Shown here in pieces: positions 1-64,000 of a stretch of 64,000 nucleotides of DNA. The notes below the pieces were generated by a model, which worked only from the letters and a program-made list of their open reading frames with translations, was not told where the DNA came from and ran no database searches. The position numbers were made by a program, and so were the translations under genes. Numbering within the stretch: the first letter of the stretch is position 1; every line of letters starts with the position of its first letter. Location: positions 124,001 through 188,000 of the IMG/VR virus record IMGVR_UViG_3300027782_000025. One strand, given 5' to 3'.

Positions 1-640
1 CCTCGCCTTTAAGATGCTTGGGCGGTACCGGTGCCGCTTTAGGCGGTGTAAGAGACTGTATCGAACCTACGACAATAGTCTGACCATTCGGCTTATGCCC
101 AGCATAAAACATCCCTACTTCGTCCTTAATATCTCGTAACAATAAACGTGATCGCGCCTGTTCTACAACAATTGTCTGATCAGCCAGAATGACCGTAGGG
201 CAGTCGAAGATCTTGCAAATCGCACACGCCACTTCTGTCTTACCGGCGCCAGTTGGTAAAGCAATGATCCCACATTCATTGGTAATCGCTTCTTTTATCG
301 AAGTCAGCTGGTATTCTTCAAGGGTAATATCTGGTAACATGTCAGGCGTGACGATATCAACAGTCGGTACAGGGTATCTCCAAGCATCTCTTGCATCGGT
401 TATAGAAAGCGGTAAATTATGCTTCTTACACACTTCGATCACTAGAGCCAACAATGGCCTAGCGATTTTCTTTCTTGAACGATTATATTTTCTATAGACA
501 CCATCCCATTGCCCTCGCTGGTTAGGATCTATGTAGGTCCCAGGCCTTGAGACGCTGAAAGCCTCCCATAGAACATTATCTTCATGCTGGGTGATGTTTT
601 CAAAATAAACAAAATTATTGTCGCGTATGATTGCATTCAT
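1..640 (-). CDS. UvsW-like SF2 (DEAD-box) DNA helicase, N-terminal part, truncated at the window edge
   Basis: Not in the ORF track because it runs off the edge. My translation from the ATG at 640 gives MNAIIRDNNFVYFEN...LEEYQLTSIKEAITNECGIIALPTGAGKTEVAC...VILADQTIVVEQ, with a Q motif and Walker A (PTGAGKT). Confidence 0.85.
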   Translation of the reverse strand, partial: MNAIIRDNNFVYFENITQHEDNVLWEAFSVSRPGTYIDPNQRGQWDGVYRKYNRSRKKIARPLLALVIEVCKKHNLPLSITDARDAWRYPVPTVDIVTPDMLPDITLEEYQLTSIKEAITNECGIIALPTGAGKTEVACAICKIFDCPTVILADQTIVVEQARSRLLLRDIKDEVGMFYAGHKPNGQTIVVGSIQSLTPPKAAPVPPKHLKGE

Positions 641-661
641 AGCTTAATAATACATCGATAA

Positions 662-919
662 TTATTTTCCGGTTATAGTTTTAATGTGTTCTTGGTGCTT
701 TTCTTCTGGCAGGTACCATGGTATCTTAGGCGTCGTTTTTTGTATAGGCTGGTCACTATTTATCCAGCCGTCCCTTATAGAGTATCGGCCAGAAAAGCAA
801 GCACACTCTATAGAACAAAAGCTTATCTCTTGGTTACTCTCAGATATGATCCTATCGCAGCACGCACAATGGGTATGGATATTGTCTATTCTACAACATT
901 TATCGTTTAGTGTTGACAT
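662..919 (-). CDS. Small Cys-rich protein with an FCS/TRASH-like zinc finger
   Basis: 85 aa; HCACCD-x10-FCSIEC pattern; same strand as both neighbours; TAAATA 6 nt upstream of the ATG. Confidence 0.6.
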   Translation of the reverse strand: MSTLNDKCCRIDNIHTHCACCDRIISESNQEISFCSIECACFSGRYSIRDGWINSDQPIQKTTPKIPWYLPEEKHQEHIKTITGK

Positions 920-975
920 AATATCTATTTAAGCTATGTCTGTGTATCGTCGTAACATAATAAGCTATGTTTGAT

Positions 976-3900
976 CTAGCTCAATTCGCAACTGTCACCG
1001 TCACAGAATTTACTACCAAGGGCCTCATTGATAAACTCGGAATAGTCGGCGTCTCTAATGCCCTTATTATATTCGTCGACTTCTTCTTTGGTACAAGGGA
1101 TATAGGGGGCCTGTGGATAATTATGGCCAGTATGTGGGAGGAAGCTAATGCCCTTGGTTTGGTCTTCGTAAACCTCGAGCACCTTACTGATCTCCTTCGC
1201 CTCATTTTGCTTAAACTTGATAGTGCAGCTAACCTGATTGTCTGCCCAATAACGCTGATAATCGGTAGCATTGGCCATCTGCTGCCAAATACCTGCCTCG
1301 TCAACTGCTTTCACCCTCTCGTCGGTAACACCGAAGTACACCACAACGGTCCTATCTTTATCAGTGATAGATGGCTCGATTCTGTAGCCGGCATCAGATA
1401 AGATTTTAACTAGCACACTATCTTTAGCCACCCTAACAGTACGCCAGTAAGTGCCAGCCTCAGGATAATGAATGCCTGGGGTCGCGCCAGCAAGCAAGGA
1501 TACCGATCCAGAAGGCTTGACACTTGTGACTTTGATAGACTTTTGAATACACAACCAATCAGCATATATCGAATCCCATCGCTTAATCTCTTGGAATCCG
1601 GCATCACAGAATTCAGTAAGCATCTTACGCCTGCCGAATTTAGCGAACGCTTGAACTATGCCTGACTGCGATAAACCAATACGCCTATTCCTAAGCATAA
1701 CATGATTGGTGCGGGCATTGTGGGTAGGAAGTAAAGTGACAGTCTTAGCATAAAGATATGCGAATTTTAAAGTCCTCATGTAATCATCGACATTATCGTG
1801 ATTGGCAGGAAAAGTCTCGCAGAGGCAACATAGTTCGTACGATTCTAACGACTGCTCACAGCATGGGTTAGTACCCATCACCCTACCGTCAATACCCGGC
1901 TGTCTGCCATCTATCATTCTACCATAATCCCTAATATTATCTAGCCAAATTAGGCCTGGCTCTCCATTGGCAGCTATCTGTTCGCCTATCTTATCATAAT
2001 TCATACCCACATGGGCGAAGACAGAATTATTCGAAGCCCATCTGTGATGGTTTAATGCATTCCATGTCTCTATAGCAGGTACAAGTCTTTCTTCTGGAAT
2101 GCCAGACCCATTAAAGTCTTCAAGAGTGGCTTCGCTACGCATCGAAGAATATATCTTCTGTGTGCATTCATAGAACTTGCCAACTTCATCTTTATCCAAG
2201 GTAGCGATCGGGTTTTTCATGCTGCTGTAGGCAAAATCATCGGCATTGCCAAAGGCAATTTCAGCAGTGTTGTGAACCAGTCGGCCTTCTGCCACGAATT
2301 CGCTACGGTCTGGAACCGAAAGATCAAAAGTCTCTACCATAATGCCTTCGTCAACGACTGATTCTACTTCAATAGGCACCAAGCAAGCAGTCTCTGCGTC
2401 GCACAGTAAAGCGCGATTGTAGGTCATTTGATCCTGCTGAGGAGACCAAGATCTGCCATAATTGACATTGTCGCGATTTATCCATGCTGCTGGATATCCA
2501 TAATCATGGCCGCTAGAATGGGCAGTTTCTCGCAGCGTCTTGACGGCATGCGGTTGTATTAAATCCCTAAACCGTGCAATGGCAAAATCACCTACAAGCG
2601 AAATATCCCACTTAGCTTGGCCCTTATTATCAGCTTCTTTGCGAAGTCTTAGCTTGGTCGGAATTCCAAGACTCGAATAAACGGCCTGAACCTGTCTTAA
2701 AAAATCTCGGTAAATGCTCGAAATCATAGTGGCTGGACGATTCTTAGTGGAACCATCAGAATCTAATAAACCAGCCAAATAAGCTGCCCTAATCTCTGGT
2801 AGACCAAGTCTGATGTATTCTGGCACATTCAAAGGGGTCTTTGCTTGTTTGAGATTAGTATGAAGATATTGGGCAAACCGTCTAGATGTTACTCTAATTT
2901 TACGACTATTGTCTTGAGAAGGCTGTTCTTTAGGTGTAAACCCAAAGGCAGCAAAACCTGCAATCGCCTTTTCAGTAATTAAATCATGGTATTCGTCGCG
3001 GTTGATCGGAATAGAGACTGATGCGCCATGATTCTTGCGGGCTTTATATTGTCTACCAAGATAAACGTAACCATCACCCTGAATCGCTCCTAGAAACCAA
3101 GCTACTTCTGCGGTAAGACCAGGCACTACTAAATTATTACCACGTGTCGACAAATCACTGTATCCAGGCATGACAGTTGACGTGCCGGGTATAATAGCAT
3201 CTACAAATACCATCCGATCGCCGGCTTTAAGCTGATGTGCTCGTTTCCACTCATAAACACCGACACCTGTCATAACAGCTATTCTGTGTCGATCGGTGCA
3301 GCGGAACGGCCCAGTTTGGCTATTAATAGTAATAACCCTTTGGATGCCTTGAGCTACATTCTCAGCAACGGGATAATAACCGTCAGCGGTGAGAACTAGA
3401 TCACCGACCTGCACTTGCTCGATAGGTACTAAACCGCGTTTAAGATGGACCAACGTACCCTTAGGTAAACATCGTCTTACATTGCCTGCCACTACGCATC
3501 TTCCGATATAATTCATGATATCAGTAATATCAACGCTAGACAAAGTGCTGCCAATTCGCCTAGTTAAGTGATTTCTAATAAGTTCATGCAGTTCTTGTAA
3601 TATCCCAGGGCCTGCGGCCTTACCGCCAAAGCCTTTTATCGGAGCGTTCACTGGTCTAATAAGGGAATAATCGAATTGTAACGACCCTTCATTATTAGTA
3701 GTAGTATAGCTATGAATCAATGACCTTACACTATCAACCCACCCCTCTCTCGAATCTGATATCAAGTATGGCTTAATAATATCACTTGGCCTATTAATCT
3801 TAACCTTGCCGGCTCCCTTAGTGTCAAACCCGATACCAACACCAAGAAGACTCATGTCCATTAAAAAGCAAAATGGTTCAGCAGGATCAGCTTCAACCTT

Positions 3901-4356
3901 GTCATCCGTAGAAACAAACCCACAATTGTTTAATGATGCTGATCCTTTTTCCCACATAAAATCAGTACCCATCATCCAGAGGCCTCGCCCTGGCGGTAAA
4001 AATTTAAAATCCCACATTCTCTGAAACATCTCTTGTGCTGATTTCTGTGCTTTATCTAGATCGAATGGGATATGAAACTTTTTACAATGTAATCTCTGGA
4101 TTTCATAACATCCCTCTATGACTCTTATAGCCATATCTAAAAACGTCTCCTTCGAGCCATCATTCTTGACTCTTGAATACGTCCTATAGAAGACAAATTC
4201 TCCCAAGCCATTAAATCCAAATTTTGGTTTAGTACCAGCATAACCCTTTAAAAAATCAGCACTTAATTTAAAATGGCCAACAGTATCATTCGCTGTGCCG
4301 TCATTAAGATAAGTTCTAAAGCCAGTTGTCAATTTGGTCATGTAAGTGAACCCCAT
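976..4356 (-). CDS. nrdJ: Class II adenosylcobalamin-dependent ribonucleotide reductase (monomeric RTPR type), intein-interrupted
   Basis: FYRTYSR, FLPPGRGLW, SLNNCGF, LGVGIGF, VAGNVRR/TAEI, HRWASNNS, GEPG, TNPCCEQSL, TSVKPSGSVSLL and a C-terminal FCDGDSC redox pair. Confidence 0.95.
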   Translation of the reverse strand: MGFTYMTKLTTGFRTYLNDGTANDTVGHFKLSADFLKGYAGTKPKFGFNGLGEFVFYRTYSRVKNDGSKETFLDMAIRVIEGCYEIQRLHCKKFHIPFDLDKAQKSAQEMFQRMWDFKFLPPGRGLWMMGTDFMWEKGSASLNNCGFVSTDDKVEADPAEPFCFLMDMSLLGVGIGFDTKGAGKVKINRPSDIIKPYLISDSREGWVDSVRSLIHSYTTTNNEGSLQFDYSLIRPVNAPIKGFGGKAAGPGILQELHELIRNHLTRRIGSTLSSVDITDIMNYIGRCVVAGNVRRCLPKGTLVHLKRGLVPIEQVQVGDLVLTADGYYPVAENVAQGIQRVITINSQTGPFRCTDRHRIAVMTGVGVYEWKRAHQLKAGDRMVFVDAIIPGTSTVMPGYSDLSTRGNNLVVPGLTAEVAWFLGAIQGDGYVYLGRQYKARKNHGASVSIPINRDEYHDLITEKAIAGFAAFGFTPKEQPSQDNSRKIRVTSRRFAQYLHTNLKQAKTPLNVPEYIRLGLPEIRAAYLAGLLDSDGSTKNRPATMISSIYRDFLRQVQAVYSSLGIPTKLRLRKEADNKGQAKWDISLVGDFAIARFRDLIQPHAVKTLRETAHSSGHDYGYPAAWINRDNVNYGRSWSPQQDQMTYNRALLCDAETACLVPIEVESVVDEGIMVETFDLSVPDRSEFVAEGRLVHNTAEIAFGNADDFAYSSMKNPIATLDKDEVGKFYECTQKIYSSMRSEATLEDFNGSGIPEERLVPAIETWNALNHHRWASNNSVFAHVGMNYDKIGEQIAANGEPGLIWLDNIRDYGRMIDGRQPGIDGRVMGTNPCCEQSLESYELCCLCETFPANHDNVDDYMRTLKFAYLYAKTVTLLPTHNARTNHVMLRNRRIGLSQSGIVQAFAKFGRRKMLTEFCDAGFQEIKRWDSIYADWLCIQKSIKVTSVKPSGSVSLLAGATPGIHYPEAGTYWRTVRVAKDSVLVKILSDAGYRIEPSITDKDRTVVVYFGVTDERVKAVDEAGIWQQMANATDYQRYWADNQVSCTIKFKQNEAKEISKVLEVYEDQTKGISFLPHTGHNYPQAPYIPCTKEEVDEYNKGIRDADYSEFINEALGSKFCDGDSCELS
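2269..3471 (-). mobile_element. Intein (401 aa) with LAGLIDADG homing endonuclease in nrdJ
   Basis: Starts CLPKGTLV (aa 296) and ends TFDLSVPDRSEFVAEGRLVHN (aa 696), followed by Thr as the +1 nucleophile. Endonuclease blocks are WFLGAIQGDG and YLAGLLDSDG. Removing it restores GNVRR-TAEI. Confidence 0.95.
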
Positions 4357-4988
4357 TCCTTTATGGTTTGAAAATTAGTAAAATCAGCTTTGTTCGCAGA
4401 AAGATCTAAATTAACTTTATAGAGCTTTCCAAGAGTCGGTAAAAACATTGCATCTTGTAAATCTTTAGAAATCGCATCCATGGCAATTCTTCTACAAATA
4501 TTGTTAATTGCTAAAAACTCGATATTTATTTTACCGGCCTGAAAAAGATTAGTTAACAACATATTAGATCGTGGTCCATCACGCTTACTTAATACTAACG
4601 AAGCGCATTTACCTTCACATAATTTCTCTAGAAATTGATAAGACGATTGAGATGTCTTATCTATCTGAGATAAGGTATTGTTACTACTGATCAGCTGTTC
4701 ATAAGAAATCTGTAGAAGATTCTTTTGGTGTAAAGCAGATAACCCTTTATTAATCGTTTTATGCTTAAATGAATTCAGAATCGCAATTACTAAAAATCTT
4801 TTTACTTCATTAAAATCAAGTTCCCACTGCTTAAACTTATCGCAAATCGCGGTTAGGTAACGATATTGATAGGTCTTAGTAATATCCCGAGCTTTGGGAA
4901 ACTTAAGATTAATACCAAAGCTTTTGTAAATATCTTGGCAAATGCTGAATACTTGCATTGGGTCATGAGTGTTAAGATCTGTGTTCAT
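4338..4988 (-). CDS. Hypothetical protein
   Basis: 216-aa ORF overlapping the nrdJ start on the same strand; no motif recognised. Confidence 0.7.
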   Translation of the reverse strand: MNTDLNTHDPMQVFSICQDIYKSFGINLKFPKARDITKTYQYRYLTAICDKFKQWELDFNEVKRFLVIAILNSFKHKTINKGLSALHQKNLLQISYEQLISSNNTLSQIDKTSQSSYQFLEKLCEGKCASLVLSKRDGPRSNMLLTNLFQAGKINIEFLAINNICRRIAMDAISKDLQDAMFLPTLGKLYKVNLDLSANKADFTNFQTIKEWGSLT

Positions 4989-5026
4989 ACTGCGTTAATA
5001 CATAGCTTATAATTAAGGAAAATCAT

Positions 5027-5299
5027 ATGACGTTATCGAGCGAATCCGAACTCGACATGCCTTCCGAGGCACCACAAGGAATCTTTGACGAGAAATCGAA
5101 TCATGTAATTGAATCATTTGGTGCATCATTAGAACAGACTGGAATTAATAAAGCATTCTGTGTTCTCTTTGATGAAAACGATAAATTCAAGCCAAAAGTG
5201 TTTTTTCGAGGCGAATTGTTTGAGATAACTAAACACACATCTAGGATATTAAACCAGATGCGTTATAAGATCATAGAAGATTTAAACGGAAATTTTTAA
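5027..5299 (+). CDS. Hypothetical protein
   Basis: 90 aa; AAGGA Shine-Dalgarno upstream; fills the gap between minus-strand genes. Confidence 0.65.
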   Translation: MTLSSESELDMPSEAPQGIFDEKSNHVIESFGASLEQTGINKAFCVLFDENDKFKPKVFFRGELFEITKHTSRILNQMRYKIIEDLNGNF

Positions 5300-6924
5300 C
5301 TGATATTAGGAGTCGACACGAGCTTTTCATAATAGTAGCCAGTTATTCTTTTACCTTCGGCTATTACTTGATTAATCCCTATACCTTCTATACCGCCAGT
5401 AGAGTCATGACCAATCACTTGATTATTAGGTAGTATATTATTAACAGGGTTAAATAAATCAATATATGCTACACCATCAATGTTTTCAAGCACTTTGACT
5501 AAATTACTGATAAACAAAGATTGACCCATATCCCATTTATCTATATTAAAAAAATCGGTGATAAATGCTTCTACTTTCTCTTTGACCACTGAAGCATCTG
5601 CGCCACGACTGACTACTACATTTAGCTCAATATCGACTGTTTTTATGGCACCATCAGCGATTACTACTTCGTCTGTTAAAACATTAAATTGTTCCATATA
5701 TGATTTAAGAGCCAATTTTAACCCTAAGCTTGCCGTAACAGGCTTAGAACTCGCACCTTCAGCTAAAACATATAATCTAACTTGATTAGCATTAATGTTA
5801 GAATATAAAGCTGAAACGGCTTTTTTGATAGCACCATAAGTGGGGTGTTTAAAGGATAAAGCAGCTTGGGCATAATCTTCAGCTGTTACTATATTATTTC
5901 TAACAGCGTATTCTCTCGGCGCTCTTTTTTTGGCTTGATCTAAAGTCTCTCTATCGGTGCCCCCCGATGATGGCACGATGTTTCTGAATCTTACTACTGC
6001 TGTCGCAGCATATGCGTCACTAGAAATCGGCCGAAGCTGATCTATAATATTAGCACCTATTCTTCCTCTAATGCCACCACCTTTTCTATAGATAAATGTT
6101 AACGCACTCCCAGCGCTTGGCTGAAAACCATTAATATTATCGCCGAATCTTAAGACTACAGAGCTAGAATAGAATCTAACTTCGACCACCTTATCATTTG
6201 GACCATATGATTCGATAGGTTCGGTCGTGGTTTGGTAGTACTCCTCTATCGTTCCACTTTTAAGTATGACTTTTAAAGGCGACTCTAAAACATTAGAATC
6301 TATAATCGTATAGGTCTGGGATGCACCGCCAGTAGTAGTAATAGAATCATTAACAACCGTGGTGCCTTCGATACCAAATGCTATAATACCTTTCTTGCCA
6401 GAAGGAATGATGATATCGCCTAATAGGTCGTCAGGTGATCTATAGACCTCATATGATACCTGACCATTATCTGGTCCGGTTACATTAAAAATCTGTCCGG
6501 CAGGTACTCTTAGATCGAACCCCAATGATGCGCCTGTTAAAGTTAATTCAATATTGGTCGTAGAAGCCGTTTGCGGTAACATTCTTTGGTTAATTAACGC
6601 AAGATGGTTAATTAGAGCATCGATTGTTTTACATGTCGGCAAGGTTGCTTCATTGGATAACAAATCTGCTCGCAACGATAATTTAGAAATCGTTGAAGCT
6701 ATTATTTCCGTCAACATGATGACGCCATTGCTCGCTACAAAGTCATTAAAATCATTCGGGTAATATGTTCTTATATATTCAAGTATCGCTCTGCGAGCGG
6801 TGTTGAAATCCAACGAACTAAAATCTATATTACGTAAGTTAGCTGGAGTTAGCAGCACACCTATTTGTTGCGGTGAATTCGGTAAATCTATCGTTGTCTC
6901 GATCTTACTATCCATTTTGACCAC
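5296..6924 (-). CDS. Baseplate wedge protein, T4 gp6 / baseplate-J-like
   Basis: N-terminal IDFSSLDFNTARRAILEYIRTYYPNDFNDF, LRFGDNING, and GGTDRETLDQAKKRAP...IVTAEDY. Likely start is 6915. Confidence 0.88.
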   Translation of the reverse strand: MVKMDSKIETTIDLPNSPQQIGVLLTPANLRNIDFSSLDFNTARRAILEYIRTYYPNDFNDFVASNGVIMLTEIIASTISKLSLRADLLSNEATLPTCKTIDALINHLALINQRMLPQTASTTNIELTLTGASLGFDLRVPAGQIFNVTGPDNGQVSYEVYRSPDDLLGDIIIPSGKKGIIAFGIEGTTVVNDSITTTGGASQTYTIIDSNVLESPLKVILKSGTIEEYYQTTTEPIESYGPNDKVVEVRFYSSSVVLRFGDNINGFQPSAGSALTFIYRKGGGIRGRIGANIIDQLRPISSDAYAATAVVRFRNIVPSSGGTDRETLDQAKKRAPREYAVRNNIVTAEDYAQAALSFKHPTYGAIKKAVSALYSNINANQVRLYVLAEGASSKPVTASLGLKLALKSYMEQFNVLTDEVVIADGAIKTVDIELNVVVSRGADASVVKEKVEAFITDFFNIDKWDMGQSLFISNLVKVLENIDGVAYIDLFNPVNNILPNNQVIGHDSTGGIEGIGINQVIAEGKRITGYYYEKLVSTPNIS

Positions 6925-7312
6925 CGTTGTTTATAAATGTGTCTAAATTTTGAATTAAAGCGGGCTCAGTTAGCATAACATATACTATTCTGATAGCTAA
7001 ACCATGTTGTTCATAATCAGGTCTAAAATAAATGCTTTTTACGCTTATCCTAGGCTCATATTGCGCTATAGCTTGAGACACGTCGCGCTTAAGCATTTCA
7101 ATAGTAGAGTCATCAAGCTGATCAAAAATAGTGGCTCTCAAGTCAGTGCCAAAATCAGGCATCATCACCCGCTCGCCAGGGAGCGTCAACAATAATTGCA
7201 ATAAATCATTTTTAACTAATTTATCATCTTCCTGTCTTGATAATATCCCAGAAGGCCCACCTATAAACGGAGGATTATATCCATAATAATTAATCTTGGG
7301 GTTAATAGCCAT
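6908..7312 (-). CDS. Baseplate wedge protein, gp25/GPW-like
   Basis: LLLTLPGERVMMPDFGTDL and IAQYEPRI. Confidence 0.9.
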   Translation of the reverse strand: MAINPKINYYGYNPPFIGGPSGILSRQEDDKLVKNDLLQLLLTLPGERVMMPDFGTDLRATIFDQLDDSTIEMLKRDVSQAIAQYEPRISVKSIYFRPDYEQHGLAIRIVYVMLTEPALIQNLDTFINNGGQNG

Positions 7313-8037
7313 TATTTAACCACCATAGCAAGGTTTCTTAATTCTTCAAGTATAGTGCCCATGTTTTTTCTATTCTCATCTCTAGCTAGAATCGTTTTTT
7401 CTTGGTCTTGTCGATTAGTGTCAAGGCTACTTATTAAACTATCCTTGGTTTTAATTAGTTCATCTCTGGCAAAACCAGTCGATAAATTATTGATCATAGT
7501 TTCGACAGCAGACAGCGTTTTTTCTGTCTCATTGATGGTCTTTTGATATCGGTTTATCTCAACATCTTGGGTGATCAATAAAGCTTTAAAGTCGTTAAAT
7601 TGATTATTTAACGTTAAATATATCTGCTTACTGTTAGCATTGATCGAATCAATCTCGGCTTTGTTTAGACCCATCTCCATATAGTCAAAAAGATTTAGAT
7701 TATGAACGCTAGAATAAATTGAATCGATCTCTGAAACATCGCTAGCAAATGGTATAGGCACACCTACTTCAATATATTCACCTATTTCGTATTGCAAGCG
7801 ATTGTCGTTAATCGTTTCTGAATTTGCAGTGCTTACAAAATAAACTGGTTGTGTGAGATAGTCTCTGGTGTTTAGCCCAGCTCTCTTTTTATAGAATAAA
7901 CCAGTTGGAATTTGAGGAAACAATAAACTAGCACGCGGCGGTTTACCACCACTAACTGTAAATGTAATGTTTCCGGGCTGCGCTAAATCAATTGGTAGTA
8001 CGTTAGAGTAAAACCCTGTTGGAAATCTTATAATCAT
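7312..8037 (-). CDS. Hypothetical baseplate-region protein with a C-terminal coiled coil
   Basis: Start refined to the ATG at 8037, which gives an ATGA overlap with the upstream stop; heptad-rich C-terminal half. Confidence 0.65.
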   Translation of the reverse strand: MIIRFPTGFYSNVLPIDLAQPGNITFTVSGGKPPRASLLFPQIPTGLFYKKRAGLNTRDYLTQPVYFVSTANSETINDNRLQYEIGEYIEVGVPIPFASDVSEIDSIYSSVHNLNLFDYMEMGLNKAEIDSINANSKQIYLTLNNQFNDFKALLITQDVEINRYQKTINETEKTLSAVETMINNLSTGFARDELIKTKDSLISSLDTNRQDQEKTILARDENRKNMGTILEELRNLAMVVK

Positions 8038-10232
8038 TTTGTGTAAGTGTGCTCCACTTCCTTTTTGGGGCACTCTTCAAACGGCCCATTGTAAGTTTTA
8101 CCGCGATCAGTCGGTGCGAATTTAGCAGGCATGGCAGCTCTAGCCTTAGGCTGTAGATCAGCCTTAACTTTAATTGCTTTATTGACATATATAAAACTAT
8201 CTGTGCCAGTGGCGCACAGATTTATACTACCAGCCGATGTAAGGTTAATATCACCATCAGAGATAATATTAACACTACCCTTAGCATAGACCTGAGTTAT
8301 ACCAGATGCTTGACCATTAAAAACTGCAACCACATTGTTTTTTTGATCGACGTACTGATACATTGGGGCGCCGAGGCTGGCTCTCAAAGCTGCTAGTTTG
8401 TTTTTATCTGATAACCATAGACCACGGTCAGTAGAATCGACAAGTTCTACCCAAGATCCATCGCCACCAGAATTACCGTCTCTGGCTTCAAAACCAGCAT
8501 TAAGTTTACCTGCAGACGCTGACCCTGAAGAATACATCGGGCCTTCGCCATTCCCAGCTCTAGTCTTAAGTCTAATATACTCATTCTCTAAATCTATTTT
8601 CAGATGGTGTGTGCGAAGCTCGGAATCACCCAAAACTATGGGCTTCCGATTAAATTCGTTTTCTTCCACACCACGATACTTCTCTTGAAAGTTTAAGCCT
8701 AGTGTCGAAGCCATCATGATATATTGATAGCGATCATTAATTTCCATAACTTGGCCGGCTGGGGATCCCCACATAGTTCTATTCAATAAATCATTTTCAT
8801 TAAATTCAAAATTGAAGCCGCGCTGGTTATCCTTCTCTGTCGTTTTGCCTTTAGCACCTGGTGTTCTTCTCCCCTTCACTAAAAACCCATTTCCTCTAGG
8901 CGATTCGACCTTATCAGCTTCAGTGTCGCTAGTACCACGATCATCGAGAACTATTTTAAAACCGTGCCTTGTAACAAGTCTCATCCATCTTGCGTCTCGA
9001 TCCCACCACCACAGATCCTCACGCTCTGTGCGATGCCCAGCTTCTTCTAATAACGGTCTCTTTACGAATTTATCATTTTCTGGATCATTTCCACGATCAT
9101 AAGCTTGAAATAACATGCCACCTTTCGTTCTGATTTTAATCCATCTAAAATCCCATGATTTACTGACTGACAAAAAGCGTCTATCTGATTCATTCTTCGA
9201 AAATTCACCGAGTCTTGATTTTGAAGACCTAGCGAATTTATGTTGTGCATCGAATTCACCAGGCTGAGCCCAACCAACATCGCGCATTTCTATCTTGTGA
9301 CCATATCTGGTTAACATTTCTATGCGCCTAGTGTCGCCAAAATCTGCGTTCCAGTCTACATTTTTGTCGCCCTTACCCCACGATACTGGTCTGTCTTCAT
9401 TTATTAGCTTCTGGTTATATAACCAGCGCTCTACTTCATACTTTCGATCGAGCTTAAAATCACCACTGAATTCTCCTGTGGCCCCTCTTGACACGTACGG
9501 CATTATCTTCTGATCATTATTCCACCAATAGCCCACATCACTCATTATTAACATATTGCCATATTTAGTAATATTAGCAACGAACTTTTTGTCCGGCTCA
9601 TTAACTAGTGGCATAGCATTTTGAGCATCAAATTTTCTTTGCTGAATCGGATCAAGACCTAAGGGAGCTGGATCTATAAAATGTTCAATAGGATAATAAC
9701 CGACAGAGCTGTCAATGTTTAAACTACCATATCTTGATTGAACACCTTGGGACATCGGGCGACCGTCTTTAGGCAGATATTTTATATCATAATCAATTAA
9801 GTCTGGGAGCTTATTGTCAGTATTTGGTTTTTTGTTAACGATATTCTCTACCAAATTAGCTGGCGGTGTCCGCTGGGCCACAAAAGGTATCGGGTAATAA
9901 TTTAATCGGGTCGGAGCTGCATAACCACGCCAGATAGGGGCATATGGGTTACTCTTTTCGAATTCTATCCAGACGAAATCGCCGATACAAGGGACTTCGA
10001 AATGCCCGCTAGACTTTCCACCTATAAAGTTGGCAGGTATAGCCCACGGTGCCTCTACTGGCAATAAAGTATAATCATGGATGTCTGGGCATTTGAACTT
10101 AATTCTTCCCATTGCCAAGGGGTCATCTGTATCGACTACTAAAGCACGATGAGGTCCGACAAAACGATGCTCTTGATCGATTTGATCTTCTTTCACGAAC
10201 TCCTGAGAAATTCTTTCGAAATAGGTCGTCAC
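8034..10232 (-). CDS. Baseplate central spike, gp5/gpV/VgrG-like (OB fold plus beta-helix repeats)
   Basis: RALVVDTDDPLAMGRIKFKCP...PWA...VPCIGDFVWIEFEKSNPYAPIW.G is the gp5 N-terminal OB motif; repeated T-x-x-G-x-x-I-x-x-x-D units follow. Confidence 0.8.
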   Translation of the reverse strand: MTTYFERISQEFVKEDQIDQEHRFVGPHRALVVDTDDPLAMGRIKFKCPDIHDYTLLPVEAPWAIPANFIGGKSSGHFEVPCIGDFVWIEFEKSNPYAPIWRGYAAPTRLNYYPIPFVAQRTPPANLVENIVNKKPNTDNKLPDLIDYDIKYLPKDGRPMSQGVQSRYGSLNIDSSVGYYPIEHFIDPAPLGLDPIQQRKFDAQNAMPLVNEPDKKFVANITKYGNMLIMSDVGYWWNNDQKIMPYVSRGATGEFSGDFKLDRKYEVERWLYNQKLINEDRPVSWGKGDKNVDWNADFGDTRRIEMLTRYGHKIEMRDVGWAQPGEFDAQHKFARSSKSRLGEFSKNESDRRFLSVSKSWDFRWIKIRTKGGMLFQAYDRGNDPENDKFVKRPLLEEAGHRTEREDLWWWDRDARWMRLVTRHGFKIVLDDRGTSDTEADKVESPRGNGFLVKGRRTPGAKGKTTEKDNQRGFNFEFNENDLLNRTMWGSPAGQVMEINDRYQYIMMASTLGLNFQEKYRGVEENEFNRKPIVLGDSELRTHHLKIDLENEYIRLKTRAGNGEGPMYSSGSASAGKLNAGFEARDGNSGGDGSWVELVDSTDRGLWLSDKNKLAALRASLGAPMYQYVDQKNNVVAVFNGQASGITQVYAKGSVNIISDGDINLTSAGSINLCATGTDSFIYVNKAIKVKADLQPKARAAMPAKFAPTDRGKTYNGPFEECPKKEVEHTYTK

Positions 10233-10546
10233 AGGAGTTCCTTAAATACAGTTGATAAATTAGGGCATTCTATTACATCTAAAGGGCTTGGCCATCCAAA
10301 CACATTTCTAGCATTATTAAAAGCCACTAAGACCCACCCAAGATTAACATCATTATATACATCTAAGGCGACTAGATCTATCCTCCCTGCATAATTGGCA
10401 GGGACTTGGTACTTAGTTATTTGATCGGCCGGAGGCCTAGTCTTAAACACGGCCATCTCTACCCATCTTCCATATGTTTCTTTTCCATCGAAAGAAATTA
10501 ATGGTGTGTGAATATATCTCGAAGTTTGGCTTAAAGGAAATGCCAT
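10229..10546 (-). CDS. Baseplate wedge gp53 / tail-X (LysM-like) protein
   Basis: RIDLVALDVYNDVNLGWVLVAFNN; lies immediately upstream of the spike gene. Confidence 0.75.
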   Translation of the reverse strand: MAFPLSQTSRYIHTPLISFDGKETYGRWVEMAVFKTRPPADQITKYQVPANYAGRIDLVALDVYNDVNLGWVLVAFNNARNVFGWPSPLDVIECPNLSTVFKELL

Positions 10547-10558
10547 CTTAACCCCTTT

Positions 10559-11257
10559 CTAAAACCAACCTTTAGTAGGATATTTTACCAATAATGGAAT
10601 ATTCGCAGCAACATCTGTAGCATCTCCAGTCAAATTATTTGTCCACTCGATAAGTGTCAAGCTAATGTCTGACCGTAGCGGGAATACTTTACTGGCATTG
10701 CCTTCATAGATCATCGGCCCAGAATGCTTAACATCAATAGCGGCACAATAAAAGGTGTAACAATCACCATTTGGGTTGCCGACGTAAGCTGCGTCCGTGT
10801 CACCAAATAACCCATATTTAAAATAAATTATGAAGTCTTCACTCTTGAGATCGGTGGTCGAAGCGCCAGCTGCGCCGATACCAACACCAGAGTTAATATA
10901 ACCTCTTATCTTCTTGACTTCACTCGCTACTTTATCAACATTCCACAAACCTTTACCCAACGCGTCAGTCACTATATATGTCCAAGTTAACGATATCTTT
11001 CTTGCATCTATGCTCTTAACATAAGCGATCGGCGGTAATGTCGCAACAGCCTTAGATTCCCAGTTCATAGACTTATTGTCAGAAGTAACCTGCGGTGGAA
11101 ATTGAAAATTTACGGCCGTCCCGCTGCATTTGCCGACGCGCTGCATATTGGCAGCCCTCTGCGCTTTCGCATCACCCACAAGTGTTCTCTTGCCGTAAAA
11201 TACCAAAGAGCACGATTCAGCTATTATTTGATCTGATTCCGTTAATTGAAATGCCAT
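10559..11257 (-). CDS. Tail tube initiator / baseplate tube-junction protein
   Basis: FQFPPQVTSDNKSMNW...RKISLTWTY; sits between the tape measure and gp53-like genes, the usual position. Confidence 0.55.
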   Translation of the reverse strand: MAFQLTESDQIIAESCSLVFYGKRTLVGDAKAQRAANMQRVGKCSGTAVNFQFPPQVTSDNKSMNWESKAVATLPPIAYVKSIDARKISLTWTYIVTDALGKGLWNVDKVASEVKKIRGYINSGVGIGAAGASTTDLKSEDFIIYFKYGLFGDTDAAYVGNPNGDCYTFYCAAIDVKHSGPMIYEGNASKVFPLRSDISLTLIEWTNNLTGDATDVAANIPLLVKYPTKGWF

Positions 11258-14200
11258 TATATTTCAAATCCTCTAGGTGAACCGAAGAGACTAAGACCGA
11301 AATTGGTAGCGTTTCTTTGGTCAGCTGGTTTTAATGCTTCGAGTATTTTATCTAAAGTATCTTTTGATTCGCCCAAAAGTTCATTAGTCTTTATAACTGG
11401 GTCTTCCTCGTTGTTTACAGCAGGATTAGTTAAAGTCGTTGGTTTTCCAGAAGTCAATTCGGAAGCTATCTTGGTCTCATCGCTAATAGCCTTAGAATAT
11501 TCCATGCCGATCTTTTCTAAAGCAAGAGATAGGCTTTTAACCTTTTCTAATGCTTCATCAGTCGGCGAAAACTTCTGAAACGATTCGATAATGGCGGCAA
11601 GTGGTAAAGCCGAAAGACCAGTCACTGCATCTTTTATTAGCATCATCGAAGCTGCCAAACTACTAAACGATGCTGAAAGTCTATCTAACGGATCTGCAAA
11701 ATCATTTAAAGTATTAGCGTATTCTGCTATCTTGTTAACAGCAACACCTAAAAACATAGAAGCGAAATAAATGCTCATAGCGCCTGAAAATAATATCGCG
11801 CCGGCAGCCAGCATCCCATATGCTATCCAAGTTATGATTGGCACCGTAACCCATAGCTGCAAAATCGCAGCCAGCAATAAAGGACCAGTTATAAGCAATA
11901 GAACAGCGGAATTTAACAACATGCTAGATGCAGCCAAAAGGGCTGTAGCCCCAATCAAAGCAGCTGTCCCAGCAAACATTAGAGCGGTCGAGAATATGAC
12001 CAATACAAATGATGCGGCAAGAAGAACGCCTGTGGATGCAGCGATCAGAGCAGAAGCGAAGATTAAGATAGGCGCTGTGCCAAGAAGAAGATAAGCACCA
12101 CGTAGTAAAGCATTAGCACCATACCATAAATTCATACCAGATGAAAGAATCTCGCCAGAAGCTTGAAGCAAAATGGGAGAGATACTGGCTAAAGCAGTAG
12201 TAGCAGCCGATAATGCATCTATTCCAGCAGTGACCACCATCACAGCATAGTTTAGAATCATAGCACCAATAAGCAAACCGAAAGCGCCAGTTACAAGCGG
12301 CTGCGAAGCCGTAGCTAAAATCTCGGCAACTTCTTTTAAACCTATAACAGCAGCTTTTGCTGTATCCAAGAAGGTTAAATCTAAACTCAAAAAAGTATCA
12401 CTAAGCGATTGTATTGCCTGCGAGAACGCATCTAATGGATCAGCTATTTCGCCAAGCTCAACTACCTTAGCTGTATCGATACTTGCCAGTGCATTAACGC
12501 CAGCAGCTATAGTGGTAGCTGTCGCTGCAAAAACAGCCAAAGCTGCCGGATCTATTCCAGCCATAGATGCCACCAAACCTGCTACCCCAGCGCCAAATTC
12601 TTGAAGCGGAATGGAAATCGTTGATAACAAGTCGATCGAAGCTGGATCGATCGCACCCATAGCTTTAAGTAAAGCTGATATTCCAGTAGCAACGCTTGTA
12701 AAATTAGTCGCAAAATCAGCCCCCGCACCACTAAGAGCCTGCGAAATAGCTGCAACACCCATAGAGAACATGACTAGAGGGCCGGCCAAGAGACTTAAAA
12801 TACTAATCGCTTTAGGGTCGATTGTAGACAATGAACTTATGCCTGCTGCTAGCGCTTTGAAGTTATCACCCATGTTGGCGCCGCCTAGAGCAAAAGCAGC
12901 GCCGATTATCATTACTCCCAACGCCAGCGGCAGCAAAGCAACGCCTATTGCTGCTAATCTTAAAGCACCTGTAAACCCGATCTCCCAAGCAAAAGCAGCT
13001 AGTCCAACGCCAAATTCCTGCATCTGAGCGGCGAGGCCTGGTTGCATCGCCGAAGCTATCATTGAAAGCCCGTAGGCCAATAAAATCGTGGCCGCAGCTA
13101 ATACTACGCAAGCCACGGCAAACACGAAAAACGCTGCTGATAGAGCGACGATCGCCACCCCAAACGGGATGGCGGCTGGTATAAATACTACCATCGCCGT
13201 AGCCAAAAGATACAAGGAAACTGCTAAAAGAGCAACACTAAGAGCTAAAGTCGGTGTCAACACAGAAGCCACCAGCAAAAACGCTTGTGCCATAATGTAA
13301 ATCCCAACAGCTGCCAATAAAGCAGCGACACCAAAAGCAAGAACTACCGCAGCGAAAGCAAGCAGCACAGGGGCGCCCACAGTTAATGCCGGAATCACAA
13401 AATAAAGGACAGCCCCCAAAACACCTAACATTAAAGCAAAGAATAAACCACCAGCCACGATCTTGCCATAATCTACACTTGCAACAACGACTAAAGCTTG
13501 AGCCATTACCCACATAGCTCCAGCTGTTATGAGCAAAGCGACGGATAAGATAAGAATCGGAACGGCTGTTGTTCTAGCGACACTAGCCAATTTATCAATG
13601 CCGCTTGAAACATACCCCATAAAAGTATTGAAGGCTTGGCCGACGCTAGTGGCCAAAGATGACAAGATAGAACCCATCGAACCAACCATGCTCTGAATAG
13701 CAGTCGTCAATCTAGTGACAGCCGCAGACACAGCATTGGTAAAGAAGTTAGTTACAGTAAAGGCCTGCCATAGCCAGATGACTATAGAAACGATAGGGCC
13801 TATTAAAGCCAGTAAAGTAGCACCTAAAATTATAAGGCCTACTACTAATACGCTTATTATATAAGCGCCCCACTGCAATCCCGAGACAAGCAGATTCCAG
13901 CCAGGTATAACACTTCCGAAATAATCAGACCATTTAGCAATCCATCCTCCAAATTCTATAATTTTATCTATAGCATAATTAAGCCACTCTACTAACCAAG
14001 TTACGAACTCGAAAAATGGTTTTATAAACATTATAACCAATGCACCGCCTCGACTAGCTAGTATGCTTAATTGACTAGACAAGGTTCCCATAGAGGCACT
14101 GAATTTGTCGCCAACCGATTTGGAATCTTCCATCCTTTTATTTAATAATTTTACAGCTTCGATTGAATTCGGGTCAATACCTCCTTTCTTCATTTCGTCG

Positions 14201-15936
14201 GCCATTTTCTTATAGATAGCTATTTGTTCTTCTGAAAAACCTTGGCTCTTATACTGTGCCATAAGAATAGAATTAGCCTGCAAATCATTGCCAATACTGT
14301 TAAATGCACTCGCCACTTTCGTTGCCATCGATATATGCGCTTTGCCTATATCTTCAGGCGTCCTGATAGCGATTCCAGATAAAGCTTCTAGCGTTATAAG
14401 GTCTTCAAAAGTCGTACTATTCATCTTTTTTACAGCGTCAGTGCTAACGCCTAAAGATTTGGCCATAGCTAATTGTGCAGCTGTGGTTTTATTAACAGCG
14501 TTTGTAACATCTTTACTCAATTTATCGCCTAGCAGAAGAAATCTCTGCTGCATCAGATCGACGATGACTTGGACGTCTTGCCCTTCAAGGCCAAACTTAG
14601 CCATCGAATCTGCAAGTCCGAGCATTGTTTCCTTGGTCTCTTTTACATTATAACCCATGTTTTTTAATGTTCTTGAAGCACCAGCCAAAGACTTACCCGA
14701 TAAACCCGTCATCTTTTCCAGCTGAACCATGGTGGTAGCCAACTCTACTAAATCCTTCTTTCCAGTCTTTACATTTATAAGCTCTTTGACCATCTTTGCA
14801 GACTCTTCTGCAGCTATACCGCTCGATAAAGATACTTGCGCTGATATATTTGCTAATTCATACATCGAACCCACTGAACGATAAGTCGATTCTCTAAAAT
14901 TGTCTGCTATACCATCTATCTTTTTGGCTTCGCTTACTACTTTCCCCCAGATGTATGCTAACATCTGTGTCGATGTTTTGTTCTCTTCGATCTCTTTGTT
15001 AAGTTCTTTTACTTGTCTTCTTAACTGTTTTACAAGCTCGCCCTCAGATTCAACCGCAGCAGCTTCTGCAGCATGTGATTCATTCTTTGTATCTATAGCA
15101 GTAGTAATTTGATTTACGATCTTTAAGTGGTCTTCTAAGAGACCCAACTCAGCCTCAGTATACTGTCCGGTTGCGCTTGTAGAATTTCTTATATTTAAAG
15201 ATTGTCTCTGTATAGCCGCCATTGCTATGGATATGAGCTTAAAAGAATCCGCAGAAGTCTTAGTAGCAAGTTCGATCTTTGTTACAGCTTCTTCATACAG
15301 TTTAAATTCTTTGTTATACTTATCGAATTTAATATAATATTCATCGAACCCTGTATACATCTTATCTGATTTTTCTTTTATAGAATCAATATTTTTTATA
15401 AAAGTATCGAAAGCTATATTTATGTCAGCTAAAACTTTACTTCCGACGATAGACGTATTCAACGCATCAGACAATAGAGCTACATTTTTACCTAGGTTTT
15501 GGGATTTTGATTCGATATTACCGAAATCCTCTGACAATTTTGTAGAAGATAAAAGCGCACTTCCTAATGACGACTTCATCGTTTCAGTTAATGAATTGAT
15601 CTCGCCAATGTTAGATGATATATCATTATATGCAGTATTGATGGTATCAAAAGTATCTGATAGCCCCTTATTACTATCGGCAGTGGTCGCCACAGCATCA
15701 GCGAAAGACTGAGCACTAGTGAATATGTCTTTAAAATCAGATTTTATAACGGCACTACTGCTACTGATCGCATCAAATACTGATTTGGTGCTATTTAAGG
15801 CCGCATTCAGCTTTTTGTCGATATCACCAGAAAGCTGGAGAACATCATTAGATAATGATCCTAAGGCCTTTTCTGCCAATACAGTATTCATCTGTAATTC
15901 TATGCTTAAACCTAGCACATTTGGATCTACAGCCAT
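11257..15936 (-). CDS. Tail tape measure protein
   Basis: 1559 aa, Ala/Leu/Ser-rich and helical in character, with a long hydrophobic C-terminal half; inside the tail module; GGAGG Shine-Dalgarno. Confidence 0.88.
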   Translation of the reverse strand: MAVDPNVLGLSIELQMNTVLAEKALGSLSNDVLQLSGDIDKKLNAALNSTKSVFDAISSSSAVIKSDFKDIFTSAQSFADAVATTADSNKGLSDTFDTINTAYNDISSNIGEINSLTETMKSSLGSALLSSTKLSEDFGNIESKSQNLGKNVALLSDALNTSIVGSKVLADINIAFDTFIKNIDSIKEKSDKMYTGFDEYYIKFDKYNKEFKLYEEAVTKIELATKTSADSFKLISIAMAAIQRQSLNIRNSTSATGQYTEAELGLLEDHLKIVNQITTAIDTKNESHAAEAAAVESEGELVKQLRRQVKELNKEIEENKTSTQMLAYIWGKVVSEAKKIDGIADNFRESTYRSVGSMYELANISAQVSLSSGIAAEESAKMVKELINVKTGKKDLVELATTMVQLEKMTGLSGKSLAGASRTLKNMGYNVKETKETMLGLADSMAKFGLEGQDVQVIVDLMQQRFLLLGDKLSKDVTNAVNKTTAAQLAMAKSLGVSTDAVKKMNSTTFEDLITLEALSGIAIRTPEDIGKAHISMATKVASAFNSIGNDLQANSILMAQYKSQGFSEEQIAIYKKMADEMKKGGIDPNSIEAVKLLNKRMEDSKSVGDKFSASMGTLSSQLSILASRGGALVIMFIKPFFEFVTWLVEWLNYAIDKIIEFGGWIAKWSDYFGSVIPGWNLLVSGLQWGAYIISVLVVGLIILGATLLALIGPIVSIVIWLWQAFTVTNFFTNAVSAAVTRLTTAIQSMVGSMGSILSSLATSVGQAFNTFMGYVSSGIDKLASVARTTAVPILILSVALLITAGAMWVMAQALVVVASVDYGKIVAGGLFFALMLGVLGAVLYFVIPALTVGAPVLLAFAAVVLAFGVAALLAAVGIYIMAQAFLLVASVLTPTLALSVALLAVSLYLLATAMVVFIPAAIPFGVAIVALSAAFFVFAVACVVLAAATILLAYGLSMIASAMQPGLAAQMQEFGVGLAAFAWEIGFTGALRLAAIGVALLPLALGVMIIGAAFALGGANMGDNFKALAAGISSLSTIDPKAISILSLLAGPLVMFSMGVAAISQALSGAGADFATNFTSVATGISALLKAMGAIDPASIDLLSTISIPLQEFGAGVAGLVASMAGIDPAALAVFAATATTIAAGVNALASIDTAKVVELGEIADPLDAFSQAIQSLSDTFLSLDLTFLDTAKAAVIGLKEVAEILATASQPLVTGAFGLLIGAMILNYAVMVVTAGIDALSAATTALASISPILLQASGEILSSGMNLWYGANALLRGAYLLLGTAPILIFASALIAASTGVLLAASFVLVIFSTALMFAGTAALIGATALLAASSMLLNSAVLLLITGPLLLAAILQLWVTVPIITWIAYGMLAAGAILFSGAMSIYFASMFLGVAVNKIAEYANTLNDFADPLDRLSASFSSLAASMMLIKDAVTGLSALPLAAIIESFQKFSPTDEALEKVKSLSLALEKIGMEYSKAISDETKIASELTSGKPTTLTNPAVNNEEDPVIKTNELLGESKDTLDKILEALKPADQRNATNFGLSLFGSPRGFEI

Positions 15937-15981
15937 TAATAACGCCTCCGGTCGGATGTATTATATATTCGATGGGGAATA

Positions 15982-17325
15982 TTATTCTTTAGCTGAGAAT
16001 CTAACTGAAGCCGTGTCTGTGGTGAATCGACAGACATCAAAGATAGTTCTCCACTCTTTGGTGTCGATATTCCAACGGTGCTCAAAACCCATTAGTGTCC
16101 AATTACCAGTCCAATTGTGGAATTGATCTGGACCGTCTGATTGATCTAAGACAAGGTCTGCTGGTACTACGCCAGCAGAATTTGCTGGCCTCACGTATTC
16201 TATGTAAACGGTATCAGTGCCAAGGCCGATAGTATTATCTATCAATCCTGCTCCGGGAAAATCAAATCTGGCGTGTATTAAATTATATGCACCGTTCAAG
16301 TAAAGATTTGTAGCTCTATTTCTTATATAATCCCTATACATAAAACCAGTCGAACCATCGTTATAAAGTTCTGGTGGTGTTCTGCTGGCTGAAGTACCCT
16401 TCAGAAATCCAACCGCATCATTTTGCTTGATTGGCCCATGCGGGGTGGGATAGCCGGCAGTTATTTTGGATGAAGTATTAATGTCTTTGACAATACAATA
16501 TAATTCCTTAGGATCACTCTTTATGTCTATGTATTCTCCAGTAGTAGTACTTATGCCACTACTTGCTAACTTATTAATCATCGCTATAAAATCTTCGTTA
16601 CCAATAGCATATATCTCAAAGATATCAGCGTTCTTATAAATTCCTAAAGGCTTTGGCTTAAATTCGCCTTGAGGACAGATATTGATTAGAGGTGGTATGC
16701 CTTCAACAGGCGCGTATTCTTTAACCCCATATACCATCTGAGTCTTGGACTTTGTAAACATCGTGCCCATCTCCATCAACTGCCTGATGAATCGGGTCGG
16801 GCGCTGTCGCATCATATACCAATAATTTTCATCGTTATCAAGCGTCGGTGTTACTTTGTATGGTATTGAAGTATTTTCTGCAATTACTTTTTCTATTGCT
16901 TTTGATATCTTTCCCTTATAAGCTTTCCCACTTGCGCCAGCATAAGCTAGTTGATAATCAGCAGTGGTTATCGCTTCAAAATCAATGATAATGCCGCCAA
17001 AACCACCTCGCGCTCTAACATTAGCTTTAGTCAATAATAATTGAATCTTCCTAGTCGAAGTTTCGGGATAAACACCCTTTGCATATGCTATTTTAAAATG
17101 GACTTTAATCTCTTCTTTTAGCTTTTTTGGATACCAAACATTTTTATAAAAAGCGTCCCAACGCTCTAGATTGGTATCATACATAGAAAATCGTAATTGC
17201 AGACCACCATTATATGCGCCGGAAAAAAATATTTCTGTAACTCCAGGACCTATATTTTCATTTACATAAGGTGGTATAGTCAAATCGAGGACTATAATAC
17301 CGGTCATCTTCGGTGTAAATGCCAT
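15982..17325 (-). CDS. Baseplate hub-like protein (gp27/gpD/gp44-like)
   Basis: 447 aa, beta-rich character; AYKGKISKAIEKV...W..MRQRPTRFI; C-terminal GNWTLMGFEHRW...WRTIFDVCR. Assignment rests mainly on context. Confidence 0.5.
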   Translation of the reverse strand: MAFTPKMTGIIVLDLTIPPYVNENIGPGVTEIFFSGAYNGGLQLRFSMYDTNLERWDAFYKNVWYPKKLKEEIKVHFKIAYAKGVYPETSTRKIQLLLTKANVRARGGFGGIIIDFEAITTADYQLAYAGASGKAYKGKISKAIEKVIAENTSIPYKVTPTLDNDENYWYMMRQRPTRFIRQLMEMGTMFTKSKTQMVYGVKEYAPVEGIPPLINICPQGEFKPKPLGIYKNADIFEIYAIGNEDFIAMINKLASSGISTTTGEYIDIKSDPKELYCIVKDINTSSKITAGYPTPHGPIKQNDAVGFLKGTSASRTPPELYNDGSTGFMYRDYIRNRATNLYLNGAYNLIHARFDFPGAGLIDNTIGLGTDTVYIEYVRPANSAGVVPADLVLDQSDGPDQFHNWTGNWTLMGFEHRWNIDTKEWRTIFDVCRFTTDTASVRFSAKE

Positions 17326-18374
17326 TATCGAGCCTTTATCTTTAGTCTAATCAATGCGTTTTCATCGATTTTCACTAAATTATTGTCAATATATTTTATA
17401 ATGTCTTCCCGCCCTAGACCGGCCTCTGTAATTAACTCGTTCCAGTCCTTAATATTTTTTCCATTACTATTCTTGGGCGGCACCACATAATATATATCAT
17501 TCACATATGGTCTTATTTTATTATAATTCTGAATTATGCTTTGCAAGCCAGCCTTGTCATTATCAGGCGTCAAGACTACTTCCTTGGACCCTGTTAACCT
17601 TAGCTTTTTGCATTGATTATCAGTCAATGCTGCCCCGCCGCTAGCAATAGCGCCAAGGCCGATACTATTTTTATCAAAAATCGATTCAGTGATAAAGCAT
17701 CGACCATTATGAGCCACATCATCAAAACCAAAAAGAAAATCACCCTTTGAAACATTATTAACGCCGACCAATTTTCCTTCTTTATAAATATTGCGGTCTG
17801 GGAAGCGAAATGTTTTATTTATAAAGGAACGTGATTGCCAATATACCATTTCGCCAAATTCGAAGTAAGGCCAAAGCACGTCGTTGCCGCAGTGGTGCAA
17901 TGCTTGATGCTCGACATCTTCTTGGTTATACCCTCTTCTAATCAGCCACATCAAGATAGATGTCATTAATGTAGAGCCGTGCTCATTTATAATCGATGAA
18001 CCGGTTGGTAATTGAATCTGGTCTTCTATTATTTCAGGACCAGAAGGTTCTACAACTGATAAGCCGGGCCTAATCCCAGCAATCAGCCGATATGCTTCTT
18101 CAAAACTGCAATGTCTTACAAGTCTTATAAAATTCAAAAAAGAAACGTTTCGTTTACCGCTTTTAGGATTAGCTTGGCCTGCCCAAGTTTCATCTCCACG
18201 CCAGTCATGACATATACCTTTTTTCGGATTTATGTTAAAATGAAATCCGATATCATCGTTCAGAGGATTGCATATTATATATTCTTCGCCTTCACGTCTT
18301 ACCTTATAGACGTGATTTTTTTTAATATATTCTATAATCTTTTCAGCTGGAAGGTCCCATTTTTTCATATTCAC
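17325..18374 (-). CDS. DNA primase (DnaG/gp61-like, TOPRIM)
   Basis: VYWQSR, CFITESIFD, LTPDNDKAG and KDWNE match the TOPRIM acidic motifs. Confidence 0.88.
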   Translation of the reverse strand: MNMKKWDLPAEKIIEYIKKNHVYKVRREGEEYIICNPLNDDIGFHFNINPKKGICHDWRGDETWAGQANPKSGKRNVSFLNFIRLVRHCSFEEAYRLIAGIRPGLSVVEPSGPEIIEDQIQLPTGSSIINEHGSTLMTSILMWLIRRGYNQEDVEHQALHHCGNDVLWPYFEFGEMVYWQSRSFINKTFRFPDRNIYKEGKLVGVNNVSKGDFLFGFDDVAHNGRCFITESIFDKNSIGLGAIASGGAALTDNQCKKLRLTGSKEVVLTPDNDKAGLQSIIQNYNKIRPYVNDIYYVVPPKNSNGKNIKDWNELITEAGLGREDIIKYIDNNLVKIDENALIRLKIKAR

Positions 18375-18388
18375 CCCGATAAATAATA

Positions 18389-19177
18389 CTAATTTATCAC
18401 TAGGATGAATTTTCTGCTCACTCTAGAGGAGCCATCGGGAAGATTTAAAGTGATTTGGTACTGATATGTGCCTTTTAGAAAGTCAGCAGTGTTCACGTCA
18501 TACTGGACGACATAAGGGTTAGAGCGATAGCTTCCCTGTCTTAAACCTATCCGGCAAGCCGCTTTGTCTACCAGAGTTTCACAAAATTGAGTCTGAATTG
18601 TTATTGTCGGACTCAAAAACGGCATTAAGGGATTTACAAGATTAAAGTTATAATCATATAACGGCAGAGGCATCAATCCGACTTCTAAAGTACGCAGTTC
18701 TGGCTGATAGAACTGTTGGTCTATGGGTTCAAATCCAAATCTTATCGTCTGTAACTTATCATTGCAGTACCATGCGTCAGGGAATACCCAGAATCTATGG
18801 CAGCAGCTCAGGTTCGATAATGGCATCGGATCTGTGCCAGCTGTGACAGATTCTCCTATTGGAGTATAATACCATACATCGAAATAAACATCTGGTGCGA
18901 TAAAATCTGCCGGTACCAAAAATGGATAATGGTATTCTCCAACAACATCGGTAGAAACACATAATGGAGCTGGATATTCGGTCGAATCTCTTGGGCTAAT
19001 ATCTATTGTTGCTGCTAGATTAGAAGTTAATACCTCTGATTTATAGATTTCTATTTTAGAAATCTGATATGGCTCAGTAGGCTGACCGGAGTTATAGAAC
19101 TGAACATTCAGGTCTAAGTATTGGCCAAGCCTTCCGGCTATTCTAGGAAACGCAGTTGATAGTGATGAGCAGCTCAT
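18389..19177 (-). CDS. Hypothetical structural protein (Ig-like / BppU-like domains)
   Basis: Beta-strand patterns such as GEYHYPFLVP and GTYQYQITLNLPDG; lies in the tail module. Confidence 0.55.
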   Translation of the reverse strand: MSCSSLSTAFPRIAGRLGQYLDLNVQFYNSGQPTEPYQISKIEIYKSEVLTSNLAATIDISPRDSTEYPAPLCVSTDVVGEYHYPFLVPADFIAPDVYFDVWYYTPIGESVTAGTDPMPLSNLSCCHRFWVFPDAWYCNDKLQTIRFGFEPIDQQFYQPELRTLEVGLMPLPLYDYNFNLVNPLMPFLSPTITIQTQFCETLVDKAACRIGLRQGSYRSNPYVVQYDVNTADFLKGTYQYQITLNLPDGSSRVSRKFILVIN

Positions 19178-19194
19178 ATCATATATTTGATAGA

Positions 19195-19494
19195 TTAACG
19201 CCTTGGCATACTTGGCATTGAAGGCATAGATGGCATACTAGGCCGAGAAGCGCCAGAAGAAGACTTCTTCTCTGCTTCAGCTTGCTTTTCGTTTTCTTCT
19301 TGTATTCTTTTAAGCCACCAATGTCTATCTTCAGAAGACATAGCAGCCTGCTCGAACAGCGTTAGCTTCCCATATCTCTTAAGAATAAACTGCTGCTCCA
19401 TCAAGTTGCTATATTGTTTATCGTATTCCTCAGGCTTTAACTGGGCGAAAAAAGCTTTCAGATATCGGTAGTTCCGCTTTAAACTCGTGATCAC
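19195..19494 (-). CDS. gp51-like tail/baseplate assembly chaperone, possibly the frameshift extension of the gp26-like gene
   Basis: EQQFILKRYGKLTLFEQAAMSSEDRHWWLKRI; 65-nt overlap with the upstream gene; no good Shine-Dalgarno for its own starts. Confidence 0.6.
   Translation of the reverse strand: MITSLKRNYRYLKAFFAQLKPEEYDKQYSNLMEQQFILKRYGKLTLFEQAAMSSEDRHWWLKRIQEENEKQAEAEKKSSSGASRPSMPSMPSMPSMPRR
19202..19243 (-). repeat. 9-nt period repeat encoding (PSM)4
   Basis: GGCAT recurs at 19205, 19214, 19223 and 19232 on the + strand; the protein ends RPSMPSMPSMPSMPRR. Confidence 0.85.
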
Positions 19495-20437
19495 AATGTG
19501 GACAAGTGATGATAACGGTAGTGTCTATACCGGGTGAATGCTCTCTTACCCATTCTCGTATGGTCGACGTGTCTGTAGAGTGAAGTTTTTGTACAAAAGA
19601 ACGAATTGCGATCTGATCTGTGATGCCCATCACACTAGTGATCATTTTTTCAAGATTTTCGGTTATAGAATCGTCAAGATTATTATTGTCTATCTTCTGT
19701 TTATTTCGCTGAGAAGGTAGAGTACCTCCGGATCTAACTGAATTACCAGGTTTAGTATATGCCTGCTTTCTGAATTTTCTTTGCGAAAGAATTTCATTCG
19801 CATCGGATGCCCTTAAAAACCTAACGCCGACGAATACTTCTCGGTTGGTTACTTTAGACATGTATGGTAATATTACCTTAAATGGCTCTCTGCCAACAGA
19901 AGCATCAGCCCAAGCGATCGTGTTGGCTAAATCATTCAAGTCATATTTATGCGTTGATGAAGCATCGCAACTAGGGCAACCGATCATAAATTCATACATA
20001 TTACCATGAGTGATACCTCTAAGGAAATAGAGAAGAAATACTCTATCACCAAGCAATAAATCAGCCGGATCGAAACCGTTCGGAAATTTACAGCATTCTC
20101 TAAAGAGGTAATCGATAGACTGGCCGCTCTGCGCTAAACGTTGCGTAGCCAACACTTTTTCGGCCGTCTGGCCCATGGCTTTAACCATCACGACGCCATC
20201 TGGCCAATTATAATAAATCCCTTTGCTGGGCAGTGTACATTCTTCCCAAGGTATTAACTTATCTTCTGGCAATGCGATTAATTGTCGTAAAAATTCTTCA
20301 TTGCTGCCGCCACCTAGTAGGTTTTGAAGATCTGGATTATGGGCTTCCATCCTTACATCTTGATCGCCTTCTTCTCTTTCAGGTTTTGGTTTACTTTTGG
20401 CGCTGCCGCTAAGTGGAATATCCTCTTCTTGTGCCAT
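19430..20437 (-). CDS. T4 gp26-like baseplate hub / tail assembly chaperone
   Basis: TLPSKGIYY, DLLLGDRVFLLYFLRGITHG, two CxxC pairs (CPSC, CPHC) and C-terminal LPISESFFRP. Confidence 0.82.
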   Translation of the reverse strand: MAQEEDIPLSGSAKSKPKPEREEGDQDVRMEAHNPDLQNLLGGGSNEEFLRQLIALPEDKLIPWEECTLPSKGIYYNWPDGVVMVKAMGQTAEKVLATQRLAQSGQSIDYLFRECCKFPNGFDPADLLLGDRVFLLYFLRGITHGNMYEFMIGCPSCDASSTHKYDLNDLANTIAWADASVGREPFKVILPYMSKVTNREVFVGVRFLRASDANEILSQRKFRKQAYTKPGNSVRSGGTLPSQRNKQKIDNNNLDDSITENLEKMITSVMGITDQIAIRSFVQKLHSTDTSTIREWVREHSPGIDTTVIITCPHCDHEFKAELPISESFFRPVKA

Positions 20438-20502
20438 GTCGGTTTCCCTAAAATAAGATAGAACTATTTGTACTATTATATGTACAGTCTAGAATTGTCT
20501 CG

Positions 20503-21045
20503 TTAATCTTCAGCATAAAGAGCAAAATCGTAAGATATGGTAGCTTCTACTACTTTTATATCACTGCTAGTATATGATAGATCACCGAATTTTATAGATT
20601 TTGGCCAACTTTGGTTTAAAGTGTAAGTCTGGCGTGAAGAAACAGACGGCGTATAAACCAATATTTTACTTTCCTTCTTGTAAGAAGATGCCAAAGCCAT
20701 ACCATATTTAAATGTAAAGACTGAATTCATCCAGATTTTCATTATCTTTAATAGGCCGAAGTTATCATACCAAGTCATCGAAATATCGTCCCAATTTACT
20801 TTCTTGGCGAATTTATATTCGACACTAGAGCCTAAAACCTTTTCTTCTTCTACGGTAAACGTAGGTAGCTTGCAATCTTTAAGTGCCAATAAAGATTTAG
20901 GGCCTGGCTTGTTTTCTAATGTCTGATCCAATATTTTCGACACATCCCAAAAGAAATTTGTATAATACTCATCAGTAACAGTGTTTAAATTAAAGTTAAC
21001 AGGAGCTTTATTTTGCTTTGTGTCGCCGATAATAAATCCTGGCAA
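20503..21045 (-). CDS. Tail tube (gp19-like) paralog 3
   Basis: DCKLPTFTVEE, KFAKKVNWDDISMTWYD, WPKSIKFGDLSY; TTG start with AGGAG. Confidence 0.8.
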   Translation of the reverse strand: MPGFIIGDTKQNKAPVNFNLNTVTDEYYTNFFWDVSKILDQTLENKPGPKSLLALKDCKLPTFTVEEEKVLGSSVEYKFAKKVNWDDISMTWYDNFGLLKIMKIWMNSVFTFKYGMALASSYKKESKILVYTPSVSSRQTYTLNQSWPKSIKFGDLSYTSSDIKVVEATISYDFALYAED

Positions 21046-21075
21046 TTTTACTACTCCTATGATAACATGCTTTAG

Positions 21076-21714
21076 CTAATCAAAACCTGTCATATTTGGA
21101 CTTTTGGTCTCTTTAACATCTAAATAGCGTAAAGTAACGGATACGCTACCTATAGAATCAGCTTCATAATCAAGATTTGATGGTGTCACATTTAAAGGAA
21201 AGCAGTGGAATAGCTCATAAATATGTATGTATCGCCCTTTACCGTCTAATAGCGCTAGTTTAGCATCAAATGAATAGTCTTTAAATTTAGAATAAATGCT
21301 TTGCTCTGACTTAAAGACTAATTTTCTCATCCATTCATATATTCTAACAGCAGGACCGTCAGTCCAAGATATTGGTCCCAATATTTCGTTAAATTCTAGT
21401 TTAATAGGGTTGTGTTTAAATTTACCAGGCCTATACATAGTACGAGGCCCATTATGGATTGAAATTTCTTCAAAATCCATCGTGGGCCTATCACACTTTT
21501 TTAAATAAATTAAGAGATTTCCTGGTGCATCAGAAGACAAAGCACCATTGAAAGCCCGAGCATCAAGAGCAGGTAATAACTCAAACAGCCAGCGATAAGT
21601 TCTGGCTGTTTCTAATAAGTGATTAGGCGTGTTGGTAACTGCATAATCAATACTTTTATTACTTTTATCAGCATTACACTTCGATTTTTCAATCGGAATA
21701 TAAAATCCTGGCAT
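21076..21714 (-). CDS. Tail tube (gp19-like) paralog 2
   Basis: TYRWLFE, KCDRPTMDFEEI, PGKFKHNPIKLEF, LLDGKG, CFPLNVTPSNLDY. Confidence 0.8.
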   Translation of the reverse strand: MPGFYIPIEKSKCNADKSNKSIDYAVTNTPNHLLETARTYRWLFELLPALDARAFNGALSSDAPGNLLIYLKKCDRPTMDFEEISIHNGPRTMYRPGKFKHNPIKLEFNEILGPISWTDGPAVRIYEWMRKLVFKSEQSIYSKFKDYSFDAKLALLDGKGRYIHIYELFHCFPLNVTPSNLDYEADSIGSVSVTLRYLDVKETKSPNMTGFD

Positions 21715-21729
21715 AAAATATTACGCCTT

Positions 21730-22320
21730 TTAGCTAGGCTGTGAGCAATTCGAGCCCAAAGGACCAGGAATTTGAGGATTAGCGCACTTGCGGATAGCTC
21801 TATCGTATCGCATGGTCGCATCGCAAGTCAAGATAGCATCGCCGGTATAGTCTAGTTCTTGCCAATTAAAATTGGTTGGCCAAGTACCATACATATCCCA
21901 TTGCTCATTGGTATTACCCGCCCCATCAACCAATTTAAGGGTTGCTGTCTTTTTATAATTCTTAGGGTGGTTTACGCCAATAGTGTCCAAGCGACAAACT
22001 GACTCTAGCCAAACATACAAGCCCTGAGATATATTAGGATCTTGTTCTACATCATACCAAGTCAAAGTACATGCTTCCCATTCTTGCTTACCAGCGTAAT
22101 AAGCCTTTTCCTGTTGGTGCTGCATGTCTAGTTCAGAGAATTTAAATGTTGGTCTCTTGGCTTTTTGTAATACCAACAGCTCCTTGGGAGTCCAAGCTGA
22201 CCCGCCTCGGCCGATGGTTTCGAAGTACCATCGGTATGTCCTTCTAGTTTCCATGACGTTTGAAGGCGAATTTGCTCCAAACATCCCACCACCGATCTGT
22301 CCAATATTAAATCCTGGCAT
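21730..22320 (-). CDS. Major tail tube protein (gp19-like)
   Basis: RRTYRWYF, AKRPTFKF, YYAGKQEWEACTLTWYD, YKKTATLKLVDGAG, WPTNFNWQELDY; directly downstream of the sheath gene. Confidence 0.88.
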   Translation of the reverse strand: MPGFNIGQIGGGMFGANSPSNVMETRRTYRWYFETIGRGGSAWTPKELLVLQKAKRPTFKFSELDMQHQQEKAYYAGKQEWEACTLTWYDVEQDPNISQGLYVWLESVCRLDTIGVNHPKNYKKTATLKLVDGAGNTNEQWDMYGTWPTNFNWQELDYTGDAILTCDATMRYDRAIRKCANPQIPGPLGSNCSQPS

Positions 22321-22343
22321 TATGAATCTCCTTTAGAATGTTT

Positions 22344-25235
22344 TTAGATAGTTACAAGGCCAGCAGCAGCCAAAGACTCTTCTGCTGCAAAAGAAGCACC
22401 AGTCTTCAATACAGCCATGTTTAGAACAATAAATTCGACGGACTTGGTAGGTTGTAAGAACACCGAAACCCACAGTTCATTCCTGTCAATCCTTTCAGGA
22501 GTATTGTTTGATGCATCAACGACCACTTTATAGCCAGTTAGACCCCTTCTTGAAGCAATCTCCGAAAGGAAAGGGTTTACTACACTAAAAACCTGCGCCC
22601 AAAGAGTGCGGTCATTAGGTTCGAAAATGAACTGTCGTAAAATGGAGGTCAAATTCTTCTTGATATAAATCATTAACATTCTAACATTAACTCTATCGAG
22701 AGCAGTTGGTGAACGTTGAAGTGTTCGCTGGCCCCAGACAACTATGCCATCCTGAGCGAAGCTAACAATTGGGTTAACACTATTACCAGATCCATATAAC
22801 AAATCCCTTTCGGACTGGGTGGGGTTGTATTCAACAGCAAGGGCTGTTTGAATCCTACCACGTCGTAGACCGGCTGGTGCAAACCAAACTTCAGTATTCT
22901 GGGCAGTCCTTGAGAAAATACCTGCGACATGGCCAGAAGGAGGTACCCAGCGTTCTTCAGCGCTGAATTGGTCAAAGATTCTTAGCCAACTCCAATACAA
23001 AGCACCATACGAACTATTAATTGCATGATCAAGGTCATCATAGAGAAGACCATTATGCCAATCAATAGCCTGCTGTGGTCTTAGTCCAATTGGAGGATCT
23101 ACTAAGAATAAAACATCGCCTCGATTTTCGCAAAGCTGCAGCGCAGATCCGATCACAGCACCAGAGCTAAACCCAGGAATAGCAAGTAACATAATATCAA
23201 AAGCTTCTGGGTTTTGGAAAGCATAAAGTCCAGAACTTGTGGCGGGATTTCCAATGACTGCAGCATCAAGGTATGTCGCTGAATCTGCTGGGTCGGTTGG
23301 AATACCATTAGCCATGCCTCTAAACTGTCTATTGCTAAAAGAGGCTGGTTGCCTGATCTCGCCGTCACCAACATAGGAAGGACGTTCGATCCAATTTATG
23401 GTCCCATTGCCATTATTACCACCTATCGATGAACCAGGGTTAATGATATTGGCGATATAACGAGCATCAGCAGGATCGAATGAAACATCAGATATGGAAT
23501 CGACAGCATAACCAGACGAATCTTTAACAGTAATAATATATTTCTGGCTTGTTGAAGCATTGTTAGTATTAACAAGCTGTACACCGACCGTAAAGCCAGA
23601 ATACGTGTCTCTAACTGCGTCATATTTTCCGACCCACGTTCCAGCAGAAGTACCGACAAACCAACCCACAATGCTCTGATAATACGCAGCATCTTGGGCA
23701 CATTCGTCAGAAGTAGGATCTGTTACACATGATAGAGGTACTGTAGGATCATCGCTTTCCACAGGCATTAGAACACGTTCGTCTGAAAATCCGCGGTATG
23801 CTCCACCATAAGGGTAAAGCAAACCGACTTCTTCAGTAAAGCGTAAAGATTTAATATTAGTATAATTAGCTAGTAAAAACAAAGAATCTAATTCGTTGTT
23901 CGGCGTAGTAGCGATTACAATTACCATACCGGAAGAGTTCGGTACATTAATAGCAAAGGATTCATAATAATCCAATCCAGCCACCGTACCAAAGACATTT
24001 AATTGGCCAGCAATATTATCGGCTGTCTGGGCTAAACCAGCTACCAGATTTGCGGTAATAGTAAAGCTCGAAGAAGGAGATACTATCTTTAAAACCAATT
24101 GGTTATTGTCGGTGGTTATGTCATAAGGATCAGTCTTGGTTGAAATCACTCGCGCTCGTGGTATATCATATTGATACAACGAGACTCCAAGCGTTAAAGA
24201 CCAAGCTTCGCCATTGACTATTTGAATCCTATCGCCGTTTGCTGTCGATCTTATCTGTGGCACCACTGCCCCCGATTCATCAACCGCTGCAACAAACACA
24301 AAGTCGTGGCCGCCAGTGGTACCTAGCACATTATTTAAAGCATCGACTAGATCAGCAGTATTATCATAAGTCCCAGCACCAATGACATCATCATATGAAT
24401 GTGCTATGCCTTCGACAGCGATCCTAAATTTTCTATTATTAGGAGTTAGTTCGAATTGGAACATATCACCAGCACTAATTCGACCAGCGCTAACTGTGAT
24501 GATACCTGAAAGTATAGCACCCTGCACCACAAAAGAGCTAGAAGTGCCGGTGTTCGAACCATCAACCAGAGTACCTTCGGCGACTAGATAGCTCGGATCT
24601 GAGCTGTCATAAGAAGTGTCAACAACACGATAGTCGGCACCGTTTATCTTATAATGTGAATTGGTCGCAGGGTTTATATCTGTGTTACTAGTAACTTCTA
24701 AAACATAAGTAGCTGACAAGACACCGGCATAAGTCCCAGAGACTGAAAGACTAGCTTCTGTTGTGGGAGAAGTAGACTCTGAGGTAGCATTTTGGAATAT
24801 TGGTGTCGATATGCTGGCATTATGAAATACAACGGGATCAGCAACTGTTGGCCTACGTAAGTTAATTCTACCGTAGTCGATTCCAGTGAAGACTGGAATT
24901 CGACCCCAGCCGTACGTTCGGTTAGGAGTGTTATCGATGCTAATGTCTATCAATCTTGTTGGTAAAGCGGTAGAATATTCTACACCAACTCTCATTATAT
25001 AACAAGAATCGCCATCTTCCATGTATGCAAGAACCGCATACATGAGATAACTTTCTACAAACGGTGTGCCGAAAGTATTGATTGCAGATTCAGCGCCAGA
25101 AATAAACGTGGGGGTATTTATTGGTCCTCGTTGAGCAGTACCGATGAAAGCGGGGCGAAGCGGCCCAGCGTTAGAAGCTACAAGCGAAAGGTCTATTTCA
25201 CGAGGATATACACCAGGTGATAGATATACTGCCAT
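22344..25235 (-). CDS. Contractile tail sheath protein (gp18-like) with large inserted domains
   Basis: MAVYLSPGVYPREIDLS, PPSGHVAG, VWFAPAGLRRG, VNPI, WGQRTLQ, DRVNVR, QPTKSVEFI. Confidence 0.95.
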   Translation of the reverse strand: MAVYLSPGVYPREIDLSLVASNAGPLRPAFIGTAQRGPINTPTFISGAESAINTFGTPFVESYLMYAVLAYMEDGDSCYIMRVGVEYSTALPTRLIDISIDNTPNRTYGWGRIPVFTGIDYGRINLRRPTVADPVVFHNASISTPIFQNATSESTSPTTEASLSVSGTYAGVLSATYVLEVTSNTDINPATNSHYKINGADYRVVDTSYDSSDPSYLVAEGTLVDGSNTGTSSSFVVQGAILSGIITVSAGRISAGDMFQFELTPNNRKFRIAVEGIAHSYDDVIGAGTYDNTADLVDALNNVLGTTGGHDFVFVAAVDESGAVVPQIRSTANGDRIQIVNGEAWSLTLGVSLYQYDIPRARVISTKTDPYDITTDNNQLVLKIVSPSSSFTITANLVAGLAQTADNIAGQLNVFGTVAGLDYYESFAINVPNSSGMVIVIATTPNNELDSLFLLANYTNIKSLRFTEEVGLLYPYGGAYRGFSDERVLMPVESDDPTVPLSCVTDPTSDECAQDAAYYQSIVGWFVGTSAGTWVGKYDAVRDTYSGFTVGVQLVNTNNASTSQKYIITVKDSSGYAVDSISDVSFDPADARYIANIINPGSSIGGNNGNGTINWIERPSYVGDGEIRQPASFSNRQFRGMANGIPTDPADSATYLDAAVIGNPATSSGLYAFQNPEAFDIMLLAIPGFSSGAVIGSALQLCENRGDVLFLVDPPIGLRPQQAIDWHNGLLYDDLDHAINSSYGALYWSWLRIFDQFSAEERWVPPSGHVAGIFSRTAQNTEVWFAPAGLRRGRIQTALAVEYNPTQSERDLLYGSGNSVNPIVSFAQDGIVVWGQRTLQRSPTALDRVNVRMLMIYIKKNLTSILRQFIFEPNDRTLWAQVFSVVNPFLSEIASRRGLTGYKVVVDASNNTPERIDRNELWVSVFLQPTKSVEFIVLNMAVLKTGASFAAEESLAAAGLVTI

Positions 25236-25273
25236 ATTTAACTCCTCTTTTTTTAATGCTGTTCCAACTTACA

Positions 25274-25588
25274 TTAATTTTGCTTAGAATTTTTCGAACC
25301 AGAATCATAGATTATCTTAATAAATCCCTTTTTTTGAAGATTTTCCATCTGGTCTTCTCTTAAATGGTCGAGGGGCAATAAAGCATGCTGTCCAGGATTT
25401 AGACGAATTTGTTGTTCATAACGATAAAAGCTCGTGCCGGGGGGGCGCATTTGAAGTGGAATCATCTGTTTGCAACTGTTAAAAACTCTAACCATTCTTG
25501 TAGATTTAACGTCCTCAATAACAGCGTCCTGTACAGAAGGACGTCTAACTATTTTATTAGATTTTTGTTTTTTCTTTCTGTCTTCCAT
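25274..25588 (-). CDS. Hypothetical protein upstream of the sheath gene
   Basis: 104 aa; AGAG Shine-Dalgarno-like sequence; tightly packed with neighbours. Confidence 0.7.
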   Translation of the reverse strand: MEDRKKKQKSNKIVRRPSVQDAVIEDVKSTRMVRVFNSCKQMIPLQMRPPGTSFYRYEQQIRLNPGQHALLPLDHLREDQMENLQKKGFIKIIYDSGSKNSKQN

Positions 25589-25599
25589 TATTTATTCTC

Positions 25600-26376
25600 T
25601 TAAGTAGGTGTATAATATGCTGTTACTTGGCCGACAACGGTTGGTACCACCACTTGAGGCAATGGCAACCAAGCTTCCGCTGTAAAACTGAAATCATATT
25701 TAACCTTGGCCATAGAATCATTGCCTATTTCTTTATCACTATTATCAGCGGCACTGTTTAACTTCATCTGCACATTTCCGACAAGCTTCCCGTCGAACAT
25801 TCGCAGCTCTGCCAATGGATTAAAACGCGTCAAAACTTGATATAATATGTACTCTGCATCTCTCTTGTGTTCAGCCCAGACACCCATTTCATAGGTAACA
25901 TTGTAGGGAACTGGACGATAAAGCTTTGCCACCATAGAACCAGAGGTGTTTAAATACCTATTACCCATTGATAAATAAGTAGGACTAAATTTATCTTTAT
26001 TAAATTCGTGCGACGTCCGGCTAATAGCAGCGACAGGTAATTTGGTTCTACCGTCTTTTAAATCTCCTCGCCAGACTAAAATCGATTTGCTACCGCCAGC
26101 TATCCTAACCTTCATGAATCTGTAGGCATCTTTAGTAGGAACCCTTATACCGGTCCAATATTGCTTAACTGCTTCGTCAAGCGCCCTGAACCCAGGCGTA
26201 ATAAAATCCTCAACGTATTGAGGATAAGTTTTATATTCATCGCCCGTTAATGTCAGTCTGCCGCCCTGACTGTCGCTAAGCTGGCTCACTGCTGCATCCC
26301 TTGGAAGCCCGAAGGGAACATTTTGCAGCGTTTGCGGATTTATAGTGGTATCATGATTAAAATCATAGAGCGCCAT
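25600..26376 (-). CDS. Tail terminator / sheath stabiliser, gp15-like
   Basis: PVPYNVTYEMGVWAEHKRDAEYILYQVLTRFNP resembles the gp15 motif PVPYN...QI.EQILP.F.P. Confidence 0.8.
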   Translation of the reverse strand: MALYDFNHDTTINPQTLQNVPFGLPRDAAVSQLSDSQGGRLTLTGDEYKTYPQYVEDFITPGFRALDEAVKQYWTGIRVPTKDAYRFMKVRIAGGSKSILVWRGDLKDGRTKLPVAAISRTSHEFNKDKFSPTYLSMGNRYLNTSGSMVAKLYRPVPYNVTYEMGVWAEHKRDAEYILYQVLTRFNPLAELRMFDGKLVGNVQMKLNSAADNSDKEIGNDSMAKVKYDFSFTAEAWLPLPQVVVPTVVGQVTAYYTPT

Positions 26377-26671
26377 AGGTTTTTACCATTTCTGTGATTT
26401 TGGTGGCATCTAAATCTCTTATATAATGTTCAGTGTCGGTTTTTTGGGCTTTAAGCTCATCGACCGTCGGATATTCTTTTTTACCAACCAACACCTTTTC
26501 TACTATACCAGCATTATCTGTAGAATCCGAAATTTCTACTTGAATATCCATTTTGGATTTAAATTCGTCCTTTATACCTTCAGATACAGCTGGTATAATC
26601 TCTTTTATTTTAGCCATAGCCAATAATTTCATTTTCCTTATATCATCAGAGAGACTCACGGTAAGCTCCAT
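26363..26671 (-). CDS. Hypothetical protein
   Basis: 102 aa, overlapping both neck/tail neighbours on the same strand. Confidence 0.6.
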   Translation of the reverse strand: MELTVSLSDDIRKMKLLAMAKIKEIIPAVSEGIKDEFKSKMDIQVEISDSTDNAGIVEKVLVGKKEYPTVDELKAQKTDTEHYIRDLDATKITEMVKTYGAL

Positions 26672-27272
26672 TGGTCTTAATTATTTCTATATCGCCCACT
26701 ATATCTTTTATAGGTCTTACAGTGATATCAGCAGTAATAGATTCTAACTTACACGAAAGATAAAGCCAATTATAGCGGAAATTGCCGGAAGGTGCAGCGT
26801 TGGTTACTCTAAAGAAACGAGGTGCTAAGTCTACTTGAGCGCTATTGTAAGGAATTCTAATCACATCACCAGCCCGCAACATCCTTTCGCGGCAGACCAT
26901 ATATATTTGTCTGTGGCTTAGAGATATTTCCATTTTATTTTCTACATCTACACCAGATTTTTTTAGTTCTAACTCTATCGGAGAAGGCTTAAAAAATGCT
27001 TTGATCTTAAATGGATTCCAATATGTAGGGTCGGCGTCTTCTTCCCACACTTCACTAACGTCATCATTATTTGTTCTTAAAAAAATGTTAACTTCTGCGC
27101 CGACTATATTTATGCTCTCATCGACTAATTTTCTTGCCATTTTTAAATCTGGCGCTTCATTGTCAAACAATGAAAGCGGTGAATTGGTTTGTTCTATATC
27201 ACTCCTAAAATCCTTGGCCGCCGTCATAAAGTCAGGGATATCATCTACGCTTGAAAATCTTTTTTGAGTCAT
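26646..27272 (-). CDS. Neck / head-closure protein, gp14-like
   Basis: KLVDESINIVG, EVWEED, RAGDVIRIPY; start refined to the ATG at 27272 behind GGAGG. Confidence 0.75.
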   Translation of the reverse strand: MTQKRFSSVDDIPDFMTAAKDFRSDIEQTNSPLSLFDNEAPDLKMARKLVDESINIVGAEVNIFLRTNNDDVSEVWEEDADPTYWNPFKIKAFFKPSPIELELKKSGVDVENKMEISLSHRQIYMVCRERMLRAGDVIRIPYNSAQVDLAPRFFRVTNAAPSGNFRYNWLYLSCKLESITADITVRPIKDIVGDIEIIKTNGAYRESL

Positions 27273-27468
27273 TGGTGCCTCCTGCAGTATATTTATCTTT
27301 ATCATCATCTAGCAATAACCAGTGGTGGGCTGTTTTATCCTTAGCCACATCAATAGCCGCCTGCTCAGTATCCAATCTATGAATTATTATACCATCGCTG
27401 TTAAACTCAAAATAGTCTTTCCCATCCAGTGTCCAAACGGAGAAAGAAGCTTCGAAATTTTCAATCAT
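27241..27468 (-). CDS. Hypothetical protein (75 aa)
   Basis: GGAG-N8-ATG at 27468 (MIENFEASF...). The longer ORF-track start is probably an over-extension. Confidence 0.6.
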   Translation of the reverse strand: MIENFEASFSVWTLDGKDYFEFNSDGIIIHRLDTEQAAIDVAKDKTAHHWLLLDDDKDKYTAGGTNDSKKIFKRR

Positions 27469-27480
27469 CAAAAATACTCC

Positions 27481-27648
27481 ATGAAGATTAAAGAAATAAT
27501 CAATGAAATCCAATATAAATCCCCGACTACGTTCTTGGATCGGCAAAATCCTAGCGAGTACGATATTAGTAGTATTGGTGACCCATATGAATGGCATCGA
27601 AACGGAGGTAATAAAAAAACCAAGCCAAAACGCCCTAAAAAATCCTAA
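27481..27648 (+). CDS. Small hypothetical protein with a basic tail (55 aa)
   Basis: MKIKEIINEIQYK...KKTKPKRPKKS; fills the gap to the next convergent gene. Confidence 0.5.
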   Translation: MKIKEIINEIQYKSPTTFLDRQNPSEYDISSIGDPYEWHRNGGNKKTKPKRPKKS

Positions 27649-27971
27649 TCGCAATCAATTTCTTCATCTCTTGTCTTAAAAACAGAATTCTTTTTAGTGC
27701 TATGTAACTTCGCCAAATCATTCTCTGCTCTTATTCTTGGTGTAGCGACATTCCAAACATAATAATTTAATATATCGGTTTCAGTAGCATTACGTGGGCC
27801 GACATTTAGCATATGCCTAACGGTACGATCGCCGGTGCCAGGCACTTTCTCTATGATCTCTTGTATATTTTTGGGTTTTAGATTACAATATTGATTTAAT
27901 GTAAAATTGTTTGCTTCAAGTAGAGCATTGTAGGCCGGCTTTGCTATTTTATATGCGCCCCTCATTATCAT
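27645..27971 (-). CDS. Hypothetical protein
   Basis: 108 aa; ATGA-type overlap with dut. Confidence 0.6.
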   Translation of the reverse strand: MIMRGAYKIAKPAYNALLEANNFTLNQYCNLKPKNIQEIIEKVPGTGDRTVRHMLNVGPRNATETDILNYYVWNVATPRIRAENDLAKLHSTKKNSVFKTRDEEIDCD

Positions 27972-28528
27972 TTTCTTCCGGTAGAGCCAAAACCACCATC
28001 ATTGCGCGCTGTGTGATCAACGACACCAGCAATGATCTCTGGTTTAACTATACATTCGAGCATTGCTTGGGCGATACGGTCACCGTGGTTTATAGTTTGG
28101 GCGATATCGGAATTGTTTTTTATAGAAATAAAGATCTCACCACGATAATCAGAATCAACGATCCCTACTTGGTTAGCTAGATTGAGACCATTTAAACCGA
28201 TAGAAGATCTGATATATAATTTTAACACTAAATCTGAAGCAAATGATGCTTTATATCCAGTCGGTATCAAAATGGTTTCGGTGGGATGAATATATAACCG
28301 AGACATTTCTGATTCTTCAGAAGTAATATCGTCTAGTGCTTCGATATACTTCCTTAAATTTGTAGCATATGCATTATATAAAAAATGCTTTTTTCTTCCA
28401 TTTAGTAAGCATTCAGACATCCGGCGTGTTAAACATGCTGATATGTCAAAACACGCTGAGCCGCTTGTCTCGAATTTCGGCAGCGGCAAATCGTTACCAT
28501 TTAGCCTTTCTAAAGTTATTTTATACAT
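27968..28528 (-). CDS. dut: Trimeric dUTPase with an insertion
   Basis: All five motifs present: ACFDI, RSSIG, GIVDSDYRGEI, GDRIAQ, RNDGGFGSTG. Confidence 0.95.
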   Translation of the reverse strand: MYKITLERLNGNDLPLPKFETSGSACFDISACLTRRMSECLLNGRKKHFLYNAYATNLRKYIEALDDITSEESEMSRLYIHPTETILIPTGYKASFASDLVLKLYIRSSIGLNGLNLANQVGIVDSDYRGEIFISIKNNSDIAQTINHGDRIAQAMLECIVKPEIIAGVVDHTARNDGGFGSTGRK

Positions 28529-29318
28529 AAGGCTCCTCAGTAATCTCTACATATCCCTCATGTGGCCCTACATGTAAACCATGGAAAAAAGCGCCATATT
28601 TTGGCAGTAATAATTTATAAATCTTGTCAAAAACATACCGCATTTCCCATTCTGCATGGCGGGAAGTACGCATCAAAAGTATGTGTCTTAATTCTCGGAC
28701 ATTGACAGTAAAACCTATGTCATTAGCACACATATTAGGCAGGATTCGCCTGATAGAACTGGTTAATTTTTTCTTTTCGTCGAACCTTATAGTAGAATCG
28801 ATATCTAATTCATAATCTAATTCATCGTAACCGGCGCAGATATTCTCTAAGATAGCGTCGATCTTTTTTGAATGCTCTATATCTGGGCTAAGAACAACAC
28901 GTATAACATCCTCTCTGATGTAACGACCAGAATTTTGACTAAACGCAGTACCGACTCTGTGCCTAACAAGTTCATGGGTAAAAATCCTTGAACAGTCTCT
29001 AATAATAAAATTAAAGAATACATGTTCAAAGATACTACCATGCTTGACATCAAAACAGCCTTTAATATTATCCTTTATGGATCTTGTTCTAGTGATGTTT
29101 TTATTTGTCCCAACAACGAATGACTTGTAACATAACTTAGCATATACAGAACAAATAATCTCCATATCAGACACACCAGAAAATCTAGCTTCTTCGATCT
29201 CTCTAACAAATGGCTTGGCATCAGTATCTTCTAAATACTTTGTCAATTGATCTAAGTCCAATGTAGTTTGGCCTATAAGATAAGCGGTCGGAAACACGCG
29301 TTCGATTCGACTATTCAT
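28521..29318 (-). CDS. thyX: FAD-dependent thymidylate synthase
   Basis: HGSIFEH and HELVRHRVGTAFSQNSGRY match the ThyX RHR-x7-S motif; HAEWEMR. Confidence 0.95.
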   Translation of the reverse strand: MNSRIERVFPTAYLIGQTTLDLDQLTKYLEDTDAKPFVREIEEARFSGVSDMEIICSVYAKLCYKSFVVGTNKNITRTRSIKDNIKGCFDVKHGSIFEHVFFNFIIRDCSRIFTHELVRHRVGTAFSQNSGRYIREDVIRVVLSPDIEHSKKIDAILENICAGYDELDYELDIDSTIRFDEKKKLTSSIRRILPNMCANDIGFTVNVRELRHILLMRTSRHAEWEMRYVFDKIYKLLLPKYGAFFHGLHVGPHEGYVEITEEPYV

Positions 29319-30335
29319 TTATTTTCTGTCTGCTCCAATAGATGTAATGTGGTTGATATACCAATCAATAGTTATCTTGAGACCTGAGTCAAAGTCAGTG
29401 GTCGCTTCGAAATTAAATTTTAGCGCCGCTTGGGTACTATCTAAGCTTCTTCGGGGCTGTCCGTTTGGCCTAGAAGTATCATATTTTATTAGACCTTCGT
29501 ACTCCATTAATTGTGCTATCTTGATCGTTAAATCTTTTATACTTATTTCTTTTCCTGACCCAAGATTTATCGGCTCTGGATCATCGTAAACCGCTGTGGC
29601 TTGGACTATGCCTTTTGCAGCATCATCCACATATAAAAATTCTCTGGTCGGTGAGCCATCGCCCCATACTACGACATGGTCTGCTTTGTTTATTTTAGCC
29701 TCATAAACCTTTTTGATAATTGCTGGAATAACATGCGACGTGCTATCATCGAAATTATCAAGTGGACCATATAGATTAGCTGGTAACAAATGTATTCCAT
29801 TAAAACCATACTCTTGGCGATAGGCTTGGCTTTGTACAAGCAAAGCCTTTTTTGCAATACCGTAAGCCGCATTTGTCTCTTCTGGATAGCCATTCCAAAT
29901 ATCTGATTCTTTAAATGGAGATGCTGTAAATTTAGGATAGGAGCAGACAGTGCCGACAGTAACGAATTTTCTAACATTATGTCTTCTAGCATACTCCTGC
30001 ATCAGTATGCCCATCATAGCATTTTTATAAAAAAAAGACCCAGGCGTTTTTTGATTTGCACCAATCCCGCCGACAGCTGCGGCAAGATGAATAACGACAG
30101 TCGGAGACAATCTGCTAAATAATTCAGAAACATGAGATTCAATCGTAAGATCAAATAATACTGAGCGATTAATGTAGACATTATTAGGTTTAGCTTTTTG
30201 TCCTCTAACGAACTCAGAGCCAAAGCCATTTTCCATGAAGCATTGGGCAACTTTATTGCCCAAAAAGCCGGCGCCACCGGTGATTAGAATCGATTCTCGC
30301 TTTAAATTATTCGCCAAGCTTTCTTTTATATTCAT
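29319..30335 (-). CDS. fcl: GDP-L-fucose synthase (extended SDR)
   Basis: TGGAGFLG, HLAAAVGGIGAN, YPEETNAAYGIAKK, PANLYGP.DNFD, SHVIPA, WGDGSPTREFLYVDD. Start refined to 30335 behind AGGAG. Confidence 0.93.
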   Translation of the reverse strand: MNIKESLANNLKRESILITGGAGFLGNKVAQCFMENGFGSEFVRGQKAKPNNVYINRSVLFDLTIESHVSELFSRLSPTVVIHLAAAVGGIGANQKTPGSFFYKNAMMGILMQEYARRHNVRKFVTVGTVCSYPKFTASPFKESDIWNGYPEETNAAYGIAKKALLVQSQAYRQEYGFNGIHLLPANLYGPLDNFDDSTSHVIPAIIKKVYEAKINKADHVVVWGDGSPTREFLYVDDAAKGIVQATAVYDDPEPINLGSGKEISIKDLTIKIAQLMEYEGLIKYDTSRPNGQPRRSLDSTQAALKFNFEATTDFDSGLKITIDWYINHITSIGADRK

Positions 30336-30591
30336 CACGCTCTCTCCTTGTGGCTTCAAGATCAAACGACATATAATTCAAATCAGATACTAATGAATCC
30401 ACTTTTTCTTTAGCAAGTATCGCTAAACCTTTATGGCAAACGGCAATATCGCGCATAATTTTGCTAAAAACACTTCTAAGTTCGAGTGCTGTCTTAGAAG
30501 GCAATAAAGCAATCATTTCCTCTAACATCTTTATGTCTTCAAGGATAGCAGTGTACTTCTTATTGATTTCTGATAATTCATCTTCAGAAAT
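30307..30591 (-). CDS. Hypothetical coiled-coil protein, possible ATT start
   Basis: The frame is open from the AGGAG-N6-ATT at 30591; the first ATG (30528) lacks a Shine-Dalgarno. Confidence 0.6.
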   Translation of the reverse strand: MSEDELSEINKKYTAILEDIKMLEEMIALLPSKTALELRSVFSKIMRDIAVCHKGLAILAKEKVDSLVSDLNYMSFDLEATRRERDEYKRKLGE

Positions 30592-30600
30592 TGCGATCTC

Positions 30601-31257
30601 CTAGATAGAGCGCTCATAACCTGACTCTTTTAATCGATTTTCTTCAGCTTCGACACTGGCGATAATCGACCAAGGGCATTTTCCCTGAGGAGCGTCATTT
30701 TTATCAAAAGCTTCTAAAGGCAATGGTGGTGATTTTTTACCTAGAGAGCCATTATAGGTATTAAATTGTAATTTTCTTGGCTTATCCGAAAAATGCAGGA
30801 TTATAATAGATCTAGAATCGATGTTTGGATGATTAAATTTGTTCAATTTGCTCCAAACACGAAAATCAGGATACTTTTTAACATCTTCTATGTTGAAAAC
30901 ATTTTTATTCTTCAATTCCATTATCTTTCTACTCCTTAAAGCTAGACCATTGGAACCTAGGTTATGATAAGGATAATTACCACACCCACGTTCACATGAA
31001 AAATTGTCGCGGCCAAGAGCCTTCTTGCTAATCGTTAGACATTTGGGGCAAATTGCTAACTCAACACCGCCTGACACGATACACACCGCACTATCGACTT
31101 TATCTACTGGAATCATTCTATTTTTATGGACTAAGATCTCTTTGCTTTCACCAACCGACCGCAAAGTCGCCCTTTGGGTCGAAGTTTCCTCGATTAGATC
31201 ATATAGCTTTGAACTTATCGAACCATCAATGTTTAATATTCTGTATCTACCTTCCAT
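30601..31257 (-). CDS. Hypothetical protein with a zinc ribbon
   Basis: GGAGG-N4-ATG at 31257 (MEGRYRIL); CPKC...CERGC. Confidence 0.7.
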   Translation of the reverse strand: MEGRYRILNIDGSISSKLYDLIEETSTQRATLRSVGESKEILVHKNRMIPVDKVDSAVCIVSGGVELAICPKCLTISKKALGRDNFSCERGCGNYPYHNLGSNGLALRSRKIMELKNKNVFNIEDVKKYPDFRVWSKLNKFNHPNIDSRSIIILHFSDKPRKLQFNTYNGSLGKKSPPLPLEAFDKNDAPQGKCPWSIIASVEAEENRLKESGYERSI

Positions 31258-31315
31258 ATATCCTCCAGTAATTTTAATGCGTCTGATACTCCTGTAACAA
31301 ACTCTAATGGCTCTG

Positions 31316-31585
31316 TCAATACCCTTCTGAAACCATACGCAATCCATCTTGCAACAATACATCAAAACGATCATCAGAAACCACATCATAATCGACTAGG
31401 CCATTCCGGCCCATCAGCTGTTCTAGCTTGGCTTCAACCTGCTCACCGATCAATGCCTTAATGGTCTGTGTTAATTGCTTCTTGCTTAGCACTTCCAGCA
31501 CGAGCACAGTCCTAAAATTCCCATTTCTCTTCTTAACATTTTTAAAACTGGGGTTAAAACCGGGATATGGTGTTTTCTTATCCAT
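31316..31585 (-). CDS. Hypothetical protein
   Basis: 89 aa; AGGAG Shine-Dalgarno. Confidence 0.65.
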   Translation of the reverse strand: MDKKTPYPGFNPSFKNVKKRNGNFRTVLVLEVLSKKQLTQTIKALIGEQVEAKLEQLMGRNGLVDYDVVSDDRFDVLLQDGLRMVSEGY

Positions 31586-31633
31586 TTTGCACTCCTTTTA
31601 AGCGTAAAGTATATACCTAGAGGAGATAGACCA

Positions 31634-32014
31634 ATGAAAGAATATTACATAATATTCAGCTGTGGATTATTTGAAAAGTATCATAAAATTTTTTCATATG
31701 AGAAAGATTCGAAATATTATCTTCCGATTTATACAGACAGCGAAATGGCAAATGCTTTTCAGTCAGCGATTGAAGCTACTTACAAGGATGATTTAAGCAT
31801 CCATGCAAATCTCTGCACAAATAAAAAACACCTTATAGAAATGCTTCAAACAATAGCTAGTCTGCACCAAGAACTAATTTACGTAACAATAAATCCAAAC
31901 ATCGTTTCAGGCGACACAAAAGGTAATATTAATCTGATAGACGATGAACACGTAATAACGGATTATATAGAAAAATTAGAAAATGAGGTTACTTGTAATC
32001 AAGATCCTGTATAA
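31634..32014 (+). CDS. Hypothetical protein, weak SseB-like motif
   Basis: GAGGAG Shine-Dalgarno; YLPIYTDSEMA resembles the SseB motif LPVFTS.E. Confidence 0.6.
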   Translation: MKEYYIIFSCGLFEKYHKIFSYEKDSKYYLPIYTDSEMANAFQSAIEATYKDDLSIHANLCTNKKHLIEMLQTIASLHQELIYVTINPNIVSGDTKGNINLIDDEHVITDYIEKLENEVTCNQDPV

Positions 32015-32126
32015 ACCCGCCAGCATCTTCGTCAGCATCCTCATAATAAAGCGGTACCTCTTTGACCTTTTTGGCCTGCTTGGCCGGTTCGCTATCAGTA
32101 ATAGTTAGATCTATCTCTTCTTCCAT
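31989..32126 (-). CDS. Possible small acidic protein (45 aa)
   Basis: MEEEIDLTITDSEPAKQAKKVKE...; fills the gap between two + genes; no Shine-Dalgarno. Confidence 0.3.
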   Translation of the reverse strand: MEEEIDLTITDSEPAKQAKKVKEVPLYYEDADEDAGGFIQDLDYK

Positions 32127-32153
32127 ACAATATATACATAGAGCATCAAAATA

Positions 32154-32870
32154 ATGAAAGAAATATTCGAAACCACTAAATTCGACGAAATAACATATAT
32201 CGATGAGAATCATTCTTATTGGTTCGGCGACGAAAGACTTGTGTCAGTAACTCAATATCTATCTAAATACAAGCAACCTTTCGATACAGACAGATGGAGC
32301 AAGCATAGTGCAAAGAAAGAAGGCGTAAGCCAACAAACGATCATAGAGCGTTGGGATGCTAAAGGAAAAGTAAGCTTAGAAAAAGGAACTATAGTCCACA
32401 ATGCCGCCGAAATGATAATAAAAGGCGAAGATATAGACATCGCAGGTTTACCACATGAAGTTAAAGTAGCCAAAAAACTCTGGGACGATTTAAAACAGAA
32501 GTACAATGCTACTACTCTAAAAACCGAATGGGTTATCGGAGACACTACCGCAAAAGTTGCTGGCAGAATAGACGCTCTTATACAATTAGAATATAATGGC
32601 AAATTAGTAACTTCTTTATTAGACTGGAAGACCGGCACCGTAAAATTAGATAATAAATATGAAAAGATGAAGAGCCCATTCAACGGACTTGAAGACTGTT
32701 CATTAAACCATTATAGTATACAGTTAAGTTTATATAGACTAATATTGGAGCGCAATTTAAACATCAAATTGAGCCATGGTATATTGATAAATCTGCCTGG
32801 TTCAGGGTCTGCTAAAATAATTAAATCGAGGGATTATAGACCGATATTAGAAAAATTATTATTTCCCTAA
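32154..32870 (+). CDS. PD-(D/E)XK exonuclease (RecB / Cas4-like fold, no Fe-S cysteines)
   Basis: SVTQYL, GTIVH, AGRIDAL, LLDWKTG, YSIQLSLY. Confidence 0.88.
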   Translation: MKEIFETTKFDEITYIDENHSYWFGDERLVSVTQYLSKYKQPFDTDRWSKHSAKKEGVSQQTIIERWDAKGKVSLEKGTIVHNAAEMIIKGEDIDIAGLPHEVKVAKKLWDDLKQKYNATTLKTEWVIGDTTAKVAGRIDALIQLEYNGKLVTSLLDWKTGTVKLDNKYEKMKSPFNGLEDCSLNHYSIQLSLYRLILERNLNIKLSHGILINLPGSGSAKIIKSRDYRPILEKLLFP

Positions 32871-33106
32871 AAGGTTACTTCGAATCTAATAGTACTTGGG
32901 CGGCCAAAGCCAGAGCCGGTTGTGGCGCCAGAACCGACCGAATTTAATTCATATATTTCAGATCCTGAAATATCAGATAACACCTGGCTGGTGGTAAAAG
33001 TGGTACGATCTTTTTCAAGGTTAGGTGGTACTTGGACAAAACCATTTACGATCTGATAATCGCGGTAAATCTTAATGCTTTCAAAAGACATATCACTGTC
33101 CTCCAT
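32867..33106 (-). CDS. Hypothetical protein (79 aa)
   Basis: The ATG at 33106 lies 1 nt after the stop of the giant ORF. Confidence 0.6.
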   Translation of the reverse strand: MEDSDMSFESIKIYRDYQIVNGFVQVPPNLEKDRTTFTTSQVLSDISGSEIYELNSVGSGATTGSGFGRPSTIRFEVTF

Positions 33107-33107
33107 T

Positions 33108-36100
33108 TTATATATTGTAGTTTTTATCTGGCAATATATCTGGAAAATCCTGTCCGCCTTTATTCTTTTCAAAGGACAAAGCTCTACAATAATCAAGTTT
33201 AGGATAATTACTCTTGATGCGGTTTATTATCCTTATTTTAGGAACTTCGAGATCTACCTTTTTATTAATAATTACTATAATAGTGCGACTCTTGATTTCA
33301 TCGGTATAATTAGCCTCAACGAGATCTACGCAGGTGTTTGAAACCAAATAATATGGTTTATAAATGCTTTTCTTGAAATTTCTGGCGGCCATCAAAGATC
33401 CGACGGTAGCCAACTTGCCGTTAATCTGAAAACTTGGACTAAATAAATCGCGTTCGATCTTAAAAAATGTCGATTTATTCGCAGCAATAGAGATAGTCTC
33501 TGGGGTGCAACATAACTCACCAGCAAACGGGTCGCCTTCCTCTGGAGGAAATGGTACACAGACTAATCCATCTACACCATGTATTTTGGGTGTCAGAGTC
33601 GGACAATATGGTAATGGATATGGATAAGGCCCGTCTGGTACGATATAATATGAAATTGGACTACCAAATAATGTTGTCTCAAAAATAGCTGTTACTAAAA
33701 GAGCACTAATCCTCTTTTTAATAGTAAGCACGTATTCATACGACCCCACAACACCCATATCATTCTGAACAACTACAACATCATTGGGCGCAAATAAAGT
33801 CATGCTTTCGAGGACGCTCTGTATATCTGCGGCTGAAGCGTTATAATATATCCTATCTGAAAAGTAAATGGTTTTATCGACAGATTCGAATTTTAATATA
33901 TAAAACCCTGCAGTAGCATTACTATACGACCATCTAATCTTTTGCGGCTTACCTCCACCTATTTGAATTCTAACTACCGTGACTTCATCGCCAACTAGAT
34001 CGACCGACTGTATGCCCAACTGCTTTATAGGCTGAGCTGTCATTTTACCCTTATATTCCAAAGTCCAATCATAAACATTGCCGTTTTGGACTAATGTTAA
34101 TCCTATATCTTCAGCAGCATAAAAATCACAATTATCAATAATACTTTTCACTATGTCACTATTCGTAGCTGCTGCTTCGATAGGTGCTGTAGTACAAAAA
34201 GCACCGGCTGGGCTGTATAATGAAAGAGTATACCTGCCTGAGTTCGCTTTATAACTAAATTTTTGTACTTCGTTAACGCCGATTCCGCCGATCCAATCGA
34301 CATAAACCACATAATCCTTATTGGAAGTCGATAGCCTTGATACATTTTTTCCAGCCATAGAACCAACGAAATCTATGTGCCAAGGTCCAGTATATGGTCC
34401 ATCATAATTCGTAGTCTGGCCCGAAACAGTTACATTTCCAATACCTATGGACGGTAAGGCAAATAAGGCAGCTCTAACAGTATTAAGACTAGCATCATAA
34501 GGAATAGTAACTGTTTGCTCGCCATCAAAAAAAATCGTAAAAGCTCTATTAGAAGCAGAAACATTGCTTATAGTTTGTCTTTCATTCTTTGTACCGACCA
34601 CAGAACGATTTGTAAAAGCAAAGTAAGTTCCAATAAGCCCTTTGCTAACCGATTTCATGATAGGAATAGCCATACCCTTCAATGACCCGACGAACTCGAT
34701 TCTAAAACTTCTAGTTTCGACTGCTGTTACCAGAACATTGTTTGGTCCGATAAGCGTATTAGATTCTAATATAGTTTTTAAGGCTGCAGCAGTTGCATTA
34801 TAAGGAACAGTCACAGTCTGCGTCACGCCGCTTTTCGCAAACGTAAGTTTATAAGTACCACCATCCGCCAGCGGGACAGTTATATACTGCACTTCATTAG
34901 TAATTGAAGTCTCTGATATGTCAGCTATAACAAAATTTGGTTTTACCTTCTTAGCAAAAAGACTAATAGCTCCTATTTTTGGGTTAGGGATATCGCAGCC
35001 AGAAGGACGATCAGAAGTTAACGATGTACCATTATATATTAATTGGCTAGAAATCGGCGCGGAGCATTGATCAGCACCTGTTCCCGACGTATTATCTAAT
35101 ATTTCCTTGAAGGATAGCCATACGCCTACTTGCCCGTTTATCGCATTACCGATTGGCGGCCCCAAAGCAGTGCCGTTTGCGCTTGGTGGCCTAATATAGT
35201 CCCATCTACTGCTAGGAAATATTCTACTAAGATCTTGCGGTACTTCTAATATAGAACCTATATTAATGGTTCGAGTTAATCTCTTTGTATCTTTATTACA
35301 ATTGGTATAGTCAAGATGAACAACGATATCAGTAGCAGGATCTGGTTTGCAATTTGATTTATTATCAACACAACTTGGTGGTGTGTTGTTACGATCAATT
35401 ATCTTGTTCATTAAAAAGAAATATTCTATCGATTCTACAATCATGTCTGTTTTAAAATCACCAAAGAAAATCGAATAGGTATCTGCGATGTCCGTTGGAA
35501 CGTATTTCCCTGTAGCTTGGTCATATCTGCTAGAACCTGCAGGTATACACCAAATACAATTGTTATATAATGTAACGTCGGTTACTTTGAAATTGGTGAT
35601 AGCTTCCATCTGCGAATCACTTTGCCTTATTTGGTTTAGCACATATTGAGAAGGAGTGCCGCCATTACCGTTCTGCTTCCAATAATTGCATGTATCACTA
35701 TAATCGCAGTCAATTGGAACATTACTTCCAGCATAGGGCGATGACCTCCCATCAGTAATAACTTGACGATAAGCCATCTTCTTAACATTAGGCCTGCCGT
35801 AATCTCTATAAGTTACTTTAACAAAAGCTGAAAAAATATTCACTTCTTGGCGCGGGATACCGGTGACAGAAATGTTTAATTTTACATCTTTAATACCGTC
35901 TAGAATCACGGTCTGATCCAACAGCTTACATAACTTAATGCCATAAACGCCAACACCCTTAGGTATAAATTTAGAGCCATCAAATTCAGAAGTAATCGCC
36001 CCAGGTTTTAAATTATTCTTAAGCGTAATATTAAATGCTGCTGGCATGTCAAACAAGTAGGTCAATGACCCTGCAGTGGTAATTGCTGTCGGATTAACGC

Positions 36101-39056
36101 CTTGGAATGGGACCGATTGCACTTTTAGTTTTTCTAATGGTGTCGAGTCGAGTCGCGCCGGCAAATAATGAAACCTACTACCACCAGAAGTAATAATGTC
36201 GACCAAACCAGTAAGATTTTGCCCAGCATCGTCAGCACCTGTGCGATAATCAGATGTGGTTATGGTTAAAAAATATTTTCCTGCTTCAAGATTATAGTTC
36301 TTGCTGACAGATTCGCCATATCTAAGAACCAATTCATTACCAACAAAAGAATCAGAAACAGTAGCAACAGAACTGTTATTAAGATCCCAACAATTCATAT
36401 TTTTTGGCCCAAAATCATGCCTCTCAACACCCTTGACACCGACTGAACATTCTAAAGAGTCCCTAAAGAAAATACTGCTCACATTACCGCTTACCTCATA
36501 ACTATTTAATAAAACAGCTATAGAAGGAAAAAACTCGATACCTTTATTATCGACACCAGCGGATGGTACGGGCACATAATAATAATCAAGCATTATTTTG
36601 GTTGGCGAAGTGTCAAGCGATGCCCAAATAACAGAACCGCCAAAATCATCTATCGCTACCCAGTCTGCACGATTGGTGACAGGATAATATGCTGGTATAA
36701 TAAAAGTATCTAGCATATTATATTGTATCCCTGCCTGACTCGCAAACACTTTATTTAGAATCAAAGGGTTTATAGAGATACATCGGCCTGACTCTGGCGT
36801 AATTAAATTCTGATTAGTGTCTAAAATATCGTAGCACAACAAAAGCCCTGGCAATTTTTGGTTAGCGACAAATTCTGAAATTGGGGTAGCAGGCAAGTTC
36901 TTTATAAGATAGTTAAATATCGGCGCACACATAAAGCTAAAGCTACGCAGATTTGCCATCCCAGCCATAGGTAAATCAAGACTGACTATAGGAGTAATTT
37001 TAGTCACAATGCCTGTTTTATTGAAGATCGACACATCATAAACATAAGATCTTAGGATACTATAGCGTTTAATGTCTTGGGAGCCTGACGCATTAAACCC
37101 TACGAATAGAGCGCGATGGCCGGCAAATTCCGTAACGCCATTATAATCATAAGACGGCACATATCCTATACCAATACCAGTAATAGAAGGATATCTCCGT
37201 TCTGTCCTAGGTACTATATCTATACTATTAACTTCTATTTCTGATGATTTTCCTGTAATCACATCCACAGAATAAAGATGTCCAGAACCCGTGCCTATAA
37301 ACAATAACCTCATCCCAGGATCATACGCCTGAGCAGAAGGAGCATTATTGTCGAATCCTATGACATTATCAAATAAAAAAGGTAAAAAAGCAATTGCAGA
37401 ACGCTCTCGCGTTTTCATATTCATAGCAAAAAGCCTATAAGAAGCGTCATCAGACCGCTCTATATAAAAAACTCTATCAAACACTGAATCATAACTTATC
37501 AGAGATTCATTGTTTGCTAAAATCTCTGGTGCACGTGAGGATGTGTCTGGTAATGTGTAACTGCTGTTTATCTTAAAATGGGTCAGCGATTTTAAATTCG
37601 AACCTTTAAACAGAGACCCACCTTGCCATAATTCTTTAACTGAACCAAAGGCAGATACGCCTGGTGTCGTATTAGCGCCCACATAACCACATAAAGTATT
37701 AATAGAACTAGATATTTGGTCAAAATATTCACCGCCGGTTGCGGTTTGGCTATCTATAAGCACAACCGCTGCACTAGCGATACCAACCGATGCCACGAAA
37801 TTATAATAGTCTTGAGACGCGCTAATTGTCTCATCATTTAATATAAACAAAAATTTATGCCCACATTGTATGGCTTGCCGAAATGCTTCGAATTGATCAG
37901 AGCCACCCACAGCAGAGTCGACATAATTAAAATCATCGTCTAACGACAATCCGGTAGAACGATGGTCGACATAAATGCAAAAAATCTTCGTCGCTAAAGA
38001 TCTAAATCTAAGATAATCAGCTGGTTCTACTTTCTTGAGGTCAGCGCCGTTTAAAGAAAAATCATTATCAGCCATACCTGATAAATTCTTGGTCGAATCG
38101 ATTAATATCTGATAATTTAAAGGACCAGTATGACCACTAGTTCGAAACATCTGGTTAAGCATTAGACCACTAGCTGGTACTAAATCAAACCGCCAACTTC
38201 CATCTAAAGCCTTGCCGGAGCTTGTTAGAGCTAATTCCATCCTAAACCCGACAGATCTAACTATAGATGAAACTGCTATATTGCTAAGACTGCCATATGA
38301 TTGATTATTAAACCCATAAGTAAACGCATTCGCAGTCGAAACACCGATAATGTTAACAGTCGAAGAATTGACAGGCTCTGAAATCATGGCCGCATATTTA
38401 TCAACCATTATCCTATCGTTTTCGCAAGAATTATCCCAAAATCCCTTTAAAGTATTCAGTGAAAGCTTATAATATTGTTTACCAGCAAAGAACCCAATAT
38501 ATTCGGGCGTACCCCTGACTTTCGATATTGCTAACCTATAATCGTACCCACCACTAAGTAAAGCTTTGTTGGTTTGTAGCAAAGCCCTTCCTGGAGCGAC
38601 TCCTGTGTTTAAACTAGATGCATCTATGAAATGTAAGTCGATAGAACACTTATCACTATTCTTTCTACAAGAAACCGACGTACCGAATTTTTGAAAATTT
38701 ATTGTAGGTAGGTTCGGGATAGTCGATGTGTTAGTTGGTATACTTGCTGTTGTGTCTAAATTAATATCCTGCCCTAAGAAACTCACTGCATTAAACGATG
38801 CCAAAATCACATTCGGTCGTCTTATTAATTCCCTTAAAGAACCTGGGATTTTCTCTACATTAGTTATAAACTTGTTGGTGGGCGGTGCTGTAGCAGCGGG
38901 CGTGTCGCAGGCTTGATAATCGATACCATTTAGAATCCTAGGTAAACTGCTTTCAACAGTTTTATACTTATCATTACAAACCATTAGTAATGAATCGACA
39001 TCTACAGAGATTAATTCGACATAATTGGATCTCGATATATCTGATTGATCTGCCAT
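33108..39056 (-). CDS. Very large virion / receptor-binding-like protein (beta-propeller-like middle, four repeated C-terminal modules)
   Basis: 1982 aa; propeller-like blades (AYDPGMRLLFIGTGSGHLYSVDVITG); four NEVQ-type repeats. Confidence 0.7.
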   Translation of the reverse strand: MADQSDISRSNYVELISVDVDSLLMVCNDKYKTVESSLPRILNGIDYQACDTPAATAPPTNKFITNVEKIPGSLRELIRRPNVILASFNAVSFLGQDINLDTTASIPTNTSTIPNLPTINFQKFGTSVSCRKNSDKCSIDLHFIDASSLNTGVAPGRALLQTNKALLSGGYDYRLAISKVRGTPEYIGFFAGKQYYKLSLNTLKGFWDNSCENDRIMVDKYAAMISEPVNSSTVNIIGVSTANAFTYGFNNQSYGSLSNIAVSSIVRSVGFRMELALTSSGKALDGSWRFDLVPASGLMLNQMFRTSGHTGPLNYQILIDSTKNLSGMADNDFSLNGADLKKVEPADYLRFRSLATKIFCIYVDHRSTGLSLDDDFNYVDSAVGGSDQFEAFRQAIQCGHKFLFILNDETISASQDYYNFVASVGIASAAVVLIDSQTATGGEYFDQISSSINTLCGYVGANTTPGVSAFGSVKELWQGGSLFKGSNLKSLTHFKINSSYTLPDTSSRAPEILANNESLISYDSVFDRVFYIERSDDASYRLFAMNMKTRERSAIAFLPFLFDNVIGFDNNAPSAQAYDPGMRLLFIGTGSGHLYSVDVITGKSSEIEVNSIDIVPRTERRYPSITGIGIGYVPSYDYNGVTEFAGHRALFVGFNASGSQDIKRYSILRSYVYDVSIFNKTGIVTKITPIVSLDLPMAGMANLRSFSFMCAPIFNYLIKNLPATPISEFVANQKLPGLLLCYDILDTNQNLITPESGRCISINPLILNKVFASQAGIQYNMLDTFIIPAYYPVTNRADWVAIDDFGGSVIWASLDTSPTKIMLDYYYVPVPSAGVDNKGIEFFPSIAVLLNSYEVSGNVSSIFFRDSLECSVGVKGVERHDFGPKNMNCWDLNNSSVATVSDSFVGNELVLRYGESVSKNYNLEAGKYFLTITTSDYRTGADDAGQNLTGLVDIITSGGSRFHYLPARLDSTPLEKLKVQSVPFQGVNPTAITTAGSLTYLFDMPAAFNITLKNNLKPGAITSEFDGSKFIPKGVGVYGIKLCKLLDQTVILDGIKDVKLNISVTGIPRQEVNIFSAFVKVTYRDYGRPNVKKMAYRQVITDGRSSPYAGSNVPIDCDYSDTCNYWKQNGNGGTPSQYVLNQIRQSDSQMEAITNFKVTDVTLYNNCIWCIPAGSSRYDQATGKYVPTDIADTYSIFFGDFKTDMIVESIEYFFLMNKIIDRNNTPPSCVDNKSNCKPDPATDIVVHLDYTNCNKDTKRLTRTINIGSILEVPQDLSRIFPSSRWDYIRPPSANGTALGPPIGNAINGQVGVWLSFKEILDNTSGTGADQCSAPISSQLIYNGTSLTSDRPSGCDIPNPKIGAISLFAKKVKPNFVIADISETSITNEVQYITVPLADGGTYKLTFAKSGVTQTVTVPYNATAAALKTILESNTLIGPNNVLVTAVETRSFRIEFVGSLKGMAIPIMKSVSKGLIGTYFAFTNRSVVGTKNERQTISNVSASNRAFTIFFDGEQTVTIPYDASLNTVRAALFALPSIGIGNVTVSGQTTNYDGPYTGPWHIDFVGSMAGKNVSRLSTSNKDYVVYVDWIGGIGVNEVQKFSYKANSGRYTLSLYSPAGAFCTTAPIEAAATNSDIVKSIIDNCDFYAAEDIGLTLVQNGNVYDWTLEYKGKMTAQPIKQLGIQSVDLVGDEVTVVRIQIGGGKPQKIRWSYSNATAGFYILKFESVDKTIYFSDRIYYNASAADIQSVLESMTLFAPNDVVVVQNDMGVVGSYEYVLTIKKRISALLVTAIFETTLFGSPISYYIVPDGPYPYPLPYCPTLTPKIHGVDGLVCVPFPPEEGDPFAGELCCTPETISIAANKSTFFKIERDLFSPSFQINGKLATVGSLMAARNFKKSIYKPYYLVSNTCVDLVEANYTDEIKSRTIIVIINKKVDLEVPKIRIINRIKSNYPKLDYCRALSFEKNKGGQDFPDILPDKNYNI
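33720..34898 (-). repeat. Four degenerate ~95-aa protein repeats: NE(V/R)Q...G.(Y/F).L.F...T..I.YNA....(V/I)...LE......N(V/I).V......(W/Y).I.F
   Basis: Units begin NEVQYITV, NERQTISN, NEVQKFSY and KPQKIRWS. Conservation is at protein level only; the DNA has diverged. Confidence 0.8.
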
Positions 39057-39057
39057 A

Positions 39058-39585
39058 TTAATTTCCTAGAATCTTATAGGCTGTAATTTTCTTATCCGAT
39101 TTCGGACGCGTTACTTTAAAAATCAATCCAAATCGTTTTAAATCGCTATGATTATCGCCATCTGTCCATCTTTTGAAAAATTCTTTTTTCGGCAAATAAC
39201 CATTATTTTTTTTCTTTTTGAATGGGTCTTCAAAAAAGATATTATCTTCGTCGCACCCCATAGCCACTACAAAGTGACCATGATCATTTGATCTTATCAG
39301 GCAAAGTATCGGATTTCCGATTTTAATTTCCTTTTGAAGTCTAGAAAGAGACATGCCGTGGTATTCTTGAAAATTAAGACCTAGTAATTTACAAGCACTA
39401 ACTAATTCTTGTGTGCTTGTGCCTTTGCCTTTGGTACTACCCAATAACCTGGTGTATTTTGATAAGTCGTTTTTATCTTCGGGATGTTCGTATTCATAGA
39501 TCGACTTCAGAGCTGCCGCCCCGCAGTCATAGTCGTGCTTTTGAGCAACCCTTGGCAATGATATATTAACCTTCGTAGTCTTCAT
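39058..39585 (-). CDS. Peptidase C39-like cysteine protease
   Basis: Q..DYDCGAAAL (catalytic Cys), GHFVV (His) and FEDP (Asp); stand-alone, no ABC transporter domains. Confidence 0.85.
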   Translation of the reverse strand: MKTTKVNISLPRVAQKHDYDCGAAALKSIYEYEHPEDKNDLSKYTRLLGSTKGKGTSTQELVSACKLLGLNFQEYHGMSLSRLQKEIKIGNPILCLIRSNDHGHFVVAMGCDEDNIFFEDPFKKKKNNGYLPKKEFFKRWTDGDNHSDLKRFGLIFKVTRPKSDKKITAYKILGN

Positions 39586-39594
39586 ATAATATAT

Positions 39595-40038
39595 TTAATC
39601 GCCACGATTGTACGATGCCCAATCATCAACCAACGATAATATCCGTTTTTTCTCGTTGAGTGCTTTACGCTCTGTTGTGAATAGTATTGATTCTGGGTGC
39701 CAATCTCCGCTACCATCGAAATAATAGAATTCGCCGGTATTAGCGCAGCGTTTGATAGCCGACACTTCGAAACATATTATATTGAATTGGCCGACAAGAA
39801 GTGATGATAATATGCTGAAAACCGCGCTAGGTAGTCTAGGACATATATATTTTGATTTTGTATTGTATTTATATATCTTTTTAACGAAGAATATCTTTGG
39901 ATGGCAAGCTAACATCCAATTTAGTTCGCTTGGTACTAGATCCTTATCGGAATTAGTGTATAAATCTATAAAATATAATTTATTTCCTATTTTATATTTA
40001 GATAATTCGATTACAGATTTGATTTTTTTCTTGATCAT
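39595..40038 (-). CDS. Hypothetical protein
   Basis: Start refined to 40038 (TAATG overlap with the upstream stop). Confidence 0.6.
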   Translation of the reverse strand: MIKKKIKSVIELSKYKIGNKLYFIDLYTNSDKDLVPSELNWMLACHPKIFFVKKIYKYNTKSKYICPRLPSAVFSILSSLLVGQFNIICFEVSAIKRCANTGEFYYFDGSGDWHPESILFTTERKALNEKKRILSLVDDWASYNRGD

Positions 40039-40250
40039 TAACCAAGGATAACCTTGTTTATAGCTTGATTTACTATGTCTTCCGCCATTTTCTTTTTTAC
40101 GCCAGAAACGATAGATTCCCAACTGGCTCCGGTTTTGATCTCGATCTGGTGGTCACCATTATTAATCGGTTGTCCAGCCATAGGCACTATTCTAACGTTG
40201 CTTGCGCCGATAGACTTTATTTTCTGGATTGCTTCATTGACATTGAGCAT
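40038..40250 (-). CDS. Hypothetical protein (70 aa)
   Basis: AGGAG Shine-Dalgarno; abuts both neighbours. Confidence 0.7.
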   Translation of the reverse strand: MLNVNEAIQKIKSIGASNVRIVPMAGQPINNGDHQIEIKTGASWESIVSGVKKKMAEDIVNQAINKVILG

Positions 40251-41063
40251 CTAAATACTCCTAAATAAATTATTAAACACTTCTAAAGCCAATTTAAACG
40301 TTTCTTTCTTTCCAATCGTACTGCCGAAACGCCTTCCAAGCGACGGTCTAAATATAGCATATTTACCACCATTCAAAATATGTTCATCTATAGCCTTAAT
40401 AATATTTGTAGCGCCTTGACCGACAGGATAAAAACCGGAACCAGTTTTAAAATCCCTAGCAATTATGCTATAAACACAAGTTTTAAGAGGCTCAAACCAA
40501 CGATCGTGAGGATTCTTATTGCTTTTCTCCATAAAACGGCAAGGATCATATGATAATTTAAACCTTTTGTGTGACGATAAAAACTTCTGAAGACTTTCTG
40601 TGTTATCTAGTAACATCGTATCAGTCATTTCTAACACCGGTACAAGCGACATCGACACAGCAAATGACGATAGTTTACTAATGAAATCATTGAAACTTGT
40701 CATATCGATAAATGATGATTTTTCGATTCCGATCTGAATAGCTTTGGCTTTAAAATATGATGCGATCGAAAGTTCTCTATCTATATCCTTTTGTACTATT
40801 GTTTTTCCATGTCCCAATTCTATCCTTACGATATTGATAGGCATATCTGCCAATTTTTTCTTAATTCTTTCTATGGTAATGTCCGGCAAAGAAGTTAGTG
40901 ATAATCCATTTATATTAAGTATAGATGCTGATTTGAATCCGCTGTCTCTGATAAGATCTATAGATTCATCGATGTTATCATGATGTTCGTCGATGCAGGC
41001 CGAGACTTCTAAATTATTACGATAGGTCAATGACGTGGTCATATTGTGGGCCAGTTCCAACAA
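40251..41063 (-). CDS. Xylose-isomerase / AP-endonuclease-2-like TIM barrel with a degenerate metal site
   Basis: SACIDE, PVLE, SYDPCRF, IIARD and PVGQG follow the spacing of the sugar-phosphate isomerase/epimerase family. Likely start is 41042. Confidence 0.7.
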   Translation of the reverse strand: MLELAHNMTTSLTYRNNLEVSACIDEHHDNIDESIDLIRDSGFKSASILNINGLSLTSLPDITIERIKKKLADMPINIVRIELGHGKTIVQKDIDRELSIASYFKAKAIQIGIEKSSFIDMTSFNDFISKLSSFAVSMSLVPVLEMTDTMLLDNTESLQKFLSSHKRFKLSYDPCRFMEKSNKNPHDRWFEPLKTCVYSIIARDFKTGSGFYPVGQGATNIIKAIDEHILNGGKYAIFRPSLGRRFGSTIGKKETFKLALEVFNNLFRSI

Positions 41064-42216
41064 GCGTTACAGGTATTCCGGCAACATCCTCAAGCATCTT
41101 TATGAAATCAAGGATCTTCGGGGTAAGTTTGTCTCTTGATGATGAAGCAAAGCAAGTCCAGTCGATGTAATTAGCAAAATTAAGAGCTAATTTGGTAGCG
41201 CCATTAACCATCACAGCCTCACGCAGTTGTCTTTTAGAAAAAGAAAATACTCTTCTGACCCTCTTTGTAACTGTCGTTTTCTCTTTTTCTCTTAAGATAG
41301 TTGCATATTCTAATGGCATCTCTGATTTTCTAGCTATTTCTTCCCAATCAATTTCGACCTGATCGTCATACCCTCCGCCAGAATATCCCTTCTGAACGCC
41401 TTCTTCAATCACATTACCGACTCTGATTGGATAAGGCCGAAGTACAAGGTAAACATCACCAAGGTACTTTGGAGAAATCCCCATATCGGCTAAGTTTTGA
41501 ACTGCAGAAGTGCCACGGCTAGTGCAAGTGGGGTATGAATGACCGTGGTTGATGTCAAGTGAGAATCCTTGTGCGCCTTCATGTAAAAATGTGAACGTAG
41601 CTCTAAGCACACAGTCAATATATTCGTGAAGAGCTTCACAATGGTGTTTACACATTACATTAAATGGATCAAAAAGCGACATGTCCTCTAATATGGCAGA
41701 AGGTCGTGTCCACGTTTTGCAAAATACAAATCTGCTTAACTCTTCATAATCCACTGCTAGCTTCGTCCCCGGCAGCCTTTGTATCTTGTCTGCTATGGCA
41801 GCACCACAACCTTGCATTGTGCTCGCTAGATGCTTAGTGCTGTCTTTGCCTTCATTTTCCCTTGCTCTGTGCTCTTCCGTGATTACCATAGCTCTTTGGT
41901 GAATAATAAGCCTATCTATACTTCCTGTTAATTCTACTTCTTTCATCAGCTGTAGTAAAGTAAATGCAGAAGAAGAACCCATGATTATCCAAGGATTGTA
42001 ATTTGGTAGCCATTTCCTCAAGATCGCAGCCGATGGCATCGCTTTTGCAATATATGCAGTACCGTCTACGTTAACAGCTGTATGACCAGCATTAGCCATG
42101 TTTGTATTTGATAAAAATTCGGGTCTGTATTTTTGTGCGAGATAAGAAGTTATCAGACCTTTACCAGTGCTGCCGAACTGACCATCAGTAACCACATTGA
42201 ACTTACCGCGTTGCAT
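41017..42216 (-). CDS. purZ: PurZ-type N6-succino-2-amino-2'-deoxyadenylate synthase (adenylosuccinate synthase paralog)
   Basis: QFGSTGKG (Ser16 in place of the PurA catalytic Asp), NAGHT, STMQG, HEGAQGFSL, YPTCTSR, PIRVG, TTVTKRVRRVFSFS, LNFANY (not the PurA motif TKLD), GTGP. Confidence 0.85.
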   Translation of the reverse strand: MQRGKFNVVTDGQFGSTGKGLITSYLAQKYRPEFLSNTNMANAGHTAVNVDGTAYIAKAMPSAAILRKWLPNYNPWIIMGSSSAFTLLQLMKEVELTGSIDRLIIHQRAMVITEEHRARENEGKDSTKHLASTMQGCGAAIADKIQRLPGTKLAVDYEELSRFVFCKTWTRPSAILEDMSLFDPFNVMCKHHCEALHEYIDCVLRATFTFLHEGAQGFSLDINHGHSYPTCTSRGTSAVQNLADMGISPKYLGDVYLVLRPYPIRVGNVIEEGVQKGYSGGGYDDQVEIDWEEIARKSEMPLEYATILREKEKTTVTKRVRRVFSFSKRQLREAVMVNGATKLALNFANYIDWTCFASSSRDKLTPKILDFIKMLEDVAGIPVTLVGTGPQYDHVIDLS

Positions 42217-42499
42217 CTTGAGCCTCCGCCGAAGAATTATTCAGATAAGATTTTATCAGTTCAAGCATAAGATTCTCTTTACCATGAAAGCCTTCATCGT
42301 AAGCATGCCTTAAAGCCCCGATGTCTATATTATTTAATACCTTTTTTAAATTTATAGCATTGTCAATTGCTTTTAATCTGTTTAGTATATCAGAAGCTTC
42401 AGCTGACATACGCGATTTTTCAGAATGTAACCATTGTTCGGTCTTAAATAAAAGACCGATATCATCATCAAGCTGGTCTAATATTTCAATAATGTTCAT
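42203..42499 (-). CDS. Hypothetical helical protein
   Basis: 98 aa, overlapping purZ and the DeoC-like gene. Confidence 0.65.
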   Translation of the reverse strand: MNIIEILDQLDDDIGLLFKTEQWLHSEKSRMSAEASDILNRLKAIDNAINLKKVLNNIDIGALRHAYDEGFHGKENLMLELIKSYLNNSSAEAQDATR

Positions 42500-43197
42500 T
42501 TTTTCACCGTATTAATGCTTCTAATTATGCCCTTGGTCTGCTGAAGACTGGCACCGAACCTTTTTGCAGGTTCGCAAGCCAGTAAATCTTCAATACAGTC
42601 GAGATTACCACTCACTTTTATCGGGCACTTTAAGAATTGCGACATGTTGGTGATAAAAGCGCTGTGTATAGCTGGATTGGCTTTATAATTCTGAGTCTTT
42701 AAGGTGATATCATCTCGAATTAAAGTCGGCGTCTTTAGATCACGAAAGGCTTCATAGGCACTGGCTAGATCTGCTTCATCCTTAGTCCTCGTGCCTATAA
42801 CGAATCTTATCTCGCAAAGCTCACCGATAAACTTCTTTAAAAACTCAGTGCACGAAATAATTTCTTTTCTAATATCACCCTTTTGCTTTTTTGGCGATAT
42901 GTATATTTCAAAACCATCTGTTTCTAAAGAATCTAAGCTTAAGCCCTTGAACTTGTCTGTAGAAAAGACTTCACCCTTAGGCCAATCTACTGGCGTAATG
43001 ATCTTATACTTCCCTTTCGATCTGCCTCTGCAAACCAAAGCATCAGAGCTTAATGAAGGATGTACTATAATCGCAGGCAAACGATACTTGTGAGCTAATT
43101 CGAAAGATTCTAAGATCTCATTGCCTTGGAAAACATCTATTTCGATTCTCGTGAGCAGTTCGCCATTAGTCATTTTCTTGTTCCGTGATTTTATCAA
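42496..43197 (-). CDS. DeoC (deoxyribose-phosphate aldolase)-like TIM barrel lacking the canonical Schiff-base Lys motif
   Basis: AIIVHP, IITPVDWPKG, PIKVSG and KRFGAS align in order with DeoC AVCV.P, V.TV..FP.G, .IKASGG and .RIGTS. The FVKTSTG motif is replaced by LIRDDI. Confidence 0.65.
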   Translation of the reverse strand: MIKSRNKKMTNGELLTRIEIDVFQGNEILESFELAHKYRLPAIIVHPSLSSDALVCRGRSKGKYKIITPVDWPKGEVFSTDKFKGLSLDSLETDGFEIYISPKKQKGDIRKEIISCTEFLKKFIGELCEIRFVIGTRTKDEADLASAYEAFRDLKTPTLIRDDITLKTQNYKANPAIHSAFITNMSQFLKCPIKVSGNLDCIEDLLACEPAKRFGASLQQTKGIIRSINTVKK

Positions 43198-43555
43198 GTG
43201 CGCCTTTTAGAGCATCAATATCTCTGATAATATTTACATGGTCTAAGAAATAAAATGATTTCTTCTCGAAATCTTCACCGTTAGTAATAATCACGACCGG
43301 TTTACAAAGCGCTAAAGCTATACCAAGCTCGACATGCGAACCAAGCCTCGCTGGCATTAACATAACCAAAACATCGCAATCGACGACACCTTGATATTCT
43401 TTAAGTCCGATCTCCTTAAGCGAAACCTCATCGTTTACACCACCATGGGTGGTCCAATCATAAGTAATAGTGCATTGCAAATATGCAAGATACTTAAATA
43501 AAGCTTTAACATTGGTTTTATTATATAAACTAGAAGCAACGTAAATCTTAGTCAT
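43166..43555 (-). CDS. Nucleoside 2-deoxyribosyltransferase / Rcl-like (d)NMP N-glycosidase
   Basis: KIYVASS, ITYDWT, EYQGVVDCDVLV and GSHVELGIALALCKPV, with the catalytic Glu retained. Confidence 0.82.
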   Translation of the reverse strand: MTKIYVASSLYNKTNVKALFKYLAYLQCTITYDWTTHGGVNDEVSLKEIGLKEYQGVVDCDVLVMLMPARLGSHVELGIALALCKPVVIITNGEDFEKKSFYFLDHVNIIRDIDALKGALDKITEQEND

Positions 43556-43562
43556 TAACCTT

Positions 43563-44552
43563 CTACTCCTTGGGTTTTAAATAATCACGCAAAATTTCAG
43601 ACGCAGCCATCTTATGATCAAGTTTGTTGAACATAGACATAAAAGGCCATGGGTTGACAGAGCTACAGAAGGTGAATTTATCTCTTTCCTTCTCAGACAT
43701 CGATTCAAAAGCCGTAACATAATATTCTGCTTCCTTCTCGAATCTTTTCGCCCTGTTTTCTGGCAATACATCAGGATTTGTTCCATAAAAATGTAATTTC
43801 TTTAAATCCGTCGATGGATTCATATCAACGCCAAAGATGTAAATCTTATCGAAATTCATCCAAAGCGCAATCTGCATGCTGGCGAATACGCTACTTCTGC
43901 CTATGCATAAACCATCAACTAAATCCTTGCTAAAAGATTTAACGCCAATGTTTCTAAACTGAATAGTGCCCGTCTTTCGTCTTTGTATGGACGATGAATT
44001 AAAAATTGTCCCATTAAATTCATCCCAAAGAGCAGCGTGCCTTTGTATCTGGGAAGAATCAAAAAAAGCCCAGTAATCAGTAGGCCATAGCCTAGGGTCA
44101 GGATAGTTTACAGATAAAAATTCTATTCCTGGCCTGTGCTTGAGGCTTCTCAAATCGACTTCATTCAGCGTTGGGCCATTGCCTATGATGATAAGCGTTT
44201 TCCCTCGGCCGGTGTCTTTCAAAGATCTAGTCTTTTCTAAATAAATCGGGTCTACAGTACGTGAAATATAAGTAACACGTGGTTCCCGCTTTTTCTTTAT
44301 ATCCTGTCTTTGCATCGCCTGCTGCTGGCGAACTTCAACCGCCCCTGCCTTCTTGGGCGCAACTCTGGCACTATCTTGAATTTTCGTCGGTGGTTTTTCG
44401 GGCTTAGGTGGTAGAGGCGCAGAACGCTGCTGGTGACGCACGCCTGGTTGAGGACCATTTACTATCGATACTTTAACTGCCTGAGCTTTTAGTCTAGTCA
44501 GTAGATGGGAACTGTGTACAGCATTAGGCGAAATAGCCCTATTGTATCTCAT
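43563..44552 (-). CDS. DUF115 / MAF-like, GT42 (sialyltransferase)-like transferase with a low-complexity N-terminus
   Basis: LIIIGNGPTLNEVDL, GRSSVFASMQIALWMNFDKIYIFGVDM and HFYG; the first ~100 aa are rich in P, K, Q and R. Confidence 0.7.
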   Translation of the reverse strand: MRYNRAISPNAVHSSHLLTRLKAQAVKVSIVNGPQPGVRHQQRSAPLPPKPEKPPTKIQDSARVAPKKAGAVEVRQQQAMQRQDIKKKREPRVTYISRTVDPIYLEKTRSLKDTGRGKTLIIIGNGPTLNEVDLRSLKHRPGIEFLSVNYPDPRLWPTDYWAFFDSSQIQRHAALWDEFNGTIFNSSSIQRRKTGTIQFRNIGVKSFSKDLVDGLCIGRSSVFASMQIALWMNFDKIYIFGVDMNPSTDLKKLHFYGTNPDVLPENRAKRFEKEAEYYVTAFESMSEKERDKFTFCSSVNPWPFMSMFNKLDHKMAASEILRDYLKPKE

Positions 44553-44553
44553 G

Positions 44554-45324
44554 TCATTTTCTCGGGTTATGTGTCAGGGTCTTAAGACTCCTATTAATTT
44601 TTGGTATGAGATTGTATTGGGAATCTGACAATAATTTGTTTAAACCAGCTTTCTGACTATTTTTCTTATTAAGTAAACTAAACATGCAACGATGTATGGT
44701 AGTGGTAAGCAAATTAAATACCGGTGCTCTTCCGGGAGTATATACCAACCTATTATTAACCAATTTATTTATTACTTGCAATAGTGCATCATTAGAAAGA
44801 TCACTATATTCGTCATCATTCAAGAGATTAAAACGCATACTAATCCCTGTGCACATCTTACCAATATCAGCAAGAAGGTCATGCCATGATGCCGAAGTAG
44901 GTTGTTCTTTGATATACCCTTCTTCTAAAAGCTTAGGGATCACTTCTAACCTCTGCTTAAACATGTTGTTTTTGAGCGCATTTCCCATAAACATATTATC
45001 CATAGTGAACAAACGTCTATCTAGTGTGAAAGGAGTTTTAGAAGAGATATTGCAAAGACGATATCGACCTGTTACAATGTTATTACGGGATTTGAAAAAA
45101 ACGGGGATAGGAAGGGCTAAACAATGTATTTTATACTCAGATCTAGGATCAAGCAATTCCTTCCCATGTTTTTTAAGAATTCTCCCGTCAACCATTGCCG
45201 GCGAGCAGGGTTTTGTATACAATAAATTGTAGGCCCTGTATTGTTCAAGATCTGGGTGTGACGAACCCAGTATCCAAAGGTACCAGGTTTTCTCCAAAAC
45301 GGCGCTATCACAATAGTTTGCCAT
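44554..45324 (-). CDS. Late-transcription sigma-like factor (T4 gp55-like)
   Basis: N-terminal NY, then IGKMCTGIS...DLSNDALLQVINK...YTPGRAPVFNLLTTTIHRC, which parallels the gp55 pattern DMISD.IE..L....FDP....PF.YFTQI. Confidence 0.55.
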   Translation of the reverse strand: MANYCDSAVLEKTWYLWILGSSHPDLEQYRAYNLLYTKPCSPAMVDGRILKKHGKELLDPRSEYKIHCLALPIPVFFKSRNNIVTGRYRLCNISSKTPFTLDRRLFTMDNMFMGNALKNNMFKQRLEVIPKLLEEGYIKEQPTSASWHDLLADIGKMCTGISMRFNLLNDDEYSDLSNDALLQVINKLVNNRLVYTPGRAPVFNLLTTTIHRCMFSLLNKKNSQKAGLNKLLSDSQYNLIPKINRSLKTLTHNPRK

Positions 45325-45370
45325 AGAGAGGACTCCTAAAAAAGTTTGTCAAAATGAAAGGAATTTACAA

Positions 45371-46717
45371 ATGAGTTATGAACGCCAACTGTCAAAGCTT
45401 TACCTACGAGGTTCTTTAGTGAACGTATCGATGAAAGAAATCGACCCACAGGAAAAGCAATTAGTCGAATTAACATTTTCTAATCTCATCAACGAACCAG
45501 AATTAGAACGCTCAAAAACCAAATTTATAAAAAGGTTTAATAGAACAATACGTGCTGACTATAAAGACGATGTCACTACATCAGAGCAAGATTACTTAGT
45601 GGCATTATGGAGAGCATTAGTAGATCTACTGGTAAGTCGCAAAATCAATGGCTTCACATGCCAGAACTGTAAAGCAACCAGCTACCAAAATAAAATAGGT
45701 CTGACTATACAATTTAATCAATGCTACCACATTTCGCCATGCTGCAATAGAATCTTGGTAGGCCAAGAATTTAAAAATCCTGACGACTGCGAATTGAAGA
45801 CTATAGAATCATCTAGGTCTCCAATATTCGCTAACAAGGGCGAAAGGAAGTATAGCGACGAGATACTAGCCGACCGCCAAAGCCTTATAAAGTTTGTCAG
45901 TAAGCACATATCGAACTATCAGCAGCAAGTAATCAAAGAGAATCAACAACAGAAGTATCTTACCGAAAAGACTGTACAAGTTCCAGCTACACTTAGTATA
46001 ATTAGCGCTTTCGCTGCGGTCTTGATGAAATCAGGCACTAATTTCGAAGTCAAGTATAAAGCACCAAACGGCCAGCTGATATCGACTAACCTATTCCATG
46101 ATGTTGATAATAAGGAAGATATCTTAAACAGGATAATGAGAGATATCAGCCAAGATTATAATGAATATCATATAGTGTTTGATACATTCTATTGTGGGAC
46201 TGACGATATTATCTCTATCATGCTAATATTGCAAAACCACGCGGATTGTGGTATAATACACGAATTGCATGATGACAAGATAGTCATAATCAGTAGAGAA
46301 AACCAAAGTGTCAGTATGAAAAAGACATTTAAAGAGAAAATCAAATTCACTACCGGTAGAACAGGTGTGAACTCAAACGGCGATGATTCTGAAGGATTGG
46401 ACAACTTAGTTCAGGGAGGATTGGCTATGCTTGGATTTGGTGATGATCACGAGACTCAAGTGGAAATAAAAGAGATAATCCACAAGGTCGCGGATAACTT
46501 AAATGATTTAAGTAGGATAGTATGGATTTTGCAGGTGCAGAGTTCAGGCTTTATGATCGACGGCGAAATCGACCGTTTTCACGAATATACTTCTAAATAT
46601 CCAGGCGCAAAGCTTAACAATACCGATCTTGCCGATTATCTTGGCGTAAGCACAAGAATAGTTAAGAGATGCAAAGAAGAAATCGAAACGCAATGTTTCT
46701 TCCATGGTTTAGGTTAG
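45371..46717 (+). CDS. Sigma-70-like DNA-binding protein with an inserted zinc ribbon and C-terminal HTH
   Basis: EQDYLVALWRA (region-2-like), CQNC...PCC, and C-terminal NTDLADYLGVSTRIVKR (HTH); AAAGGA Shine-Dalgarno. Confidence 0.55.
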   Translation: MSYERQLSKLYLRGSLVNVSMKEIDPQEKQLVELTFSNLINEPELERSKTKFIKRFNRTIRADYKDDVTTSEQDYLVALWRALVDLLVSRKINGFTCQNCKATSYQNKIGLTIQFNQCYHISPCCNRILVGQEFKNPDDCELKTIESSRSPIFANKGERKYSDEILADRQSLIKFVSKHISNYQQQVIKENQQQKYLTEKTVQVPATLSIISAFAAVLMKSGTNFEVKYKAPNGQLISTNLFHDVDNKEDILNRIMRDISQDYNEYHIVFDTFYCGTDDIISIMLILQNHADCGIIHELHDDKIVIISRENQSVSMKKTFKEKIKFTTGRTGVNSNGDDSEGLDNLVQGGLAMLGFGDDHETQVEIKEIIHKVADNLNDLSRIVWILQVQSSGFMIDGEIDRFHEYTSKYPGAKLNNTDLADYLGVSTRIVKRCKEEIETQCFFHGLG

Positions 46718-47098
46718 GATCTTTGGGCGGTTTAAGACTTTATCAAAAAACGCAATTGCGTCTGCTTTTGCGTTAGGATTATAACTACGCCAATTAAGCA
46801 AATGGCCGAAAGTCCAATGGCAATGACTAGCAGATTCGCATAGTGTAATAAGATTATTCGGATCTAATTCTAGCTCAGGGGCTAGATGGTAAGGCATGAG
46901 GTGGTGAACTTCAAGCGAAACTCTACCACCACACGCCAAACACATTCCATTTAATTCAAGATGAACCGCTCTAGCTTTTTTCCACTTAGAAGATCTAGGC
47001 TTAGAGGCAAAATCTGGTTTCGCAAATAAAAGCCTTGGTTTATTTAAATAATTAAACCTAAAATTACCTTTATCGCTACTCTTAAGATTTTTCCCCAT
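46709..47098 (-). CDS. HNH endonuclease
   Basis: CLACG...LEVHH..PYH..PELELDPNNLITLC....CHWTFGH. Confidence 0.88.
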   Translation of the reverse strand: MGKNLKSSDKGNFRFNYLNKPRLLFAKPDFASKPRSSKWKKARAVHLELNGMCLACGGRVSLEVHHLMPYHLAPELELDPNNLITLCESASHCHWTFGHLLNWRSYNPNAKADAIAFFDKVLNRPKILT

Positions 47099-47373
47099 GG
47101 TAATTTACCAACTTCCTCTCCATCGCCTTTAGGTAAAAGCGATTCTAAACTAGCAATTGCTTCTTCATTAGAAAAAGCCAGTTCTTCTAATTTTACGTCA
47201 GACAAAGCCATCGCTTTAGGTGTAATTGGAACTACCTGCTGGAGTGAATATCCAGCTAAATTCCAAGCAGCTAAAATAAGATCATTGTTCTGCACTTCGC
47301 TACCACGCAATTTATCGATGATAATCATAATTGCTTCAGTTGGTAAACCTACAGGGAACGGGGTCATTGCCAT
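47044..47373 (-). CDS. Hypothetical protein
   Basis: AGGAG-N7-ATG at 47373 (MAMTPFPVGLP...). Confidence 0.7.
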   Translation of the reverse strand: MAMTPFPVGLPTEAIMIIIDKLRGSEVQNNDLILAAWNLAGYSLQQVVPITPKAMALSDVKLEELAFSNEEAIASLESLLPKGDGEEVGKLPWGKILRVAIKVILGLII

Positions 47374-47374
47374 T

Positions 47375-47788
47375 TTATTTCTCCTTGATTGTGTCAGATT
47401 GTAAACTATTAACAATCTTACTATCATATTTACCATTTTGTGCCATAGTCTGAATGATTAGACCTTCTACTTTCTCTCTTAAAATACCGCTGTCCTTTGC
47501 AAGAGCAGAAGTTTTTCGTTCGACTCTGTCAATGTCTGCTCTAATGGAAGACGTATCGCCGAATATCTTCGTTTGCAAGTCTGTTATCTTGTCTAAGCAA
47601 TGTTCCATGTTATCCAAGAAGCTCATGTGCCTATCCTTCATTGGCAGCACTACATTACAACCAAACCACCTTATGCCTTGCGCGACGAAATACGCAAAAG
47701 CTGCTAGAATACCCATTGGAATGCCAAATTTCTCTATAATACTAACCCAATCTGTATCGACCATGGAGAAAACCGAAGTGATATCCAT
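47375..47788 (-). CDS. Holin-like single-TM protein with a coiled coil
   Basis: Hydrophobic segment FGIPMGILAAFAYFVAQGI followed by an amphipathic helix; AGAGGA Shine-Dalgarno. Confidence 0.45.
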   Translation of the reverse strand: MDITSVFSMVDTDWVSIIEKFGIPMGILAAFAYFVAQGIRWFGCNVVLPMKDRHMSFLDNMEHCLDKITDLQTKIFGDTSSIRADIDRVERKTSALAKDSGILREKVEGLIIQTMAQNGKYDSKIVNSLQSDTIKEK

Positions 47789-47854
47789 TGATATATCCTC
47801 TTAGGGCCTATTTAAGTAAATTTGAATAGACTAAAAAAGGATAATAAAATAGTA

Positions 47855-48793
47855 TTAGATAGGCTCTAATTTAAGATGAGTAGCCAATTGGGTAATGCCT
47901 TTATAAGATTTTATAATATCAGCCTCTAATTTTTTATCGCCTCCAGCCAAAGCATTGGCGTCAGCTTTCCCAAACTTTTTATTCTTTTGAAGAGTGGGTA
48001 ATATATAATCACTATATATTTTATACAGTGCTGGAATATCCTTTTCTTCGAGGTCTACAGCACCTAAAATAGAATTAATTATCTTGTCATAAATCTGCAC
48101 AGCACCATCGATAGCTAATTTGGCAACTAAATCATTCTTACTTCGGCCGAACTTGCCAGAAGGACCTGCATCCATATAATCTTTTACGCCTTTAGCTTTA
48201 TCCTTTGCCCAGCCTGCCCAAGATCTCTTTGGTTTTTGGTCCGCTTCATCTTCATCTACGTCTTCATCCACATCTGTGGCTTCATTGATTGATTCTTTAA
48301 TGCTCTTGCTATTGTTTGCAGCATATTGTATGATCCATTTCTGGTTGTTTGGCTGAGTAATACCAACTGTCTTGAAGAAGGCCTGCCACCACTGGCTATT
48401 AAGAGAAGCTGAAGAATGCACAGTCGTGGTACCAGGAGCCAAATCCTCTTGCGATTGGCTAGCGTTAGAGATAAGGGCCTTAATTTGTGGTCCTAAATTC
48501 TTATTGAACTTCATTGACAAAATGCAGACTAGTTTTTCCGACTTATCCTCTGTCGTAAAGTGTGACAAAGCATTTGCTAGTATTCCAAATATGTTCAGGT
48601 TTCCACCAAAAGAATTATTAGTCGCACCGGTCGGTAAAAAATTATTTCCCTTTTTGGAAAATTTCGTAAAGAATTCGTCAAAATGAGTTTGGCAAAGAGC
48701 TAATTTAAACCCATATTTTCTTTCGAAGTCTTTTGGAGTGGTAGTTGGACTTTCGTAACAATTAGCGGCAGCACATACGCCTGAACTAGCCAT
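47855..48793 (-). CDS. Hypothetical protein
   Basis: 312 aa; acidic linker EATDVDEDVDEDEAD. Confidence 0.7.
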   Translation of the reverse strand: MASSGVCAAANCYESPTTTPKDFERKYGFKLALCQTHFDEFFTKFSKKGNNFLPTGATNNSFGGNLNIFGILANALSHFTTEDKSEKLVCILSMKFNKNLGPQIKALISNASQSQEDLAPGTTTVHSSASLNSQWWQAFFKTVGITQPNNQKWIIQYAANNSKSIKESINEATDVDEDVDEDEADQKPKRSWAGWAKDKAKGVKDYMDAGPSGKFGRSKNDLVAKLAIDGAVQIYDKIINSILGAVDLEEKDIPALYKIYSDYILPTLQKNKKFGKADANALAGGDKKLEADIIKSYKGITQLATHLKLEPI

Positions 48794-48804
48794 ATTTTTA
48801 TACC

Positions 48805-48999
48805 TTATTTAAACCAATGATCATCATGGCCATCAGGGATGATTATATTATCATCACCGATGAATCTGCGTTCGTCTCTGGCTGATAACTCGGTGTGGTC
48901 TCTTTTTTTCCTGCACTGTTTACAATATCTAACGCCAGGGTCATTACTGACGAGTGTCCCGTTACACCATCCTAAACATTTTACTTTTTTGCCTTTCAT
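48805..48999 (-). CDS. Small zinc-ribbon protein
   Basis: CLGWC...RYCKQC; start refined to MKGKKVKC. Confidence 0.6.
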   Translation of the reverse strand: MKGKKVKCLGWCNGTLVSNDPGVRYCKQCRKKRDHTELSARDERRFIGDDNIIIPDGHDDHWFK

Positions 49000-49015
49000 G
49001 ACTTCACCGTGTTCT

Positions 49016-49630
49016 TCAGAAGTCAATTATCTTGACTATTATATGTTTACTTTCGGCGTATTCCAAAGCATTCTCAGTAATACTTGGAGCCACTATATAT
49101 CCTACACATTTCTTATTTATAGCTGATAAATATTCAACGTATCTAATAGCTTGTGATACATTAGCTATAGAAGCTTTTTTTCTTTTAACCTCATAAGAAT
49201 GATAAATTGCAGAAGCGTCGATCCTTACAAGATCTATTAACCCCAAAGATTTTGTGTCATATTCTTCGATATACTCATCGTCTGGAAAATCAGCCTTTAA
49301 CTCACAAATCAGCTTTTGAACTAATTCGGCCTCAGTCCTAAGCATTAGTATTTTATTATCATGCCACTCAGCAGGGCTAAAAGAATGAATCATTTCACAT
49401 ATCGTTATCTTGATGGTTTCAGATCGATTTCTTGCAATTATGTTATTACTATCGAACTCTATCCTAGATCCTGCAGACATATAGTTGATCGGTTTAATAA
49501 GCCTAGAAGTATGAATCTGTAACGATGCATCGGACTTTATTATTATTAGATAAACACCGTTCGATAATTTGCTCAAACCCCTACCATCATACTCGACTGA
49601 ACAATTCGCTAAAATAATATGGCTTATCAA
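49016..49630 (-). CDS. nucS: Mismatch-specific endonuclease NucS/EndoMS homologue
   Basis: N-domain ANCSVEYDGRG...LIIIKSDASLQIH...KPINYM; nuclease domain EEY...GLIDLV...YEVKRKKA....VSQAIRY...GYIVAPSIT. Confidence 0.85.
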   Translation of the reverse strand: MISHIILANCSVEYDGRGLSKLSNGVYLIIIKSDASLQIHTSRLIKPINYMSAGSRIEFDSNNIIARNRSETIKITICEMIHSFSPAEWHDNKILMLRTEAELVQKLICELKADFPDDEYIEEYDTKSLGLIDLVRIDASAIYHSYEVKRKKASIANVSQAIRYVEYLSAINKKCVGYIVAPSITENALEYAESKHIIVKIIDF

Positions 49631-49641
49631 ATAAAAACCTC

Positions 49642-49661
49642 GGTAAATAAGAGTATTTACC
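49642..49661. promoter_or_regulatory. Perfect 8-bp inverted repeat GGTAAATA-agag-TATTTACC between divergent genes
   Basis: Read directly from the sequence; each arm carries TAAATA facing one of the two divergent genes. Confidence 0.55.
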
Positions 49662-49679
49662 TCTAACTAGGAGATCGCG

Positions 49680-50045
49680 ATGGACAAGGCTTTAATGCAA
49701 AAAATGTTTATAAAACTTTTCTCTACTAGGCAAATAGCACACGTCGAACATCTAAAAACGGACATGTTCTCGGCGCATATCGCACTTAACGAATTGTATG
49801 ATGAATTATTAGGGTTAACAGATGAGTTAATAGAAACGTACCAAGGGCAATTTGGCCTGATTGAACCTATCGATAAATTATTCTTAGAATATGTTGACAT
49901 TATCGAGTATCTTGAATCATTTGCCTCAGAAGTAGCGAGAATTTCAGAAAAAATGCCGGAAGGATGCGGTCATCTTGGAAACATTATGCAAGAGATAGGC
50001 TCTTTAATGTATAAGACGATTTATAAACTAAAATATTTAAAGTAA
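49680..50045 (+). CDS. Ferritin-like four-helix protein (DUF5856-like)
   Basis: HVEHLKT..FSAHIALNELYDEL..LTDELIETYQG...IYKLKYL; AGGAG Shine-Dalgarno. Confidence 0.75.
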   Translation: MDKALMQKMFIKLFSTRQIAHVEHLKTDMFSAHIALNELYDELLGLTDELIETYQGQFGLIEPIDKLFLEYVDIIEYLESFASEVARISEKMPEGCGHLGNIMQEIGSLMYKTIYKLKYLK

Positions 50046-50597
50046 TTAAATACCCATTGCCGTGCGGCCAAAGAACTGATTTGGCATACCCATCATGGTC
50101 TGTCGTGCGGCATATGGCTCACCAGGTTGCTTTGGCATCCTATTTGGTGCTCCTAACACGACGTAGCCTGATTCATGCGCTGCGAGAACATCCGTTATGA
50201 ATTTAATTATTTTAAATACCGTCGTTTGACGCCTAGCACCAGACATGCCATTTGCTGATTTCGTGATAATACCAGATTTAATTTGCCTAGCTAAATCATT
50301 TAAATTATTATGAAATGTCTCACCTAAAAACATTCTCTTATTGCCAAGAACAAATAAATTCCAGCCAATGATAGCTCTGCCTAATGATGTATCAATCTCA
50401 GAGGCGTATGGCACCACCTCGACTTTATTTATTAGGCAAATGTCAGGATCAAAGGGTAAATCCTGTAAAAGAGGAGGATATACTAATCTATCAAACGAAT
50501 CGACAAATCCTTTCCCGATAAAATAGCGAATCAGTTTTCGCCTCACCGTTTCGGTGTTTGCAAAGTGCTTGATCAGATCTATGTCTTGTGTGTCCAT
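50046..50597 (-). CDS. Hypothetical protein
   Basis: 183-aa ORF abutting the gp46-like gene. Confidence 0.7.
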   Translation of the reverse strand: MDTQDIDLIKHFANTETVRRKLIRYFIGKGFVDSFDRLVYPPLLQDLPFDPDICLINKVEVVPYASEIDTSLGRAIIGWNLFVLGNKRMFLGETFHNNLNDLARQIKSGIITKSANGMSGARRQTTVFKIIKFITDVLAAHESGYVVLGAPNRMPKQPGEPYAARQTMMGMPNQFFGRTAMGI

Positions 50598-50607
50598 ATA
50601 TTTATAT

Positions 50608-52422
50608 TTAATTCCCAGATAGTATAGAAAATCTGTTAATTCTTTTTACCTTCAATTCCCTATCAAAAACATCAAACATTTGGTTACGGTGTGAAATAAT
50701 TAATATATTGTCGATCCTAGATGACAAATCATTTCTAATAATGCTAATAAGGCCTTCGATACCATCTTCATCCATCCTGCCATCGACCTCATCTAGTACC
50801 ATCAGATTACACTGTCTACCATACATTACTTCATAAAAATCATAAGATGCAAGCATGAAAGCAAGATCAGTTCTTTTCCTTTCGCCGCCTGACTGATATT
50901 CATAACCCCACATATTACTTGTTATCCTAAGGTCATTTTCGATCTTTATCTTAATGTCTAGACCAAGTATACCCAAATAATGTTCTAATCTTGAATTAAT
51001 ATATGGCAAGTGTTCTTCGCACATAAAGCTTTTAACCTTATTCCTATCATTATATGATTTGTATAAATAGGTATAATGCTTGTCTAAAACTGTAATGTCT
51101 TCTAAATCACTACTATGCTTTACAATATTGGCTAGAATGTCTTTAAGTCTACCATCCAACCGCTCAATGATGGTTTGATTTGGGTCGCAATCCGTTTCTG
51201 CTTCTGTCCTTAATAATGTTAACCTTTTAATCTCAGCTTTATAATTTAGAACTATTGTCGAAAGATTATTAGCTTCCATGATCGTTATGTTAGGAATTTT
51301 TGTGGCCAGCATCGCCTCATATTTTTTGATAACCTTGTTGCTTTCTTCTCTGGCAGCCGAAGCATCTAGCAGCTGTGTGTTAAATATCGATAATTCTTTT
51401 TCTATCTTATCTAAATTGTTAGTTATCATACTTGAAGGTATAGACTGTTGGCAAGCAACGCAACTCTTACCCTGTAGCTTATTAACCTCATCACGCCGCT
51501 TTTTTAAAACAGATAGATTAGATTCTATCGTGGCAATCGTCCTAAAGTGCCCAGCATCTTCAGACTTCAATCTGTCTATCTCGGCTTTAATCTTTTCTAT
51601 CAATCTCCATTTTTCAGTTAATTTGTCGATGTCAGGAATAGTTATACTACCGATTTTTCCATTTATAGTTTCGATCATGGAATCAATATCAGAAATCCTT
51701 TTAGCTCTTTTGATCTCATAAGCGCCACTTTCTTCACGATAAGACTCGATATCACTTATCGTTCTATCTCTATTGGCTTCAAGGTCTGTGATTTTAGATT
51801 TAATATTTGTGAATAGGAATTGGGCATTATCGGATTTAGCTTTTGCTATCTTGGCGTAAAAACTAAACCTATCGACTCTTAGTATTTTTTCAAGAGCTTT
51901 TTTCCTAGCCACCTCGCTCATTTCCATCCAAGACCGACCATATTGATTAAAGAAAACACTGCCACAAAATATGTCATAATCGAGGTTAAAAGTCTTATTC
52001 AACTGCGATTGCATAGCTTTAGATGTAGAAACAGTGTCGGCGGATATCCTTGTCTCGTCGCCATCTCTACTAAATAACACTTCTGTAGTGCCACCTTTTT
52101 GTCTTCGCCTTATAATCTGATCACCATTTTTAAAATCGATAATCACTTCACAGGTCTTGCCGGTAAAGTGATTAATTATAGAATCACCAGCCGATGAAGC
52201 GTGCATAGTTCGACCAAACAGTCCCCACAGCACGACATTTGGAATTGAGCTCTTACCTGAACCATTTGATTTGCGAATGTCTTCTGAACCGACTTGAGTC
52301 GAATTCCCAGTATCTATTTCACCTGTAATCAGACAACTCCCAGGGTCTTCAAGCGATAGCACCGATTCATAATCACCATAAGATAAAAAATTGCGCCACT
52401 TTACCGATTTGATTTCCAACAT
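50608..52422 (-). CDS. Recombination ATPase, T4 gp46 / SbcC / Rad50-like
   Basis: WRNFLSYG, Walker A SNGSGKSS, coiled coil with CVAC zinc hook, signature SGGERKR, Walker B LMVLDEVD, H-loop IISH. Confidence 0.93.
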   Translation of the reverse strand: MLEIKSVKWRNFLSYGDYESVLSLEDPGSCLITGEIDTGNSTQVGSEDIRKSNGSGKSSIPNVVLWGLFGRTMHASSAGDSIINHFTGKTCEVIIDFKNGDQIIRRRQKGGTTEVLFSRDGDETRISADTVSTSKAMQSQLNKTFNLDYDIFCGSVFFNQYGRSWMEMSEVARKKALEKILRVDRFSFYAKIAKAKSDNAQFLFTNIKSKITDLEANRDRTISDIESYREESGAYEIKRAKRISDIDSMIETINGKIGSITIPDIDKLTEKWRLIEKIKAEIDRLKSEDAGHFRTIATIESNLSVLKKRRDEVNKLQGKSCVACQQSIPSSMITNNLDKIEKELSIFNTQLLDASAAREESNKVIKKYEAMLATKIPNITIMEANNLSTIVLNYKAEIKRLTLLRTEAETDCDPNQTIIERLDGRLKDILANIVKHSSDLEDITVLDKHYTYLYKSYNDRNKVKSFMCEEHLPYINSRLEHYLGILGLDIKIKIENDLRITSNMWGYEYQSGGERKRTDLAFMLASYDFYEVMYGRQCNLMVLDEVDGRMDEDGIEGLISIIRNDLSSRIDNILIISHRNQMFDVFDRELKVKRINRFSILSGN

Positions 52423-53175
52423 TTATACAAGTTCTTTCATAAAATTCGGATGTGATTTAATATAATCAGGTAGAGTATTCTTGTCTATAGCTTCAGCATT
52501 CCAAATACCATTTGCTACTGGATGAAGATTTTGTATCTGATTTTCTGGCGTCCAACCATAATACACATCTTTTAACCAATTCGTACGTAATTCGTCCTTA
52601 TGACCATGACAAAGATATTTGTATTCCATCACTTCTTTACGCTGACAAGTGCCAAAATGATATATCTTAGTCGGCAAGCCATGTCCTTGGCCACCTGATC
52701 TTCTAAGATTAAACATCCTAATGGGGCTGAAACCATCTTTAACAACGTGGTTAAATGATCTCCAAAAATTGATATAATTGGATGTCCCATAAAGTCTATG
52801 TGGACCATCATAAGCCATTTTGACACCTTCCATAAAGGTTTCTTTATCTATGACTTCATCAGAATCAGCAGTAACGATCATATCGTAACCGGCCACATGA
52901 TTATAAACAGAGTGTCTATGAGATGCTTCCCTAGGATAAGAATCTGCTTCTTCCCATATCAGTTTATCACCAAGATTCTTGTGTGCTATATTAAAAATAG
53001 AGTCTCTTGAGTCTGGACATTGTACCAATTTACCATTAAAAAGTGGAATGTGACCGTGTGATGCCTTCTTTGAATATGATACATAAACCTTATCACAGAA
53101 AGGTTTTAAAGAATCTAAACATAAGTCTAAATATTCTGCGCCATAGTGAAGTGGTACAAAGCCGAGTATTTTCAT
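52423..53175 (-). CDS. GT-A fold glycosyltransferase (GT2-like)
   Basis: ILGFVPLHYGAEYL, DxD-like ADSDE, IYHFG. Confidence 0.75.
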   Translation of the reverse strand: MKILGFVPLHYGAEYLDLCLDSLKPFCDKVYVSYSKKASHGHIPLFNGKLVQCPDSRDSIFNIAHKNLGDKLIWEEADSYPREASHRHSVYNHVAGYDMIVTADSDEVIDKETFMEGVKMAYDGPHRLYGTSNYINFWRSFNHVVKDGFSPIRMFNLRRSGGQGHGLPTKIYHFGTCQRKEVMEYKYLCHGHKDELRTNWLKDVYYGWTPENQIQNLHPVANGIWNAEAIDKNTLPDYIKSHPNFMKELV

Positions 53176-53183
53176 GATGATCC

Positions 53184-53212
53184 TTGACGTGAGGAAAAAA
53201 CTAACTTATAAT
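53184..53212 (+). promoter_or_regulatory. Near-consensus sigma70 promoter
   Basis: TTGACG (53184-53189), a 17-nt spacer, then TATAAT (53207-53212), facing the + strand glycan genes. Confidence 0.75.
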
Positions 53213-53442
53213 TATAATACACCAGTGTTTATTCTACAATAGCGTTAACTATCGCAGGCATATGGTAATTACCACTCGATTTTCAATAAGTTATCGTCTA
53301 CAAGAATGAAACCGCTCTAGGAAATCTCAGAGATCATAGCCGTAAATACATCTCTTGGTTCGTAAATATATTACTTTGTTTTTTGATGCTGATTACAGGC
53401 AAAGCTGCCACCATTAGATCTTTTAGTAGGAAAGCATTTATA

Positions 53443-54189
53443 ATGAAAAAGTTTAATACGGCCTTAGTATGCACAGCCAAGAATGAAGATAATTATATAC
53501 AAGAATGGGTTGAATACTATATTAAACTTGGATTCGATAAAATATTCATATACCAAAATGATTGGAGATGTAGTTATGAGCATCCGGATGTTATAAAATA
53601 TGAATTAGACGGCTACGGTAAACAATTTGAAGTTTATAATACATTTATACAAAAACATCATGATGAATTCGAATGGGCCGCTTTCTTTGATGTCGATGAG
53701 TTTTTAGTCTTAAAAAGACATTCTAATATTAATGAATTTCTGGAAGAGTATAAACAATACCCAGCGATAGGCATAAGCTGGTATTTTTTTGGCGCAAACG
53801 GCCATGAAGTCATAGTAAACGATAATTACAGCGTTATTGATAGATTCACTAAGAGGAATGAAAGTCTTGATCTATATTTTAAATCAATAGTTAAATTAGA
53901 CAAAGATATGATTATGACTGCTCATAACAGAGTGGGTACGACATACTTTACAAATGGAATAGAAATAATAGACAAAGGTAGTGCTGAAGGTGGTACAGCT
54001 GAAGCCGCTCAATTAAACCACTATTTCGTTAAGACCATAGGAGAATTCGAGAAGAAGGTCGCAAGAGGGATGCCAAACCTAACACCAGACCACCCAGAAT
54101 ATATAAGGCCGATGAGTTATTTTAACCATCATAATAACAACGAGACTGAAGACCTCTTAGCATATAATTTTAAGCATGATATAAAATGA
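53443..54189 (+). CDS. Glycosyltransferase (GT92 / GT2_4-like)
   Basis: CTAKNEDNYIQEWVEYY..LGFDKIFIY, WAAFFDVDEFL, LNHYFVKT; start refined to 53443. Confidence 0.85.
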   Translation: MKKFNTALVCTAKNEDNYIQEWVEYYIKLGFDKIFIYQNDWRCSYEHPDVIKYELDGYGKQFEVYNTFIQKHHDEFEWAAFFDVDEFLVLKRHSNINEFLEEYKQYPAIGISWYFFGANGHEVIVNDNYSVIDRFTKRNESLDLYFKSIVKLDKDMIMTAHNRVGTTYFTNGIEIIDKGSAEGGTAEAAQLNHYFVKTIGEFEKKVARGMPNLTPDHPEYIRPMSYFNHHNNNETEDLLAYNFKHDIK

Positions 54190-54227
54190 CTATGATTTTT
54201 TTTTAAATATACAAAGCGAACATTATT

Positions 54228-54235
54228 TATAAATA
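54228..54235 (+). promoter_or_regulatory. T4-late-like promoter TATAAATA
   Basis: Exact TATAAATA 15 nt upstream of the FkbM ATG. Confidence 0.45.
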
Positions 54236-54250
54236 AACAGAGAGATCACT

Positions 54251-54832
54251 ATGAATCTTGTGCAAATTGGCGCAAACCGCGGTAACGACCATGTTACGGT
54301 ATTAATAAAAAACCATGAAATGCCATTCGATAAAATAATATTAGTCGAACCTATCATATATGTTTTAGAAAGACTAGCAAACTGCTATAAAGACTTAAAT
54401 AATGTTTTTATCGAAAACTGCATAATAAGTAACTCGCTAAAAAAGACCGAAACCATATACTTTCATCACGGCTATGATTATGAAACTAGCACACTAAACA
54501 GTAAGCATTTAATCGATCACGGATGTCCGGAAGATAGAATAGTGTCAAATGAAGTATCAAATATGACTTTAACAGACTTATTATCTAAACATAATATCAA
54601 ATTCATAAATTATCTATTCATCGATGCTGAGGGACAAGACATCGATATTCTTATGAGTCTAGATCTTGCTATAACACCTGTTGATTATATCCACTTCGAA
54701 ATTGCACATTCAGACGGTGTTTTTAAGCGTGGGCCTAAATTTGATGGTGTCTGTGCATATTTAAAAAACTTAGGCTATGAGCTTGCAATAACCGATACCG
54801 ATCTAACAGCAAAAAAGGCAATCACATGTTAG
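54251..54832 (+). CDS. FkbM-family SAM methyltransferase
   Basis: VQIGANRG, LVEP, TLTDLL..H.I..I.YLFIDAEGQDIDIL, IHFE. Confidence 0.88.
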   Translation: MNLVQIGANRGNDHVTVLIKNHEMPFDKIILVEPIIYVLERLANCYKDLNNVFIENCIISNSLKKTETIYFHHGYDYETSTLNSKHLIDHGCPEDRIVSNEVSNMTLTDLLSKHNIKFINYLFIDAEGQDIDILMSLDLAITPVDYIHFEIAHSDGVFKRGPKFDGVCAYLKNLGYELAITDTDLTAKKAITC

Positions 54833-55632
54833 CATGTAATATCTATGTCGACAACCAACAAGTTATAGAATACCCTGTATCATATATTATGCGTAATCTA
54901 ACTTTTGTAGACCAATTCATGGTATATGGTGGTGACGATATCAGTTACAATATTCTAAAAGATACTCTAAGTAATACGCCTAAAGTGCAAATTATAAACA
55001 TCGATAAAAAGATTAAGAATCCTCAAGACATAGCAGCAGCCCAGAATAAATGTCTGGAAAATACTTTTAATATGCTCAAACCAGATTTCATACTATCATT
55101 ACAGGCCGACATCTTGTTTAGTATTGAAGGTATTAGACAGATCCATGAATATATTTCTAATCCAACGGCGAGCAGCCTCTGTTTTAAAATCCAACACGTT
55201 AAACTATATATTAAATGCGGCATTTCCCACTTTGGTGCTGTTTTGCTAAATAGGGATTGTAAAGAAAGGTTTGTGCAGGATGGTGCCTATTTGTCTGCAG
55301 ACCCCCATAACAACGAGAATTATAAACACCATGACAATATCGCGTGCCATGATATAGGCTATTTATCGCCACAGATATGGGCAAAGAAATTAAAGCAGCA
55401 TGCTAAAACGTGGGGGTCGCCAAGCGCACTGGCAGACGCAATAAAATATGACGATAGTAATAAACTTGAATTCATCCTTAAATATAGCAAATACGTAAAA
55501 AAATTAGTCGGCTGCTTTGGGTTATTAAATAAAGAAGTCGATGCCGAATGGTATACGGTGATTGAAGATTTCGGTTTAGTCGAAGACTGGAAAGCGACAG
55601 TCGATATATTGAAAGAAGATTTTTGCAAGTAA
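54826..55632 (+). CDS. GT-A-like glycosyltransferase (divergent)
   Basis: FILSLQADILF in a DxD-like position, CHDIGY; island context. Confidence 0.55.
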   Translation: MLACNIYVDNQQVIEYPVSYIMRNLTFVDQFMVYGGDDISYNILKDTLSNTPKVQIINIDKKIKNPQDIAAAQNKCLENTFNMLKPDFILSLQADILFSIEGIRQIHEYISNPTASSLCFKIQHVKLYIKCGISHFGAVLLNRDCKERFVQDGAYLSADPHNNENYKHHDNIACHDIGYLSPQIWAKKLKQHAKTWGSPSALADAIKYDDSNKLEFILKYSKYVKKLVGCFGLLNKEVDAEWYTVIEDFGLVEDWKATVDILKEDFCK

Positions 55633-55662
55633 TTATCTTTATCATAAATATAGGGAAAAGAA

Positions 55663-56169
55663 GTGGGCGATTTAAAAATAGGGCAAGGATCATATGAAAG
55701 CATTATTAGACGTGGGACCCTTAATAGCATAACGATAGGAAATTATAGCTCTATAGCCGATGGCTGTATCTGCGATGGTGGTTTTGGCCATAACACTAAG
55801 TTTATCACGACTTATCCATTAAATGAAAAGCTAAAGAATTGTGCTCATCTAGCCGGTCACCCAGTATGTAGAGGAGATATACACATCGGAAACGATGTGT
55901 GGATAGGCGAAGGATGCATGATAATGAGCGGTGTTACAATAGGCGATGGTGCCGTGGTCGGGGCTAGATCTATAGTAACAAAAGATATTCAGCCATATAG
56001 CATAGTTGTCGGATCGCCGGCCAATATAACGAGGAAAAGATTTACAGACGAACAGATAAATAGACTATTAGATATTAAATGGTGGAATTGGAATGAACAA
56101 AAGATAATCGACAATGCTCATCTGCTGATGAGTGAAGATATTAACAGTTTTATAACAGCACACTCATAA
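55663..56169 (+). CDS. Hexapeptide-repeat O-acetyltransferase (CatB/Vat-like)
   Basis: IGNYSSIA, IHIGNDVWIG, GVTIGDGAVVGARSIVTKD..PYSIVVGSPA, RF......LL.IKWW.W. Confidence 0.92.
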   Translation: MGDLKIGQGSYESIIRRGTLNSITIGNYSSIADGCICDGGFGHNTKFITTYPLNEKLKNCAHLAGHPVCRGDIHIGNDVWIGEGCMIMSGVTIGDGAVVGARSIVTKDIQPYSIVVGSPANITRKRFTDEQINRLLDIKWWNWNEQKIIDNAHLLMSEDINSFITAHS

Positions 56170-56178
56170 GGGAATGAA

Positions 56179-56739
56179 ATGAAGCAAATCGTAAAGAATC
56201 TATTAGCGATGACTAAGAGTGCAATGTCTGATACCGACATCTCTAGAGATCTAGATAAAATCGACGGTTCATTCACTGCGGTGTATCAAGCACCAGCAGG
56301 GGTAGAACATTATAGATTATTATCATATATTAGTAGGCAAGTCAGCGGCAGCCAAATATTAGATGTAGGAACATATCGAGGGTATTCAGCGATAGCACTA
56401 AGCAATAACCTAAATAATAAAATTATTTCTTACGACATCCAGAAGCACCATACACAAGAAAATACAAGTAACACCGAATATAGAATCGGCGAAGCAACAA
56501 AATTCGAAGATTTCAAGAATACCTCAATTATTCTATTAGACACGTTTCATGATGGAGTCTACGAAGAATTATTCATAAACCATCTAAGGTCAATCAAGTG
56601 GGCAGGTTTACTAATAATGGATGATATTACTGAATTCCCTGAACTAAGAATTTTATTCAATAAATTGCCAGAAGAGAAGTATGACATATCTCATATAGGC
56701 CATTGGTCTGGGACTGGACTCGTGGTATTCGATAACTAA
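56179..56739 (+). CDS. Class I SAM methyltransferase
   Basis: ILDVGTYRGYSAIAL, ILLDTFHDG, LIMDDI. Confidence 0.8.
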   Translation: MKQIVKNLLAMTKSAMSDTDISRDLDKIDGSFTAVYQAPAGVEHYRLLSYISRQVSGSQILDVGTYRGYSAIALSNNLNNKIISYDIQKHHTQENTSNTEYRIGEATKFEDFKNTSIILLDTFHDGVYEELFINHLRSIKWAGLLIMDDITEFPELRILFNKLPEEKYDISHIGHWSGTGLVVFDN

Positions 56740-56756
56740 AACCTAAAGCGAGTTAA

Positions 56757-57365
56757 TTAATCATTGTTAAATAATGCGATTATCTTTTCTTTAAATTCAG
56801 AATAATAATCACACTTGTTTATCAGATTGTCAGAAGCAGCCATATATTCCTTATAAGATCCGACGCTAGCGTGGTACTTATTTATGCTAGGTTTTTTTCT
56901 TATTACAGCTACCCCGAAATCGCCAGTATAAGTTACAATCCCAATATTTGCTATATGTCTAATGTGCCATATCGACCTAAACACTGTTCCACACCTATAA
57001 GATACAGCAAAATCCTCGCTAGGCGGATAGGCATCGTGGAGAACTATTGCGCCATTTGGGTTTATATATTTCAAGGAATTTAAGATATCTTTTGTGACTT
57101 GCGCTTCATCATGGTCACCATCTATAAAAATCAAATCGAAATTCTGACCATTCTGATCAAAGAATTGATCACTATTCATCGACTTGATCCTATCATCGAA
57201 CATTTCCCCGACCGGCTCGACACCTACTTTATCTGCGCATACGATTTTATCCCAGCATACTTTACCTTGAACACCTATCTCTAAATAAGATTTAAAATTA
57301 TATGCTCTGATCAGATGGTTTATAATATCAACGTGAGTTATATCTTCTTTGAAATTAGGCTCCAT
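56757..57365 (-). CDS. Class I SAM methyltransferase (Methyltransf_24-like)
   Basis: YLEIGV, FDLIFIDGDH, GAIVLHD. Confidence 0.88.
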   Translation of the reverse strand: MEPNFKEDITHVDIINHLIRAYNFKSYLEIGVQGKVCWDKIVCADKVGVEPVGEMFDDRIKSMNSDQFFDQNGQNFDLIFIDGDHDEAQVTKDILNSLKYINPNGAIVLHDAYPPSEDFAVSYRCGTVFRSIWHIRHIANIGIVTYTGDFGVAVIRKKPSINKYHASVGSYKEYMAASDNLINKCDYYSEFKEKIIALFNND

Positions 57366-57979
57366 GCTTTTTTATCCTCCTCTATTATTGTGTTTGCTTC
57401 AGGTAGCAGACCTATACTACGACTCCAGTCCATGATGGCTTGAAGGTCGCTATAAACGGTCATTTTATAATCTAACAATTTAAGTTTATCAAATATCCAA
57501 TTATCGCCGAACCATAACTTTATCTCCCCAGGTATCGGATAAACTAACTCAACCATCTTGCGAGACAAGCAGATGAAGACGCCAGGGACGCCATCCTGCA
57601 CTACTTGTGTTGTCGGGTTGGGAGAATCGGAAAAGGCACTAACGCCAGTCACAAGCGGAATTACCTTCTGAGTATCAAGATCTATTAATTTTATCTTAGC
57701 ACAAACGTCATTTTTAAGATAAATATCGCTATTTAGGATAATTAAGGTATCGAACTCTGGATGTGCTAAGAAATACTCCATTAATTGATTCCAAGCTGGA
57801 TTAACATAAACATTCTTAGCATTAATTATTTTATTGTAAGGCTCTATTAATTTTTTTATGTCAGGTGTGGCATTATTGTCGATTATAAGGATACCGTCGG
57901 CACCAATAACATGGGCTAAGCATCTCTTAACACAAGCCACGTCATAAATTACAGGTATACCGACTAATAATTTTCTCAT
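57338..57979 (-). CDS. GT2-like glycosyltransferase
   Basis: LIIDNN, NVYVNPAWNQ, ILNSDI, LWFGDNWI. Confidence 0.8.
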   Translation of the reverse strand: MRKLLVGIPVIYDVACVKRCLAHVIGADGILIIDNNATPDIKKLIEPYNKIINAKNVYVNPAWNQLMEYFLAHPEFDTLIILNSDIYLKNDVCAKIKLIDLDTQKVIPLVTGVSAFSDSPNPTTQVVQDGVPGVFICLSRKMVELVYPIPGEIKLWFGDNWIFDKLKLLDYKMTVYSDLQAIMDWSRSIGLLPEANTIIEEDKKAWSLISKKI

Positions 57980-57988
57980 ACTGTATTT

Positions 57989-58639
57989 TTATTTAAGATC
58001 AAACCCATAAGCTGCATTCACAGCCTCATATTGGCGCGGCCCATGAAACCCAAAGCGCTTTTTAATATCATGATCATATTCAGGTATGTGTGATTCTATC
58101 GAAAACCACGTTGCTACATCTAAAGGCGCAAACACTATACCGTGTGATTCAAATAATGGCTTATTGACAAGGCAAATTTGCCAATCCTCATTATCCCAGG
58201 TACCGCCGTAATGCTTTTTACAAACATCTAAAAGCTTTTTACTACGCAGGCTAAACCCTCCATTACCTACTCGGCAGTTGGGTCTTTTGGTAGCTTCCAA
58301 AAGCCACGGTGCGCCTATATAATCATAATTTAAAAAATCAGGATTCCAATTAGCAGTGTTAAGAATAAAACCATCATGTTGAACAACAAGAACAAATTTA
58401 GTATTGATGTGGTCAGTAAGACTACCACTGATTAATTTACTATACTCACCGATAACCATTGGCTTTATTTTTTTATAGCCGACACCTGTGATATCTGAAT
58501 CGTAAGCCGATTGAAATATCACTTCACCAAAATCGACTTTATCAATGCATTGCCTAACAGCAAAAAGCGAGCTTTCAAAAGATTTTTTATCCGTGCGCCC
58601 ATCAGCCATAAACAATGTAACATTTTTTAATCGGAGCAT
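57989..58639 (-). CDS. DUF5672-like putative glycosyltransferase
   Basis: LVVQHDGFI...W...FLNYDYIGAPW, VGNGGFSLRS, NED, FAP..VA..FS.E, FGFHG. Confidence 0.85.
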   Translation of the reverse strand: MLRLKNVTLFMADGRTDKKSFESSLFAVRQCIDKVDFGEVIFQSAYDSDITGVGYKKIKPMVIGEYSKLISGSLTDHINTKFVLVVQHDGFILNTANWNPDFLNYDYIGAPWLLEATKRPNCRVGNGGFSLRSKKLLDVCKKHYGGTWDNEDWQICLVNKPLFESHGIVFAPLDVATWFSIESHIPEYDHDIKKRFGFHGPRQYEAVNAAYGFDLK

Positions 58640-58671
58640 AATGATACCTAAATGAATGGAATAAATTATAA

Positions 58672-59295
58672 TTACTGATTATTTTTGAGGTTACTATTGC
58701 TGAATTTAGTTAACCAAGTATATGCAGCGTTCTTATCATCTGGCGTTTTAATCTTAAAAGAATCAAAACGCAAAAACGGCTTAGGTAAGGATCTTGATAA
58801 AGTTTCATGAATGGATAAGGTGTTCCAATCGTGTTTACTAGGGTTAGTACAGAAAATATTTGCAGAGTCTTGCTCGGACTCTTTCGTACCAACATAAACA
58901 TGCTTTTTATCGGCTTTAGTGTCGGCCTGATTATGGTAGATCGGGGCACTTATACCTATAAATTCATGATTAAACAAAGGAATTTCGTCATTAATTATAA
59001 TATCGCCATCTAAAATTAGAGCCAATTCGTTTATTTCCTTAGAAATCAGCCGCATAGTGTGCATTATGCCTAGGTCAGGATCATTGTTTAATATAAATTT
59101 AATATTATCTAGCTTTTTTAAATGAGCTATTATGAGATTAGATCTGAATCCAACTACCACATATATTTCTTCATAATTCTTTAGGGCTTTAATTTGGTAA
59201 TCTATAATTCTTTTGCCATTCACCATGGCCATTGCTTTTGGAATATTTTGCTTTAATCTAGCCCCAAAGCCTGCGGCACATATCACGGCTTTCAT
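58672..59295 (-). CDS. Sugar-phosphate / choline nucleotidyltransferase (MobA/LicC-like)
   Basis: AVICAAGFGARL...PKAM..VNGKRII, YVVVGF, ILDGDI. Confidence 0.85.
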   Translation of the reverse strand: MKAVICAAGFGARLKQNIPKAMAMVNGKRIIDYQIKALKNYEEIYVVVGFRSNLIIAHLKKLDNIKFILNNDPDLGIMHTMRLISKEINELALILDGDIIINDEIPLFNHEFIGISAPIYHNQADTKADKKHVYVGTKESEQDSANIFCTNPSKHDWNTLSIHETLSRSLPKPFLRFDSFKIKTPDDKNAAYTWLTKFSNSNLKNNQ

Positions 59296-59379
59296 TATTA
59301 TCCTTTATAGTTAGACACGATATCTACATAACTATAAAAAATAATCAGATAACCGCGAATTAACACAAGAAATGCAGTG

Positions 59380-59994
59380 TTAAAGTTTTATGAAAGAGCC
59401 CCATAAAACACTTAAAAAATCTAGATATTTATACTTTTCAAGACCTACTGAATCTATGCTAGATTGAACCATGTTTAAAGAAGACTCGTGCACTTCGAAC
59501 CCAATACCATCCCAAAGTCCAGTCGATAATAATCTTGATTTAACTGCTGAATAATTTTCAGATTCATTAGGCGAATCAGCGAAGTCGTGTAACATAATAA
59601 CATCGCCTATCTTAAGAAATTTCGAAAATATATCGAATTCTTTAGTCTTTGCTCCACCATCACATAATATCAAAGTTTTATCTCTCGAAGCAATTAAAGA
59701 TGAAATAGAATCGATAATATCAGGAGAAAAGCAATCACAATATCTGATATTATCATTTACTTCATGGTTTTTAGGGATTTTGACATGCGAAGGTTCTAGT
59801 TCATAGGTAAGAAATAAAGCCTCAGGCCGCTTATTTTTATAAAGCCATACAGAAAATCCGCCGTTATCAGTTCCGATCTCTATAATAAGATCGAAATCTT
59901 TAATAACCACCGAGAATACTAAATCAGTACCAGGCATTTGCGCAGCGCCAACACCAACAAGATCGTTAAAATAATTAGTCATAGTAAACCTCAT
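59380..59994 (-). CDS. Class I SAM methyltransferase (CmcI-like)
   Basis: IIEIGTDNGG, LILCDGGAK..EF, GDVIMLHD. Confidence 0.75.
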   Translation of the reverse strand: MRFTMTNYFNDLVGVGAAQMPGTDLVFSVVIKDFDLIIEIGTDNGGFSVWLYKNKRPEALFLTYELEPSHVKIPKNHEVNDNIRYCDCFSPDIIDSISSLIASRDKTLILCDGGAKTKEFDIFSKFLKIGDVIMLHDFADSPNESENYSAVKSRLLSTGLWDGIGFEVHESSLNMVQSSIDSVGLEKYKYLDFLSVLWGSFIKL

Positions 59995-60007
59995 AAGATA
60001 AAGTATA

Positions 60008-61741
60008 TTATATATTTAAAGGTTGGTGTAAATGAACCTGCCTCAAACTAGAAATATCGACCACCGCTTCTTTAAACCACGCCGGAAACATCGCCTTGGC
60101 TTTTTTAAATAATCTCTCGAAAGACCCATCTATAATAAATGTGTCGGCATGATCTGCGTGAGACCTAACACTTCTACCAACGGATTGCACAAGCCTTAAA
60201 ACAGTAATCCAGTCATAATATTTATCATCTAATTTCATCCTCGCCGCCAACTGCTTATCATCATAGAAATTAGCAAAAGGCATCTTGCAAACGATCTGAA
60301 AACGGCTCAAATCATCCTTAAGATCAACGCCCTCATAAAGAGAAGGAGAAATAATGATGCTATCATGGGATAAAGCATGAGAGTCTAAAAGGTCAGACCT
60401 ATTAGGATAATCCTTAGAAGATCTAAAACGCTTCGAAACACTAGATTCACAATTCAGGCTAAGATACTCCATAATAGCGTTATTATGAGTATGAATAATT
60501 CCCCTTTGGTGGCCAAATTTATTAACGATAGCTTCGACTGACCTAACCAAAGGTGGACCCCAATCGACCATCTTATCCTTACCACCGGTCATTTGAGCAG
60601 CCGGCCAATAGTAAATCGGCCTATTCTCGACAGGAAAGCGATTCTTCATCCTAAGAGCAGCAACGTCAGACCTATCGACACCAACGGTGTTACAAAAAGT
60701 GTCGACATCAAGAATAGTAGCACTCATCAGAAGCACCTTGTTACCATGCCTAAAAATGAAACGCTCGGCAAAATCACCAACGATAACTGGTCTCAAGTTA
60801 AGCACACGGTATTCACCGACAGAAGGAGAAAACTTAATTTCGTGATCCATAACCCATTCGCAATCATCGAAATCATTATCCACAAACATTTCGATCTTGC
60901 CGGCAACACCCAGAAAGTCTCTAGCGGCTATATGGTCCTCATCTGCAATTGCGATATCCTCAAGCTCCTTAAAAACACCAATAATATTCTCATTTAAAAA
61001 CCATTGCTTATACTGATTAGGACTATCGAAAACCGGAAGGGCATAGCCACGTTCTTTTAAATCGATATCGCTAATCGTAACGTTAACAAAAGAAAGTATT
61101 TCTTGACCAAGATTATGTGCCTCATCGGTAATAAGTAGACTGCGGGGATCAACGAAACGATCTTTGGTAAAAGTGGTCTGATAGAGGAAAGAGCTAAAAT
61201 TCATACACAGAAATCTAGAATTGATCGCCTTATGAAGTTGCTCATAATAGGCACAGGCGCTGAAAGTGCGTCCAGGGGGCAAGAAAATATTCTCCTCTGC
61301 GTTCTCGAAGCAAAAGCGGCACTTAACGCCAGAGCCAAGCAAATTGGTCTTACAGACACCAACGGAGCAATTCCTAAAACCATTGTCGAGCTTGTTAATA
61401 TCCGAAGCGGCAAGGGTAAGACTCCATTTCTTTTTGCCTTTCATTCTTTCCCAGACGTCGCATTCATAAGCATTCCTGCCTTTAAGCTCCGTCACGATAG
61501 AGCCGTATTCAGATACTAACTGGTCTTGCAGTTGCTTAGTAGCAGTTAGCCAATACATATTATCGAAAAATTTAGCAACCGTCATCCCGATGGCAGTCTT
61601 ACCAGAGCCAGTGGGAGCTTCGATTATAACGATCTTTTTACCAGAATTAAAAGAATCAAGCACGAACTTGATAGCTTCCCTCTGTCCATCGCGGTAAGCA
61701 GATTTAACAAAGAATTTATCTATATCATCCGTATTATACAT
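60008..61741 (-). CDS. DinG/XPD/YoaA-family SF2 helicase with a Cys cluster
   Basis: EAPTGSGKT, LKGRNAYEC...C..GVC...C.FC...CAYY, DEAH, SATI, EGVDL, QSVGRSVR. Confidence 0.92.
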   Translation of the reverse strand: MYNTDDIDKFFVKSAYRDGQREAIKFVLDSFNSGKKIVIIEAPTGSGKTAIGMTVAKFFDNMYWLTATKQLQDQLVSEYGSIVTELKGRNAYECDVWERMKGKKKWSLTLAASDINKLDNGFRNCSVGVCKTNLLGSGVKCRFCFENAEENIFLPPGRTFSACAYYEQLHKAINSRFLCMNFSSFLYQTTFTKDRFVDPRSLLITDEAHNLGQEILSFVNVTISDIDLKERGYALPVFDSPNQYKQWFLNENIIGVFKELEDIAIADEDHIAARDFLGVAGKIEMFVDNDFDDCEWVMDHEIKFSPSVGEYRVLNLRPVIVGDFAERFIFRHGNKVLLMSATILDVDTFCNTVGVDRSDVAALRMKNRFPVENRPIYYWPAAQMTGGKDKMVDWGPPLVRSVEAIVNKFGHQRGIIHTHNNAIMEYLSLNCESSVSKRFRSSKDYPNRSDLLDSHALSHDSIIISPSLYEGVDLKDDLSRFQIVCKMPFANFYDDKQLAARMKLDDKYYDWITVLRLVQSVGRSVRSHADHADTFIIDGSFERLFKKAKAMFPAWFKEAVVDISSLRQVHLHQPLNI

Positions 61742-61764
61742 TTATCACCATTAAGGAACAAAAT

Positions 61765-62853
61765 ATGGCAAACATCGCAATAACGGCAGACATTCATTTA
61801 GGACTCACGGGCAGATTAAATGATACCATTTATGCACTAAAAACAATACGTTCATATTGTCAAGTAGCTAACATCGACATCGTCCTGATCCTCGGCGACC
61901 TCTTCCATGATAGAAAATATCTAGAGATAGATGTTTTAAACAAAGCGACAGAATTCTTTAACGAATGCAGAGAGCTAAAGCAGACATGGATCGTATTTCC
62001 TGGCAACCACGACATGTATCTCAGGCACAGCTGGAAATGTAATAGTTTAGATCCGATAAATGATAAATTAGTGGTTATTAACGATATAAAAGATCTTGTA
62101 ATAGAAGGAAGACATTTCCATATCTTGCCGTATATGACCAAAGAAAGCACATATCGCAAAGTCTTAGAATTACTTTCACAAAAAGCTGATGCCGAAACTA
62201 TACTTCTAACGCACATTGGTGTAAATGGCGCCACCTATAACACCTGCTTTACCCAAGCTTCGAATTCTTCTATAACATTTAACGACACACCATATAGGAA
62301 GATCTTCACTGGGCATTATCACAATAGGCAATCGATAGGGGATAGGGTATATTATCCAGGGTCCCCAATACCTTTCAAACACGATGAAGGCGGTATTCCC
62401 CATGGATTCTTGGTATTAGATACTGACACTTTAGAACAGAAGTTCGTTAACATCCAGAAAGCTGGTCAGAAGTTCTTCCCGACTGAAGCTCCACCACCGA
62501 ATTTTTATACCATCATTCACACAGATGTTAATTCGACATCTGAAGAAGTAATTAAGAATAACCACATTCGTGTCGTGTTGGGTGAAACCATCGCGGAGAA
62601 TGAGAAAGAATCGATTAGACTACTACTAGAAAACTACAATCCTAAAAGCATAAAGTTCATCACCCCGGTCGAAAAGATAACTGCTGGCAGAAAAGAAATA
62701 AAAACTTACGGCATCAGCGATTACTTCGACAGATGGATTAAAAAAGATAAAAATTTTAAAGAGCTTGATGATAAACTGATATTAAAACTAAATCAGGAAA
62801 TCATACAACTCGGCGATGAACAATACCTATCAGAATCCCAAGAAATAGAATAA
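61765..62853 (+). CDS. Recombination nuclease, T4 gp47 / SbcD / Mre11-like
   Basis: ADIHLG, GDLFH, GNHD, THIG, GHYH, YPGSP metallophosphoesterase motifs. Confidence 0.92.
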   Translation: MANIAITADIHLGLTGRLNDTIYALKTIRSYCQVANIDIVLILGDLFHDRKYLEIDVLNKATEFFNECRELKQTWIVFPGNHDMYLRHSWKCNSLDPINDKLVVINDIKDLVIEGRHFHILPYMTKESTYRKVLELLSQKADAETILLTHIGVNGATYNTCFTQASNSSITFNDTPYRKIFTGHYHNRQSIGDRVYYPGSPIPFKHDEGGIPHGFLVLDTDTLEQKFVNIQKAGQKFFPTEAPPPNFYTIIHTDVNSTSEEVIKNNHIRVVLGETIAENEKESIRLLLENYNPKSIKFITPVEKITAGRKEIKTYGISDYFDRWIKKDKNFKELDDKLILKLNQEIIQLGDEQYLSESQEIE

Positions 62854-62868
62854 GTGTATTATCACACA

Positions 62869-62920
62869 GTCAACAGTCTAGTGTTGACAACATAGCGACC
62901 ACGTTTGTCGTAGGTTTTTT
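62869..62920 (+). terminator. Two short hairpins and a T6 run after the gp47-like gene, possible terminator
   Basis: GTCAACA-N6-TGTTGAC (62869-62888); GCGAC-N7-GTCGT (62895-62911); TTTTTT (62915-62920). The stems are weak. Confidence 0.35.
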
Positions 62921-63407
62921 AAGCAGTTGGGAAACCAGATTCGGTCTTTTCAGGCAAGTTATCTCCATTGATCTGGTTTGTATAAATAAATGCCTGTAAC
63001 TCCCCAACCCGGCGATGAGCTATATCACTAGAGAAGGCGTGGCTTAACAGAGGACGGCATGTCTGCGAGCCATCAGTTGCCCCATATATAGTTCCTAACT
63101 CAAAGATCTGAGACACCAAACCTGATAGAGTGTACGGGTGACTGAACCTCACCGACGGCGGCAGATCCCATTATTATTGTTGACTATCGGCTAGCTCTAA
63201 ACCCCGCAAACCATAAGCGACTTGGTGAGCTGGACTGGTAGTGTTAAATAGTAAAACCGAGGCATTAGTAACATTTTGCACCTCTGGCCATTCTTTTGGT
63301 CTTTTTTTTTAAAGACTTTTAGGGCGGGCGGGGAGGAGCTTGGTATATAATAAATGTGCCATTTAAAATAAAAATTAAAAGATAAAGGTCCACCGACAGG
63401 AAAACAA

Positions 63408-64000
63408 ATGGCAAAATTTACACCTCGTTTCCCTAGAAACGCTACTGACGGTCAAGAAGTTGCAGATAAGTATGGAAATGTTTGGAGATATTATTCTTCC
63501 ACTGACACCTGGGTATCAATCGGTTATCTTCAGCCTCCAATTATTGTCGATGAAAAGAATGATGGCTTTGTCTCCCCCGAAATTTATAAAAGAATACAAT
63601 ATTATAAAAACTTTAAAGAAGCTCTTAATCAAGCGCCCTTAAAGATATTGCCAGGTAGGGGAGCATACTATTATTACTTTAGATCTAATAATCGACTGAT
63701 TAAATTTAAGGCTGAATCTAAAAGCCAACTGCGTATAGAAGTCAATATGCAGCGGCTTTATCGTTTATTATATAATGAGAGATGCAAAGGCCCGACCGGT
63801 CAACGTGGACTAATTGGTGCGGCTGGAGTCGATGGTCTAGCAGCCCCCGCTGAACTCTCATTTAATCCAACATTTGACAATAATATAATGTCTTTTGCGG
63901 TCTACACCCCTCAGCCTTTAGAGGCTGGTGGAAAGATTTTTCTTCCGAATGGCCACGTACCAGATATAAGTGTTAGATTGGATGAGCTTGACCCCTCCTT
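63408..64000 (+). CDS. Tail-fibre-like protein with collagen triplets, truncated at the window edge
   Basis: Not in the ORF track. My translation: MAKFTPRFPRNATDGQEVADKYGNVWRY...GPTGQRGLIGAAGVDGLA (six G-X-Y triplets); open to the end of the window; AGGA Shine-Dalgarno. Confidence 0.75.
   Translation, partial: MAKFTPRFPRNATDGQEVADKYGNVWRYYSSTDTWVSIGYLQPPIIVDEKNDGFVSPEIYKRIQYYKNFKEALNQAPLKILPGRGAYYYYFRSNNRLIKFKAESKSQLRIEVNMQRLYRLLYNERCKGPTGQRGLIGAAGVDGLAAPAELSFNPTFDNNIMSFAVYTPQPLEAGGKIFLPNGHVPDISVRLDELDPS

Follow-up and report, generated by a model that had tools for sequence, protein, structure and literature searches.

A NucS/EndoMS-family endonuclease gene without the clamp-binding tail in an uncultured freshwater phage that carries a PurZ-type gene

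Genomic locus of the phage nucS gene

The analyzed stretch of DNA (64,000 nucleotides, hereafter the window) contains an ORF of 204 codons at positions 49016..49630 on the minus strand, with a TGA stop codon at 49016-49018 and a protein product ending in HIIVKIIDF. Translation starts at a TTG codon (49628-49630), which is preceded by the Shine-Dalgarno sequence GAGG (49638..49641, minus strand) at a spacing of 7 nt; both elements are conserved in relatives down to 53% protein identity (designated L003, L006, L007, and L008), whereas gene callers that chose an internal ATG produced 154-aa truncations. Comparison of four diverged copies of the gene gave dN/dS values of 0.04-0.09, and thus it is a protein-coding gene under strong purifying selection. 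An earlier note, made from the sequence alone, described this ORF as a compact two-domain NucS/EndoMS endonuclease encoded by a phage, and this observation is confirmed by our analysis.

The window is part of a 75-kb IMG/VR virus record, which is rated by CheckV as 21% complete and carries genes for tail sheath, baseplate, tape-measure-like protein, primase, helicase, and ribonucleotide reductase. The identical NucS is encoded on a near-identical longer viral contig of 274.6 kb (70% complete). DNA sequencing runs that hold the stretch come from freshwater and lake metagenomes of 21 studies, and the G+C content is 36-42%. Scans of species genomes (185,579 genomes for the clade signature) with the signature of this clade and with the phage RecA found nothing. 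Contigs from RNA libraries, including a metatranscriptome run, cover the neighboring genes but not nucS, and so do not show its expression.

The gene neighborhood is conserved in relatives. Read along the minus strand, it includes an SbcD/Mre11-like gene on the opposite strand, a helicase, about nine further genes, a 250-aa ORF, an SbcC/Rad50-like gene, a 183-aa ORF, a divergent DUF5856 gene, nucS, a 64-aa Zn-ribbon ORF, eight or so small genes, and a PurZ-type gene. The SbcC/Rad50 (T4 gp46)-like ATPase (50608..52422, minus strand; phrog_77, 5.8e-76; Pfam SMC_N) is located about 1 kb from nucS on the same strand, and its synteny is retained in L003, L004, L008, and L009. The SbcD/Mre11 (gp47)-like nuclease (61765..62853, plus strand; phrog_100, 1.2e-49; Pfam Metallophos) and the DNA helicase (60008..61741, minus strand; ResIII/Helicase_C_2; phrog_2488, 2.7e-96) belong to the same conserved block, and these three genes lie within about 1-12 kb of nucS; in a further locus, L020, they are directly fused in order helicase-SbcD-SbcC-small ORF-NucS.

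The PurZ-type adenylosuccinate synthetase homolog of the 2-aminoadenine (Z) pathway (41017..42216, minus strand) is located 6.8 kb from nucS. This assignment is based on the match to phrog_1211 (1.9e-63), on the best PDB hits to the PurZ structures of phiVC8 (6fm1, 9.6e-44) and S-2L (7odx), and on the P-loop QFGSTGKG, which is the same as in phiVC8 PurZ and in which the catalytic Asp of GDEGKG is replaced (GSTGKG here, GSCGKG in relatives). The Z content of this genome is inferred from PurZ alone; MazG and HD models, used to detect MazZ and DatZ, found nothing on the 274-kb contig.

The 274-kb contig additionally encodes RecA (331 bits), a UvsY-like mediator, an SSB, a weak PolA-like ORF, and a C-family Pol III alpha that is split into two frames, whereas a family B polymerase was not found. 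No gp45-type clamp (PF02916, a model applied to this contig only) was found in it, and no beta-clamp domain (PF00712, PF02767, PF02768) or clamp loader (PF13177) was found there or in two complete related genomes, in searches with Pfam models that did not include PCNA. We initially interpreted these results as the absence of clamp usage by the phage; however, this reading was withdrawn upon identification of the split Pol III alpha, since the host beta clamp may well be used. What stands is that the phage NucS lacks the canonical clamp-binding motif.

Domain organization and conserved residues

Both Pfam NucS domains were identified above their gathering thresholds. The N-terminal PH-like DNA-binding and dimerization domain NucS_N (PF21003) matches residues 5-83 (49382..49618, minus strand) with an E-value of 1.7e-16 and 60.4 bits against a cutoff of 23.9. 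The C-terminal RecB-like PD-(D/E)XK nuclease domain occupies residues 100-204 (49019..49333, minus strand), of which residues 123-203 match NucS_C (PF01939) with an E-value of 6.7e-10 and 39.5 bits against a cutoff of 24. A phmmer search of PDB aligned the protein over about 190 residues with Pyrococcus abyssi NucS (2vld, 1.2e-20) and Thermococcus kodakarensis (Tko) EndoMS (5gke, 1.3e-17), which is far beyond chance. The refuting condition set beforehand, an assignment to a generic Mrr or restriction-like nuclease without the NucS N-domain, is therefore not fulfilled. On the other hand, the NCBIfam NucS equivalog models match along the whole length but score far below their curated cutoffs (NF003270, archaeal type, 101.3 bits against 216; NF002876, actinobacterial type, 71.3 bits against 252), thus the protein is a family member but not an equivalog of either cellular type. 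No PHROG family matches this protein.

We mapped functional residues using the PDB alignment and the roles described for Tko EndoMS (PMC6829318), where the flipped G or T is sandwiched by Tyr41 and Trp77, its O6 or O4 is read by Asn76 and the Trp77 backbone, and Arg44 holds the phosphate. In the alignment of 48 sequences (13 phage proteins and 35 cellular proteins), the pocket residues Y14, R17, and N49 (Tko Y41, R44, and N76), the catalytic residues D133, E147, and K149 (Tko D165, E179, and K181), and Q160 and Y164 are invariant, and the same residues are invariant across 22 diverse proteins of the subfamily described below. Two features completely separate the phage and cellular groups. The stacking Trp (Tko W77) is Tyr (Y50 in the window protein) in 13 of 13 phage proteins and Trp in 35 of 35 cellular proteins; an aromatic stack is still possible, although specificity may differ. 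In addition, all 35 cellular proteins carry a C-terminal tail of 14-19 residues ending in QxxLF, while the phage proteins end at DF or at DF followed by 3-10 unrelated residues. In agreement with this, NucS_C is matched only at positions 26-107 of 124 in the phage protein but up to 124 of 124 in actinobacterial genes. The phage proteins also lack the N-terminal extension of roughly 21 residues.

The earlier note tentatively related the terminal IDF to the clamp-binding motif of T4 clamp partners, and this idea is not supported. The VKIIDF terminus aligns with the last strand of the nuclease domain and not with a tail; although D203-F204 is conserved across the subfamily, it is placed right after the last strand with high model confidence and fits neither QL[SD]LF nor a PIP box, making a clamp role unlikely.

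The AlphaFold2 model (pLDDT 91.4) is most similar to DNA-bound EndoMS (5gke_A, E-value 2.3e-19) followed by NucS 2vld in a Foldseek search, with both matches over the full length, whereas the next unrelated fold scores only 3.7e-4; a library of viral structures contained no two-domain match. The homodimer prediction scored 0.83 in the median of three runs against 0.00 for the best of three controls, with at least 80% of contacts shared between the runs and partner pLDDT of at least 88. In the calibration of this method, 21 of 30 proteins solved as pairs of one chain reached the mark, compared to 0 of 23 proteins solved as single chains. The predicted interface (residues 3-53 and 81-99) corresponds to the N domain, as in solved NucS; however, since a like complex is already solved, the prediction shows likeness rather than binding.

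Distribution of the tail-less Tyr-type NucS

Word-based searches detected only the close lineage and distant cellular NucS proteins, which suggested an isolated clade; however, an exhaustive profile search disproved this view. It returned 931 hits at E<=1e-3, including 95 at E<=1e-30. Among the best 149 representatives of clusters at 50% identity, 128 have Tyr at the Trp position (hereafter Y-type), 15 have Trp, and 3 have Phe. Nearly all Y-type proteins are 198-230 aa long and have no clamp motif, and they mostly end in DF or DFD; they also have an almost invariant Trp (W89) in the interdomain linker. The survey of genomic context covered 17 contexts rather than all 931 hits, and each of them is an uncultured aquatic phage contig of 36-408 kb, most of them of jumbo size.

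Six representatives with 34-42% identity to the window protein are located on contigs of 84-171 kb with giant ORFs and genes for CsrA, ThyX, dUTPase, PhoH, RecA, DnaB, and Pol III alpha. Three of these six metagenome loci have a PurZ-type gene (GSCGKG) 8-10 kb away, and one has NucS directly after helicase-SbcD-SbcC. A pattern scan of IMG/VR revealed eight more viral contigs of 36-408 kb, all eight of which have a split Pol III alpha and six of which have a PurZ-type gene; the two contigs without it are 10% and 13% complete, while both complete genomes (408 kb, and 371 kb with terminal repeats) possess it. All three IMG/VR contigs of the lineage of the window also have PurZ. Thus, a PurZ-type gene is present in every Y-type NucS record that is at least 27% complete. 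Beta clamp and clamp loader were absent from all records searched, and no MutS was found in seven records including the two complete genomes, although these absences rest on Pfam models and, in several records, on incomplete genomes.

Among 50,697 deposited phage records, only Halogranum tailed virus 1 (HGTV-1) carries a two-domain NucS, gp43, which is annotated as RecB-like nuclease. The gut "Bacteriophage sp." records MT838864 and MT836018 contain high-GC actinobacterial-type nucS genes ending in E(H/S)RLF; these are UNVERIFIED records with cellular-looking neighbors, and we consider such matches as contamination (a third record, MT839036, matched in the same way but is not covered by this inspection). 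None of the 140 deposited phages with PurZ gave a NucS match.

In the phylogenetic tree of 56 sequences, the lineage of the window is monophyletic (100/99) on a stem of 3.07 substitutions per site, separate from HGTV-1 and from every cellular group sampled; its attachment to two actinobacterial sequences is flagged as long-branch attraction. In a larger quick tree of 128 sequences, the Y-type proteins cluster strongly (7 changes against 36.5 expected by shuffling) but do not form one clean clade. Neither tree resolved the donor of the gene or the number of its origins.

Comparison with known systems

The phage protein shares with archaeal NucS/EndoMS (P. abyssi 2VLD, T. kodakarensis 5GKE) the two-domain order, the fold as predicted, the catalytic D-E-K, Gln and Tyr residues, the pocket Tyr, Arg, and Asn, and the predicted N-domain dimer, with 27-28% identity over the Foldseek structural alignment; it differs by the absence of about 25 N-terminal residues and of the 15-25 residue C-terminal linker with the PIP box (QLxxLF), by Tyr in place of W77, by W89 in the linker, and by its score of 101 bits against a cutoff of 216 with the NCBIfam equivalog PRK04247. 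In comparison with actinobacterial and Deinococcus NucS proteins of the clamp-dependent non-canonical mismatch repair, it has a core length similar to the actinobacterial proteins and the same motifs, and resides in genomes where no MutS was found, as in Actinobacteria, but lacks the tail (in Actinobacteria the clamp motif is [E/K]-[L/Y]-[T/R]-L-F). HGTV-1 gp43 also has no long tail and is located among replication and recombination genes, next to a Holliday-junction resolvase and RadA; however, it belongs to an archaeal virus without PurZ, keeps Trp in the pocket, and does not group with the Y-type phage clade. The surrounding gene set of the window and the 274-kb contig (SbcCD-like, RecA, UvsY-like, SSB) matches the logic of break-driven recombination in T4 (gp46/47, UvsX, UvsY, gp32). 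T4 endonuclease VII also cuts mismatches and branches, but it is unrelated to NucS, and the phage replicase is a split C-family Pol III alpha rather than the T4 family B enzyme with the gp45 clamp.

Two papers on NucS state that this protein is absent from viruses (PMC5290159; PMC8228993), and literature searches found nothing that links NucS with jumbo phages or PurZ. The phage-specific subfamily, which the earlier note did not recognize, comprises at least 128 clusters and departs consistently from the cellular enzyme by the loss of the clamp-binding tail and by Tyr in place of the stacking Trp.

Proposed function

We propose, with a probability of roughly 0.6, that the gene encodes an active homodimeric endonuclease of the NucS/EndoMS family in a phage-specific form. 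In this view, two N-terminal PH-like domains would pair and read a distorted or mismatched base pair, each flipping one base into a pocket built from Y14, N49, and Y50, and the two C-terminal domains (D133/E147/K149) would close on the duplex and cut both strands. In a cell full of sibling phage genomes, the break would be resected by the SbcC/SbcD-like nuclease and helicase and then repaired by the phage RecA, UvsY-like mediator, and SSB, which would either correct the error or prime recombination-dependent replication; the same solution has been proposed for polyploid Thermococcales (PMC7343888). This is the most economical reading, since the elements used by EndoMS to find and cut a mismatch are kept under purifying selection across a subfamily diverged to about 35% identity, with the exception of the identity of one aromatic residue. 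Our analysis establishes the family membership, the conserved catalytic and pocket residues, the fold and the dimer as predictions, purifying selection, the phage location, the loss of the tail, and the link with jumbo phages carrying PurZ and Pol III alpha, whereas mismatch specificity, double-strand cutting, the hand-off to SbcCD/RecA, clamp independence, and any benefit tied to Z-DNA are inferred. The activity that defines NucS/EndoMS, mismatch-specific double-strand cleavage (G:T, G:G, T:T) leaving 5-nt 5' overhangs, is thereby assigned to the phage protein by homology only. The interpretation given in the earlier note, namely a phage-encoded mismatch repair enzyme or recombination initiator that is useful if host repair handles Z-DNA poorly, is thus partly supported: the genuine two-domain NucS homology, the phage location, and the co-occurrence with a PurZ-type gene hold, also in relatives with a NucS of only 34-42% identity, while its functional part remains an inference.

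Several considerations weaken this reading, including the lack of biochemical data for any subfamily member, the low equivalog scores, and the Trp-to-Tyr replacement. In Corynebacterium glutamicum, the clamp interaction is needed for efficient cleavage and for low mutation rates (PMC8228993), whereas the canonical tether is absent here and the phage enzyme is expected to work without it; the enzyme may be intrinsically active, it may use another partner, or the conserved DF(D) end may have a role of its own. Moreover, P. abyssi NucS was first characterized as a flap or branched-DNA nuclease (PMC7343888).

The latter activity suggests an alternative role, possible but less likely, as a structure-specific nuclease that trims flaps, splayed arms, or branched intermediates of recombination-dependent replication, or debranches concatemers before packaging, alongside SbcCD. 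The cleavage of branched and splayed DNA by P. abyssi and T. gammatolerans NucS (PMC7343888), the location among recombination genes in the phages and in HGTV-1, and the lesser importance of a clamp tether for such a role agree with this alternative; however, a pure flap nuclease would have little reason to keep the invariant residues that hold the flipped G or T in EndoMS, and the model resembles the mismatch-DNA-bound form best. We consider even less likely a role in competition or exclusion, where the enzyme would cut heteroduplexes with diverged co-infecting phages, or host or non-Z DNA, to limit recombination with rivals or help degrade the host genome. NucS-like PD-(D/E)XK domains are used in defense nucleases, and phages commonly carry nucleases for host DNA breakdown; nevertheless, the full NucS architecture with the mismatch pocket is retained without an added sensor or modification-reading domain, the gene keeps its syntenic position within a conserved replication and recombination block over deep divergence, and its weak TTG start is typical of a low-level housekeeping nuclease.

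A Z-DNA-adapted surveillance role, in which the altered pocket would be tuned to lesions or mispairs peculiar to 2-aminoadenine genomes, such as the G:T pair left when Z is deaminated to guanine or a Z:C mispair, is attractive but also unlikely on present evidence. Deamination of 2,6-diaminopurine at C6 gives guanine, the pairing with PurZ is consistent, and the Tyr-for-Trp change is specific to this phage subfamily. However, all carriers look like one broad jumbo-phage group with a split Pol III alpha, so that the association may reflect shared ancestry alone; furthermore, the deposited PurZ-bearing phages gave no NucS match, HGTV-1 has NucS without PurZ, and the unchanged N49 predicts ordinary G/T recognition. 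In its most speculative form, which is also improbable, Y-type NucS may be the dedicated fidelity enzyme of 2-aminoadenine genomes, a clamp-independent mismatch endonuclease that co-evolved with PurZ in jumbo phages and removes G:T pairs arising from misincorporation of G for Z or from deamination of Z. Both errors yield only normal bases, so no glycosylase can see them; the resulting breaks would drive recombination-dependent replication, and the pocket change and the conserved DF(D) end would be adaptations to Z-DNA or to a new partner.

The Y-type subfamily offers a natural experiment on whether NucS needs the clamp at all, and it is a first candidate for virus-encoded non-canonical mismatch repair. 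It also provides a testable link to Z-genomes, as host methyl-directed repair and many nucleases may not work normally on Z-DNA. If its inferred activity is correct, a small clamp-independent mismatch cutter from a mesophile could also be a useful mismatch-detection reagent.

Other features flanking nucS

The 64-aa Zn-ribbon ORF (48805..48999, minus strand) is co-oriented with nucS and starts 16 nt after its stop codon. It has no Pfam or PHROG hit and is conserved in L003-L009 but absent next to NucS in 13 other Y-type loci; thus, it is specific to this lineage and was rejected as a conserved partner of NucS. On the other side of the gene, the 49-bp divergent intergenic region between nucS and the DUF5856 gene contains a perfect 8-bp inverted repeat, GGTAAATA-AGAG-TATTTACC (49642..49661), with arms that are conserved and a loop that is variable in close relatives.

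Genes and sequence elements surrounding nucS and purZ

The PurZ gene (window 41017..42216, minus strand) is adjacent to a 270-aa ORF at window 40251..41063 on the same strand, for which no Pfam hit was obtained. This ORF is homologous (28% identity, E 8e-36) to the AP_endonuc_2/xylose-isomerase-like TIM-barrel gene that directly follows PurZ in three loci of distant relatives (L017, L018, and L021). MazG and HD genes were not found on the 274-kb contig. This conserved pair may represent an unrecognised accessory of the Z pathway in these phages. Inside the conserved block between NucS and PurZ, we identified an HNH endonuclease gene (window 46709..47098, minus strand); it is present at the same place in relatives, so it is not a recent homing insertion. 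A giant ORF of 1982 aa with almost no family matches is located at window 33108..39056 (minus strand), and its counterparts of 1758-5107 aa lie next to NucS in the relatives' loci L016-L021.

The 64-aa Zn-ribbon ORF at window 48805..48999 (minus strand), with the pattern MKGKKVKCLGWC...C.QC, starts 16 nt after the NucS stop and is conserved in the window's lineage only; it is absent beside NucS in 13 other loci encoding the Tyr-pocket (Y-type) form of NucS. In one relative's locus, L020, NucS is preceded by a different 59-aa CxxC...CxxC ORF. The 49-bp divergent region between NucS and the DUF5856 gene contains a perfect 8-bp inverted repeat with a 4-nt loop (window 49642..49661), the arms of which are conserved in close relatives while the loop varies. 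An RNA-library contig begins at 49671, 9 nt before the DUF5856 ATG.

DNA polymerase III alpha genes in this phage group

In every record of this phage group, namely loci L022 and L023 (213.4-216.0 kb of contig G001) and eight further IMG/VR records, the C-family DNA polymerase III alpha gene is split into two reading frames of about 475-535 aa and about 830-1265 aa. No beta clamp or clamp loader gene was detectable, even in the two complete genomes.

NucS in other records filed as viral, and a conserved linker residue

HGTV-1 gp43 (locus L012, KC292026.1 35019..35687), which is annotated as a "RecB-like nuclease," is a full two-domain NucS that sits beside a Holliday-junction resolvase, family B polymerase, and RadA; this contradicts published statements that no virus has NucS. 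Two "Bacteriophage sp." records from human faecal viromes (loci L013 and L014; MT838864.1 and MT836018.1) carry high-GC actinobacterial nucS with the beta-clamp motif and cellular-looking neighbours, and are probably bacterial DNA filed as phage. Within the Y-type subfamily, a Trp in the interdomain linker (W89 of the NucS encoded in the window, 49364..49366) is nearly invariant and lies in the predicted dimer interface.

What the first reader, a model, noticed from the sequence alone, without database searches (positions are those of the whole stretch)
52423..59994. Eleven-gene glycan synthesis and decoration island
Seen: five GT-like genes, four SAM methyltransferases, an O-acetyltransferase and a nucleotidyltransferase, contiguous and arranged in converging blocks. 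Established: such sets build methylated or acetylated O-antigen, capsule or virion glycans. Inference: a self-contained pathway for glycosylating the capsid or fibres, remodelling the host surface (superinfection exclusion), or hypermodifying DNA. No flippase or polymerase gene is visible, which favours a protein or DNA acceptor over a lipid-linked polymer.
Basis: partly seen in the sequence, partly recalled or inferred. Interest (0 to 1): 0.65.

Follow-up and report, generated by a model that had tools for sequence, protein, structure and literature searches.

The report
Jumbo-phage glycan-building gene island
An uncultured freshwater jumbo phage carries a real, conserved and intact 11-gene cluster of soluble sugar-adding, methylating and acetylating enzymes that probably builds a decorated fucose-type glycan; this kind of cluster is already known in large aquatic phages, and what the glycan is attached to remains unproven.

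Summary
Window 52423-59994 contains eleven tightly packed, intact ORFs.
- Four are GT-A glycosyltransferases (g1, g2, g4, g8).
- One is DUF5672 (g9). It is linked to glycan genes but not shown to be a GT.
- Two are clear SAM methyltransferases (g3 FkbM, g7 Methyltransf_24) and two are weaker calls (g6, g11).
- One is a CatB/Vat-class hexapeptide acetyltransferase (g5).
- One is a LicC/sugar-1-phosphate-type nucleotidyltransferase (g10).

The host element is a T4-like freshwater jumbo myovirus of roughly 390 kb. The island sits between its gp46-like (SbcC) gene and its helicase and gp47-like genes. It is syntenic in relatives with 62-81% amino-acid identity and is under purifying selection, but cassettes swap: g2 is present or absent, and g4-g6 are exchanged.

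The island is not self-contained. An Fcl-like gene lies 22 kb away in the window. Gmd and a second GT cluster lie about 50 kb beyond the window on a 100%-identical contig.

None of the island or second-cluster proteins has a membrane segment. No initiating transferase, flippase or polymerase/ligase family, and no hydroxymethyl-pyrimidine pathway, was found in 274 kb.

Best reading: cytoplasmic assembly of a methylated/acetylated deoxyhexose glycan, most likely on phage (virion) protein. Host glycan remodelling is a serious rival; DNA is disfavoured. This is a new member of a known kind.

The parts
52423..53175 (-). g1, 250 aa: soluble GT-A glycosyltransferase of a virus-specific family. Invariant DxD-type D104/D106/E107. 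It abuts the gp46-like SbcC gene, which starts at 52422.
53184..53212 (+). Sigma-70-like promoter match (TTGACG-17-TATAAT, 11 of 12) in the divergent g1/g2 intergenic region. Candidate early promoter for g2-g6.
   Evidence: Best-scoring site in 50000-63000; sequence read. This is a consensus match only; the region as a whole has no more such sites than shuffles.
53443..54189 (+). g2, 248 aa (the ORF opens at TTG 53383): GT-A glycosyltransferase, Glyco_tranf_2_4/GT92-like. A variable gene, absent from a close relative.
   Evidence: Pfam 3.1e-13 and 1.3e-9. AGGA-type RBS before ATG 53443. Absent in L004/L012 and in run X5. Present in L007-L009.
54251..54832 (+). g3, 193 aa: FkbM-family SAM methyltransferase.
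   Evidence: Pfam Methyltransf_21 1.1e-12. TIGR01444 above its cut-off.
54826..55632 (+). g4, 268 aa: GT-A glycosyltransferase of a second virus-specific family, with a C-terminal helical extension. Part of the swappable g4-g6 cassette.
55663..56169 (+). g5, 168 aa: hexapeptide-repeat O-acetyltransferase of the XAT (CatB/Vat) class. About 45 aa shorter at the N-terminus than CatB/Vat and far below their equivalog cut-offs.
   Evidence: Pfam Hexapep 9e-12. NCBIfam CatB 132 bits against a cut-off of 350. PDB 6mfk 1.3e-34. phrog_16087 8.5e-48.
56179..56739 (+). g6, 186 aa: divergent class-I SAM methyltransferase (O-MT-like).
   Evidence: Methyltransf_3 3.7e-4, below cut-off. hhalign to the g7 family 92%. 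The gene at the same position in L007 is a Methyltransf_24 MT with 25% identity.
56757..57365 (-). g7, 202 aa: Methyltransf_24 (TylF/CmcI-type) SAM methyltransferase. Overlaps g8 by 28 nt, and this overlap is conserved in distant phages.
   Evidence: Pfam 2.2e-10. The 28-nt overlap is kept in L007 and L010.
57338..57979 (-). g8, 213 aa: GT2-family GT-A glycosyltransferase with invariant N83-S84-D85.
   Evidence: 173 homologues, many carrying PF00535. Profile hits K4CP at 2.5e-5 and WrtF at 2e-3. Invariant columns.
57989..58639 (-). g9, 216 aa: DUF5672 protein. Biochemistry unknown; tightly associated with GDP-fucose-type glycan genes in viruses.
   Evidence: Pfam 2.3e-18. 508 relatives in IMG/VR. 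Among 150 neighbours: Gmd 13, epimerase 15, GT11 12, GT2 10. An Fcl-like gene lies within 8 kb in 18 loci. No PDB or GT-A profile match.
58672..59295 (-). g10, 207 aa: MobA/LicC-type nucleotidyltransferase that activates a sugar-1-phosphate or a phospho-alcohol.
   Evidence: Pfam NTP_transf_3 2.7e-11. NCBIfam archaeal GlmU/AglF N-terminal domain. PDB LicC 2.5e-8 and ST0452 4e-6.
59380..59994 (-). g11, 204 aa: probable CmcI/Methyltransf_24-like SAM methyltransferase (weak call). Found only in close relatives.
   Evidence: CmcI 0.0099 and Methyltransf_24 0.025. PDB O-MT Rv1220c 0.037. Only close relatives found in IMG/VR.
29319..30365 (-). Fcl-like SDR (GDP-L-fucose synthase-like), outside the flagged range. 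Probable donor-sugar supply for the island, together with Gmd beyond the window.
   Evidence: Pfam Epimerase 1.6e-52. NCBIfam GDPFucSynFcl 258 bits, next best 99. Homologues lie next to DUF5672 in 18 other viral loci. Gmd 1e-130 in L098.

Best explanation
The island is the core of a dispersed glycan toolkit in an uncultured freshwater T4-like jumbo myovirus of roughly 390 kb.

Proposed pathway:
- Phage Gmd and an Fcl-like enzyme, both encoded elsewhere in the genome, convert host GDP-mannose into GDP-L-fucose or a related 6-deoxyhexose.
- g10 activates a further sugar-1-phosphate or phospho-alcohol.
- Four soluble GT-A transferases (g1, g2, g4, g8), probably helped by the DUF5672 protein g9, assemble a short oligosaccharide in the cytoplasm.
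- Up to four SAM O-methyltransferases (g3, g6, g7, g11) and an XAT acetyltransferase (g5) cap it with methyl and acetyl groups.
- The phage encodes no membrane step, so the acceptor is most likely a protein. I favour the phage's own virion proteins, as in chloroviruses and mycobacteriophages.

What is shown: gene identities, solubility, conservation, cassette exchange, and linkage of these families in other phages. What is inferred: sugar identity, order of the steps, and the acceptor.
For: - Domain and fold assignments.
- The genes are intact and constrained. dN/dS is 0.03-0.18 against a close relative. Amino-acid identity is 62-81% against L007 with synonymous sites saturated, the same range as the flanking SbcC, helicase and Mre11-like genes.
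- Synteny holds in three lineages, with g2 and g4-g6 as swappable cassettes.
- The same families co-occur in other orders in distant phages: L010, L011, L101, L102.
- DUF5672 neighbours elsewhere are dominated by Gmd, epimerases, and GT11/GT10 fucosyltransferases. Homologues of the window's Fcl-like gene lie next to DUF5672 in 18 loci.
- The same phage carries the Fcl-like gene, Gmd and a second GT cluster.
- No TM segment in any of the 19 proteins. No PGT, Wzx or Wzy/WaaL family in 274 kb.
- g1 and g4 are structurally nearest to the peptide-glycosylating GT2 enzymes ThuS/SunS, and the g1 profile hits the flagellin O-GlcNAc transferase GmaR.
- In L101 the homologous module follows the HK97-type major capsid gene in one operon.
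- Precedents: cluster O mycobacteriophages have an O-MT plus three GTs that modify capsid and tail tube (PMC11600133). PBCV-1 A064R/A061L build and methylate the capsid glycan (PMC9614988).
- Seven 100%-identical contigs from a lake metatranscriptome library fall in g2, g3, g5, g6, g8 and g10.
Against: - No glycan, donor or acceptor has been observed; everything about chemistry is inferred.
- In this phage the island lies among replication and recombination genes, abuts the SbcC gene, and has a sigma-70-like (early-type) promoter match. It is not in the structural module.
- Capsid adjacency was seen in one distant contig only. Structural genes are rarely near DUF5672.
- Soluble GTs can act on host undecaprenyl-linked intermediates, so missing membrane genes do not exclude a host-glycan target.
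- Only about 70% of the genome was searched.
- The g9 and g11 assignments are weak.
- RNA-library contigs may be DNA carry-over.
Confidence: 0.45

Rival explanations
1. Host-envelope glycan remodelling. The soluble phage GTs, MTs and acetyltransferase act on the host's own lipid-linked O-antigen, capsule or S-layer/flagellin glycan intermediates at the inner face of the membrane. Host transporters then export the altered glycan. This changes the cell surface during a long infection, giving superinfection exclusion, avoidance of adsorption to lysing cells, or escape from grazers.
For: - This is the standard, untested reading of the similar 'cell wall synthesis and modification' clusters of cyanomyoviruses S-SCSM1, S-SCSM2R and P-SSM2, which include Gmd, Fcl and fucosyltransferases (PMC9602691, PMC12801897).
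- The g8 profile and the g1 and g4 models match WrtF, a GT-A fucosyltransferase of a methylated/acetylated rhizobial O-polysaccharide (PMC12595478).
- The early-type promoter match and the placement with early/middle replication genes fit a function carried out during infection.
Against: - By my own knowledge, experimentally proven phage surface-conversion systems come from temperate phages and use membrane proteins (Gtr, Oac types). Here no protein has a TM segment.
- No PGT, Wzx, Wzy or WaaL family is present.
- The g1, g4 and g8 families are almost exclusively viral. Only 2 hits came from 185,579 species genomes, both on phage-like MAG contigs. That argues against recent capture from a host O-antigen locus.
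Confidence: 0.3
2. DNA hypermodification. One or more of the GT-A enzymes glycosylate a modified base in phage DNA, and the other enzymes extend or decorate the sugar. This would protect the genome from restriction and CRISPR.
For: - GT-A-fold phage enzymes that put mono- to trisaccharides on 5hmC are known (bioRxiv 10.1101/2023.12.21.572611).
- The island sits in the replication/recombination region between the gp46- and gp47-like genes. By my own knowledge this is where T4 carries its alpha-glucosyltransferase.
- There is an early-type promoter match.
- The phage already appears to alter its DNA, since it carries a PurZ-like gene.
Against: - No dCMP/dUMP hydroxymethylase (Thymidylat_synt family) or C5-cytosine methylase was found in the window record, the 274-kb identical contig or the 97-kb relative. 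A Tet/JBP search also found nothing, but it rang in no control genome and is uninformative.
- ThyX and dUTPase/dCTP deaminase point to ordinary dTMP supply.
- All 11 proteins are neutral to acidic, which is not typical of DNA-binding enzymes.
- Methylated, acetylated or deoxyhexose DNA glycans, and Gmd/Fcl involvement, have no precedent in the cited work.
Confidence: 0.1
3. The genes are not one pathway. The island would be a hyperplastic region that collects unrelated accessory transferases, each acting alone on a different target or inactive.
For: - Cassettes come and go: g2 is absent in one relative, and g4-g6 are swapped for a single MT in another.
- DUF5672 often occurs without recognisable homologues of the other island genes.
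- dS varies greatly along the island against a close relative, which indicates recombination.
Against: - Nine of the eleven genes are syntenic at 62-81% amino-acid identity, with divergence like that of the core genes.
- The 28-nt g8/g7 overlap is conserved.
- The families g1, g4, g5, g6, g8 and g9 re-associate in different orders in distant phages.
- All eleven functions belong to glycan synthesis.
Confidence: 0.1

Closest known systems
'Cell wall synthesis and modification' gene clusters of large T4-like cyanomyoviruses (S-SCSM1, S-SCSM2R, P-SSM2)
   Same: Both are large aquatic T4-like myoviruses. Both have many GT genes (13 in S-SCSM2R) with Gmd, GDP-fucose synthase, fucosyltransferases and epimerases. 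The acceptor is untested in both (PMC9602691, PMC12801897).
   Different: - There is no detectable DNA match, and no tblastn match of g1 or g8, to any of 50,697 GenBank phage records.
- Here the GTs belong to virus-specific GT-A families without Pfam coverage.
- Here the cluster is rich in methyltransferases (up to 4) and has an XAT acetyltransferase, a LicC-like nucleotidyltransferase and DUF5672.
- This phage is from fresh water and its host is unknown.
Virion glycosylation systems of mycobacteriophages (e.g. cluster O: an O-methyltransferase followed by three tandem GTs modifying capsid and tail tube)
   Same: A lytic phage encodes a compact set of soluble GTs plus a sugar O-methyltransferase and no membrane export genes (PMC11600133, citing Freeman et al. 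2023).
   Different: - No sequence relationship was shown.
- The host and phage lineage are different.
- Here the genes sit in the replication region, not beside structural genes. The exception is the distant contig L101.
- Glycosylated virion proteins are not demonstrated here.
Chlorovirus PBCV-1 capsid-glycan machinery (A064R with two GT domains plus an MT domain, A061L MT, virus-encoded GMD)
   Same: Virus-encoded cytoplasmic GT-A enzymes act with class-I SAM methyltransferases that O-methylate a terminal 6-deoxyhexose. The virus also encodes GDP-mannose dehydratase (PMC9614988).
   Different: That is a eukaryotic giant virus with multidomain enzymes and experimentally solved N-glycans. Here the genes are single-domain, in a tailed phage, with no chemistry known.
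Phage DNA glycan hypermodification clusters (T4 alpha/beta-GT; C5-MT/5mYOX-dependent GT clusters)
   Same: Phage GT-A enzymes related to TarP/JGT can build mono- to trisaccharides on DNA, and they lie in early regions.
   Different: Their defining partner enzymes, which make 5hmC or 5hmU, were not found here. No methyl, acetyl or deoxyhexose decoration is known on DNA.
Rhizobial O-polysaccharide synthesis with the GT-A fucosyltransferase WrtF
   Different: WrtF works on a lipid-linked bacterial O-antigen with host export machinery. Identity to it is only 11-12%, and its scores are tied with many other GT2 enzymes.

Membership tests
GT-A fold (GT2-like) glycosyltransferases: g1, g2, g4, g8 | Single Rossmann-like GT-A fold | tested here: met
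GT-A fold (GT2-like) glycosyltransferases: g1, g2, g4, g8 | Family HMM match above the curated threshold | tested here: inconclusive
   g2 meets it (50.5 bits against 27.5). g8 does not itself, but its full-length homologues carry PF00535. g1 and g4 do not match any Pfam, NCBIfam or PHROG model.
GT-A fold (GT2-like) glycosyltransferases: g1, g2, g4, g8 | Conserved acidic DxD-type metal/nucleotide-binding motif after the fourth strand | tested here: met
   g1 has invariant D104, D106 and E107. g8 has invariant N83-S84-D85. g4 has nearly invariant A94-D95. g2 reads DVDE in its sequence. Catalysis was not tested.
DUF5672 as a glycosyltransferase (g9) | Detectable homology or fold match to a known GT | tested here: not met
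   The profile has no PDB hit (best E 1.1). hhalign probability to the g1, g4 and g8 families is at most 3.5%. Association with glycan genes is strong.
Class-I SAM methyltransferases: g3, g6, g7, g11 | Family HMM above threshold | tested here: inconclusive
   g3 (48.9 against 22.7) and g7 (41.8 against 26.3) meet it. g6 scores 20.3 against 22 and g11 scores 16.1 against 23.2, so both fall short. g6 is supported by hhalign at 92% to g7. g11 against g7 is not significant.
CatB/Vat xenobiotic acetyltransferases as antibiotic-resistance equivalogs (g5) | NCBIfam equivalog score | tested here: not met
   132 bits against cut-offs of 350 (CatB) and 300 (Vat). g5 lacks about 45 N-terminal residues. 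It shares the XAT left-handed beta-helix class only and is not called a resistance gene.
Lipid-linked (Wzx/Wzy or similar) polysaccharide pathway encoded by the phage | Initiating phosphoglycosyl transferase, flippase, and polymerase/ligase | tested here: not met
   PF02397, PF00953, PF01943 and PF04932 are absent from the 274-kb identical contig and the 97-kb relative, and the controls rang. No TM segment in the island or second-cluster proteins. Only about 70% of the genome was covered.
Phage DNA glycosylation systems | An enzyme that makes the hydroxymethyl-pyrimidine acceptor (dCMP/dUMP hydroxymethylase, or C5-MT plus Tet/5mYOX) | tested here: not met
   PF00303 and PF00145 are absent with positive controls. 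PF12851 is absent, but its control rang nowhere, so that search is uninformative. ThyX is present.
GDP-L-fucose pathway (Gmd + Fcl) | Both enzymes present in the same phage | tested here: inconclusive
   Gmd is clear: PF16363 at 9.8e-131 on the 100%-identical contig. The second enzyme matches Fcl best, at 258 bits, but lies below the equivalog cut-off of 500. The product could be another GDP-6-deoxyhexose.
Virus-encoded virion-protein glycosylation (mycobacteriophage/chlorovirus type) | Glycan demonstrably attached to structural proteins | not testable with these tools
   This needs virions. Indirect evidence only: soluble enzymes, no membrane genes, and capsid-adjacent homologous modules in L101.

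The most novel reading that the evidence does not exclude
A freshwater jumbo phage coats its own virion proteins with a methylated, acetylated fucose-type oligosaccharide. The glycan would be made entirely by soluble, virus-specific GT-A enzymes plus DUF5672, which would be a new glycan-acting enzyme family. This would be a prokaryotic-virus counterpart of the chlorovirus/mimivirus 'autonomous glycosylation' machinery. The swappable cassettes (g2; g4-g6) would give strain-level glycan serotypes.
Probability: 0.35. Interest if true: 0.7.

Novelty: new member of a known kind. Interest (0 to 1): 0.42.

Why it matters
Glycan gene clusters are common in large aquatic phages, yet none has an experimentally known acceptor outside the mycobacteriophages and the T-even DNA systems.

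This island offers a compact, conserved and apparently complete set of soluble enzymes. With Gmd and the Fcl-like gene from the same genome, it could be reconstituted in E. coli to find the product and the acceptor.

It also links DUF5672, which has 508 relatives in IMG/VR, and two virus-specific GT-A families that Pfam does not cover to GDP-fucose-type glycan synthesis. That gives these unknown proteins a testable role.

Strain-level cassette exchange suggests the glycan is under diversifying pressure. This is expected if it faces the outside world, for example receptors, grazers or host defences.

Tried and rejected
- **GenBank phage searches.** blastn of the island against 50,697 records gave no match. 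tblastn of g1 and g8 gave none at 1e-5. No cultured relative could be used. The sheath and SbcC proteins reach only 25-41% identity to cultured phages.
- **Single-sequence PDB searches.** g1, g4 and g8 found nothing. Profiles and AF2 models were needed.
- **DUF5672.** The PDB profile search and hhalign against the three GT-A families do not show it to be a GT.
- **g11.** A search for more relatives found only the same phage group. hhalign to g7 was not significant. The MT call stays weak.
- **T4 late-promoter motif.** TATAAATA occurs 11 times against 10.96 expected. No timing inference is possible, and sigma-70-like sites overall are no more frequent than in shuffles.
- **g1-family context in cellular genomes.** Only two hits, both on phage-like MAG contigs, so there is no bacterial operon context to borrow.
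- **Structural-gene adjacency of DUF5672 loci.** It is rare: sheath in L056, baseplate in L023, capsid in L101. It is anecdotal support only.
- **Tet/JBP family search.** It rang in no control genome, so its negative result is not informative.

Full report
**Context.** The window is part of a 75-kb IMG/VR virus record.
- A 274,625-bp contig (IMGVR_UViG_3300027782_000025, CheckV about 70% complete) is 100% identical over the compared region. Its coordinate equals the window coordinate plus 124,000. This implies a genome of roughly 390 kb.
- The window encodes a T4-type tail sheath, baseplate J/V/hub proteins, gp15-like protein, primase, an intein-containing class II RNR, ThyX, a PurZ-like enzyme, NucS, a gp46-like SbcC, an XPD-like helicase and a gp47/Mre11-like phosphoesterase.
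- Hallmark proteins are only 25-41% identical to those of any cultured phage.
- The DNA occurs in freshwater and lake metagenomes from many studies.
- The element is therefore an uncultured freshwater jumbo myovirus.

**The observation.** Eleven ORFs fill 52423-59994 with almost no spacing. They are g1 on the minus strand, g2-g6 on the plus strand, and g7-g11 on the minus strand.
- Direct family hits identify six genes:
  - g2 is GT2_4/GT92.
  - g3 is an FkbM methyltransferase.
  - g5 is an XAT-class hexapeptide acetyltransferase. Its best PDB match is CatB at 1e-34, but it scores far below the resistance equivalog cut-offs.
  - g7 is Methyltransf_24.
  - g9 is DUF5672.
  - g10 is an NTP_transf_3 nucleotidyltransferase. 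Its nearest solved relative is the phosphocholine cytidylyltransferase LicC, followed by sugar-1-phosphate enzymes.
- g8 has no Pfam hit itself, but 173 full-length homologues do, many carrying PF00535. Its profile reaches chondroitin polymerase and WrtF.
- g1 and g4 had no family hit anywhere.
  - With alignments of 39 and 57 relatives, AlphaFold gave models at pLDDT 96.
  - Among viral models, g1 matches phage proteins labelled GT17 or Fringe-like, TM 0.67-0.69.
  - Conserved acidic motifs sit where DxD is expected.
- g6 is a divergent class-I methyltransferase: sub-threshold Pfam hits and hhalign 92% to g7.
- g11 is only weakly MT-like.
- g9 could not be shown to be a GT.

**Are the genes alive?** All eleven are intact.
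- Against a close relative (IMGVR_UViG_3300027733_000040), dN/dS is 0.03-0.18 wherever there is enough divergence.
- Against lake-metagenome contigs about 70% identical (L007-L009), synonymous sites are saturated. Proteins stay 62-81% identical, the same range as the flanking SbcC (64%), helicase (73%) and Mre11-like (80%) genes.
- A lake metatranscriptome library contains seven 100%-identical contigs inside g2, g3, g5, g6, g8 and g10. This is suggestive of expression, but DNA carry-over is not excluded.

**Architecture and variability.** The island keeps its place between the SbcC and helicase/Mre11-like genes in all relatives, but its content is modular.
- g2 is missing from one close relative and from a 45-kb contig in run X5.
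- In the 70%-identity lineage, g4, g5 and g6 are replaced by a single different Methyltransf_24 gene.
- dS against the close relative ranges from 0 (g7-g11) to 0.84 (g1), so the region is a recombination mosaic.
- A 28-nt overlap between g8 and g7 is preserved in phages as distant as 50% identity.
- In unrelated contigs the same families re-associate in other orders:
  - L010 has g1, g8, g7 and g9.
  - L101 has g1, g9 and g6.
  - L102 has g1, g9, g5, g4 and g8.
- A Glyco_trans_1_2 gene usually lies just upstream of g1 in those contigs.
- This recurrent linkage argues for one pathway rather than a junkyard of accessory genes.

**The island is not self-contained.**
- An SDR at window 29319-30365 matches GDP-L-fucose synthase far better than any other NCBIfam model: 258 bits against 99 for the next. 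It is still below the equivalog cut-off.
- On the identical long contig, about 50 kb beyond the window, a second cluster sits beside gp32. It holds:
  - GDP-mannose 4,6-dehydratase (1e-130);
  - a 654-aa double GT2;
  - a Glyco_trans_1_2 gene;
  - a Glyco_tranf_2_5 gene.
- DUF5672 has 508 relatives in IMG/VR. Of 150 immediate neighbours in about 40 non-redundant contigs, the counts are Gmd 13, NAD-epimerase/dehydratases 15, GT11 fucosyltransferases 12, GT2 10, DegT aminotransferases 7, GT17 6 and GT34 6, with several methyltransferases.
- Homologues of the window's Fcl-like gene lie within 8 kb of DUF5672 in 18 loci.
- The most economical reading is a fucose-type (6-deoxyhexose) glycan capped by O-methyl and O-acetyl groups. 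By my own knowledge, FkbM- and TylF/CmcI-type enzymes are typical sugar O-methyltransferases.

**Which acceptor?**
- *Membrane steps.* None of the 11 island proteins or the 8 second-cluster proteins has a plausible TM segment: maximum 19-residue hydropathy is 1.61, at a Rossmann strand. The 274-kb contig lacks Bac_transf, Glycos_transf_4, Wzx-type and Wzy/WaaL-type families, with positive controls. The phage encodes no membrane step of its own.
- *DNA.* The DNA route lacks its defining partner. No thymidylate-synthase-type hydroxymethylase or C5-methylase was found. The Tet/JBP search was uninformative because its controls were silent. ThyX and dUTPase/dCTP-deaminase genes are present, and all enzymes are neutral to acidic. 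GT-A DNA glycosyltransferases do exist, and the island's place among replication genes would fit, so I keep this rival at about 0.1.
- *Protein versus host lipid-linked glycan.* The evidence here is circumstantial.
  - For protein: the nearest structures to g1 and g4 are the peptide S-glycosyltransferases ThuS/SunS, and the g1 profile hits the flagellin O-GlcNAc transferase GmaR.
  - For protein: in L101 the homologous module follows an HK97-type major capsid gene in one operon.
  - For protein: the experimentally resolved lytic-virus systems I can cite with soluble GTs plus sugar methyltransferases decorate virions. These are cluster O mycobacteriophages (PMC11600133) and PBCV-1 (PMC9614988).
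  - For a host glycan: the matches to WrtF and TarS/TarP are statistically tied with ThuS/SunS.
  - For a host glycan: the island has an early-type promoter match (53184-53212, 11 of 12) and is contiguous with the SbcC gene.
  - For a host glycan: capsid adjacency is rare.
  - For a host glycan: host-surface remodelling is the usual, untested reading of the similar cyanophage clusters (PMC9602691, PMC12801897).
- *Weights.* I put about 0.45 on phage/virion protein, 0.3 on host glycoconjugate, 0.1 on DNA and 0.1 on 'not one pathway'.

**Comparison and novelty.**
- Clusters of GTs with Gmd/Fcl in large aquatic myoviruses are already described, so this is a new member of a known kind.
- Three things are new in detail:
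  - two virus-specific GT-A families without Pfam coverage (g1, g4);
  - the tight association of DUF5672 with GDP-fucose-type glycan genes across hundreds of viral contigs;
  - strain-level cassette exchange inside a positionally fixed island of a freshwater jumbo phage.
- None of this is surprising to a specialist, but it gives a compact, reconstitutable system for an open question: what do phage glycan clusters glycosylate?

**Limits.**
- There is no chemistry, no host and no cultured relative.
- About 30% of the genome is unseen.
- g9 was not folded.
- Promoter and terminator calls are consensus matches only.
- RNA evidence comes from assembled contigs, not strand-specific reads.

Noticed in passing
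window 41017-42216 (-): PurZ-like adenylosuccinate-synthetase homologue. NCBIfam PurZ scores 228.8 bits, below the cut-off of 300 but above PurA models; PHROG 1211 scores 1.9e-63. The phage may replace adenine with 2-aminoadenine (Z). The adjacent ORFs 40251-41063 and 42496-43197 have no Pfam hit; DatZ and MazZ were not searched for.
   Followed up: partly
window 29319-30365 (-), with 28521-29318 (-) and 27968-28528 (-): An Fcl-like GDP-6-deoxyhexose synthase sits directly beside ThyX and a dUTPase/dCTP-deaminase gene. This places a glycan-precursor gene inside a nucleotide-metabolism block, 22 kb from the island.
   Followed up: yes
L098 5997-13813 (= identical contig G001 231,997-239,813, outside the window): A second glycan cluster of the same phage lies beside gp32. 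It holds a 654-aa double GT2 (with a Glyco_transf_7C-like part), Glyco_trans_1_2, Glyco_tranf_2_5, four unassigned ORFs and GDP-mannose 4,6-dehydratase.
   Followed up: partly
window 976-4356 (-): Class II (B12-dependent) ribonucleotide reductase interrupted by an intein with Hint and LAGLIDADG homing-endonuclease domains.
   Followed up: no
window 49016-49630 (-): A complete NucS endonuclease (N- and C-terminal domains) encoded by a phage, near the gp46-like SbcC gene. By my own knowledge NucS is better known from archaea and actinobacteria.
   Followed up: no
window 22344-25235 (-); 11257-15936 (-); 33108-39056 (-): The tail sheath is 963 aa, with the sheath domains only in the last ~300 residues and an unassigned N-terminal extension of about 650 aa. 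Two giant ORFs of 1,559 and 1,982 aa also lack assignment: the first had no meaningful Pfam match and the second was not scanned.
   Followed up: no
L101 3764-10220 (MAG contig labelled Saprospiraceae): The contig is evidently phage. An HK97-type major capsid gene is followed in one operon by Glyco_trans_1_2, a g1-like GT, DUF5672, a g6-like MT and a GT4. The bin label should not be taken as the host. L102, labelled Methylococcaceae, carries a similar module.
   Followed up: partly
window 55663-56169 (+): The XAT acetyltransferase g5 resembles CatB/Vat antibiotic acetyltransferases (PDB 1e-34). It lacks their N-terminal ~45 residues and scores well under the NCBIfam resistance cut-offs, so automated pipelines could mislabel it as a resistance gene.
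   Followed up: yes
window 56866-56890 (+) and 54228-54235 (+): A terminator-like hairpin for the plus-strand block lies inside the 3' end of the converging gene g7. A lone TATAAATA (T4 late-promoter consensus) sits 16 nt before the g3 start, but the motif is not enriched in the window.
   Followed up: partly
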